Assembly (NCBI GenBank): GCA_027482905.1
Contig: JAIXVP010000091.1
Span: forward strand, 7,968 to 31,967
Length of the DNA stretch: 24,000 nucleotides
Origin: Opitutaceae bacterium
Lineage (GTDB): Bacteria; Verrucomicrobiota; Verrucomicrobiia; Opitutales; Opitutaceae
Reading direction: 5' to 3'
Position numbers and translations under genes: made by a program
Shown here: positions 1-24,000 of the stretch, piece by piece
Layout of the letters: each line of letters opens with the position of its first letter
Numbering within the stretch: the stretch's first letter is position 1
Notes under the pieces: generated by a model
Databases searched by the model: none
The model's input: the letters and a program-made list of their open reading frames with translations, nothing else
Told to the model about the DNA's origin: nothing

Positions 1-387
1 GTTGCGTTCGTCCTCGTCCGCCGACGGCATGACCCAGAACACCGCCCCCGCGCGTTTCAGCTCCTCGCGGGCCAGCACCGCGCGGATAAGCTTGAGCCCG
101 GAGTGGCGCGGCAGGGTCTCGCCGGTGAACAGGCGCCAGAGCAGCACCATCCAACCCGAGTCGGTGATCGCGAGGTCGGCGGTGGTCAGGGCCTCGCGGT
201 AAGCCGGCGAGTGGACCAGGTCGACCGCCAGCCCCGGGCCGGACGGGGCGACCACCAGACCGCCGGCCAACGCGCGGTCGGTCGCGGCCTCGATGGTGCC
301 GACGAAAAACCGGACCCCGAGGACGGTCTTGAAGTCGCCGGGGGTGGAGTCGGGCGGAGTCGGCCGGGACGAAGGAACGGTGCTCAT
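1..387 (-). CDS. WecB/TagA/CpsF-family glycosyltransferase, N-terminal 129 codons only; the gene continues past the window start
   Basis: I translated the minus strand by hand from the ATG at 387..385: [105 protein letters not shown]... The layout (GV.F...T..EA, then V.AP.G...DL, then ADL...DSG..VLL.R) resembles WecB/TagA/CpsF N-termini from memory. The start overlaps the upstream stop by 4 bp (ATGA at 384..387). This ORF is not in the supplied track because it runs off the window. Confidence 0.5.
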
Positions 388-1454
388 GCCGAGAGGGGAC
401 GTTCGCGCCACGCCGCCACGATTTCGCCGACGGTGTCGTCCAGCGTGCGGCTGAGGTCCCAGGCGGGGTAGTGGGCGCGTATCTTGCCGAGATCGCTGTA
501 ATAGCAGACGTGGTCGCCGACGCGGCTTTGGTCGAGATAGCGGTAGACCTGCGCGCGGCCGGTGTGTTTTTCCGCGAGGGCGAAGGCCTCCAGGATGCTC
601 GCGCTGTTGGTTTTCCCGCCGCCGAGATTGTAGACCTCGCCGGCGCGGGGGGCGGCCACGAAGGCGGCCATGAAGCGGGCCACGTCGAGCGAGTGGATGT
701 TGTCCCTGACCTGTTTTCCTTTGTAACCAAAAATCTTATACTCCCGGCCCTCGAGGTTGCACTTCACCAGGTAGCTCAGGAAACCGTGCAGCTCCACCCC
801 GGCGTGGTTGGGGCCGGTGAGGCAGCCGCCGCGCAGGCAGCAGGTCGGCAGGCCGAAGTAGCGTCCGTATTCCTGCACCGCCACGTCCGCCGCGAGCTTG
901 GAGACGCCGAAGAGCGAGTGGGTGCTCTGGTCGATGGCGAGGGTTTCGGGGATCCCGGCGGCGTAGGCGGGATCGGCGAAATCCCAGCGGGTCTCGTGCT
1001 CGACCAGGTTGATGCGGTTCGGGGTGTCGCCGTAGACCTTGTTCGTGCTCATGTGCACGAAGGGCGACTCGGGGCAGGCCCGGCGCGCGGCCTCGAGGAA
1101 GTTGAGCGTGCCGACCGCGTTGATGTCGAAATCGTCGAACGGAATGGCCGCCGCGCGGTCGTGCGAAGGCTGCGAGGCGGTGTGCACGATCACGTCCGGC
1201 CGGAGCGTCCGCACCAGGTCGAGCACGCCGGCGCGGTCGCGGATATCGAGTTCGTGGTGCGTGTAGCCGGTCAGACCGGCCTCAAGGCGCCGCTGGTTCC
1301 AACGCGTGTCGCCGGCGGGGCCGAAAAACACCGCGCGCTGGTTGTTGTCCACGCCGTGCACGCGAAAACCGAGCTCGCGTCCGAAATACTCCGCCACCTC
1401 GGACCCGATGAGGCCGGAGGCGCCGGTGACGAGCAGGGTCTTGATCGGTTTCAT
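384..1454 (-). CDS. NAD-dependent epimerase/dehydratase, an extended SDR resembling CDP-paratose/tyvelose 2-epimerase
   Basis: The ATG at 1454..1452 gives [20 protein letters not shown], a Rossmann TGxxGxxG motif. Further matches are [18 protein letters not shown] at the YxxxK position, and [15 protein letters not shown]. These are typical of sugar-nucleotide epimerases of the RfbE-like subgroup. Only the C-terminal 356 aa of track ORF 384..2894 are used. Confidence 0.85.
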
Positions 1455-1519
1455 GGGTGCGCGAACGACGACGACCGCAAAGGAAACGCGCCCCGTCCGC
1501 AAGTGTTGGCGCCGAAACC

Positions 1520-2158
1520 TTATCCGCGGAAGGCCAGGACGAGCTTTTCCCTCAGGATCATCGACCGGGCGAAGGGCACCAGGCAGATGGCCGGCAGATG
1601 CAGCCACTCGACGCCCAGCCCGACCAAAAACCAGCCGATTCCCAGCAGCGTGGCGGCCATGCCGAACAACATGACCTCGACCGACTGCATCGCCATCAGG
1701 GTGAGGGCTCCCACCCCGAGGGTCGAGAGGGCGAGCACCCAACCGTAACTCCCTCCCACCAGGTGGTAAAAACCACCGATCATCCCGACGAGGAACAAGA
1801 CCGGCGTGATGCACTCCTTTTCTTTCTCCCGCCCGACCGTCTGCCAGAGCACCATCGCGAGGGGCACGAGTAGAAACGCGAAATAAACCACTTTGCCGGC
1901 GGCGGGCTCGAGCGTTTCCAGGAGTTTCCATTCGCCGTCCGACAAGCACCAGCCCGCGACGGCGCCCCGGACCGGGTCCAGCCACAAGGCCTTCGATTTC
2001 CACCAACGCCGCCGCCGGCGGTTGTCGCCGGGATTGGTCATGAGCAGGCGCGTCCGCAATTGGACACCGTTCACAAAAAGCATGCGTCCGTCCCAAAGCC
2101 AGCGGGACGGAATGCCTCCGGCGACGAGCGCAATCGCGAAGTAAAGCCAGGGGGACAT
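1520..2158 (-). CDS. Polytopic membrane protein of unknown family, paralog B of a tandem pair
   Basis: The ATG at 2158..2156 ([15 protein letters not shown]...) was chosen inside track ORF 1520..2224. The protein has several hydrophobic segments. It shares [24 protein letters not shown] and [10 protein letters not shown] with the neighbouring ORF 2249..2866. I recognise no family. Confidence 0.6.
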
Positions 2159-2206
2159 GGTGGAGAATCGATGGATTGAACCGCGGGAGCGAAAGGGAAG
2201 CCGTAG

Positions 2207-2244
2207 GCCGCCCGGCCGGGGCACACAATGTTTTCCCGGGCGGC
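2207..2244 (-). other. GC-rich stem-loop between the two paralogous membrane genes
   Basis: gccgcccgg (2207..2215) is the exact reverse complement of ccgggcggc (2236..2244), with a 20-nt loop. It starts 4 nt after the paralog A stop (2249..2251). No U-tract follows on the minus strand, so it is not a canonical intrinsic terminator. Confidence 0.25.
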
Positions 2245-2248
2245 TGCC

Positions 2249-2866
2249 TCAGTAACGCACCGGCACCACCATGTTGGTGGAGCGCAGCCAGTTCAGCAAT
2301 ACCGGCAGGGCGAGCAGGAAGATGACCGTGGCGAGAGTGAAAAGATTGCCCATAAAAACATAGCCGGCCCCCAGCACGGCCAGCCCCGCGACAAAGTAGC
2401 CTGCGACGAACCCGTTCATCGCGACCGCCGAGGCCACGCCCAGCACGAAAGCCGGTCCCCATACGGTCCACGGCAGCATCGCCGTGAGCATCCCCGCCAA
2501 AAACAACACCGGCGTCACCGTTTCCCGGTCCTTGGCGCGCAACCCCGTCTGCACCCAGAGAACCGCGAGCAACATGAGCGCGGTCAGGCCGATCTCGCCG
2601 TAGATCAGCCCCGGGCTGGCTTTTCGCACCGGACGCAGCCCTCCCAGCAACATCGAAGCGACCAGATGACCTCGCACCGGGTCGATCCAAAGCAGGGGAG
2701 CGCGCCACCAGCGGATACGCCGGCGGGTGAGGGTCGGATCCCGGCGCAGGACCTTGTTCCAAAGATCTTCGAAGGACAGATAACGGCAATCCGGGTTTGC
2801 GAGCAGGCGGGGCGGCACGAAGCCGAGCGCCAAGCCAAGCAGAAGCATATACCAGGTGGGAATCAT
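2249..2866 (-). CDS. Polytopic membrane protein of unknown family, paralog A of a tandem pair
   Basis: Track ORF of 205 aa beginning [15 protein letters not shown]. It is hydrophobic throughout. Motifs [25 protein letters not shown] and [10 protein letters not shown] are collinear with those of ORF 1520..2158. Confidence 0.6.
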
Positions 2867-2990
2867 CGAAACGTTTCATTCCTCTGCTGGCCAAAACTAA
2901 GCCTGTCCACCGCCCGCGTATTGTAAAAACACTTAGGATTTCCCCCGTAGGTCTTCACCTGACGCATGCCTTTGAGTTGCATGCTGAAGG

Positions 2991-3017
2991 GCCGGGCGCA
3001 TCGCGGTGCGGCCCGGC
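2991..3017 (-). terminator. Possible stem-loop immediately downstream of rsgA
   Basis: gccgggc (2991..2997) pairs with gcccggc (3011..3017) across a 13-nt loop, ending 2 nt from the rsgA stop (3020..3022). A second small palindrome, gcatgc...gcatgc, lies at 2964..2984. There is no clear U-tract. Confidence 0.25.
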
Positions 3018-3019
3018 GT

Positions 3020-4135
3020 TCACTCCTCCCGGTGCTGGCCGTGGCGGAAGGGTTTCGCGGCTCGCTCGGCTTCCTTTTTTTTCCAGCCCGGTTTGCTCGC
3101 GACCGCGCCGGGTTTACGGAGAGACGGGGCCTTGGCGGCCTGCTCGGCCTTTAGCTTGCGGTAGCTCACCAGTCGCTCCGGCGGAAGCGTGCCCGCCGCC
3201 AAGGCGAGGCGCACCGCGCAGCCGGGCTCGTCCTCGTGGCGGCAGTTGGTGAAGCGGCAACCGGTGGCGACCCCGACGATGTCGGCGTAGGCCTCCTCCA
3301 GCGCCTCGTCCGCGTCCCAGAGCTGGAGCTCGCGCATGCCCGGGGTGTCGATGATGAGCGCGCCGCTGGGGGCGAGCACCAGCTCGCGGCGGGTGGTGGT
3401 GTGGCGGCCCTTGGCGTCCTTGTCGCGCACCTCGCCGATCGGAAGCTCGGCGTCCCGCGCGAGGCGGTTGATCAGACTGGATTTGCCCACGCCCGAGCTG
3501 CCCACGAAGGCGAGGGTGCGGCCGGGCGTGGCGTGGCCGCCGAGGAGTTTTAAGCCGCGCCGGGTGTGGCTGCTGGTAACGACGATGGGCACGCCGGGGA
3601 CGAGGCGGTCGATCTCGGCGCGCACCGCTTCGGGGTCGGGGTGGAGGTCGGCCTTGTTCAACACGATGACGGGCTGCGCGCCGGAGTCGCGCGCGGCCAC
3701 GAGGAAACGCTGGATGCGCTTCGGGTTGTAGTTCCGGTCGAGGCCGCTGACGAGGAAGACGACGTCGATGTTGGCCGCGATGATCTGCTGGGACTGCTCG
3801 CCGCCGGCCGACTGGCGCGAGAAGCGGCTGCGGCGCGGCAGCAAGGCGTGGAGCTGGGCGCGGCCCTCCGCCCCCGGGCTGGGCGAGACGGCGACCCAGT
3901 CGCCGACGGCCGGGTAGGCCTCGGCGTCGCGCTTCGCGTCGTGGTGGAACTTGCCGATGCACTCCGCCAGCAGCTCGCCCGCGCCGGTCACCACCGCGTA
4001 GTAATGCCGGCGCAGCTCGACCACCACGCGGGCCGGCTCGAGGCCGGCTGCGGCGTGGGGCGCGAAGGCGCGCTCCCAGGCGGCGTCCCAGCCGTAGGGC
4101 GCGAGGGGATGGAGGGCGGGAACGGGTTCGGACAT
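3020..4135 (-). CDS. rsgA: Ribosome small-subunit-dependent GTPase A (RsgA/YjeQ)
   Basis: The GTPase motifs appear in circularly permuted order: VLNKADL (G4), GSSGVGKSSL (G1), DTPG (G3). The C-terminal zinc knuckle CRFTNCRHEDEPGCAV is present. I prefer the ATG at 4135..4133 (MSEPVPALHPLAPYGWDAAW); the track ORF extends to a TTG at 4177. Confidence 0.9.
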   Translation of the reverse strand: MSEPVPALHPLAPYGWDAAWERAFAPHAAAGLEPARVVVELRRHYYAVVTGAGELLAECIGKFHHDAKRDAEAYPAVGDWVAVSPSPGAEGRAQLHALLPRRSRFSRQSAGGEQSQQIIAANIDVVFLVSGLDRNYNPKRIQRFLVAARDSGAQPVIVLNKADLHPDPEAVRAEIDRLVPGVPIVVTSSHTRRGLKLLGGHATPGRTLAFVGSSGVGKSSLINRLARDAELPIGEVRDKDAKGRHTTTRRELVLAPSGALIIDTPGMRELQLWDADEALEEAYADIVGVATGCRFTNCRHEDEPGCAVRLALAAGTLPPERLVSYRKLKAEQAAKAPSLRKPGAVASKPGWKKKEAERAAKPFRHGQHREE

Positions 4136-4173
4136 CGCGGAGGGGGCGGCCAAAACGCCGGCGCGGGCGGGCC

Positions 4174-4479
4174 TCAAAGCTCGACCACGCGGCGGGCGGG
4201 CTCGGCGTGGCGGCGGAAAAAGAGCGCGGTGTGGCCGACCGCGCCGACGCAGGGCGCGGCGCCCTCGGTCTCGATTCTCGCGATCAGCGCGGCGCGTTCG
4301 TGGCGGTCGGCGCCCTCGAAGCGGAGTTTCACCAGCTCGCGGGCCTCGATCAGGCGGGCGAATTCGCGATAAAAGGTCGGCGTGAGCCCGGCCTTGCCGA
4401 CCTTCAGGGCGGGCTCGGTGGTCTGGCCGATCCCGCGCAGGCGGGTTTTCTGCGCGGCGGTGAGCGGAGGGTTTTCCAT
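4174..4479 (-). CDS. yhbY: YhbY-like CRM-domain RNA-binding protein (ribosome assembly)
   Basis: LTAAQKTRLRGIGQTTEPALKVGKAGLTPTFYREFARLIEARELVKLRF...GHTALFFR matches the YhbY/CRS1 layout and is about 100 aa. The ATG at 4479..4477 (MENPPLT) was chosen; the track ORF starts at 4518. Confidence 0.8.
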   Translation of the reverse strand: MENPPLTAAQKTRLRGIGQTTEPALKVGKAGLTPTFYREFARLIEARELVKLRFEGADRHERAALIARIETEGAAPCVGAVGHTALFFRRHAEPARRVVEL

Positions 4480-4578
4480 GTGCGGGCCACGGTGGCGGGG
4501 CCGGCCGCCGAGGTCCAACCCCGAAGCGATCGCCCGGTCACCAGGCGAAAACGACCTCGGCGCGGACGAGGCGCGGCG

Positions 4579-5020
4579 CTACGGCGTGGTCACAATCACA
4601 CGGACAAAGGCCGGGGCGATCGAGAGTGCGGGGTGGATGCGGAGGGTGACCGTCTCGGTGACGCCGTCGGGGTTGGCGACTGTCGAGAGCACTTCGGGAG
4701 CGACGGCCGGGGCCGCCCAGGCGAGGAGGTCGGTCGACGTGACGACGGTGTAGGTAAGGCCGCCAGGATTGAGGAGGCGTCGGTGGGTGAAGACGAGGTG
4801 AGGCTGGCCCGTGGTGGGGTGGGCGGAGGTGACGCACGAGAGCGCGGCGGAGGCGTCGGTGACCTGAGGGTCGAGGCCGAAGGCGTATTCGAGCAGGTTG
4901 GATCGGCCGTCGCCATCGGGGTCGCCGAGGCGGCCGTGTTCGGCGAGGGACGAGGCGGGGTCGAGGCCGTGGGCGGTTTCCCAAGCGTCGGGGAGGCCGT
5001 CGGAGTCGGAGTCGGGGGGT
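4579..5020 (-). other. C-terminal module A: DSDSDGLPDAWE, then GDPDGDGRSNLLEYAFGLDP, then about 100 aa ending FVRVIVTTP
   Basis: Read from the translated C-terminus. The DPDGDG...LLEYAFGLDP coding stretch is at about 4867..4927. It is collinear with the C-terminus of the 14858..19573 protein. Confidence 0.6.
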
Positions 5021-8000
5021 GGCAAAACGGTGACGAGCGCGGCTTGGCTGTCGGCCGTGCCGAGGGCGTTGGTTACGCGAACCCAATAGCTGTTCGTGGT
5101 CGTGATGGGAGCGGTCACGTAGTTTGCGGAGGTGGCGCTCGCGATGGGCTGAGTCAGATCGCCGCTTAAGCCACGATACCATTGGTAGCTGGCCGTGATC
5201 GGACTTACGGCGGCGACGGTGAGCGAGACGACATCCCCGGCTTTCACCGTGCGAGAGGTGGGGTGGCTGGTAATGTTCGGAGGCGGTGATTGGAGAAATA
5301 GACTGTGGTAGTAGGCCAGCGACACGTCCAACACCGCGAGAGAGACCTGAACAGGGGTATAACGCCAAGCAGTGGTGCCGTCGCCATGTTGGCCGGCAAC
5401 GTTGTTGCCCATGGCCCAGAGACCGCCGTCGGTTTTGATGAACTTGCTGTGGTCGAAGCCCGCTGCGGCGTGCGTGATGCCGGTGGCGAGCTGGGTGGGT
5501 GTCATGTAGAGGCTGGTGTCGGGCAGGCCAAGCCCGATGCGGTAGCCCATGCCCAGAAGAACGCCTCCCCGTTTGATCAGCAGGGTATGTCCGCCGCCGG
5601 TGGCGACCGAAATGACGTCGGAGCTTATCTGAACGGGGCTTCGAATGTCGGTCGAGGTGCCATCGCCGAGTTGCCCGCCGTAGTTGTCACCCATGGCCCA
5701 GAGGGTGCCGTTGGTTTTGATGAAGAAGCTGCTTTGCCCGCGGGCTTCCACCCTGGAAACGCCCGCCGCGATTTGGACAGGCACCGTGCTGCCGGTGGCG
5801 GCGCCGATACCAAGCTGACCATCGAAATTGGTGCCCATGCCCCACATCGTGCCATCGTTCTTGACGAACAGCGTGTGAGTGTAACCGACGGCGAAGTGAG
5901 CCACCCCGGTGGCGATTTGAATCGGGGTCTGGATGTTGGAGGCGGAGCCGCTTCCCAGGCGCCAATAGCTGTTGTAGCCCATGCCCCAGAGGCTGCCGTC
6001 GGATTTCAGGAAAAGACTGATTTCGCTATCGGCGAAACACGCGATCACGTTGGTGGCCACTTGAACCGGGGTCAGGCGCGAGGTCGTGGTGGAGTCGCCG
6101 AGCTGGCCGTGGTTGTTGTTACCGACGGCCCAGAGCGTGGCGTTGGTTTTGATGAAGAGGGTGTGGCCGGAGCTGGTGGAGGCGGCGACGACATCGGTAG
6201 CGACCGAGACGGGCGCGTTGCGCTGGGTGGTGGTGCCATCGCCGAGCTGGCCATAGTCGTTTTGGCCGGAGGCCTTGAGGTTGAGGGCGGGGCGCGGGGT
6301 GACCGTGGCGGTGACGGTGTCGCTGTTGATGGCGGAGACGGGATTGCTGACCCGAACCCAGTAGCTGGTGGTGGCCAGAAGAGGAGGGGTGAGAAGCATC
6401 GGCCCGTTTGCGCCGGACACGGGCGCGGACGTGTCGCCCGAGAGGCCGCGATACCATTGATAGGAAAGCGTGCCGCCGGCGGCGCCGACGGCAAACGAGG
6501 CGGAGGCGAAAAAGGGCGTGGCAACCGGGACGGGCTGGGCCGTGATCGATGGCGGAGTGTTCAAGATCACCGTCACCGAGGCCGTGGTGCTGTCGGCGGT
6601 GAGGCCGAGGCTGTTGGTGACCCGGACCCAGTAGGACGTCGGCGCCGTCAGGGCTGGCGTGGTGAAACTGGCGCCGGTGGCGCCGGCCACGGGCGATGTC
6701 GTGCTGCCGGCCTGCCCCAGATACCACTGGTAAGTGAGTGGGGACTGGTCGTTGACGACCACGGACAAGGTGGTGCTTTCGCCGTAAAGAATCGACGCGG
6801 GCGCGGGCTGGGTGACGAAGGCCGGCTTCAGGCTGAAGAAGAAACTGAAAAAATTGCCGGGAACGGCGTTCCCGATGCCCGTGGCGACTTGCACCGGGAT
6901 TGCGCGGCTGGTGGTGGTGCCGTCGCCCAACGCGCCGGAGTAGTTGTTGCCCATGCCCCACAGGCTGCCGTTGGTCTTCAGAAAGAGGTTGTGGTAGTAG
7001 CCGGTGAAGACCTGGACGACGCCGGTGGAAATCTGCACCGGCGTGAGCCGATTCGTGTAGGTGCCGTCGCCCAGCTTGTTGTCGGTGTTCTGGCCCGAGG
7101 CCCAGAGCGAGCCGTCCGCTTTGATGAAGAAGCTGGTTCGGATGCCCGCGGCGATGCTCGTCACGCCGGTGTTCGTCAGCACCGGCGTGAGCCGGCTGTA
7201 GGAGGTGCCGTCCCCGAGCGCGCCTTCGTAATTGTAGCCCATGCCCCAGAGGGAACCGTCCACCTTGAGAAAAATGCTGTGATCCGAACCGGCGGCGCAT
7301 TGCACCACGCCGGTGGCGACCTGGATTGGCGTGGAGCGGCTGACGGTGGTGCCGTCGCCGAGCTGGCCGTAGATGTTTTCGCCCACGCTCCAGAGGGTGC
7401 CGTCGCTCTTCACAAAAAGGCTGTGTCGGTGGCCGGCGCTCATGTGCACGACCCCGGCGGCGATCTGGACGGGGCTGAGGCGGTCGGCGGTGGTGCCGCT
7501 GGCGAACCGGTTGTTCGCGTTGCTGCCCATGCCCCAGAGCGTGCCGTCGGTCTTCAGGAACAGGCTGTGTTCGCGGCCGGCCGACACCCGCGCAACCTGG
7601 CTGGAAATCTGCACCGCGGTGGAGCGGCTGGTGGTGGTGCCATCGCCGAGCTGGCCGTTGGCATTGTAGCCGGCGGCCCAGAGGGTGCCGTCCGATTTTA
7701 CGAAGAGGCTGTGCCCGTAGGCGGCCGAGGCGTGAGTCACCCCGGCGCCCACCGGCCGCGGCACAGTGGCCGAGCCGGCGGTGCCGTCGCCGAATTGGCC
7801 GGAGCCATTTGAGCCGGTGGCGAGCAGGTTGAAGCTTTGCGGTGAGGGCACGGTGACGGCCGCGGCGGTGCTGTCCACCGTTCCGCCGACCGTGGTGATG
7901 CGAACCCAGAACGAGGTGGTGGCGGTGAGCGAAGGCACCACCAAAAGGGCGCTGGTGGCGCCCACGACCGGCGCCGAAGTGTTTCCGATCGCGCCGCGAT

Positions 8001-11000
8001 ACCATTGATAGGTCGGCGAGCCGCCGGTGGCGGTCACGGTGAGGAACGCGTTGCGGGGGAAGAGCTGGGCGGTGGTGGAAGCGGGCTGGATGGTGATGGC
8101 CGGCGGGGCACCAATGGTGAGGGTCGCGGCCGTGCTGTCGGCCGTGCCGTGGGAATTGGACACGCGCACCCAGTAGGACGTGGTCGAGGTCAGGCCGGGT
8201 GGCGTGAAACTGGCGGCGGTGGCTCCGGCGACGGGCTGGGAGGTGTTACCCGCCGGTCCTCGAAACCACTGGTAGGCGAGCGGAGCCGGCCCTCCGGCCA
8301 CGACGAGCAGAGTGACGGTCTGGCCCGACAGCACGGTGGCGGAAGCGGGCTGACCGGTTATGCCGGGCTTGCGACTCAGCAACAAACTGTAACGGGAGGC
8401 GCCGGCGGTGTCGATCTGAACCGGGACGTAGCGATTGGTGGTGGTGCCATCGCCGAGCTGCCCGTTGACGTTGTAGCCGCAGGCCCAGAGCGAGCCGTCG
8501 GATTTAAGGAGAAAAACATGCAGGTCGCCCGCGAAGACGCGCCTGACCCCTGCGGCGAAATTGATGGGGGCGGTAAACACATTGCCCAGTTTCGGTCCTA
8601 TCTGGCCATAGTCGTTGTTGCCCAAGCCCCAGAGAGTGCCGTCCGTTTTCAGGTAGTAGTTGTTTCGTTCCCCGAGCGAGAAATCGATGACCTGGTCGGC
8701 GAGCTGGCGGGGCACGGGCCGGCTGGTCTGGGTGCCGTCGCCGAGCTGGCCATACCAGTTCCGCCCCATGGTCCAGAGGGTGCCGTCGGTCTTGAGGAAA
8801 AGCGTATGAAAGTAGCCGCCGCTTCGCACCGCCGCGACTCCGGACGCGACCTGGACGGGGACCGGGCGCCGGGTGGTGGTGCCATCGCCGAGCTGGCCTT
8901 CGGAGTTCCCGCCCACGCCCCAGAGCGTGCCGTCGGTTTTTAGGAACAGGGTGTTTTCCTGGCCCGCGGCGGCCTGAACGACGCCGGTGGCGAGCTGGAC
9001 CGGCGTGGCCCGGTCGGTGGTGGTGCCGTCGCCGAGCTGACCGGCGGTGTTGCGGCCCATCGCCCATAACGTGCCGTCCCTCTTCACAAACGTGCAGTGA
9101 TAAAACCCCATGGCGACGTGGGCGACATTGGTGGCGACCTGCACCGGTATGGAGCGGTCGGTGGATGTGCCGTCGCCGAGCTGGCCATAGCCGTTGTAGC
9201 CGCAGGTCCAGAGAGTGCCGTCGGATTTGAGGAAGGCCGTCTGACTCGAAGCCGAAACCTGGACCACATCGAAGACAGCCTGTGTCGGTGTGAGATGGTC
9301 GGTGGTGGTGCCGTCGGCGAGTTGTCCGCCGAAGTTTCCGCCCATGCCTTTGAGATTAAGCGCGGAGGAGGATTGCACCGCCACCGTCGCCCCGCTTTCG
9401 ACCGCGCCGACGTAGTTGGATACCCTTACCCAGAACGAACCGCCTTGGGTGAGGGGAGGAGTGAGGAACAGGGGGCCGGTCGCGCCCGCGACCGGCGCGG
9501 CGGTATCGCCAACAGCGCCGCGATACCATTGGTATGCGATGGTTCCGAAACCGCTCGCCTCGACCTTCAGCACGGCGTTCTCCATGGGGCCGACGGTCGA
9601 GTCGGACGGCGGCGCGAGGATCGTGGGCGGCGCCGGCCTCAGGACCGTAAGGAGCGTCGGGCGCGTGACGCTGCCCCGGCCATTGGTGAGATTGGCGATG
9701 GCAACGCCGTCGGTATAGGTGCCCTCCGGCAGGGTTCCGGCGGAGGGGGCCATGGTGACGGTGAGCGTGGTGGCGGCCCCGGGTGCGAGCTGACCGCCGG
9801 GAGATGAAAGGGTGAGCCAGGGCTGGGTCTTGAGCGCGGACCAGGTGATCGGAGTCTTGCTGAAGTTGGAGACGGTCCAAGTGGCGGAGGCGGGGTCGAA
9901 AGGCCCGCCGGCGGGACCGACGGGAGAGAATCCCGAAGGGCCGGCAACGAGTAGCTTGTCGAGCGCAAGCAGGGCCGAACGGGCGTTGAGGCGTCCGCCG
10001 GAAAGCGTGACGGAGGCGAGCGAGGGGCGGGGATCGACGGAGGAAAGCAGCAGGTGCTTCAACTGGGCGGCCGAAAGAGGCCCGGAGGCGTGTGAAAGCA
10101 CCAGCGCGGCGGTTCCGGCGACGTGGGGAGCGGCCATGGAGGTGCCGCTCATCGACTGATAGCCACCGTTGCGGACCGTGCTGTAGATGTTCAGACCTGG
10201 GGCGGCGAGATCGACGCTGGCGCCATAGTTGGAAAACACGGCGAGCTGATCGTCGTCGTCGGTCGCGGCCACCGAAACGATGTTGTCCAGTTCATAGCTG
10301 GCGGGGTAGCGCGGATCGAATTCCGAATCTATGCCATCGTTGCCGGCGCTGGCGACGAAGAGGCGCCCGGCCGCGCCTGCCGCGCCGATGGCGTCGCGCA
10401 GGGCCTGGGAGGAGCCGCCGCCGCCCCACGAGTTGGACGTCAGCTCGAAGCCCATGGCGGTGGCGTAGGAAACGGCCTCGACCGCGTCGGAGGTGAAGCC
10501 GGAACCGGGGGCGGAGAGAAATTTCAGGGGGACGAGGCTGACCTTCCAATTCACACCCACGACGCCGAGGGCATTTCCACCGACGGCGCCGATCGTGCCC
10601 GCGCAGTGGGTGCCGTGGTCATGGTCGTCCATGGGATCGTTGTCGTTGTTGAAAAAGTCCCAGCCATGCACGTCGTCCACGTAGCCGTTGCCGTCGTCAT
10701 CGACGAAGTTGCCGGCGATCTCGCCGGGGTTGGTCCAGATGTTGGCAGCGAGGTCGGGGTGGGTGTAGTCGATGCCGGTATCGATGACGCCGATCCGGAT
10801 GGAGCGGGAACCGGTGGCGATGTCCCAGGCTTCGGGGGCGTCGATATCGGCGTCGGCGGTGCCGCCGGTCTGGCCGGTGTTGTTCAGGCCGTAGAGTTGG
10901 GCGTAGGACGGGTCGTCGGGCGTGAGCGTCGTGTGGACGACAAAGTCCGGCTCGGCGATTTTCAGGAGGCCGCCGAGGTGGCGGAAATCGTCGATGGCGG

Positions 11001-11661
11001 CAGGAAGGGCGTCGAGGGTGCCGCCCGCAACGGCGACGAGCCAGGTGCCGGAGGCGGGTTTACTGGAGCGGACGGAACCTCCGGCGGCGGCGACGGCGGG
11101 CAGGAACGCCGCCTCGTCTACCCCGGGGGCGGGTTTGATGATGAGGTGGTCCGCCACCATGCCAAGCTGGGCGACGAGCGTGGCGCCGCCGGTGGCGGGA
11201 TCGAGTCGGTAAGCCTCCTCGAGACGGATAAAGGGATACTTTAGGCGGGCGTCGCGAACCAGCCGCACGCGCAGGCGCAGAGCGCGGTCGGGGAGGTCTT
11301 GCGCAGCCTCGGCAAGGACTTCGGCGCCGGCCCAGCGGTCGATCACGGCGGGCTTGGTCGATGAGGCGCGGAAATTGTCCGGCAGGCCCAAAAGACGCGG
11401 CAGGGGCTCCGGGGCGGGCGCGGCTCCGGGGACGGCAGGCGGGAGGGCGGCCGAGACAGGGCTCGCGGCCGGGGGAAGGACGGACACCGGCGTCGACGAA
11501 GCTCCGGCGGTCGTTGCGGTCGCCGGGGGCGGTGCGGGTTGGGAGGCGGCTAGCGAAATCGCCGGATTGCGCCGGGGTAGGGCCAACCAGAGACCTGCGA
11601 TACCTACGAGCAGGGCGAGCAGACCGGCGACGCCGCGGCGGGTGAAACGAGGGGAAGACAT
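4579..11661 (-). CDS. Giant (2360 aa) membrane-anchored or secreted S8 subtilisin-like serine peptidase with RCC1 beta-propellers and Ig-like domains
   Basis: The ATG is at 11661. The N-terminus has a hydrophobic anchor (GVAGLLALLVGIAGLWLAL) and a Pro/Ala-rich linker. A propeptide-like region ends in AEPDFVVH. The S8 triad motifs are GVIDTGIDYTHPDL, HGTHCAGTIGA and SGTSMAAPHVAG. These are followed by a beta-sandwich, six Ig-like domains with YQW[YF][RL]G, 21 RCC1-type blades (G.N..GQLGDGTT...P..V), and an Asp-rich C-terminal module. Confidence 0.9.
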   Translation of the reverse strand: MSSPRFTRRGVAGLLALLVGIAGLWLALPRRNPAISLAASQPAPPPATATTAGASSTPVSVLPPAASPVSAALPPAVPGAAPAPEPLPRLLGLPDNFRASSTKPAVIDRWAGAEVLAEAAQDLPDRALRLRVRLVRDARLKYPFIRLEEAYRLDPATGGATLVAQLGMVADHLIIKPAPGVDEAAFLPAVAAAGGSVRSSKPASGTWLVAVAGGTLDALPAAIDDFRHLGGLLKIAEPDFVVHTTLTPDDPSYAQLYGLNNTGQTGGTADADIDAPEAWDIATGSRSIRIGVIDTGIDYTHPDLAANIWTNPGEIAGNFVDDDGNGYVDDVHGWDFFNNDNDPMDDHDHGTHCAGTIGAVGGNALGVVGVNWKVSLVPLKFLSAPGSGFTSDAVEAVSYATAMGFELTSNSWGGGGSSQALRDAIGAAGAAGRLFVASAGNDGIDSEFDPRYPASYELDNIVSVAATDDDDQLAVFSNYGASVDLAAPGLNIYSTVRNGGYQSMSGTSMAAPHVAGTAALVLSHASGPLSAAQLKHLLLSSVDPRPSLASVTLSGGRLNARSALLALDKLLVAGPSGFSPVGPAGGPFDPASATWTVSNFSKTPITWSALKTQPWLTLSSPGGQLAPGAATTLTVTMAPSAGTLPEGTYTDGVAIANLTNGRGSVTRPTLLTVLRPAPPTILAPPSDSTVGPMENAVLKVEASGFGTIAYQWYRGAVGDTAAPVAGATGPLFLTPPLTQGGSFWVRVSNYVGAVESGATVAVQSSSALNLKGMGGNFGGQLADGTTTDHLTPTQAVFDVVQVSASSQTAFLKSDGTLWTCGYNGYGQLGDGTSTDRSIPVQVATNVAHVAMGFYHCTFVKRDGTLWAMGRNTAGQLGDGTTTDRATPVQLATGVVQAAAGQENTLFLKTDGTLWGVGGNSEGQLGDGTTTRRPVPVQVASGVAAVRSGGYFHTLFLKTDGTLWTMGRNWYGQLGDGTQTSRPVPRQLADQVIDFSLGERNNYYLKTDGTLWGLGNNDYGQIGPKLGNVFTAPINFAAGVRRVFAGDLHVFLLKSDGSLWACGYNVNGQLGDGTTTNRYVPVQIDTAGASRYSLLLSRKPGITGQPASATVLSGQTVTLLVVAGGPAPLAYQWFRGPAGNTSQPVAGATAASFTPPGLTSTTSYWVRVSNSHGTADSTAATLTIGAPPAITIQPASTTAQLFPRNAFLTVTATGGSPTYQWYRGAIGNTSAPVVGATSALLVVPSLTATTSFWVRITTVGGTVDSTAAAVTVPSPQSFNLLATGSNGSGQFGDGTAGSATVPRPVGAGVTHASAAYGHSLFVKSDGTLWAAGYNANGQLGDGTTTSRSTAVQISSQVARVSAGREHSLFLKTDGTLWGMGSNANNRFASGTTADRLSPVQIAAGVVHMSAGHRHSLFVKSDGTLWSVGENIYGQLGDGTTVSRSTPIQVATGVVQCAAGSDHSIFLKVDGSLWGMGYNYEGALGDGTSYSRLTPVLTNTGVTSIAAGIRTSFFIKADGSLWASGQNTDNKLGDGTYTNRLTPVQISTGVVQVFTGYYHNLFLKTNGSLWGMGNNYSGALGDGTTTSRAIPVQVATGIGNAVPGNFFSFFFSLKPAFVTQPAPASILYGESTTLSVVVNDQSPLTYQWYLGQAGSTTSPVAGATGASFTTPALTAPTSYWVRVTNSLGLTADSTTASVTVILNTPPSITAQPVPVATPFFASASFAVGAAGGTLSYQWYRGLSGDTSAPVSGANGPMLLTPPLLATTSYWVRVSNPVSAINSDTVTATVTPRPALNLKASGQNDYGQLGDGTTTQRNAPVSVATDVVAASTSSGHTLFIKTNATLWAVGNNNHGQLGDSTTTSRLTPVQVATNVIACFADSEISLFLKSDGSLWGMGYNSYWRLGSGSASNIQTPIQIATGVAHFAVGYTHTLFVKNDGTMWGMGTNFDGQLGIGAATGSTVPVQIAAGVSRVEARGQSSFFIKTNGTLWAMGDNYGGQLGDGTSTDIRSPVQISSDVISVATGGGHTLLIKRGGVLLGMGYRIGLGLPDTSLYMTPTQLATGITHAAAGFDHSKFIKTDGGLWAMGNNVAGQHGDGTTAWRYTPVQVSLAVLDVSLAYYHSLFLQSPPPNITSHPTSRTVKAGDVVSLTVAAVSPITASYQWYRGLSGDLTQPIASATSANYVTAPITTTNSYWVRVTNALGTADSQAALVTVLPPPDSDSDGLPDAWETAHGLDPASSLAEHGRLGDPDGDGRSNLLEYAFGLDPQVTDASAALSCVTSAHPTTGQPHLVFTHRRLLNPGGLTYTVVTSTDLLAWAAPAVAPEVLSTVANPDGVTETVTLRIHPALSIAPAFVRVIVTTP
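5020..9640 (-). repeat. Three tandem supermodules of about 1.5 kb, each encoding Ig-like domain, 7-bladed RCC1 propeller, Ig-like domain
   Basis: Approximate unit bounds are 8110..9640, 6560..8107 and 5020..6559. I counted 7 blades in each propeller from the translated protein. YQW[YF][RL]G markers lie near 9520, 8265, 8000, 6725, 6455 and 5180. A 20-nt exact repeat gccgcgataccattgatagg occurs at 6445..6464 and 7993..8012. Otherwise the units look diverged. Confidence 0.8.
9980..10860 (-). other. S8 peptidase catalytic domain within the giant ORF (approximate bounds)
   Basis: I mapped the catalytic codons by hand. Asp294 is at 10782..10780 (IDTG), His349 at 10617..10615 (HGTH) and Ser508 at 10140..10138 (GTSMA). 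The Asn of the oxyanion region is consistent with SNSWGG. Confidence 0.85.
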
Positions 11662-11938
11662 GCGACGGCGGGCTCGACCAGTTTATTAAGTAGATTTAGT
11701 CAGACCCGACTGGGAACAGAATGCAGCCGGCTTACAAGTATCTTACCGCATGACACATCGGTTAAATGGGAAAACACGGTTGTTTGCACACTTGTCTGTG
11801 GCTTCGGTCCGCAAAAACGGAGAATCCGAAGAAAACCCACACATGGACACGCCTGTCCGGGCCGCATCGAAAAGAGTGGAATCACGGGTTGGAATGCGGC
11901 GCGAAGGAGGATTTAGAAAACCAATCCCAAACCATCCC
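11662..11938. promoter_or_regulatory. Divergent intergenic region between the S8 giant gene (minus) and the SIMPL gene (plus); presumably holds both promoters
   Basis: This 277-nt stretch is conspicuously more AT-rich than anything else in the window (ttattaagtagatttagtcag...). It contains an imperfect hairpin at 11802..11831 (cttcgg-tccg-caaaaa-cgga-gaat-ccgaag). I could not call confident -35/-10 boxes. Confidence 0.4.
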
Positions 11939-12649
11939 ATGATCACCACCCGCTCCTTCGCCGTGCTCGGCGCCTTTCTGGCCATAGGACTGGCGATTTT
12001 TGGGTATCAAGTCGGGCGGGCAGTGAAGCTGGGGCGGGAGTTCGACCGGTATTTTACCGTGCGTGGTCTGTCCGAGCGGGAGGTCAAGGCGACCCTCGTC
12101 ATCTGGCCCATGCGCACCATCGCGACCGGCGAAACTCTGGCCGAGTTGCAGGCCTCCATTGCGGACGCCAAGGCCGTCGTGACCGCTTTCCTGCACGAAA
12201 ACGGCGTGCCGCAGGAGGAGATCATTTATGGCCTGCCGGATATCAGCGACACCATCGGCTCGCGAAAGAAGGACGATGTGGTGGTCCTGCCCCGCTACAA
12301 CGCCACGATCATCCTGGTGGTCCGCAGCCGGAATGTGGACCTGGTGAAGAGCGCCATACAAAAATCGGAAGCGCTGATCGCGAAGGGCGTGCCGCTGGCG
12401 AACCCGGAATACGGCCAGCGGGTTTCCTTCGAGTTCGACGGCGTGAACGCGCTCAAGCCCGCCATGATCCAGGAGGCGACAGCCAACGCCCGGCAAGCGG
12501 CGGAGAGATTCGCCGAAGACTCGCAGGCGGAGGTCGGGGCGATCCGCAAGGCGACGCAAGGGGTGGTGGACATTCAGGACCGCGACATCGCGTCACCTGA
12601 ACTCAAAATCGTGCGCGTCGTCACGACGGTGGAGTTTTTCATCAAGTAG
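11939..12649 (+). CDS. SIMPL-domain (DUF541, YggE-like) protein with an N-terminal membrane anchor
   Basis: The ATG at 11939 gives MITTRSFAVLGAFLAIGLAIFGYQVG (anchor). It is followed by FTVRGLSEREVKATLVIWP and a C-terminal GAIRKATQGVV...V.V.F, typical of SIMPL-domain proteins of about 236 aa. The track ORF start at 11750 was rejected because it adds 63 aa with no support. Confidence 0.75.
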   Translation: MITTRSFAVLGAFLAIGLAIFGYQVGRAVKLGREFDRYFTVRGLSEREVKATLVIWPMRTIATGETLAELQASIADAKAVVTAFLHENGVPQEEIIYGLPDISDTIGSRKKDDVVVLPRYNATIILVVRSRNVDLVKSAIQKSEALIAKGVPLANPEYGQRVSFEFDGVNALKPAMIQEATANARQAAERFAEDSQAEVGAIRKATQGVVDIQDRDIASPELKIVRVVTTVEFFIK

Positions 12650-12663
12650 ACCGACGGCCTTGT

Positions 12664-14736
12664 TCACCACGCGTAGGAGAGTTCTGCGCGGATGAGACGG
12701 GGCGGGGCGAGGCCCACCACGCCGCCGGCGGTGCGACCGGTCTGGGTCTCGGCGTCGAGCAGGTTTTCCACCGCGAAGGTGAGCCGTAGGCGGGGCGTGG
12801 GGGAAACGTGGACGGCGAGGTCGAGCCGCGTCGAAGGCGCGAGGGCGAGGGTGTTCAAATCGTCCTCGTATTGGGCCGAGACGCTGCGGATGCGCAGGTC
12901 GAGATCGAGAACGCGCGCGGCCCGCCAGGTCGCGCCGGCGGACAGGGTGTGGCGGGGCACTTGGGCGAGGCGTTTGCCGTCAAGGGCGTCGGCGCCGGGA
13001 CCGCCGGAGCGCACCCGGGCGTCGGACAGCAGATAGTCGGCGTCGAGCCGCAAGGCGGGGATGGGTTGCCAACGGCCGCCGAGTTCGAGACCGCGCACGC
13101 GGACGGCGTCAAGATTGCGGCGCTCGCGCAGAGTCGGGGAGAGCGAGACGTTCGCGACCGCGTCGGCGAGGTCGTTCTGGAACACGGTCGCTCGCAGGGC
13201 GTGGCGGGCGGCGGGCGGCGCGTATTCGAGGCCGACCTCGCCGCCAAACAGCGTCTCGGGATCGAGGGCGGGGTTGGCCTGGGTCGTGACGGGACCGACG
13301 CGAAAGGGCCGGTAAAGCTCGTTCAAGGTCGGCGTGCGGTAGGCGGAGTAGGCGGCGGCGCGGGCGGTGATCGCGGGCGTAGCGCGCCAGGCGAGGCCAA
13401 GGCTGGGCGAAAAGGCGAGGTCCTCGCGGCCGGCGTAGGTCTCGTCCAGCAGGCGGGCGCCGGTGGCGCGGGTGGTCTCGCGGCGAAAGCCGTCCGCGCG
13501 GGTGGTGGAGTCGAGGCGCGCGCCGCCGGTGAGGACCAGGCCGTCGGTGAGCGGGCGGGCGTGGGTGGCGAAGACGCCGGCCGTGGTCTGCGCGCCGCCG
13601 GCCCGCCGCTCGCGGGTGAAAGCGCCCGCATTGTAGAAAAAATACTCGCGGGTCTCGCCGTCCACCCGGCGGGCGTCGATGCCGAGGGTGGTGAGGGAAG
13701 CGTCGCCGTCGGCGAGCGCGGCGGGGTCGCCCCAAGCCGCCTGGACGGAGACGCCGGCGGCGGTGGAAGGCACCGCGTATTGGTCGCTCGCCGGGGTCTC
13801 GACCGTGCGGGCGGCGTTGATCGCGCCGAAGGTGCTTTGAAAATCCTGCCGCTGCGCGTGAAGCGAGACCGACCAGGCGGGGCCCCCGGGGGCGGCGCCG
13901 GCGAGGGTGGCGGCGACGGAGGCCTCGTCGGAGGCGTTGCGCTGGTAGGGCGTGCCGTTGCCACGCTCCTCGCGCCAGGCGCGGGCGACGGCGGTCAGCG
14001 TGGTGGTTTCGTCGATACGGCGGGCCCAGGTTAACTGCCCGCGCCGGTGCTCGGAATCGGCGGCGAGGTCGACCGGGCCGGGATCGCGGACGAGGCGGGG
14101 GCCGGCGGTGGAGAAGGCGGCGGCTTCGACCCGGAAGGCATCGCGGCCGGAGGCGGTCCCGAGCGTGGCGGTGGTGTCGATGGCGCGGGTCTCGAAATCC
14201 CCGACCGTGGCGGAAACCGCGCCGCCCGTCGGCGCGTCGAGCGGGGACGCGGAGATCAACTGCACCACGCCCCCGAGTGAGGCGCCGCCCCAGGCGGCCG
14301 AGCCGCCGCCGCGCACCAGCTCCACACTTTCCAGCGAGGCGGAAGGAAGTTTGGACCAGGCGACCCAGCCGCCGAAGGGGTCGTTGACCGGCACGCCGTC
14401 GAGCAGCACGAGGGCGCGGCTGGCGCCGCTCGGGCCGATGCCGCGCAGGGAAACGCCTTGCGCGGTAGGATTGGCGGTCAGGGAGCCGGCGCGGCGGAAG
14501 AGCGAAAAGGCGGCGGAGCGGCGCAGGGCGTCGTCGAGGACGAGCGCCGGCCCGTTGCGCAGGGTTTCGGCCGAGAAAACATCCACCGTCAGCGGTAGCG
14601 TAGTCGGCTCCTGCGGCAGGCGGGTAGCGGTGACGACGACGGGCGGCAGCGGGGTGGGCGCGGACTCCTCCGCCCGGGAAAGCGGAAGGCAGACGGCGAC
14701 TAGGCAGGCCAGAAACACGGGACGCGGGGTGGGCAC
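12664..14736 (-). CDS. TonB-dependent outer-membrane receptor, substrate unknown
   Basis: The GTG start at 14736 gives the signal peptide MPTPRPVFLACLVAVCLPLSRA. A TonB-box-like PPVVVTATR is present. Plug motifs are GVSLRGIGPSGASRALVLLDGVPVNDPFGG. The long beta-barrel region ends in the terminal aromatic ...AELSYAW. Confidence 0.9.
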   Translation of the reverse strand: MPTPRPVFLACLVAVCLPLSRAEESAPTPLPPVVVTATRLPQEPTTLPLTVDVFSAETLRNGPALVLDDALRRSAAFSLFRRAGSLTANPTAQGVSLRGIGPSGASRALVLLDGVPVNDPFGGWVAWSKLPSASLESVELVRGGGSAAWGGASLGGVVQLISASPLDAPTGGAVSATVGDFETRAIDTTATLGTASGRDAFRVEAAAFSTAGPRLVRDPGPVDLAADSEHRRGQLTWARRIDETTTLTAVARAWREERGNGTPYQRNASDEASVAATLAGAAPGGPAWSVSLHAQRQDFQSTFGAINAARTVETPASDQYAVPSTAAGVSVQAAWGDPAALADGDASLTTLGIDARRVDGETREYFFYNAGAFTRERRAGGAQTTAGVFATHARPLTDGLVLTGGARLDSTTRADGFRRETTRATGARLLDETYAGREDLAFSPSLGLAWRATPAITARAAAYSAYRTPTLNELYRPFRVGPVTTQANPALDPETLFGGEVGLEYAPPAARHALRATVFQNDLADAVANVSLSPTLRERRNLDAVRVRGLELGGRWQPIPALRLDADYLLSDARVRSGGPGADALDGKRLAQVPRHTLSAGATWRAARVLDLDLRIRSVSAQYEDDLNTLALAPSTRLDLAVHVSPTPRLRLTFAVENLLDAETQTGRTAGGVVGLAPPRLIRAELSYAW

Positions 14737-14857
14737 GGGGCCAAACGTGTCGAAAGGGACGGTTCCGGGGCAATCCCGCTCGGATTGAACGGAGGATTTC
14801 TAACTGGATGAAGGCGGGCGGCGCGCCAAACGGGCGGTTCGGGTGTCTGTTTAAGGC
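14737..14857. promoter_or_regulatory. Divergent intergenic region between the TonB-dependent receptor (minus) and the PL1-like giant gene (plus)
   Basis: 121 nt separate two diverging start codons (GTG 14736, GTG 14858). No recognisable riboswitch core or operator palindrome was seen by eye. Confidence 0.35.
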
Positions 14858-17800
14858 GTGAGAATACCCCCGCTCATTGCCGCAGCCTTGTCGTCGTTAT
14901 TGTTGGGCCCGGCCGCGCACGCCGTGCCCGCGTTTCCCGGCGCGGAGGGATTTGGCGCCAACGCCAAGGGCGCCCGGGCCTCGGCCAGCCCCACCGTCTA
15001 CCGCGTCACCAACCTGAACGATTCCGGCGCCGGCTCGCTCCGCGACGCGGTGAGCGCCTCCGGCCGCGTGGTGGTTTTTGATGTCGGCGGCATCATCCGG
15101 GTGGGCTCCCCGATCGTCTTCGCCTCCAATCTCACCATCGCGGGCCAGACCGCGCCGGGCGGCGGCGTCACCCTCTACGGCAACCGCGTGTCCTTTTCCG
15201 GCGCGAACAACACGATCTGCCGTTACGTGCGTTTCCGCATGGGCATCGACGGGGACGACGGCGCGGACGCGGTCGGCATAGCCAACGGCAGCGACATGAT
15301 CTTCGACCACGTATCCGCTTCCTGGGGACGCGACGAGACCTTCTCCATCAGCGGCGACGCCGCCATCCGCATCACGCTCCAGGACTGCCTGATCGCCCAG
15401 GGCCTGCGCATCCACTCCGCCGGCGGCCTGATGCAGACCTCCGGGGGCGTGAGCATTTTCCGCACGCTCTACGCCGACAACTACATGCGCAACCCCAAGG
15501 TCAAGGGGGTGAACGACTACGTGAACAACGTGGTCTACAACTGGGGTTCCGGCGGCGGCTACATCCCGGCGGGCGATTCGGCCGGCGACTCGTTCGCCAA
15601 CGTGGTGAAGTGCTACTTCATCGGCGGACCCGAATCCGGGGTCGGCCGTTCCCCTTTCACGTCGGGCAACACCAACTACCGTCTCTTCCACACGGGCAAC
15701 CTCCAGGATCTAGACCTCGACGGCGTGCTCGATGGCGTCGCGGTGACCAACACGAGTTTCCCTACCCTCCAGCTCGTCGGCACGCGCTTTGCCTACCCCG
15801 CGCCGACGACCGAACTCTCCGCCCCCGCCGCGCTCGCCTGGGTGTTGGATCGGGCCGGCGCCTCGCACCGCCGCGACCGCACGGACGATTACGTGGTGGC
15901 GGAGGCCCGCACCTACGGCACCGGCGGCGTCTTTATCTACGACGAAGCCGACATGGGCGGCGTCGGCACCGTCGCCGCCGGCCTGAAGCAACCCGACAAC
16001 GACAACGACGGCATGCCGGACTGGTGGGAACAGGCCGCCGGGACCAACCCCGCCGTCGCCGACGCGACCGTGCTCGGCGCCGACGGTTACCTGAACATCG
16101 AACGCTACCTCAACGCCCTCGTGGTCGGCGGCGTGCCCGGGGCCTTCATCACCGGCATCACGAGCGACACCGGCGCGTCCGCCTCCGACGGAATCACCTC
16201 CGACCGAATGCTCGTGCTGCGCGGCACCGCGCCCGTCGGATCCAGCGTTTCCCTGGCCCGCGCCGACCTCGGCGTGCTCGGCACGGTCGTCGCCGACGCG
16301 AACGGGCAATGGACCTACGATTACGCCGCCACGTCGCTGGCCGACCGGGTGTATGCGTTCACCGCCGGCGCCACGGTGGGCGGAGTCGTCACTCCGCCGT
16401 CGCCCGCGCTGGTCGTTCGTATCGACACCGTCGCCGCCCCCGCCCCGGCGATCACGGGCTTGAGCCTGGCCCCGGGGGCGGCGGTTTCCGGCACCGCCAC
16501 GCCGGGCGACACCGTTGCCGTAACCCTCGCCGGACAAGTGGTGGCCACCGGCGTGGCCGACGAGTTGGGCAACTGGACCGCGCCCTACACCGGACCCGCC
16601 CTCGGCGCGGGGCAAAAGACCTTTACCGCCGCCGCGACCGATCTGGCCGGCAATCCCGGCCCGGCCTCCGGCGCCTACGTCGTGGACACCGGCCTGGCCG
16701 CGCCGGTTTTCACCGCGATCAGCACCGACAGCGGCGCGTCCGCCTCCGACCGCCTGACCAACGACGCCACGCTGGTGTTGTCCGGCACCGCGCCGGCCGG
16801 CGCGACCGTCAGCGTCACTCGCGCGGGCGTCGGCGTCGTGGGCTCCGCGGTCGCGACCGGCGGCGCGTTTTCGTTCAGCTACGCCGCGACCACGCTGCCG
16901 GCCGGGACGCACACCTTCACCGCCACCGCCGGGCTCGCGGGTTCCGCCAGCCCGGTGTCCGCGCCCTTCGTGGCGACGATCGACACCACCGCCCCCGCCA
17001 TCGCCTCCCTGCGCCGACTCACGCCCGCGACCTACTCGACCAACGGCGGCGGCGTGGTCTACCGGGTCACCTTCGCCGAGCCCGTCACCGGCGTGGACTT
17101 GGCCGACTTCACGCTCACCCGGTCGGGCACCGCCGGCTCGCTCGCCTCGGTCGCGACGGTGAGTTCGACCGTCTACGACGTCTCCGCCGCGAATCTATCC
17201 GGCGACGGCACCGCGCGGCTGGACCTCAGCGCCAGCGGCACCGGCATCCTCGACCTCGCGGGCAACGCCGTCTCCGGCGGCTACACCGCCGGGCAAGCCT
17301 ACACCGTCCGCCTCGCCGGCAGCGGCGTCTGGATAAACCTCGATAATGACGGCCTCTGGAGCGACTCCGCCAACTGGGACGGCGGCCTACTCGCCGGCGC
17401 CACCGGCGCCACCGCCGACTTCGGCCTGCGCGATCTCGTCGCGAACACCACGCTGATCCTCGACTCCAATCGCACCCTAGGGCGTATCGTTTTCGGCGAT
17501 ACCGATTTCTCCACGCCGGCCGGCTGGACGGTCTCCGACGGCGGCGTTTCCTCACGTGTCCTCACCTTGGACGGCACCTCCACGCCGGTCATCCAGGTTG
17601 ACGCCGCCACCACGCCGGCCGGGGACACCACCGACGTCCCCGCCGCCAACGCCACCCCGCACCACCTCGCCGTCGCCCTGGCGGGCGGGAAGGGCTTCAC
17701 CAAAACGGGCGTCGGCACCTTGGAGCTGAACCGCCCCAACCCCGCGCTCGCCGGTGCGCTGACCATCTCGAAGGGCATCGTCCAGGTCGGCCCCGGCGGC

Positions 17801-19573
17801 ACGCTCGCGCCCGCCTCGGTGAGTATCGCCACCTCGCAACAACTCCGCGTCACGGGCGGCGCGTTCACCACCGCCGGCAACGTCTCGTGGACCTCCGGCA
17901 CCGGCACGGGCGTTATCGTGAGCGCCGGAACCGCGAGTTTCCAAAACATCGTGCCGTCCAACGCGCGCAACAGCTTCCTCCGCGTCACCGGCGGCGTGGT
18001 CACCGCGAAGGACCTTAACTTCCCCCGCAGCGGCGACTCGGAGGCACAGACCAGCGGGACCGGCGTATTGATTTCCGGCGGCGACACGACCTTCGCGAAC
18101 ATCGGCCTGGGCACAGTCGACTCGTGGGCCGGCATGACCATCTCGGGCGGAAAACTCACCGTGACCGGCACCCTGCACAACGGTTACCAGAAGACCGCCG
18201 GGCGCGGCGGGGTGATTTACCTTTCCGGCGGCGAACTCGCCGTGACCGGCGCGACCAACGGCCTGGTGATGGCGCGCAACCCCGGCGGCACGAACGCCAA
18301 CACCAACAACGTCGCCAAATTGATCATCACCGGCGGCGCCGCCAATCTCGCCAAACTCACGCTCGGCTACGACGCGACCTCGAGCGCCGGCTCCGCGAGC
18401 GTCACCGTGAGCACCGGAGAGCTGAACCTCGGCGCCGGCGGCATCGTGAAAAACGGCGCGGCGGGGCTCGCCTCCTCGTTGTCCTTCGCCAGCGGGACCC
18501 TCGGCGCCCTGGCCGACTGGAGCACCACGCATCCGCTTTCGATCACCGATACCTCCGCCACGCCGCTCTTCTCGATCCGCGCCGCCGGACCCGACGGCGC
18601 GCCGCACGACATCGCGCTGAACGGCGTCGTCTCCGGTGCGGGCGGCTTCAACAAGACGGGCGGCGGCACGCTGACCCTCTCCGCCGCCAACGCGGTGGCG
18701 GGCAACATCCACGTCAACGCCGGCACGCTCAACCTCACCGGCTCCCTCGCCGCCGCCTCCGGCCGGTCCCTCGTGGTCAACGCCGGCGGCACGCTCGCCG
18801 GCACCGGCACCTCGAACGTCCTGCTCGGCTTGTTCCCGGGCGGCACGGTCTCCCCGGGCGGAAACGCGGCGGGAACGCTCACCGTGGCGGGCGGGCGGAT
18901 CTCCGGCGGCTCCACCCTGCGTTTCAACCTGGGCGCGGGCGGCGACCAACTGGTCATCCCGAGCGGCTTTACCTATTTCGGTTCCGGCCCGGTGACCTTC
19001 GCCTTCACCCCGGGAACGCTCGTGGTTGGCACACCCTACACTTTGATCACCACGCCCGGCGGAACCGCCGGCATCACGACCGCCAACCTCGCCTACACCG
19101 GCTTGGGCTACGGCAAGGGGCACTTCACGATCGGAACGAGCGGCATCCAGTTCACGTTGGACGACGACGGGGTCGCGCTGGCGCCGTTCTACGATTGGTT
19201 GACCGGACGCGGGCTGGCCGCCGACCCGGCCGCCGCGACGGGCGATCCCGACGCCGACGGCATGGCGACGCTGCTCGAGTTCGTGTTCGGCCAGGATCCG
19301 CTGCTGCCCGACGTGGCGCAGCTACTCGCCACCACCATCGTGGCGAACCAGGAGACGTATCCGGCGATCAGTTACCGACGTCGCCGGGGCCGGGGTGGCA
19401 TTGCCGTGGCGGTCGAGGCCGCGCGCGACCCGGGTTTCGTCACCCCGCTGGCGCTGGTGGACGTATCGGCCCCGGCCGAGCCGGACGGCTTCGACCGTGT
19501 GCTGGTGCGCACGGCGCTGCCGATGTCGAGCGAGGCGCGTCAGTTTTTCCGCGTCCGGGCCAGCTTGCCCTGA
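14858..19573 (+). CDS. Giant (1571 aa) secreted PL1-like pectate-lyase-fold protein fused to bacterial Ig-like repeats and autotransporter-associated beta-strand repeats
   Basis: The GTG at 14858 gives the signal peptide MRIPPLIAAALSSLLLGPAAHA. The N-terminal domain is AFPGAEGFGANAKG...VYRVTNLNDSGAGSLRDAV...LTIAGQTAPGGGV...RYVRFR...IFDHVSASWGRDE...MRNPKVKG..YVNNVVYNW, the pattern of PL1-type pectate lyases. It is followed by DNDNDGMPDWWE, adhesin-type Ig repeats, GFTKTGVGTLELN and GFNKTGGGTLTLS repeats, and a C-terminal module. Confidence 0.85.
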   Translation: MRIPPLIAAALSSLLLGPAAHAVPAFPGAEGFGANAKGARASASPTVYRVTNLNDSGAGSLRDAVSASGRVVVFDVGGIIRVGSPIVFASNLTIAGQTAPGGGVTLYGNRVSFSGANNTICRYVRFRMGIDGDDGADAVGIANGSDMIFDHVSASWGRDETFSISGDAAIRITLQDCLIAQGLRIHSAGGLMQTSGGVSIFRTLYADNYMRNPKVKGVNDYVNNVVYNWGSGGGYIPAGDSAGDSFANVVKCYFIGGPESGVGRSPFTSGNTNYRLFHTGNLQDLDLDGVLDGVAVTNTSFPTLQLVGTRFAYPAPTTELSAPAALAWVLDRAGASHRRDRTDDYVVAEARTYGTGGVFIYDEADMGGVGTVAAGLKQPDNDNDGMPDWWEQAAGTNPAVADATVLGADGYLNIERYLNALVVGGVPGAFITGITSDTGASASDGITSDRMLVLRGTAPVGSSVSLARADLGVLGTVVADANGQWTYDYAATSLADRVYAFTAGATVGGVVTPPSPALVVRIDTVAAPAPAITGLSLAPGAAVSGTATPGDTVAVTLAGQVVATGVADELGNWTAPYTGPALGAGQKTFTAAATDLAGNPGPASGAYVVDTGLAAPVFTAISTDSGASASDRLTNDATLVLSGTAPAGATVSVTRAGVGVVGSAVATGGAFSFSYAATTLPAGTHTFTATAGLAGSASPVSAPFVATIDTTAPAIASLRRLTPATYSTNGGGVVYRVTFAEPVTGVDLADFTLTRSGTAGSLASVATVSSTVYDVSAANLSGDGTARLDLSASGTGILDLAGNAVSGGYTAGQAYTVRLAGSGVWINLDNDGLWSDSANWDGGLLAGATGATADFGLRDLVANTTLILDSNRTLGRIVFGDTDFSTPAGWTVSDGGVSSRVLTLDGTSTPVIQVDAATTPAGDTTDVPAANATPHHLAVALAGGKGFTKTGVGTLELNRPNPALAGALTISKGIVQVGPGGTLAPASVSIATSQQLRVTGGAFTTAGNVSWTSGTGTGVIVSAGTASFQNIVPSNARNSFLRVTGGVVTAKDLNFPRSGDSEAQTSGTGVLISGGDTTFANIGLGTVDSWAGMTISGGKLTVTGTLHNGYQKTAGRGGVIYLSGGELAVTGATNGLVMARNPGGTNANTNNVAKLIITGGAANLAKLTLGYDATSSAGSASVTVSTGELNLGAGGIVKNGAAGLASSLSFASGTLGALADWSTTHPLSITDTSATPLFSIRAAGPDGAPHDIALNGVVSGAGGFNKTGGGTLTLSAANAVAGNIHVNAGTLNLTGSLAAASGRSLVVNAGGTLAGTGTSNVLLGLFPGGTVSPGGNAAGTLTVAGGRISGGSTLRFNLGAGGDQLVIPSGFTYFGSGPVTFAFTPGTLVVGTPYTLITTPGGTAGITTANLAYTGLGYGKGHFTIGTSGIQFTLDDDGVALAPFYDWLTGRGLAADPAAATGDPDADGMATLLEFVFGQDPLLPDVAQLLATTIVANQETYPAISYRRRRGRGGIAVAVEAARDPGFVTPLALVDVSAPAEPDGFDRVLVRTALPMSSEARQFFRVRASLP
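14924..15870 (+). other. Pectate-lyase (PL1-like) right-handed beta-helix catalytic domain (approximate bounds)
   Basis: Motifs are as listed for the parent CDS. The FDH.SASW..DE and RNP.....NN..YNW segments correspond to the conserved vWiDH and RxPxxR regions of PL1, with Lys at the second basic position (RNPKVK). Confidence 0.65.
16147..16990 (+). repeat. Three adhesin-type bacterial Ig-like repeats
   Basis: Repeats 1 and 3 are clearly homologous: ITSDTGASASDGITSDRMLVLRGTAPVGSSVSLAR...GQWTYDY and ISTDSGASASDRLTNDATLVLSGTAPAGATVSVTR...GAFSFSY. An exact 18-nt repeat ggcgcgtccgcctccgac lies at 16172..16189 and 16733..16750. The middle repeat is GTATPGDTVAVTLAGQVVATGVADELGNWTAPY. Confidence 0.7.
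17330..19120 (+). repeat. Beta-helix region with autotransporter-associated beta-strand repeats (approximate bounds)
   Basis: It shows recurrent Gly/Thr/Ala-rich beta-strand periodicity. Hallmark units are GKGFTKTGVGTLELNRPNPALAGALTISKGIVQV (about 17686..17810) and GAGGFNKTGGGTLTLSAANAVAGNIHVNAGTLNLTG (about 18637..18750). Confidence 0.65.
19175..19573 (+). other. C-terminal module B: GDPDADGMATLLEFVFGQDP, then about 95 aa ending FFRVRASLP
   Basis: Collinear with module A of the S8 giant protein: GDPDGDGRSNLLEYAFGLDP vs GDPDADGMATLLEFVFGQDP, and AFVRVIVTTP vs QFFRVRASLP. Confidence 0.6.
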
Positions 19574-19600
19574 TAGCCGCAACAGCCAGTGGCGAACCGG

Positions 19601-20371
19601 CTAGGTGGCCCGCCGAAGGGGGAAAATCGAAACGCTCACACCGGGCGAGGTGTGGGCGAGATCGGCAGGGCGAGAGGGCGCCGGGAAACCGTTGTCGGCA
19701 AACAGGGAGGTTTCGGCGGTGGTGACGGCGGCGCGGGCGAGCGGGTAAGGCGTGTGCCAGACCCGGCCGCTGGCAAGCGAGCCGTCGCGGCGGCGGGAGA
19801 AAAGCAGGTAGCGCTCGGCGAGGAAGTATTCGAGCGTGCCGGGTTCGGAGGGCCTGAAGGGGGCGGCGGGCGCGTAGGCGAAAGCGTTGGGTGCGCCGCC
19901 GGGGCGGCGCGAGTGGAACCGGGCAGGCCCGGTCGGCGCGGCGGGGCGTTTGCCGTGCTGGTGCGCGAAAACGTAGGGTAGGGAAAACAAGGTGCGGGCG
20001 AGCGCGACGGCGACGTGGTTGTTGCAGTCGAGGGAGTAGAACCAGACGCCGGGCGTGCCATCGGCGGTGTGGACATAGGTGCGCAGGTTCAGTTCGAGGA
20101 ACCAAGACAGGCCCGGAACGGGCGGGAGAAAACGCGGGCGGACACGATCCATCCAGAAGGGAACGACTCCGAGGTAGGCGCGGTCATCGTGCGTATCGAC
20201 GAAGAGCCCGGGCGGAAGGGTGGCCTGGATGGCGGCGGGGTCCCAGGCCCAGTGGAGAAAGAGCAGGTGGCGCCAGCTCTGGAACATCACCGGGCTGGAA
20301 GCGGGACGGAGACGCAGGGCCTCGCGTTGAGCGGCGGAAGGGCGGGAAAAGCGGGATGAGCCGGCGGTCAT
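19601..20371 (-). CDS. DUF2071 (YqjF-like) family protein
   Basis: The ATG at 20371 (MTAGSS...) was chosen inside track ORF 19601..20380. FQSWRHLLFLHWAWDPAAIQATLPPGLFVDTHDDRAYLGVVPFWM matches the W..L.F.HW..D...L...LP.GL..D...G.A.....F.M signature I associate with DUF2071. Confidence 0.7.
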   Translation of the reverse strand: MTAGSSRFSRPSAAQREALRLRPASSPVMFQSWRHLLFLHWAWDPAAIQATLPPGLFVDTHDDRAYLGVVPFWMDRVRPRFLPPVPGLSWFLELNLRTYVHTADGTPGVWFYSLDCNNHVAVALARTLFSLPYVFAHQHGKRPAAPTGPARFHSRRPGGAPNAFAYAPAAPFRPSEPGTLEYFLAERYLLFSRRRDGSLASGRVWHTPYPLARAAVTTAETSLFADNGFPAPSRPADLAHTSPGVSVSIFPLRRAT

Positions 20372-20428
20372 GCGCGGCAACTTGCGCGCCTCGTGCGCGA
20401 TTGCAAAGCGACCGGTCGCCGTCCCGCC

Positions 20429-22051
20429 TCAATTCCGACTGGCGCGGGCGAGGCGGATGGTCTCGGCGGCGGTGAGCGTGCGCGCGCCGGCCGCGCGGGT
20501 CTCGCGCGCGATCCGCCAGGCCAGATGCCACTGCCGGCACAGCACCGCCCAGCCGTGGAGCGGCCCGTGACGGGGGTCGTAGATGCTGGTGGCCTCGGAA
20601 GTGAGGCCGTTGAGCTCGATCACGGTGAACTCGCCGCGGCGGAAGGCCTCCGCGTCGGGCGTGCGCACGTCGTAGCGGCCGAAATGGAAACCCTGGAAAA
20701 CCCGGCTGACGCGTTCGACCTCGTCGAGCAGGGCCGGGGTCTCGTGGTGCGCGCCGTCGAGGAAGAGCGAGCCGCGGCAGTGGGTGCCCAGATCGGTCAG
20801 CGGGATGCGTTCGCCGGCGGCCGGCACCCCGTCGCGGCGGGCTGCGAACTGGCGCAGGAAAAAATCCGCCATGCACACGGCTCGGTCGTCGGCGAGAATC
20901 AGCGTTTCCAGATTCCGGATACCGTCGCCGGTCAGCGTGGGGGTGCGCTTCTCGGTGATGGCGAAGATCCGGCCGCGCGTTTCAGACGGAAGGCGGACGT
21001 AGAAGACGCCAAACTCGATGCCGGGCACGTAGGCCTGGGCGATGAGCGGGCCGGGGGCGGCGGCGAGGGCGGCCTCGGCGGCGGCGCGGTCGCGGGCGAT
21101 GACCACGCCGCCGCCGCGTTCGCCGACGTCGGGCTTGAGCACGACGGGAAAGGGCGCGGGGCGGGCGGCGAGGAAGGCGTCGAGCGCGGCGCGGCGGGCG
21201 GAGGCTTCGCCGGGCGCGATCAGGGCCCAGGGCGCGACCGCCCCGCTGGGATCGAGGGCGCGGAGGATGGCCGATTTGGACTCACCGACCAGGCCGCCGC
21301 CGGCGTCGATGCCGGGGTTCACGGCGGTGAACCAGGTGAGGCAGCGGACGCGCAGACCCAGCCAGGTGATCCACAGCACGACCGGCGGGTAGACGGCCCA
21401 CATGGGCCAGAATTCCCAACGAACGAGGCGGCGCCACCGTGAGAGCAGAAGCCGGCGGCCGCGCCAGGTGGCGGCCTGAAGACCGACACGGACGAGCAGC
21501 CAGACCAGCAGGCCGCCGAGGACGAGGCCGGGCGCGGCGGCGGTCCAGGTTTGCAACCAGGCGCGGGCGGTGTCGCCGAAGACGGCGGCGGCGCCGACCA
21601 GCAGGGGCGTCCAGAGCGCGCAGGCGAGGGTCAGCCAGAGGGCGAGGCGGGCGAAGGGCACGCGTAGGAGGCCGGCGGCGACGTAGGTCGGCAGGCGCGT
21701 GCCGGGCAGAAACCGGGTGGTGAAAATCAGGATCGCGCCGCGCTCGGATAGCCAGAGGGCGGCGCGGTCCACGCCCTCGCGCGTGACGAACCAGCGCAGC
21801 GGGGCGCGGTCCAGCCAGCGCGCGCCGAGCCAACGCCCGGCGGCGACGAGAGCGACGTCCCCCACGAGGATACCGACGAGGCAAGCGAAGGTGGCGGCGG
21901 GGAAGGAAATCGCGCCCTGAGCGACCAGCAGGCCGGCCGCGATGCAGGCGAGGTCCTCGCTGGCGAGCGTCGCGAGCGCGAGGCCAAGCAGTGTCCACGG
22001 ACCGCCCTCGGCCGCGAGAGCAAGACTGCGATCCACGAAGGCGGCGAGCAT
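20429..22051 (-). CDS. Fusion protein: N-terminal DedA/VTT (SNARE-associated) membrane domain plus C-terminal ATP-grasp carboxylate-amine ligase domain
   Basis: The ATG at 22051 (MLAAFVDRSL...) lies 14 nt after the upstream stop. The DedA motifs are ASEDLACIAAGLLVAQG and IFTTRFLPGTRLPTYVAAGLL, followed by further TM segments. The ATP-grasp region is FPVVLKPDVGERGGGVVIA...AQAYVPGIEFGVFYVR...EKRTPTLTGDGIRNLETLI...GRYDVR...FTVIELNG. The 174-aa N-terminal extension of track ORF 20429..22573 overlaps the NRDE gene in another frame and was rejected. Confidence 0.75.
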   Translation of the reverse strand: MLAAFVDRSLALAAEGGPWTLLGLALATLASEDLACIAAGLLVAQGAISFPAATFACLVGILVGDVALVAAGRWLGARWLDRAPLRWFVTREGVDRAALWLSERGAILIFTTRFLPGTRLPTYVAAGLLRVPFARLALWLTLACALWTPLLVGAAAVFGDTARAWLQTWTAAAPGLVLGGLLVWLLVRVGLQAATWRGRRLLLSRWRRLVRWEFWPMWAVYPPVVLWITWLGLRVRCLTWFTAVNPGIDAGGGLVGESKSAILRALDPSGAVAPWALIAPGEASARRAALDAFLAARPAPFPVVLKPDVGERGGGVVIARDRAAAEAALAAAPGPLIAQAYVPGIEFGVFYVRLPSETRGRIFAITEKRTPTLTGDGIRNLETLILADDRAVCMADFFLRQFAARRDGVPAAGERIPLTDLGTHCRGSLFLDGAHHETPALLDEVERVSRVFQGFHFGRYDVRTPDAEAFRRGEFTVIELNGLTSEATSIYDPRHGPLHGWAVLCRQWHLAWRIARETRAAGARTLTAAETIRLARASRN

Positions 22052-22065
22052 GGCGGGGGCGCGGA

Positions 22066-22794
22066 TCAGGCCGGGCGCGGCAGGGTCCAAACCCGCACAG
22101 GACTCGCCTCGGGATAAAACGTCTCGTAGGCCACGGTGGCGGCGGAGGGGCGGACGTTCACGTGGATGAGACTGCGGGTGGCGGCGTCGGGGCGCGCCAT
22201 GCGCACGGAATGGGCGGGGCGGGTAGGATCGTGAATGCGGTGCCAGGCGGCGAGATCGGCTACGGAGGGAGCGTCGGCGCGGGCGGCGCGTAAGGCGGCG
22301 AAGTTTTCCAGACGCCAGTCCACCACCTCGGCGGTGGCGAAGGAGGACGAGGAGAGGCAGGCGGGCGAGGCCAGCGCCCCGGCGGTGAACGCGATGCCGT
22401 TCCAGTGCCAGTGGCTGGCGGAGGCGTCCGGCGCAACGGCCACGAGGTGGAAAGGCGGTAGTTCGACGAGAGCGACGGCGGCGAGGCGGGTGGCGACGGC
22501 GGCGAGGTCGCGGGCGGGGGCGAGGTCGAGCACGAGGCGGCCGCGGCTGCGGGCGGTGCCGGCCGGGCGCCACGAGGAGGCGTAGTCGTTTAGCAGCGCG
22601 AGCGTGAGCCCGGCGGCGCTGACCAGCAGCCAGGTGCCGCCGGCGTCGGGATCACGCGGGGCGAGCCAGCGGAGGCCTTCGCTTTCACCGAACGCGGGCG
22701 GCGTCTCGACCGCGCGCGGGTGGCGTTCGTCGCGGTTAAAAAAGAGATCGTAACCGAGGCGGTCGGACGCGGCGGTCCAGGTGAAGGTGCACAT
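22066..22794 (-). CDS. NRDE-family (TANGO2-like, DUF833) protein
   Basis: The protein starts MCTFTW, giving Cys2 as in NRDE/TANGO2 proteins. It carries the eponymous motif in DLFFNRDER, then GGTWL. The length is 242 aa. A GGGAGA Shine-Dalgarno-like element lies about 12 nt upstream of the ATG at 22794. Confidence 0.8.
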   Translation of the reverse strand: MCTFTWTAASDRLGYDLFFNRDERHPRAVETPPAFGESEGLRWLAPRDPDAGGTWLLVSAAGLTLALLNDYASSWRPAGTARSRGRLVLDLAPARDLAAVATRLAAVALVELPPFHLVAVAPDASASHWHWNGIAFTAGALASPACLSSSSFATAEVVDWRLENFAALRAARADAPSVADLAAWHRIHDPTRPAHSVRMARPDAATRSLIHVNVRPSAATVAYETFYPEASPVRVWTLPRPA

Positions 22795-22812
22795 CGGCCC
22801 GGCGAATCTCCC

Positions 22813-23340
22813 TCAGCCGGCGGCCTGGGTGGCCTGGTGGCGAAGGGTGGAGGGCGCCATGCCGAAATCGGCGGCGGGCTGGTGGCCGAGGCGGGTGCAG
22901 ATGACCGCGATGAGCGCGTAGTGGTGGATGGTGTGGCTCAGGAGGAACTCGAGTTCGCGCGACACACTGGAGGCGGACCAGGAGTCGGCGCCGGAAGAGG
23001 GCGGATTTTCCATCCGGACGCGCACGGGGTGATCGGCGGAGGAGGAGGCGAGGGTCGCCTCGAGGCGCTCGGCGACGAGCGCGAGGCAGGCGCGGGCGTG
23101 GGCGCACTCGCGCTCGATGCGGAGATCGCGGGCACGTTTCTCGTAGTCGATGCCGGCGGCGTCGCCGAGGCCGTCGAGGAAACTCGTGTAGTGCTCAAGG
23201 ACGTGGCGGAGGTGTCCTCCGACGGTGGAGTTGAACACGGCGGGATCGCGGGCGGCGTAACCGGCGGGGTCGAGGGTGGAGAGGAGCGCGATGCCCTGCT
23301 GGACGACGGCGAGGTTGGCGCGGATGGCTTGGGCGATCAT
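22813..23340 (-). CDS. DinB-superfamily (DinB_2-like) four-helix-bundle protein
   Basis: The His pattern is typical of the DinB metal triad: GGHLRHVLEHY near the N-terminus and LSHTIHHYALI near the C-terminus. The protein is 175 aa, and the ATG is at 23340. Confidence 0.7.
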   Translation of the reverse strand: MIAQAIRANLAVVQQGIALLSTLDPAGYAARDPAVFNSTVGGHLRHVLEHYTSFLDGLGDAAGIDYEKRARDLRIERECAHARACLALVAERLEATLASSSADHPVRVRMENPPSSGADSWSASSVSRELEFLLSHTIHHYALIAVICTRLGHQPAADFGMAPSTLRHQATQAAG

Positions 23341-23390
23341 GGGCGGTTTGGATCCGGTTGACCGGTGGAGCGAGTGCGTCCGGGGACTTG

Positions 23391-23834
23391 TTATTTTTCA
23401 AGGAGCTTCGGCCAGTTGGCGTTTCCGGCGGCGATCAGGCCGGGCACGTCCTTTTCCCATTTCTTCTGAACCTCGAGGCTGTAATTCAGGTAAAGTTTGC
23501 CCTCCACGATCTTCCAGGCGGCGGGATCGATGCCGGCGGTGTAGCCCTGGCTGACGGCCCAGGCGCAGTAGCCGCCGAACTGGGGCGCGTATTTCGCGGG
23601 TTCGGCCTTGAACAGCGCGAGGTGCTCGGCGGAGGCGAAGCGCCAGGTGGCGCCCTGCCATTCGAAGGAAAACGCCTTCTCGCCTTCGACGGGTTTGGCG
23701 TCGGTGAAGTAGGCGACGGGGTCGTAGCCCTTGATGGCGACGCCGAAGAGGGTGGTGTTGACCGGCTTTTCGGCGCGGAGGAACGGCGTGCAGACGAGGG
23801 CGAGGCCGGCGAGGAGGAGGCGGAGGATTTTCAT
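23391..23834 (-). CDS. Secreted YHS-domain protein, the Cys form of the family named 'YHS domain-containing (seleno)protein'
   Basis: The signal peptide is MKILRLLLAGLALVCTPFLRA. It is followed by AIKGYDPVAYF...G...F...W.GA.WRFAS.EH...F..P.KYAPQFGGYCAW, the YHS-domain pattern. The protein is 147 aa with a TAA stop at 23391. Confidence 0.8.
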   Translation of the reverse strand: MKILRLLLAGLALVCTPFLRAEKPVNTTLFGVAIKGYDPVAYFTDAKPVEGEKAFSFEWQGATWRFASAEHLALFKAEPAKYAPQFGGYCAWAVSQGYTAGIDPAAWKIVEGKLYLNYSLEVQKKWEKDVPGLIAAGNANWPKLLEK

Positions 23835-23859
23835 GATGAGGTGGAAAACGTGGATTGGT

Positions 23860-24000
23860 TCAGAGGCGGGCGCCGATCACGGGCAGCGTGCGGCGATGCA
23901 AAAACAGCAGGAGGGCGCTGCCGGCCCAGACCACGACGGCGAGGGCGAAGAGGGTGCCGCCGTCGTCCTGGACCACGATGCCGAGTTTCGTGACATGGAA
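23860..24000 (-). CDS. C-terminal 46 codons of a hypothetical, probably membrane, protein; the gene continues past the window end
   Basis: My hand translation of the minus strand gives ...FHVTKLGIVVQDDGGTLFALAVVVWAGSALLLFLHRRTLPVIGARL*, with the stop at 23860..23862. It contains a hydrophobic segment. It lies 25 nt upstream of the YHS gene on the same strand. No family was recognised. Confidence 0.35.
   Translation of the reverse strand, partial: FHVTKLGIVVQDDGGTLFALAVVVWAGSALLLFLHRRTLPVIGARL

Follow-up and report, generated by a model that had tools for sequence, protein, structure and literature searches.

The question raised by this locus is why an exported protease should carry a long arm of three propellers and six Ig-like domains. 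The window, i.e., the whole stretch of 24,000 nucleotides that was analysed, comes from an uncultured Opitutaceae (Verrucomicrobiota) bacterium, the genome of which is a fragmented MAG (457 contigs, 87% complete). A single ORF located in the middle of a 32-kb contig (4579-11661, stop codon 4579-4581; minus strand, as for all features given below) encodes a protein of 2,360 aa, predicted from its sequence to be an exported subtilisin-type protease. From N- to C-terminus, this protein is composed of: (i) a hydrophobic segment; (ii) a Pro/Ala linker; (iii) a pro-region; (iv) the S8 domain; (v) a BACON-like domain; (vi) three successive Ig - RCC1-like propeller - Ig units; (vii) a tail made of calcium loops and a beta-sandwich. 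The non-catalytic beta modules represent the C-terminal 1,790 residues.

When the full-length protein is compared with Pfam, Peptidase_S8 is found at residues 287-542, WD40_RLD (PF25390) with 637 bits, RCC1 in 16 stretches, RCC1_2 in 15 stretches and Ig_7 in 6 stretches. Profile searches thus match all the families proposed for this protein beforehand, and the RLD profile is a 7-blade one. Beyond S8, RCC1/RLD and Ig, no family is obtained at E 0.01 for the whole protein, and RTX repeats are not reported. The region to which the preliminary description had assigned the three units (5020-9640) corresponds to residues ~675-2214, i.e., to the block running from Ig1 to Ig6 (5026-9633).

The N-terminal hydrophobic segment (residues ~10-28; 11578-11634), as read from the sequence, is the sole one of the protein. 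A comparable helix is present in the three orthologues (3/3), and a clear AXA cleavage site is absent by eye. It is a putative Sec signal or signal-anchor. It is followed by a Pro/Ala-rich linker (residues 29-100; 11362-11577; 72 residues, of which 18 are Pro and 17 are Ala), then by the presumed subtilase pro-region (residues ~101-247; 10921-11361), which precedes the start of the alignment with mature deseasin (residue 248). This pro-region of about 150 residues has no match in Pfam or among PDB sequences, and it has the lowest conservation between orthologues (42-48% identity). Subtilases normally remove their own pro-region. Since the hydrophobic segment lies upstream of it, normal autoprocessing would detach the enzyme from that segment. 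The protein had been described as membrane-anchored; this label appears doubtful, the only hydrophobic segment being N-terminal to the pro-region and the mature deseasin MCP-01 chain aligning from residue 248. Any tethering would come via the C-terminal tail.

The S8 catalytic domain (residues 248-570; 9952-10920) matches PF00082 with 194.4 bits (cut-off 21.8; residues 287-542). The catalytic set is intact, in the order Asp-His-Ser with the oxyanion Asn: D294 (VIDTG), H349 (HGTH), N441 (AGND) and S508 (GTSMA). The best hit of the PDB sequence search is deseasin MCP-01 (3vv3_A, E 2.5e-106, 360 bits, residues 248-568), the next one being 1dbi (1.9e-46). Identity with the solved deseasin catalytic domain is ~60%, as judged by eye, and identity with the S8 domains of the orthologues is 89% and 72%. 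These sequence comparisons place the catalytic head in the deseasin/MCP-01 branch of S8A. The following beta domain (residues 571-676; 9634-9951) is BACON_2-like: PF19190 gives 24 bits, below the cut-off of 25, and this family is on record for the related proteins P0002, P0004 and P0005.

The arm contains 21 blade repeats with a spacing of 48 aa, i.e., seven for each of propeller 1 (residues 764-1096; 8374-9372), propeller 2 (residues 1273-1610; 6832-7845) and propeller 3 (residues 1790-2124; 5290-6294), all three recognized by PF25390, the last two also by their blade anchors. Scanned singly, they score 220, 317 and 193 bits, respectively, with PF25390 (cut-off 150). Upon the 363 positions of this profile, a single stretch covers 5-346 in propeller 1 and 4-363 in propeller 3, and propeller 2 is matched in two stretches, the best being 52-345. 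PF00415 is found in 6, 7 and 6 stretches. Because the repeat as modelled by RCC1 is out of phase with the blades, every closed ring includes one split repeat; with these added, the 19 profile calls agree with 21 blades. Propeller 3 is the most diverged of the three (68% identity to P0002).

The AF2 model of unit 1 (pLDDT 92.6, pTM 0.85) has seven four-stranded sheets flanked by two complete Igs. Blade 7 is closed by the N-terminal strand, i.e., the terminal strands of the propeller share one blade. The best Foldseek matches of this model are all 7-bladed RLDs (UVR8, RCC1, RPGR, HERC2; target-normalised TM ~0.8), and BLIP-II (3qi0) is matched with E 4.9e-16. Propellers 2 and 3 are probably seven-bladed as well, given their seven repeats at the same spacing. 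The 21 RCC1-type blades in three 7-blade propellers that had been counted by eye are thus recovered by the repeats, by the PF25390 scores and, for unit 1, by the model.

The six Igs are recognized by Ig_7 (PF19081, the CHU_C-associated Ig-like domain; cut-off 27.3 bits, with Ig1, Ig2, Ig3 and Ig6 scanned alone), and trees divide them into two types. The pre-propeller type comprises Ig1 (residues 677-763; 9373-9633; 27.7 bits, complete sandwich in the AF2 model), Ig3 (residues 1185-1272; 7846-8109; 33.1 bits) and Ig5 (residues 1702-1789; 6295-6558; one of the six Ig_7 stretches). The post-propeller type comprises Ig2 (residues 1097-1184; 8110-8373; 37.1 bits, also seen in the AF2 model), Ig4 (residues 1611-1701; 6559-6831; best Ig_7 stretch at 1618-1698) and Ig6 (residues 2125-2212; 5026-5289; 28.5 bits). 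Each carries one YQW[YF][RL]G motif (residues 710, 1130, 1218, 1644, 1734 and 2159, from Ig1 to Ig6). These six motifs and the HMMs built for this analysis reproduce the order Ig-P-Ig-Ig-P-Ig-Ig-P-Ig given in the preliminary description. The units have lengths of 508, 517 and 511 aa, in agreement with the value of about 1.5 kb proposed for each of them, and only about 6-10 residues link one domain to the next. A reading in which each propeller is inserted in one split Ig was rejected, since the profile matches and the model both show every flanking Ig as a whole domain.

The C-terminal tail (residues 2213-2360; 4582-5025) contains TSP3-like calcium loops and a beta-sandwich of ~90 aa, which ends in a strand corresponding to a variant RRFLRLxV motif. 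Its AF2 model has a pLDDT of 90.2. Foldseek gives no fold match in the PDB at E<=0.001, and what it returns at E>0.01 is limited to Ig-like folds of a generic kind. No family of Pfam or NCBIfam covers it, with only sub-threshold hints of TSP3, DUF3999 and F5/8-type-C; in particular, the test for a T9SS cargo gave no PF18962/TIGR04183 (Por_Secre_tail CTD) match in either collection. A search of the literature for a Verrucomicrobia C-terminal sorting domain found nothing relevant. In this genome, 58 ORFs end in the tail (the subtilase and 57 others), and the representative library contains 50,621 matches at E<=0.001. Among the best public representatives, 119 matches are full-length, and 106 of these are terminal. 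The tail is an uncatalogued Verrucomicrobia domain.

The architecture had been considered unusual. This is overstated: S8+RLD fusions, in several arrangements, are found in 22 of 125 large S8 relatives, S8+RCC1 fusions recur across several phyla, other proteins, both in this genome and beyond it, also contain Ig-RLD-Ig cassettes, and there are thousands of bacterial RLD proteins. In this genome, paralogous S8 giants have a single copy of the Ig-propeller-Ig cassette, and so do protease-free giants. Comparable S8+RCC1 giants are those with the JGI name "RCC1 family protein/subtilisin family serine protease", the paralogues P0004 and P0005, and the same-genus ORF G019:C53. They have the same head (pro-region, S8, BACON-like) and tail as the present protein. 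P0004 and G019:C53 contain a single Ig-RLD-Ig cassette each, against three here, and additionally DUF11, LapA-like and extra BACON modules; P0005 has a similar cassette. Their pre- and post-propeller Igs group with those described above. In more distant S8+RLD proteins, Ig arrays and propellers are arranged in other orders. The family exchanges its middle region freely among DUF11, LapA-like and RLD modules. The protein varies a familiar design, "protease plus binding modules", and is uncharacterised yet not unique.

What, then, is the arm for? Multivalent binding of a substrate or target, for the benefit of a deseasin-like protease, is most likely, by analogy with deseasin itself. In the complete form of this proposal, which we consider a little more likely than not, the protein would be an exported pre-pro-subtilase of the deseasin type in which the propellers are a target- or substrate-binding arm and the tail a docking module. 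After Sec export, the pro-region would be cut autocatalytically and the N-terminal hydrophobic segment would be lost with it. With short linkers, and with the start and the end of each propeller lying in one blade, the six Igs would form a continuous stalk from which the three propellers hang sideways, as far as topology and pTM can tell. The propellers would be exosites holding the protease on a protein-rich substrate, either polymeric or particulate, or on the surface of another cell, a role suggested by the collagen-binding PKD domain of deseasin. The tail would serve to dock the enzyme, either on the cell envelope or on a target shared with the other 57 ORFs, for which it would do likewise. 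To our knowledge, no bacterial extracellular RLD of this type has a known ligand. It must be noticed that the best Foldseek matches include protein- or peptide-binding platforms (UVR8, RCC1, RPGR, HERC2 and BLIP-II).

The degree of conservation bears on the first competitor of this proposal, i.e., that the Igs and propellers serve as a structural arm only, a rigid spacer or a surface-layer-like scaffold which holds the head off the cell without any specific ligand. Between orthologues, the identity of propellers 1, 2 and 3 is 84%, 81% and 68%, that of S8 being 89% and that of the pro-region 48%. The propellers are thus conserved like most of the protein, which argues for a constraint beyond that of a spacer. 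On the other hand, the loop positions, at which blades differ from one another, show the lowest conservation among orthologues as well (three-way identity of 0.24-0.48), as expected for a purely structural arm, and a comparison of the three orthologues reveals no binding surface both conserved and specific to a blade. The reuse of the cassette in protease-free giants and the free swapping of the middle region (DUF11, LapA-like, RLD) point in the same direction. However, bulky side-mounted propellers are ill-suited to provide pure length, which adhesins gain from Ig repeats alone, the propeller cores are 68-84% conserved, and the best-matching solved RLDs are protein- or peptide-binding platforms. 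A purely structural arm is thus unlikely, while being worth keeping in mind.

Another possibility is a self-processing polyprotein: the N-terminal S8 domain would cut its own arm and free the Ig-propeller-Ig units, which would then work independently, e.g., by binding or inhibiting foreign enzymes in the manner of BLIP-II. The preliminary description had raised such an autoproteolytic release of the propellers, BLIP-II has the same fold, and it has been suggested in a preprint that N-terminal S8 domains may cut giant proteins into smaller products (bioRxiv 10.1101/2023.11.21.568195). Against it, the linkers are quite short (about 6-10 residues), unit 1 is one compact body in the model, a conserved cleavage motif is not seen, the cassette also exists in giants devoid of protease, and cutting would part the head from the tail at the opposite end. 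Such a release is thus improbable. We would also give small weight to a capture-and-cleave device, imagined by analogy with BLIP-II and beta-lactamase, in which each of the three propellers would specifically capture a different foreign protein or cell-surface target and feed it to the protease while the tail docks on the Opitutaceae surface; the protein would then serve competition or predation and not nutrition.

Returning to multivalent binding by a deseasin-like protease, the history of its three units can be considered. Their identity is 45-49% for the protein and 58-61% for DNA. TRF detects no tandem array in the gene. A repeat search at the DNA level finds a blade period of 144 nt, with 60-76% identity only. 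The longest exact DNA words common to the units are 27-28 nt and out of register; the exact repeats are thus short, as had been noted, though longer than the 20 nt first given. In the trees, propellers cluster by position across the three orthologues (SH-aLRT 98-100). These data bear out an old rather than a recent duplication, with Ig-P-Ig as the repeated unit, and the trees date the en-bloc triplication of the cassette before the divergence of the three orthologues.

The full-length orthologues are P0002 (75% identity, 2,364 aa) and P0003 (60%, 2,353 aa). Domain count and order are identical in three independent assemblies (2,360, 2,364 and 2,353 aa), and among the relatives compared the triplicated cassette is found in P0001, P0002 and P0003 only. 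An assembly artefact, i.e., three units resulting from a repeat expanded or collapsed in a metagenome assembly, would be favoured by the fragmented state of the MAG but is effectively refuted by the low DNA identity of the units, their short exact words, the TRF result, the agreement of three independent assemblies in size and domain order (one of them on a 267-kb contig), the existence of orthologues for each unit and the position of the gene in mid-contig.

The 267-kb contig of P0002 is syntenic with this locus (TonB receptor, S8 giant, YhbY, RsgA). The TonB-receptor neighbour is kept at two of the three orthologous loci, i.e., present beside P0002 and missing beside P0003. An operon link with this TonB-dependent receptor was considered and judged weak, since a SIMPL gene of opposite strand intervenes in the window and the adjacency is not kept at P0003. 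None of the 24 same-genus species genomes (0/24) contains a full-length match. In these genomes, head and tail recur with other middle regions, at non-syntenic loci; these relatives are thus paralogues and not in-situ swaps.

The turnover of particulate protein depends largely on secreted subtilases equipped with substrate-binding appendages, and much polymer degradation in soil and fresh water is the work of Verrucomicrobia. The protein elaborates a known design, similar S8+RCC1 fusions being already present in public databases. The complete Ig-propeller-Ig cassette is a portable unit, copied within one gene and common to proteases and non-protease giants. Such a three-propeller protease, as a tractable system, would offer a reasonable place to seek the ligand of a bacterial extracellular RCC1-like propeller.

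The closest solved relative of the catalytic domain is deseasin MCP-01, a collagenolytic S8 protease of Pseudoalteromonas sp. SM9913 (PDB 3vv3), likewise a pre-pro enzyme with non-catalytic C-terminal modules. Its C-terminal PKD domain binds and swells insoluble collagen, raising the efficiency of the enzyme (PMC11294657). The appendages differ: deseasin (~66 kDa) has a P-domain and one PKD, whereas ~1,790 extra residues of the present protein make up a BACON-like domain, six Igs, three propellers and a calcium-loop tail, and P-proprotein and PKD domains of the deseasin type have no Pfam match in it.

The propellers resemble the RLDs of RCC1, UVR8, RPGR and HERC1/2 and Streptomyces BLIP-II in their seven blades, their repeats of 48-51 residues and their closure by terminal strands, and both PF25390 and PF00415 exceed their cut-offs. 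They differ in being extracytoplasmic, as predicted, and in that three of them, each bracketed by Igs, are present per chain, on a protease.

The proposed design, with binding modules projecting sideways off an Ig-like stalk (the propeller topology being taken from the model), is that of RTX fibrillar adhesins (AhLap, FrhA, MpIBP). In adhesins with split-domain display, the module projects sideways because the chain enters and leaves at one point (PMC12077191). Here, in contrast, two complete flanking Igs replace the single split domain, RTX is not matched and the head is a protease. Finally, the RCC1-repeat giants of Oscillospiraceae are likewise bacterial extracellular proteins with many RCC1 propellers per chain (bioRxiv 10.1101/2023.11.21.568195). 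They are made almost wholly of RCC1 repeats and have no protease, whereas the present protein carries three well-separated, Ig-bracketed propellers on an S8 domain.

The S8 giant (4579-11661, minus strand) is one long ORF of 2,360 aa, in which the stretch 5020-9640, the subject of the preliminary description, corresponds to residues ~675-2214. With the whole protein, Pfam gives Peptidase_S8 at 287-542, WD40_RLD, RCC1, RCC1_2, Ig_7 (six stretches) and Ig_3, i.e., the RCC1, Peptidase_S8 and Ig families are all matched. Scanned singly, the propeller segments (P1 to P3) score 193-317 bits each on the 363-position RCC1-like domain (RLD) model (cut-off 150); its positions 5-346 are covered by P1, 4-363 by P3, and two stretches (the best 52-345) by P2. 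The numbers of RCC1 repeats in these segments are 6, 7 and 6, respectively. Regular expressions and alignment give 21 blade repeats spaced 48 aa, seven in each propeller, and the YQW[YF][RL]G motif six times. The Igs scanned singly score 27.7-37.1 bits on Ig_7. The order N-S8-B-I-P-I-I-P-I-I-P-I-C (B, BACON-like; I, Ig; P, propeller) is recovered with HMMs built from the domains. The three seven-bladed propellers (21 blades of ~48 aa) and the order Ig-P-Ig-Ig-P-Ig-Ig-P-Ig, as first read from the sequence, are thus borne out. Residues 571-676 are BACON_2-like (24 bits vs. a cut-off of 25), residues 40-270 have no Pfam match in the segment scan, and a weak bacterial TSP3 repeat is the only one in the last 148 residues. 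It should be added that other long ORFs overlap the gene in other frames or strands, e.g., 5305-7812 (+) and 6119-8005 (-); such frames are to be expected at the high G+C (63-68%) here.

The AF2 model of unit 1 (residues 677-1184, 27-row alignment) has a mean pLDDT of 92.6 and a pTM of 0.85. DSSP shows each of the two Igs as a complete sandwich and the propeller as seven sheets of four strands; the seven blades are thus seen in the modelled unit. The strand that opens the propeller (model residues 92-98) completes its last blade. The top Foldseek matches in the PDB are all seven-bladed RLDs (UVR8, RCC1, RPGR, HERC1/2), with a target-normalised TM of ~0.8 and an rmsd of 2.2-3.2 Å, while BLIP-II comes at rank 49; a PDB sequence search leads to the same families. 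Since entry and exit of the chain are in one and the same blade of each propeller, with short linkers, the six Igs would form a continuous stalk on which the propellers are mounted sideways.

The reading to which we lean, by a small measure, is that of a deseasin-like protease which would be exported and then mature itself; the three sideways propellers on their Ig stalk would bind a polymeric or cell-surface target, and the tail would dock the protein to the envelope or to a target common to other tail proteins. It is favoured because the propellers are 68-84% conserved between orthologues vs. 48% for the pro-region. The loop positions at which blades differ also show the lowest conservation between orthologues, which disfavours a specific conserved ligand. 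A purely structural arm of Igs and propellers is unlikely, and a self-cleaving polyprotein releasing propeller units is more improbable still. The observation of the preliminary description is confirmed, its interpretation in part only.

The units share 45-49% identity in protein and 58-61% in DNA, with ~50% identical third codon positions. TRF finds no tandem array in the gene; a repeat search detects a 144-nt blade period at 60-76% identity. Two full-length orthologues have the same domain order: P0002 (75% identity, 2,364 aa, 267-kb ENA contig) and P0003 (60%, 2,353 aa, MAG labelled Verrucomicrobiota CSMAG_1311). In the tree, propellers cluster by position P1/P2/P3 (SH-aLRT 98-100) and Igs divide into pre-propeller (1, 3, 5) and post-propeller (2, 4, 6) sets. 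A broader tree unites in one clade (SH-aLRT 95) the pre-propeller Igs of the S8 giant, both orthologues, the paralogues P0004 and P0005 and the C430 paralogue. From this clustering, what is repeated is Ig(pre)-propeller-Ig(post) as a unit; its en-bloc triplication predates the split of the three orthologous lineages, with no homogenisation since. The old, non-recombining duplication proposed at first is supported by the low identity between units and the positional tree; only short exact words are indeed common to the units, but the longest are 27-28 nt (out of register), not 20 nt. For practical purposes, this DNA divergence and the order shared with both orthologues rule out an assembly artefact as the source of the three units.

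RLDs occur, in various orders, in 22 of 125 large S8 relatives, several S8+RLD proteins carrying the JGI name "RCC1 family protein/subtilisin family serine protease". The nearest paralogues, i.e., P0004, P0005 and G019:C53 (4,068 aa), have the same head and tail; besides a single Ig-RLD-Ig cassette, each contains further modules (in P0004 and G019:C53, DUF11, LapA-like and extra BACON); the paralogue G017:C8 (L115, 3,331-aa ORF) has none. In the same-genus loci L114 (G019:C53) and L115, the pro-S8-BACON head is 58% and the tail 56-60% identical. Their middle regions (DUF11, LapA-like, Glucodextran_B modules; one or no cassette) are entirely different, and the loci are non-syntenic, which points to a head-and-tail family with interchangeable passengers. 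In the genome of the window, Ig-RLD-Ig or RLD-Ig arrays are found in the ORFs of C430 (2,676 aa), C16 and C81, where no protease domain was found (C16 and C81 are cut by contig ends). The C430 ORF has BACON-like domains, two cassettes and the same tail; in those of C81 and C16 the propellers are arrayed differently, one Ig standing between them. RCC1-like propellers without a protease domain found beside them occur in five giant ORFs there (C430, L009; C16, L010; C160, L011; C81, L012; C377, L013), some cut by contig ends. A one-unit search gives 7,920 of 8,000 candidates at E<=1e-10, in which RLDs are paired with FN3, T9SS tails, dockerins, RHS and others; several are Ig-RLD-Ig proteins. No full-length match is present in the 24 same-genus species genomes; in a scan of 185,579 species genomes, with a limited pattern set, a single other genome has one. 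The triple cassette is thus a rare variation on a theme that recurs, and calling the architecture unusual was an overstatement.

A two-round HMM search over six-frame ORFs of the same genome finds the tail (last ~120 residues) in 63 ORFs, at <=8 residues from the stop in 58. Two of these terminal copies are in the window, in the S8 giant (4582-5025, minus strand) and in a neighbouring 1,571-aa exoprotein (14858-19573; tail at 19181-19570, plus strand), and 56 are elsewhere. The tail consists of a calcium loop (ADPDxDGxxNLLEYAxGxDP) and a ~90-aa beta-sandwich ending RRFLRLxV, typically RRFLRLxV-x-P; the AF2 model (pLDDT 90.2) has this loop and six strands. It has no significant PDB fold match and no Pfam or NCBIfam family. 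Among 1.84 billion representatives searched with a profile, 50,621 proteins match at E<=0.001, a count partly due to TSP3 loops; among the best 150, the tail is C-terminal in 106 of 119 near-full-length matches (89%).

The window lies on a contig of 32 kb, in a MAG of 4.35 Mb (457 contigs, 87% complete). The neighbouring RsgA shares 87-88% identity with proteins labelled "Opitutaceae bacterium" or "Verrucomicrobia bacterium", and 69% with its Rariglobus hedericola counterpart, which makes the organism an uncultured Opitutaceae. RsgA is separated from the S8 giant by a small YhbY/CRS1 (CRM-domain) gene (4174-4518, minus strand), as in the P0002 contig; YhbY and RsgA are a conserved downstream marker in both. 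The P0002 contig has the order TonB-dependent receptor, S8 giant, YhbY, RsgA, the receptor (L113, 5788-7875, plus strand) being directly upstream on the same strand with a 126-nt gap. The window has the same genes, the receptor (12664-14736, minus strand) again upstream on the same strand, plus a SIMPL gene (11750-12649) inserted between receptor and S8 giant on the opposite strand. In the P0003 contig, the upstream region is different and the receptor is absent. A functional pair of receptor and protease is possible, weakly supported by this arrangement.

In the head, the catalytic residues D294, H349, N441 and S508 are all in place. Upstream of the presumed pro-region come the sole hydrophobic segment (residues ~10-28) and a linker rich in Pro and Ala; both would be lost on maturation, provided that it proceeds as in other subtilases; "membrane-anchored" is therefore unsupported for the mature enzyme. 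Among solved sequences, the catalytic domain of deseasin MCP-01 (3vv3, E 2.5e-106) is by a wide margin the nearest; its alignment runs over residues 248 to ~568 of the S8 giant. Deseasin is a collagenolytic S8 enzyme, and its PKD domain, located C-terminally, binds insoluble collagen and makes it swell (PMC11294657).

Follow-up and report, generated by a model that had tools for sequence, protein, structure and literature searches.

Analysis of the window, the whole stretch of 24,000 nucleotides of Opitutaceae DNA under study, revealed that three of the genes between positions 19601 and 24000, coding for a DinB-fold protein, an NRDE protein and a VTT(DedA)::ATP-grasp fusion, belong to a module which in relatives adjoins genes resembling those for aminolipid synthases. 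The linkage to amino-acid-lipid synthase genes in at least four phyla points to an undescribed bacterial membrane-lipid modification, and no description of the module was found in the searchable literature. We propose, with a probability of about one half, that this ECF-controlled module ligates an amine onto the carboxylate of an aminolipid and flips the product.

Gene organization and extension of the locus

The six close-set ORFs are all on the minus strand and are separated by gaps of 25, 50, 18, 14 and 57 nt (ORF coordinates); for the last gap, between the fusion and DUF2071, the value of 57 nt assumes the ATG start at 20371, and the TTG start would shorten it to 48 nt. The family assignments of an earlier note on this DNA were verified for all six ORFs by Pfam and NCBIfam models and, for the ATP-grasp region, by a profile of homologues, and the membrane ORF was identified as DoxX (Table 1).

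Table 1. Features identified between positions 19601 and 24000 of the window
Feature	Coordinates	Strand	Remarks
DoxX-family membrane protein, 3' end of gene	23860..24000	-	Stop codon 23860-23862; runs off the window
YHS-domain secreted protein, 147 aa	23391..23834	-	Pfam YHS, NCBIfam NF041384
DinB/YfiT-fold metalloprotein, 175 aa	22813..23340	-	Pfam DinB_2
NRDE/TANGO2-family Cys-Ntn protein, 242 aa	22066..22794	-	Pfam TANGO2
VTT(DedA)::ATP-grasp fusion, 540 aa	20429..22051	-	ATG at 22051
VTT/DedA membrane domain, fusion residues 40-154	21590..21934	-	Pfam VTT_dom
ATP-grasp ligase region, C-terminal, fusion residues 201-540	20432..21451	-	Profile against solved ligases
DUF2071 protein	19601-20380 (TTG, 259 aa) or 19601-20371 (ATG, 256 aa)	-	Pfam DUF2071

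The locus was extended with the Logan contig L001, which is 100% identical to the window across 2926 nt. The full DoxX gene (L001:6132-6566, 144 aa) starts about 294 nt past the window end. Two genes precede it just past the window, one for an ECF sigma factor and one for a single-pass protein of 248 aa, which is the anti-sigma partner of the adjacent sigma factor. The window would hold the distal part of an ECF-sigma envelope operon made up of sigma, anti-sigma, DoxX, YHS, DinB, NRDE and fusion genes, with DUF2071 as a probable local add-on. The single operon suggested earlier was borne out as an operon-like unit by the common strand, the small gaps and an arrangement conserved elsewhere far beyond chance.

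No promoter-like sites were found in the window, and the three terminator-like sites, a frequency at chance level, all lie inside genes. Comparison of the upstream regions revealed an ECF-type promoter motif common to module loci, GGAATA-N14-19-[GTC]CTC[TA]. In 17 loci it stands about 35 nt ahead of the sigma gene. DoxX has the motif upstream in 10 loci (0.095 expected), as does DinB in 5 rearranged loci (0.14 expected), and in the genome of the window itself a copy with one mismatch lies before DoxX.

Conservation of the module

Counts anchored on the fusion were made on the 56 genome loci, from a total of 81, that have enough flanking sequence; these span Verrucomicrobiota, Acidobacteriota, Gemmatimonadota and Planctomycetota, some of the taxonomic labels of metagenome-assembled genomes being doubtful. 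DinB adjoins the fusion in 46/56 loci and DoxX in 30/56, NRDE was found in 44/56, and YHS in 22/56, chiefly Opitutales-like; several loci carry DinB and the fusion without NRDE. In 24 metagenome loci anchored on DinB, the fusion was present in 23, NRDE in 18 and an aminolipid synthase gene in 16. The co-occurrence of at least three of the families across phyla, proposed earlier as a check, was therefore found for DinB, NRDE and the VTT::ATP-grasp fusion, with DoxX and YHS as frequent companions.

DUF2071 (Pfam 1e-66, plus a weak ADC match) was found downstream of the fusion in two of the 81 loci, the window and its 89%-identical relative L007; neither the other 79 genome loci nor the metagenome loci contain it. 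Its inclusion in the cluster was not upheld, as it occurs in one of the 56 well-flanked loci plus the window and is a co-oriented local neighbour. This lineage-specific gene is what would be expected if six unrelated genes had been packed by chance in a compact genome. That explanation is scarcely credible for the group as a whole, since it is contradicted by the co-occurrence counts: the families are adjacent in several phyla and from three different anchor genes, they often overlap at stop and start codons, the gene set is retained in loci where the order is permuted, and the promoter motif is common to the loci.

Linkage to aminolipid synthase genes

An OlsB-like GNAT and an OlsA-like PlsC acyltransferase were each found in 42 of the 56 fusion-anchored loci, and these neighbours matched the NCBIfam models for OlsB (6e-40) and OlsA (9e-43). 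The cultured strain Horticoccus sp. 23ND18S-11 (locus L028) carries all genes of the set together with the OlsB- and OlsA-like pair. An OlsF-like bifunctional synthase (about 1e-115) replaces the pair in loci L045, L049, L050, L070 and L065. The NRDE-anchored locus L089 has the order OlsH-like GH3, DinB, NRDE, and locus L088 the order OlsB-like, OlsA-like, DinB, NRDE, ArgE-like, with 4-nt overlaps among the first three genes. Three non-homologous classes of aminolipid synthase (OlsBA-, OlsF- and OlsH-like) thus flank the module, which is a case of non-orthologous replacement, and the envelope modification suggested earlier as one alternative is supported as a direction by these neighbours in relatives. 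All of the OlsB-, OlsA-, OlsF- and OlsH-like neighbours score under the NCBIfam equivalog cutoffs, so these matches do not fix the amino acid of the head group. None of these four types of gene was found in the window, in its extension L001 or in its closest relative L007, and the link of the window genome to lipids is therefore through homology only.

The DinB and NRDE proteins

The DinB protein (DinB_2, Pfam E 1.1e-06) has the invariant residues H43, H46, H50, H136, H139, H140, D65, E76 and E129, the six histidines of this subfamily lying on two helices. Its AlphaFold2 model (pLDDT 94.3) was nearest to the solved folds of YizA, YfiT and DR0053 (TM about 0.6). The NRDE protein (TANGO2, Pfam E 1.3e-08) conserves M1, C2 and N20-R21-D22-E23, and its model (pLDDT 96.8) has a Cys-Ntn fold; in the structure comparison human TANGO2 (8sv7/9bwa, E about 1e-10) and CV2077 came first, ahead of bile-salt hydrolases, penicillin V acylases and acyl-CoA:isopenicillin N acyltransferase. 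Human TANGO2 binds acyl-CoA via the NRDE motif and has been reported to be a binder rather than an enzyme (PMC11867700).

The earlier note had drawn a parallel with low-molecular-weight thiol and ergothioneine pathways. In such a pathway the ATP-grasp would form a Cys peptide, DinB would act as a thiol transferase or a sulfoxide-synthase-like enzyme and NRDE would be an EgtC-like amidohydrolase. The DinB model gave weak matches (E 0.04-0.4) to bacillithiol and mycothiol transferases and to the N-domains of EgtB and OvsA, the NRDE protein has an N-terminal Cys nucleophile, the ligase resembles GshAB and an entry named glutathione synthase, and the linked DoxX and YHS proteins are of redox type, YHS with a Cys said to be Sec in relatives. 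Against these resemblances, EgtA, EgtD, EgtE, the FGE-sulfatase domain and a Cys-ligase are all missing among the conserved neighbours, which are lipid acyltransferases instead; NRDE belongs to the TANGO2 family and not to the class II amidotransferases, and the ligase is tethered in the membrane to a lipid-transporter domain. The thiol parallel is thus unsupported and we regard it as quite improbable. DinB-fold thiol transferases nevertheless have a known bacterial function, so that the earlier statement that these families lack one was too strong for DinB.

The VTT(DedA)::ATP-grasp fusion

Three hydrophobic segments of the fusion cover residues 21-70, 128-158 and 176-194, and its match to VTT_dom has a Pfam E of 3.5e-13 (50.6 bits, cutoff 33.9). 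The C-terminal region gave weak matches only with NCBIfam, and its assignment rests on a profile of 22 homologues (alignment A1) searched against solved structures, which matched PDB 7ta5 (3.1e-09), the cyanophycin synthetase G domain (1e-06) and GshAB (2.8e-04). The invariant residues K306, E479 and N481 fit ATP-grasp motifs. Among the candidates scored, 3666 homologues of the fusion were found at E of 1e-5 or below, and 271 species-representative genomes carry a relative. The ATP-grasp region is matched at E of 1e-30 or below by 982 representatives of 50%-identity clusters; among the best 150 of these, 76 have a length of 700-950 aa and 52 one of 451-699 aa, and many fusion relatives carry an alpha/beta hydrolase domain at the N-terminus.

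The top NCBIfam match of the DedA domain was UptA (2.2e-15), and the profile search also revealed weak similarity of the ATP-grasp to D-Ala-D-Ala ligases. In peptidoglycan synthesis, D-aspartate ligases of the ATP-grasp type extend a lipid-II-type peptide by an amino acid. The module could likewise modify the wall: DedA would flip a lipid-linked precursor or undecaprenyl phosphate, and such a peptide would receive an amino acid from the ATP-grasp. DedA proteins are established UndP flippases. This is improbable: the UptA match reaches 57 bits, far below the cutoff of 250, and mur, fem and glycosyltransferase genes are not conserved beside the module, where three types of aminolipid synthase are. 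In addition, other DedA members transport phosphatidylethanolamine (PMC10193950). With flippases of both kinds described, the statement that no function is established was too strong for DedA also.

Redox partners

DoxX (Pfam 25.7 bits, cutoff 23.6) has about four TM helices as suggested by hydropathy. The YHS protein (Pfam 1.6e-07) matches NF041384, "YHS domain-containing (seleno)protein", at 4.6e-51 (171.8 bits, cutoff 70), and its N-terminal hydrophobic segment, residues 1-19, is a signal peptide. The conserved Cys noted earlier in GGYCAW was confirmed, Cys90 being kept in at least 90% of 32 sequences, while the Sec forms said to occur in relatives were not seen in the examined loci; such forms are implied by the name of the NCBIfam family, and YHS-domain selenoproteins have been reported (PMC1976440). 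In other phyla, Ferric_reduct-Rieske and Rieske-FMN_red proteins are recurrent redox neighbours.

A plain model of ligation and flipping leaves the recurrent redox partners (DoxX, YHS and Rieske types) unexplained. They would fit a module that acts on aminolipids without head-group ligation, in which the product of the ATP-grasp is a soluble precursor, for example a dipeptide, for acylation by the OlsB-like enzyme. DinB might then be a metal-dependent oxidase or hydroxylase supplied by the redox partners, as its six invariant histidines on two helices would allow and as hydroxylation is a known modification of ornithine lipids; or NRDE, with its resemblance to amidases, and the alpha/beta hydrolase domain might deacylate or remodel the lipid, the alpha/beta hydrolase OlsI being a known aminolipid O-acyltransferase. 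We consider this possible but rather unlikely, since a soluble substrate is hard to square with an ATP-grasp tethered to a membrane transporter domain, and no oxygenase-type family match was found for DinB by Pfam or structure comparison.

Proposed function

In the ligation reading, which we prefer, the substrate of the core of DinB, NRDE and fusion would be an ornithine-lipid-type acyloxyacyl amino-acid lipid. The ATP-grasp domain, predicted to be cytoplasmic and kept at the membrane by the DedA domain, would activate the free head-group carboxylate by forming an acyl-phosphate and then join an amine or amino acid to it, giving a dipeptide- or amide-type lipid, which the fused DedA domain may transfer to the outer leaflet with the logic of the synthase-flippase fusion MprF. 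Tailoring, editing or recycling of the head group may fall to the His-rich metalloprotein DinB and to NRDE, whose fold is nearest to enzymes that cut or transfer the amide bonds of N-acyl amino acids, and DoxX and the periplasmic Cys protein YHS may form a redox accessory pair.

Comparison with known systems

The synthase-like genes of the ornithine-lipid and other aminolipid pathways (OlsB/OlsA, OlsF, OlsH/OlsI; GlsB/GlsA) adjoin the module in relatives, and OlsI has the alpha/beta hydrolase fold of the domain on many fusions, whereas the pathways described include no DinB, NRDE, DedA or ATP-grasp protein (PMC12971839). The same review reports Ser-Gly and Orn-Ser-Gly lipids, and cerilipin, for which ATP-dependent transfer of taurine to the carboxyl of an ornithine lipid is known biochemically and the gene is unknown. 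The reaction type predicted here is the same, in that ATP would drive the formation of an amide bond on the carboxylate of an aminolipid; no link to Gluconobacter was found, and the carriers of the module are from the four phyla named above.

The closest solved relatives of the ligase (profile E 3e-09 to 3e-04) are 7ta5, which was deposited under the name "glutathione synthase", the G domain of cyanophycin synthetase and GshAB, and they extend a peptide at its C-terminal carboxylate by an amino acid. The window protein differs from cyanophycin synthetase in scoring 20-23 bits against cutoffs of 850-877, in lacking the M and N domains and in being fused to a DedA membrane domain. DinB has the four-helix-bundle fold and the canonical His positions of the DinB/YfiT metalloproteins (bacillithiol and mycothiol S-transferases, EgtB N-domain), but differs from the solved members by an identity of 14-17% and by three extra invariant histidines, and from the thiol enzymes in that a thiol pathway is absent from the neighbourhood. 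NRDE shares the Pfam match, the Met-Cys start, the NRDE motif and the fold with TANGO2 and the choloylglycine-hydrolase-type Cys-Ntn enzymes; TANGO2 is without an established enzymatic activity, and the bacterial subfamily is defined by having DinB and the fusion as neighbours, a gene context absent from the papers found.

The partner hydrolase of MprF has an alpha/beta fold. With the logic that is predicted for the fusion, MprF combines a cytoplasmic head-group-modifying enzyme with a lipid-translocating membrane domain, often plus an alpha/beta hydrolase, and is described in PMC11980842 as an aminoacyl-phosphatidylglycerol synthase fused to a flippase. The two are unrelated in sequence, VTT_dom being the only Pfam match in the window fusion, and MprF uses aminoacyl-tRNA on phosphatidylglycerol, in contrast to the ATP-grasp chemistry predicted here on a carboxylate.

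Gene layout of the cluster

The minus strand between 19601 and 24000 of the window holds five whole ORFs together with a sixth that is represented by its 3' end. The spacing proposed in the earlier note, with gaps of 25, 50, 18, 14 and 57 nt between six ORFs, was borne out, and the last gap, between the VTT (DedA)::ATP-grasp fusion and DUF2071, is 48 nt with the TTG start and 57 nt with the ATG. Its family calls were likewise confirmed for each ORF using Pfam and NCBIfam, the ATP-grasp domain requiring a profile of homologues. Sequence scanning revealed neither promoters nor terminators between the genes: no promoter-like site was detected in the cluster region, and the three terminator-like sites occurred at the level of shuffled controls and all lay inside genes. 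The Rfam search of the window returned no RNA family and the DNA 3' of DUF2071 folded no better than shuffled sequence.

Long shadow ORFs in overlapping frames, 100-700 aa in length, overlie the real genes on the two strands of this DNA of about 70% GC (window 19300-24000 and most of the loci), and conserved pseudo-families arise from them on neighbour clustering. ORF lists alone are misleading here because shadow ORFs mimic conserved families; several apparent families in high-GC genomes proved to be shadow ORFs of real genes and were discarded.

Three large ORFs occupy other parts of the window. The 2360-aa protein, carrying a subtilase S8 domain, many RCC1 repeats (RCC1-like beta-propellers) and Ig-like CHU_C-associated domains, is predicted to be an unusual giant surface or secreted protease. 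The 1571-aa protein contains bacterial Ig-like (Big_13, Big_6) domains and a PATR autotransporter-type repeat, and its gene converges on DUF2071 with 27 nt between the stop codons and no terminator-like structure there. In the 836-aa ORF, residues 486-766 on the C-terminal side form an NAD-dependent epimerase/dehydratase domain, whereas about 480 N-terminal residues gave no Pfam match; its TTG start, in high-GC sequence, may have been placed too far upstream.

Coordinates of the genes and sites found in the window and in related loci (L-numbers denote loci of relatives; L001 is a public contig that extends the window upstream of the cluster)
Feature	Sequence	Position	Strand	Remark
836-aa ORF	window	384-2894	minus	
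2360-aa protein	window	4579-11661	minus	
1571-aa protein	window	14858-19573	plus	
DUF2071 ORF	window	19601-20380	minus	TTG start; first ATG at 20371
VTT::ATP-grasp fusion, 540 aa	window	20429-22051	minus	
NRDE/TANGO2 ORF	window	22066-22794	minus	
DinB ORF	window	22813-23340	minus	
YHS ORF	window	23391-23834	minus	
Membrane (DoxX) ORF, 3' end only	window	stop codon 23860-23862	minus	continues past window end
DoxX, full gene	L001	6132-6566		
Motif copy before DoxX	L001	6092-6120		one mismatch; about window coordinate 24,310-24,335, about 300 nt past window end
Candidate ECF-type promoter GGAATAA-N16-GCTCTCA, also in	L007	7718		
	L014	4782, 7595		
	L027	4778, 7649		
	L028	6115, 7601		
OlsH-like GH3, DinB, NRDE	L089	4508-7693		NRDE-anchored
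OlsB-like, OlsA-like, DinB, NRDE, ArgE-like	L088	5848-10112		
Extra electron-transfer-type genes	L058	3325-5957		
	L061	3671-6003, 11987-13159		
	L048, L060, L063			
	L071-L073, L076, L082, L084, L086, L132			

Conservation of the module

Loci were collected from one genome per GTDB species, anchored on the alignment of the fusion (271 relatives, 80 loci examined), and all their stop-to-stop ORFs were searched against the window's proteins; counts were made over the 56 loci in which the fusion is flanked by at least 5 kb upstream and 2.5 kb downstream. The relatives derived from Verrucomicrobiota (Opitutales, Puniceicoccales and Verrucomicrobiales), Acidobacteriota, Gemmatimonadota, Planctomycetota and Bacteroidota, a few MAG labels appearing unreliable. 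DinB was present in 46 and NRDE in 44 of the 56 loci, and both adjoin the fusion in all four main phyla (the first four named), so that the co-occurrence of at least three families across phyla, put forward in the earlier note as the mark of a system, was observed. DoxX (30/56), YHS (22/56) and ECF sigma (19/56) were less frequent; sigma, anti-sigma, DoxX and YHS are characteristic of Opitutales-like loci, and the loci of Gemmatimonadota and Acidobacteriota, too, have DoxX immediately next to the fusion. DUF2071, which had been counted as a member, occurred in one of the 56 loci, being confined to the window and locus L007, and was rejected on co-occurrence.

Locus L007, the closest relative among the genomes, whose fusion is 89% identical to that of the window, has the same gene order including DUF2071. 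It was deposited as an 'Akkermansia muciniphila' MAG (CAMCZZ010000012.1), a label that is probably wrong because its other close relatives are all Opitutaceae; L036, L044 and L066 bear labels such as Clostridia, Heliobacteriaceae and Chloroflexaceae that are likewise questionable.

A metagenome scan anchored on the DinB alignment (A3) yielded 514 relatives, and among the loci with enough flank the fusion was found in 23 of 24 and NRDE in 18 of 24; the gene order was permuted in some of them (DoxX, DinB, fusion, NRDE) while the gene set was kept. Look-ups anchored on NRDE returned pairs of DinB and NRDE genes whose stop and start codons overlap and, at lower similarity, some unrelated NRDE contexts too. 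At E<=1e-30 the ATP-grasp region alone matched 982 of the 50%-identity cluster representatives; among the best 150 of these, 76 were 700-950 aa and 52 were 451-699 aa long.

Aminolipid synthase-like genes adjoin the module in relatives

Clustering of all ORFs around the fusion identified a GNAT of the Pfam Acetyltransf_5/FeeM type and a PlsC-type acyltransferase, each in 42 of the 56 loci, matching the NCBIfam OlsB models at 6e-40 and the OlsA models at 9e-43, respectively. Their place is downstream of the fusion in the Opitutales-like loci, whereas the other phyla have them upstream of DinB. Their scores, 137 bits against an equivalog cutoff of 350 for OlsB and 146 against 300 for OlsA, indicate homologues of both ornithine-lipid enzymes, orthology not being proven. 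In five loci without OlsB/OlsA-like genes an OlsF-like bifunctional aminolipid synthase (about 1e-115) adjoins the module. In L089 an OlsH-like GH3 protein (6e-108) is followed by a DinB 34% identical to that of the window and by NRDE, while in L088 OlsB-like, OlsA-like, DinB and NRDE genes precede a homologue of the acetylornithine deacetylase ArgE; both of these DinB-NRDE pairs stand without the fusion. Thus three non-homologous classes of aminolipid synthase were found beside the DinB, NRDE and fusion genes, and this is our strongest evidence for a functional link. On the other side, no OlsB-, OlsA-, OlsF- or OlsH-like gene was found in the available DNA of the window, L001 or L007, which weighs against a role in lipid ligation.

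In 33 of the 56 loci the fusion itself has an additional N-terminal alpha/beta hydrolase domain. To our knowledge, the serine-adding step of Ser-Gly lipids has no assigned gene. OlsI, an O-acyltransferase of aminolipids, has the alpha/beta hydrolase fold, aminolipids with dipeptide head groups exist, and the gene for the ATP-dependent transfer of taurine to ornithine lipid was still unknown according to a 2026 review (PMC12971839).

The DedA::ATP-grasp fusion

[quoted passage not shown] Its nearest named relative is the undecaprenyl-phosphate transporter UptA (NF052604), though the score of 57.2 bits is well below the cutoff of 250. That relationship counts against lipid ligation and is what a polyprenyl-linked modification of the cell wall would lead one to expect; given the distance from the cutoff and the synthase neighbours, we consider this alternative improbable.

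The ATP-grasp part alone gave no Pfam match above threshold. The profile built from 22 fusion homologues (A1) matched the nucleotide-binding core of solved ligases in the PDB, namely 7ta5, deposited as 'glutathione synthase' (3.1e-09, profile positions 291-481), the G domains of cyanophycin synthetase CphA1 (1e-06) and GshAB (2.8e-04). K306, G310, G313, G315, E479 and N481 are invariant in the 22 sequences and correspond to ATP/Mg-binding residues, as assigned by inspection (Lys in a KP..G..G.GV segment; E-x-N). The C-terminal domain is thus a putative ATP-grasp amide ligase. In the cyanophycin synthetase G domains and in GshAB, the reaction is the addition of an amino acid to the carboxylate of a peptide.

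NRDE, DinB, YHS and DoxX proteins

The NRDE protein belongs to the TANGO2 family (PF05742; 35.8 bits, gathering 22.6), starts with Met-Cys, and has C2 and the NRDE motif (N20-E23) conserved in 60 sequences. Its model (pLDDT 96.8) was nearest to human TANGO2 (8sv7/9bwa, Foldseek E about 1e-10, TM 0.66) and CV2077, followed by penicillin V acylases and bile-salt hydrolases, then by acyl-CoA:isopenicillin N acyltransferase and a phospholipase-B-like protein. These structural relatives are enzymes of the Cys-Ntn class, which cleave amide-linked acyl groups or transfer them. In human TANGO2, the NRDE motif mediates binding of acyl-CoA (PMC11867700).

The DinB protein matched DinB_2 with 29.5 bits (gathering 24.8); H46, H136 and H140, the metal-binding His triad, and three further His are invariant. 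The model (pLDDT 94.3) is a DinB/YfiT four-helix bundle with TM 0.60-0.65 to YizA/YfiT at Foldseek E of only 3e-03 to 1e-02. The earlier note had drawn a parallel with ergothioneine and proposed a low-molecular-weight thiol pathway. The ligase, DinB and NRDE folds had suggested it, but the parallel was not supported, as DinB is a single 175-aa domain and NRDE is of the TANGO2 family, while no EgtB-type DinB+FGE protein, EgtD, Glu-Cys ligase or class II amidotransferase EgtC was found among the conserved neighbours. Such a pathway is therefore very unlikely.

The YHS protein scored 171.8 bits with the '(seleno)protein' model NF041384 (cutoff 70) and has a signal peptide. The Cys noted earlier is indeed conserved (Cys90, Cys and not Sec in the window's copy); Sec in relatives agrees with the NCBIfam name and with reported selenoproteins carrying a YHS domain (PMC1976440), but none of the loci examined has a Sec (TGA) form of the GGYCAW motif. 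The membrane ORF, of which 46 residues lie inside the window, encodes a 144-aa DoxX protein that marginally exceeds the PF07681 threshold at full length (25.7 bits, 23.6).

Sigma factor and candidate promoter motif

Contig L001 matches the window with 100% identity over 2926 nt. Upstream of DoxX and on the same strand, it carries an ECF sigma factor gene and a gene for a 248-aa protein with one TM helix, which Pfam and NCBIfam searches assigned to no family at thresholds up to E<=5 and which fits a single-pass anti-sigma factor candidate. The motif GGAATA-N14-19-[GTC]CTC[TA] was derived from the regions upstream of sigma, where it lies about 35 nt before the gene in 17 loci, and was then looked for before other genes. 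It precedes DoxX in 10 loci (0.095 expected by chance) and DinB in five loci where DinB-NRDE is split from the rest (0.14 expected). The candidate promoter is only 5-40 nt from the DoxX start, and so suggests a very short leader on the DoxX transcript. The arrangement fits a putative autoregulated ECF regulon spanning the whole gene set.

Proposed function and redox partners

The best-supported reading is an envelope-stress-controlled module acting on an acyloxyacyl amino-acid lipid. The membrane-tethered ATP-grasp domain would ligate an amine or amino acid to the free carboxylate of the aminolipid, and translocation of the product would follow through the DedA domain of the fusion; tailoring or recycling of the head group would fall to NRDE and DinB, with DoxX and YHS as a proposed redox accessory pair. 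Some other kind of aminolipid processing is a minority possibility, rather unlikely but deserving some weight.

Three extra conserved genes precede the module in Gemmatimonadota, Planctomycetota and some Acidobacteriota loci, encoding a small TM protein of 88-115 aa, a membrane protein of the Ferric_reduct(MsrQ-like)::Rieske type and a Cys-containing protein of 265 aa with an N-terminal anchor; a Rieske::FMN_red fusion often follows. For the 265-aa and 88-115-aa partners, Pfam and NCBIfam gave no family at a limit as loose as E<=5. Taken together, these genes resemble an electron-transfer chain across the membrane that accompanies the lipid genes.

The recurrent redox proteins (DoxX and YHS; Ferric_reduct-Rieske and Rieske-FMN_red in other phyla) are left unexplained by lipid ligation. 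In another proposal, the module would build a redox-active, possibly thiol-bearing aminolipid head group exported by DedA, a lipid-anchored envelope antioxidant or electrophile trap. DinB would then be a transferase and NRDE a conjugate amidase, DoxX and the periplasmic Cys/Sec YHS would recycle the lipid from the quinone pool, Ferric_reduct-Rieske/Rieske-FMN_red would fill that role in other phyla, and the ECF stress sigma would control all. We regard this proposal as a long shot.

Significance and comparison with known systems

We infer a lipid head-group modification coupled to translocation and joined to aminolipid synthesis. Amino-acid lipids are widespread, stress-linked membrane components for which few genes of head-group elaboration or transport are known, and the (alpha/beta hydrolase)::DedA::ATP-grasp protein is a candidate head-group ligase physically coupled to a candidate flippase. 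If correct, the module would give bacterial TANGO2/NRDE proteins their first functional context and DedA proteins a new substrate class. Its cross-phylum conservation and size are enough to matter, the ATP-grasp family (about 980 50%-identity clusters) occurring in poorly studied soil and freshwater phyla. Cultured carriers exist (Horticoccus, Cerasicoccus and Rariglobus), and therefore the idea is directly testable. In the full-text literature (open-access and bioRxiv) no paper was found that connects aminolipids with fusions of DedA and ATP-grasp, with NRDE or with this subfamily of DinB, nor one that describes the module.

Every protein of the module falls in a known superfamily while none reaches the cutoff of a characterised equivalog. 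Compared with cyanophycin synthetase, the fusion scores 20-23 bits against 850-877, with the alignment limited to the ATP-grasp part, and it neither reaches the family cutoff nor contains the M and N domains. It is not a member of the MprF family, Pfam showing only VTT_dom, and the likeness is architectural only; the proposed coupling would follow an MprF-like logic without MprF homology. For the predicted ligation, the ATP-dependent transfer of taurine to ornithine lipid offers a biochemical precedent. The gene combination is outside the described aminolipid, MprF, cyanophycin, glutathione and ergothioneine systems.

Follow-up and report, generated by a model that had tools for sequence, protein, structure and literature searches.

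The locus and its neighbouring genes

The window, which is the whole 24,000-nucleotide stretch of Opitutaceae DNA that was analysed, contains on its minus strand a gene for a protein in which a DedA/VTT membrane domain is joined to an ATP-grasp ligase domain. The gene, its parts and its neighbours are as follows.

19601..20380, minus strand: DUF2071 gene (PF09844, E 1e-66), immediately downstream of the fusion gene, in the position held by OlsB/OlsA in most relatives
20429..22051, minus strand: the whole gene (P0001) for the VTT/DedA–ATP-grasp fusion protein, 540 aa, stop codon included
20492..21319, minus strand: ATP-grasp ligase domain, residues 245–520, of the CphA G domain/GshF type with a GDG lid insert (profiles, AF2/Foldseek, invariant residues)
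21320..21466, minus strand: junction module, residues 196–244, an Arg-rich amphipathic helix (WRGRRLLLSRWRRLVRW) followed by the WEFWP...YPP hydrophobic hairpin (invariance, dN/dS)
21467..22000, minus strand: DedA/VTT membrane domain, residues about 18–195 (PF09335, invariant motifs, AF2 helix pattern, positive-inside counts)
22066..22794, minus strand: TANGO2/NRDE-family protein, starting MCTFTW (PF05742, E 1.3e-8), upstream of the fusion gene at a distance of 14 nt
22813..23340, minus strand: DinB_2-family protein (PF12867, E 1.1e-6), a conserved partner (36 of 51 loci)
23391..23834, minus strand: YHS-domain protein (NF041384, E 4.6e-51), in the same operon in Opitutaceae, with synteny in L001, L002, L088 and L094

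The fusion gene runs from the ATG at 22051 to the TGA at 20431–20429 and encodes 540 residues with no internal stop. An alternative GTG-initiated ORF extends to 22573 and would add 174 residues; this start was rejected, as the extension is rich in Arg and Pro, overlaps the upstream TANGO2 gene (22066–22794) in a different frame and is not found in homologues. Since the homologues begin within about 20 residues of M1, the ATG at 22051 was taken as the start. The MAG from which the window comes is fragmented, with 457 contigs and a completeness of 87%. The first-pass annotation had described a true fusion within one ORF, and this was borne out: a frameshift, a false fusion and a mis-assembly were all rejected, given the uninterrupted frame and the colinear homologues in thousands of proteins.

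The TANGO2 homologue is encoded by a single copy in this genome, and the start MCT(x)(S/T)W is present in 49 of 51 TANGO2 homologues. The operon in Opitutaceae opens with genes for an ECF sigma factor and an anti-sigma factor, followed by DoxX, YHS and DinB; in the close relative, only fragments of the ECF and anti-sigma genes could be matched. The downstream DUF2071 gene is confined to this genome and an 89%-identical relative (by tblastn, L004 and L094 alone among all loci), and was therefore rejected as a recurrent partner. A scan of positions 19400–24000 for promoters and terminators gave matches no more frequent than chance.

Domain architecture of the fusion protein

The N-terminal half matches the Pfam family PF09335 over residues 40–154 (E 3.5e-13), with a score of 50.6 bits that passes the curated cut-off of 33.9. 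The domain comprises a first re-entrant loop (E32-D33), a transmembrane helix at 50–77 (containing D65), a K/R-rich loop at 78–112, a second re-entrant loop (R113-F-x-P-G-x-R119), and two further transmembrane helices at 133–160 and 168–195. Both DedA motifs named by the first-pass annotation are real, E32-D33...G40 and R113-F114-x-P116-G117-x-R119...G127 being invariant in 30 sequences from several phyla. The charged residues E32, D33, D65, R113 and R119 are likewise invariant in the 30 sequences, and the two Arg lie six residues apart. The canonical upstream Glu is missing from its usual position, and the adjacent E32-D33 pair stands in its place. We take the E32/D33/D65 and R113/R119 motifs to be the equivalents of E39/D51 and R130/R136 in YqjA. 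The domain also aligns with the PGD and RFxPxxR motifs of the stand-alone DedA paralogues of the same genome, in which four stand-alone VTT genes lie elsewhere; the VTT domain of the fusion is an extra, specialised DedA paralogue.

The best NCBIfam match of the VTT domain is the undecaprenyl-phosphate transporter UptA (NF052604, E 2.2e-15), and at 57.2 bits versus an equivalog cut-off of 250 the domain is not an UptA orthologue. With the DedA/VTT family, which includes E. coli YqjA and YghB, UptA, and the eukaryotic scramblases TMEM41B and VMP1, it shares an above-threshold PF09335 match and the re-entrant-loop motifs with their buried acidic and basic residues. It differs from these proteins in being joined to an enzyme, as well as in its E32-D33 pair and its distance from UptA. 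By analogy with the family, translocation of a lipid or a polyprenyl phosphate is a putative role of this domain.

Assignment of the C-terminal half required a profile-to-PDB search and a structure comparison, because the Pfam ATP-grasp models missed their thresholds (RimK, 13.7 bits versus 21; ATP-grasp_3, 13.7 bits versus 23.2). The NCBIfam cyanophycin synthetase model matched residues 289–385 (E 1.4e-5, 23.4 bits versus a cut-off of 877). A family profile compared with the PDB matched CphA2 (2.4e-9) and CphA1 (2.4e-8), and the AF2 model matched the CphA1 G domain, GshF and Ddl with Foldseek E-values of 3.6e-8 to 1e-5 and a probability of 1.00. The domain, whose subtype the first-pass annotation had left open, is therefore of the CphA G domain/GshF/Ddl type. 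CphA1, CphA2, GshF and Ddl all link the amine of an amino acid to a peptide-like carboxylate.

Residues K306, G310, G313, E346, G375-D376-G377, R459, D461, E479 and N481 are invariant. In the alignment with CphA1 and CphA2, K306, G310/G313, E346, D461, E479 and N481 fall on the VxKP, GxxG, D and ExN positions. The ATP/Mg ligands, like the charged residues of the DedA domain, are invariant across phyla and are intact also in lineages without OlsB. The ATP-grasp domain had been called complete-looking at first reading, and with its fold match and invariant ATP/Mg residues it looks functional, as does the DedA half. Its best matches in both sequence and structure are the G domain of CphA1/CphA2 and the ATP-grasp domain of GshF, with which it shares the VxKP lysine, the Gly-rich loop, the GDG lid insert and the D...ExN Mg ligands. 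The correspondence to CphA1 is limited to the G-domain-like part. The fusion protein has neither the N domain nor the Mur-like M domain, and is instead membrane-embedded through its hairpin and DedA domain. The N-terminal pre-ATP-grasp subdomain is absent, and the domain begins at an ESK motif (residue 257) directly past the membrane hairpin. The protein thus has the ATP-grasp fold and ATP/Mg residues, and lacks the canonical three-subdomain layout.

The junction module between the two halves is the most constrained part of the protein (dN/dS 0.033). Residues E213, F214, W215, P216 and Y221 of the hairpin are invariant, and the module is retained in a 377-aa form that lacks the VTT domain (L089:6981-8114). 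The fusion gene as a whole is under purifying selection, with a dN/dS of 0.148 and values of about 0.15 in both domains, as calculated between two OlsB-less genomes.

An AlphaFold2 model of the full protein was obtained with a pLDDT of 85.2. Positive-inside counts gave K+R values of 6.0 in loop 78–112 and 6.3 in helix 196–212, and of 0.9 at the N-terminus and 0.8 in loop 161–167. On this basis, the VTT domain is predicted to have its N-terminus outside, with helix 196–212 in the cytoplasm. The order seen in three-domain relatives, in which basic residues are followed by an N-terminal anchor helix and then a hydrolase, fits this orientation. The ATP-grasp domain is also predicted to be cytoplasmic, a point that the first-pass annotation had proposed to check, and the WEFWP...YPP hairpin seems to enter the cytoplasmic leaflet but not to pass through it.

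Distribution and association with aminolipid genes

Homologue searches returned 4,500 matches at E<=0.001, of which 1,104 are representatives (50% identity) at E<=1e-30. Cultured bacteria that carry the fusion include Rariglobus hedericola, Horticoccus sp. 23ND18S-11 and Opitutus sp. GAS368. The colinear fusion is present in more than 1,100 clusters at 50% identity from at least five phyla, and the same architecture was found at 80 genome loci. At about half of the loci with long flanks, the protein carries an extra N-terminal, outward-facing alpha/beta (serine) hydrolase. The version in the window is without it, and a search of its own genome for a separate copy gave only generic alpha/beta-hydrolase matches. 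Some natural members have no VTT domain. They retain the Arg-rich helix, the hairpin and a ligase with all catalytic residues, and they lie in the same OlsB/OlsA operons, so the core ligase can do without the 'flip' half. No study of this protein emerged from the literature, which was searched for DedA together with ATP-grasp, for ATP-grasp together with OlsB and for ornithine lipids together with DedA; this agrees with the earlier remark that no characterised example was known.

Gene neighbourhoods were counted in 51 loci with >=4 kb on both sides, scoring partners within 6 kb. An OlsB-like N-acyltransferase, or an OlsF-like fusion instead, is present in 40 of the 51 loci and an OlsA-like gene in 33; DinB is found in 36, and TANGO2, which adjoins the fusion gene, in 34. 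The gene order differs among phyla, and the OlsF-like fused gene is the partner in Bryobacterales and also the direct neighbour in some Opitutaceae. The best NCBIfam matches of the neighbouring acyltransferases are the OlsB, OlsA and OlsF models, all below the equivalog cut-offs. OlsF resembles the protein studied here in that steps of an aminolipid pathway are fused in one polypeptide, and differs in consisting of two acyltransferase domains, with no ligase or transporter domain. In Thermoanaerobaculia, clusters contain OlsB/OlsA and the fusion gene and are without DinB, TANGO2, DoxX and YHS; conversely, the DinB–TANGO2–fusion trio is still together where OlsBA is absent. No peptidoglycan, LPS or phospholipid-synthesis gene is recurrent in the 80 neighbourhoods.

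A similar association was found at the level of whole genomes. PF13444 is present in 25 of 34 Opitutaceae genomes with the fusion versus 23 of 117 without it, and the corresponding counts in Acidobacteriota are 16 of 17 versus 19 of 134, although the genomes compared are related and not independent. Since the gene lies beside amino-acid-lipid genes in most relatives, its product probably modifies a membrane lipid.

The organism studied here departs from this pattern. No adjacent OlsB-type gene (PF13444) was found in the window, and a search of the 87%-complete genome for OlsB, OlsA and OlsF (PF13444, PF19576, and OlsB/OlsF-like sequences by HMM and tblastn) detected none, its sole yield being a generic PlsC-like acyltransferase. 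OlsB and OlsF were also undetected in three well-assembled relatives, the genomes G115 (99% complete), G007 (99%) and G023 (98%), all with an intact fusion; the close relative, at 99% completeness, belongs with the genomes that have neither gene. TANGO2 was not detected in G007 either, the sensitivity of Pfam for TANGO2 being low; the rule that every locus has OlsB or TANGO2, true of the 51 loci, thus failed at the genome level for G007, which has neither. The OlsB-less lineages lie on longer tree branches. Because the gene is under purifying selection in genomes without OlsB or OlsF, the protein can work without OlsB-made lipids, and its substrate range must be wider than the classical ornithine lipids. 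The window is in this sense a cautionary case, in which the gene is kept and selected in lineages with neither OlsB nor OlsF. The membrane-lipid substrate suggested by the first-pass annotation is accordingly supported by the operon and genome co-occurrence with OlsB/OlsA/OlsF in relatives, and finds no such support in the organism's own lineage.

Proposed function and alternative explanations

The first-pass annotation had likened the fusion to MprF, as a protein that makes a lipid and flips it. The layout is indeed shared, both having an N-terminal polytopic lipid-translocating domain and a C-terminal cytoplasmic enzyme that modifies head groups, with these functions being predicted ones for the two halves of the fusion protein. 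Periplasmic aminoacyl-phosphatidylglycerol hydrolases are encoded beside mprF, and the three-domain relatives of the fusion likewise add an outward-facing hydrolase. However, the comparison holds neither for homology nor for chemistry. Pfam at E<=0.1 gave VTT_dom, RimK and ATP-grasp_3 only, with no match to the synthase or flippase family of MprF. MprF acts by aminoacyl-tRNA ester transfer onto phosphatidylglycerol and has its own flippase domain, whereas the fusion has a DedA/VTT domain, is associated with OlsB/OlsF-type aminolipid genes and would form amides through an ATP-grasp acyl phosphate. The resemblance to MprF is one of layout only, and the two are not related.

Many bacteria from soils and aquatic habitats use amino-acid lipids in place of phospholipids. 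We propose, with moderate confidence, that the protein uses ATP to form amide bonds on the head groups of N-acyl amino-acid lipids, and that this ligase activity is coupled to a flippase-type domain. A membrane-anchored amphiphile would be presented at the hairpin and phosphorylated on a carboxylate by the ATP-grasp domain; the most probable candidate is an N-acyl(oxyacyl) amino-acid lipid of the ornithine-lipid type, with its free alpha-carboxylate. An amine (for example an amino acid or taurine) would then attack the acyl phosphate to give an amide. The VTT domain would shift the substrate or the product between leaflets, and the outward serine hydrolase, where present, could trim the exported lipid. 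On this reading, the gene product acts as one inner-membrane enzyme, the membrane hairpin replaces the usual N-terminal substrate-holding subdomain, and the flanking OlsB/OlsA genes were lost in this lineage while the gene stayed under purifying selection.

In Gluconobacter cerinus, cerilipin is formed by ATP-dependent transfer of taurine to the carboxyl group of an ornithine lipid, an activity described in the 1970s for which the gene is not known; lipids with Ser-Gly and Orn-Ser-Gly head groups have been described as well (PMC12971839). Cerilipin synthesis needs an ATP-dependent amide bond on the carboxylate of an aminolipid head group, as ATP-grasp chemistry gives, and the link of the present family to it is putative. 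A more tentative hypothesis goes further: the family would supply the ATP-dependent ligase still lacking for the extension of aminolipid head groups. It might, for instance, attach taurine or an amino acid to the carboxylate of an ornithine lipid, as happens in cerilipin or the peptide-headed lipids, and would carry its DedA flippase in the same polypeptide. The occurrence of the fusion in aminolipid operons makes it a concrete candidate for both head-group amide extension and inner-membrane crossing. If this is correct, the family would provide the first known case of an ATP-grasp enzyme acting on a membrane lipid. It would also give the poorly understood DedA superfamily its first domain whose cargo is defined and coupled to an enzyme.

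As a further step, the TANGO2 homologue that accompanies the fusion, which has a conserved Cys at its N-terminus, might act in the same pathway as a Cys-Ntn amidase or acyltransferase; this would tie a human disease protein family to N-acyl amino-acid lipid metabolism. As a constant companion of the fusion gene, the homologue opens a way to study a human disease protein of disputed function in bacteria.

Other explanations were weighed against this proposal. The intact, selected copies in genomes without OlsB or OlsF, one of them also without TANGO2, could mean that the ligase activates another membrane carboxylate, such as a free or 3-hydroxy fatty acid, phosphatidylserine or a polyprenyl-linked cell-wall precursor. 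With a fatty acid, it would be an OlsB-independent N-acyl amino-acid synthase or part of a salvage loop, in which the hydrolase releases the acid, DedA flips it inward and the ATP-grasp domain re-ligates it; the outward hydrolase and inward ligase suit such a loop, and UptA as best NCBIfam match (2.2e-15) also speaks for this explanation. However, the VTT domain falls far short of UptA orthology (57 bits versus 250), peptidoglycan, LPS and phospholipid-synthesis genes do not recur in the 80 neighbourhoods, and the nearest structural relatives use amino-acid or peptide carboxylates rather than fatty acids. The strong linkage to OlsB/OlsA/OlsF in several phyla, independent of gene order, would also be left unexplained, and we regard this explanation as unlikely.

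It is less probable still that the product of the ligase is small and soluble, for instance a dipeptide, a short poly-amino acid or a compound of the thiol type, and is made within an ECF-sigma stress module, with the VTT domain as exporter and the aminolipid genes merely co-regulated. The Opitutaceae operon, with its ECF/anti-sigma, DoxX, YHS and DinB genes, is in keeping with this idea, as are the persistence of the DinB–TANGO2–fusion trio without OlsBA and the closest folds, which include glutathione-forming GshF and polymer-forming CphA. DinB-fold proteins are, moreover, often thiol-dependent. Yet the ligase has no soluble N-terminal substrate subdomain and keeps an invariant membrane hairpin even when the VTT domain is missing, and the Thermoanaerobaculia clusters combine OlsB/OlsA with the fusion in the absence of DinB, TANGO2, DoxX and YHS. 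We know of no DedA protein that acts as a peptide exporter.

Transporters are commonly fused to nucleotide-binding domains, and the ATP-grasp domain could in principle be an ATP-binding regulatory or energising module of a DedA transporter instead of a ligase. This is very improbable, given that the VTT-less forms retain every catalytic residue and their place in the operon, and that the CphA-type substrate-handling residues and the lid insert are conserved; to our knowledge, there is no ATP-grasp motor.

An artefact of frameshift or mis-assembly, or a remnant decaying after loss of OlsBA, might be suspected from the fragmented MAG (457 contigs, 87% complete), the missing OlsBA genes, the fragmentary ECF and anti-sigma genes of the close relative and the longer branches of the OlsB-less lineages, but is effectively refuted by the same architecture in thousands of proteins and at 80 genome loci, the absence of internal stops, the intact catalytic residues and the dN/dS of 0.15 in both domains between two OlsB-less genomes.

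Domain architecture of the fusion protein

One uninterrupted 540-codon frame on the minus strand, running from the ATG at 22051 to the TGA at 20431-20429, encodes the fusion protein. This start was chosen because, in the alignment, the N-termini of homologues from other genomes fall no more than about 20 residues from M1. A longer GTG-initiated frame, up to 22573, was rejected; the added stretch is rich in Arg and Pro and overlaps, in a different reading frame, the upstream TANGO2 gene (22066-22794). HMMER searches returned 4,500 representatives at E ≤ 0.001, of which 1,104 reached E ≤ 1e-30; nearly all are colinear across both domains. The uninterrupted frame and these colinear homologues bear out the first-pass annotation of one ORF, not two genes: the fusion is a real, ancient feature and no assembly artefact. 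Named cultured carriers include Rariglobus hedericola, Horticoccus sp. 23ND18S-11, Opitutus sp. GAS368 and Puniceicoccaceae bacterium K14. The first-pass annotation knew of no characterised example, and literature searches likewise turned up no study of a DedA-ATP-grasp protein.

The DedA assignment of the N-terminal half has profile support (Pfam VTT/DedA, residues 40-154, 50.6 bits against a cut-off of 33.9). Both signature motifs noted earlier are present as E32-D33...G40 and R113-F-x-P116-G117-x-R119...G127, and are invariant in a 30-sequence alignment spanning Verrucomicrobiota, Acidobacteriota, Gemmatimonadota, Pseudomonadota, Bacteroidota and Latescibacterota. In the host genome's stand-alone DedA paralogues, the motifs that align with them are PGD and RFxPxxR. 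The domain is a DedA family member, yet no UptA orthologue (NCBIfam).

Curated Pfam ATP-grasp models scored 13.7 bits on the C-terminal half, under their cut-offs, and the NCBIfam cyanophycin synthetase model matched the fusion at 1.4e-5. A family profile searched against the PDB identified CphA2 (7ta5, 2.4e-9), CphA1 (2.4e-8), GshAB (1.5e-5) and Ddl (1.7e-5). An AlphaFold2 model built from the alignment (mean pLDDT 85.2) was matched best in Foldseek, at probability 1.00, by the G domain of CphA1 together with CphA2, GshF and numerous Ddl structures, with E values from 3.6e-8 to about 1e-5. The domain was thereby subtyped as CphA G domain/GshF/Ddl-like; the CphA G domain and GshF are nearest to it, but by NCBIfam it belongs to neither family. 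Invariant residues include the ATP lysine K306 (VLKPD), G310 and G313 of the Gly-rich loop, E346, the lid insert GDG at 375-377 and, as Mg ligands, D461, E479 and N481; by alignment, the domain looks functional. It starts at an ESK motif straight after the membrane part, and therefore the N-terminal pre-ATP-grasp subdomain is absent.

The junction consists of an Arg-rich helix (residues 196-212, WRGRRLLLSRWRRLVRW) and a Trp/Pro-rich hairpin (residues 213-236, starting WEFWPMWAVYPPVV) in which E213, F214, W215, P216 and Y221 are invariant. K+R counts across the alignment are 6.0 for loop 78-112 and 6.3 for helix 196-212, and 0.9 for the N-terminus and 0.8 for loop 161-167. By the positive-inside rule, this bias would place the K/R-rich loop and the junction in the cytoplasm and the N-terminus outside. 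The ATP-grasp domain is thus predicted to be cytoplasmic, provided that the hairpin, whose mean hydropathy is only 0.45, leaves the bilayer unspanned.

The window protein is the two-domain form; an ~850-aa form with an N-terminal hydrolase is common among the HMMER representatives and occurs at 26 of the 51 loci having at least 4 kb on each side of the fusion. These three-domain relatives carry a basic stretch, one anchor helix, an alpha/beta hydrolase (GFSMGG nucleophile elbow) and then the VTT domain, an order that would place the hydrolase outside and agrees with the predicted outer N-terminus of the VTT domain.

Split versions were raised as a check in the first-pass annotation, and split or truncated forms exist in several Opitutaceae and in Acidobacteriota. 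VTT-less proteins of 370-430 aa (L089:6981-8114 in G073, an Opitutaceae genome; also G016, G026, G151, G225, G190 and G175) comprise only the Arg-rich helix, hairpin (motif WEYWP) and ATP-grasp domain, retain all catalytic residues and lie in aminolipid operons. The G073 operon reads DinB-TANGO2-DoxX-YHS-[ligase]-OlsB-OlsB-OlsA, with no DedA gene adjoining the ligase. In the acidobacterial genome G254, a VTT piece with an internal TGA lies immediately upstream of the ligase piece. These forms mark the membrane-hairpin ligase as the conserved core, and the VTT and hydrolase domains as its accessories, in most cases fused to it. Separately, 487-aa variants (L091:6200-7700 in G013; also G098, G144 and G096) combine the VTT domain and junction with an ATP-grasp domain that is both shorter and diverged (about 32% identity over 188 aa); OlsB, DinB and TANGO2 are absent nearby, and the variants may form a paralogous subfamily of different function.

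MprF joins a cytoplasmic head-group enzyme to a flippase, with an outer hydrolase as partner. It is the nearest system in design, and the MprF-like layout proposed earlier stands, but sequence and chemistry are unrelated (Pfam): here the synthase-plus-flippase design is built from ATP-grasp and DedA domains.

Gene neighbourhoods in related genomes

All ORFs of 80 genome loci were clustered without prior labels. Recurrent neighbours were Acetyltransf_5 (PF13444), a PlsC-type acyltransferase (PF01553), DinB_2 and TANGO2; the top NCBIfam models for the acyltransferases were OlsB, OlsA and OlsF, matched at full length beneath equivalog cut-offs. At the 51 long-flanked loci, OlsB-like genes lie within 6 kb of the fusion in 40, OlsA-like in 33, DinB in 36 and TANGO2 in 34.

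Gene orders around the fusion
Opitutaceae: DinB-TANGO2-fusion-OlsB-OlsA
Blastocatellia and Gemmatimonadota: OlsB-OlsA-DinB-TANGO2-fusion
Thermoanaerobaculia: OlsB-OlsA-fusion, plus a Ferric_reduct-Rieske gene
Bryobacterales: a fused OlsF-like gene as partner

Because the linkage outlasts these changes in gene order, it argues for a functional tie between the fusion and aminolipid genes. PF13444 was found in 25/34 Opitutaceae genomes with the fusion versus 23/117 without (151 genomes), and in 16/17 versus 19/134 Acidobacteriota (151 genomes); the genomes are related, and the counts describe a pattern and are not independent tests.

In Thermoanaerobaculia and Bryobacterales clusters (L072:3409-5306 and equivalents), the Ferric_reduct-Rieske fusion adjoins OlsB/OlsA and the ligase fusion. 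Also recurrent there are a ~340-aa unannotated protein, a GMC oxidoreductase, a pectinacetylesterase-like protein and a separate alpha/beta hydrolase; all of these, the Rieske fusion included, may be additional lipid-tailoring enzymes.

The fusion in lineages lacking OlsB

Arrangement in the window
Upstream synteny kept: YHS, DinB, TANGO2, fusion
19601-20380 (-): DUF2071 gene, directly downstream of the fusion, in place of the OlsB/OlsA of relatives
Beyond the DUF2071 gene, convergent: surface protein, 1,571 aa

Neither PF13444 nor PF19576 was found in the window genome (87% complete, 457 contigs), and tblastn with OlsB, OlsA and OlsF queries gave nothing except a generic PlsC-like match. The closest relative, G115 (locus L004; 99% complete, 40 contigs; 89% identity), has the same arrangement, and OlsB and OlsF were not found in it, nor in two well-assembled Opitutaceae with intact fusion copies (G007 and G023); TANGO2 was also undetectable in G007. 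Between the window and G115, dN/dS is 0.148 for the fusion gene overall (VTT 0.150, junction 0.033, ATP-grasp 0.145), and all 31 checked motif positions are kept in every OlsB-less form. OlsB-less lineages are scattered in the tree, on rather long branches, a placement that suggests several independent decouplings. Being selected and intact without OlsB, the fusion is able to function without OlsB-type lipids, and these copies are the chief evidence against a strict aminolipid reading.

The DUF2071 gene, which has a weak acetoacetate-decarboxylase-like match and is under purifying selection (dN/dS 0.16), occurs at the fusion locus only in the window genome and its 89% relative. The YHS protein (23391-23834 (-)) matches NCBIfam 'YHS domain-containing (seleno)protein' at 4.6e-51. 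An ECF sigma/anti-sigma pair heads the Opitutaceae operon in which YHS occurs together with DoxX, DinB, TANGO2 and the fusion. In G115 (L094:10634-11016) these two regulators, ECF sigma and DUF3379 anti-sigma, are matched only over short pieces of 31 aa and 68 aa, suggesting erosion; for the window, the corresponding region lies past its end at 24000. The L004 contig, CAMCZZ010000012.1, is titled 'Akkermansia muciniphila' MAG; the label looks wrong, given its taxonomy (genus of the window genome), Opitutaceae-type operon and 89% protein identity. Two giant surface-type proteins are also encoded in the window: the 1,571-aa protein (14858-19573 (+)), with Big_13 and PATR repeats, also downstream in L004, and a 2,360-aa protein (4579-11661 (-)) in which a subtilase domain precedes RCC1 repeats and Ig-like domains.

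Candidate function

We hypothesize that the ligase acts on the carboxylate of an N-acyl amino-acid lipid while the VTT domain carries that lipid from one leaflet to the other, a proposal that we regard as evenly poised between right and wrong. The ligase would convert a carboxylate carried by a lipid to the acyl phosphate and then couple an amine to it; the most plausible candidate is the alpha-carboxylate of an N-acyl amino-acid lipid. The basis is an intact DedA-type domain, an intact CphA/GshF-type ATP-grasp domain predicted to face the cytoplasm, a membrane hairpin under constraint that replaces the substrate-holding subdomain, and, for most lineages, association with aminolipid acyltransferases at both operon and genome level. 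The biochemical role is a well-supported hypothesis, short of a result. Taurine transfer to the ornithine-lipid carboxyl is ATP-dependent, its gene unknown, and Ser-Gly and Orn-Ser-Gly head groups exist (2026 ornithine-lipid review, PMC12971839); both the chemistry and the gene neighbours of the fusion family suit steps of this kind.

The selected fusion in OlsB-less lineages favours another membrane carboxylate, for instance phosphatidylserine, a fatty acid or a precursor of the cell wall, which we consider unlikely, though the likeliest of the alternatives to the N-acyl amino-acid lipid. Export of a soluble stress-related product is less probable still, and a regulatory ATP-binding module quite improbable. 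An artefact or decaying remnant in the window lineage is hardly credible, given the colinear two-domain homologues, the low dN/dS and the intact motifs.

The TANGO2/NRDE homologue in the window (22066-22794 (-)) starts MCTFTW, and 49 of 51 TANGO2 homologues at related loci (in 50 loci) share the start MCT(x)(S/T)W, in keeping with a putative N-terminal Cys nucleophile. The 2026 crystal structure of human TANGO2 suggested a Cys-Ntn hydrolase (PMC13044924), and acyl-CoA binding was reported in 2025 (PMC11867700). What TANGO2 does is disputed, and the constant association of its homologues with aminolipid genes may be relevant to that question.
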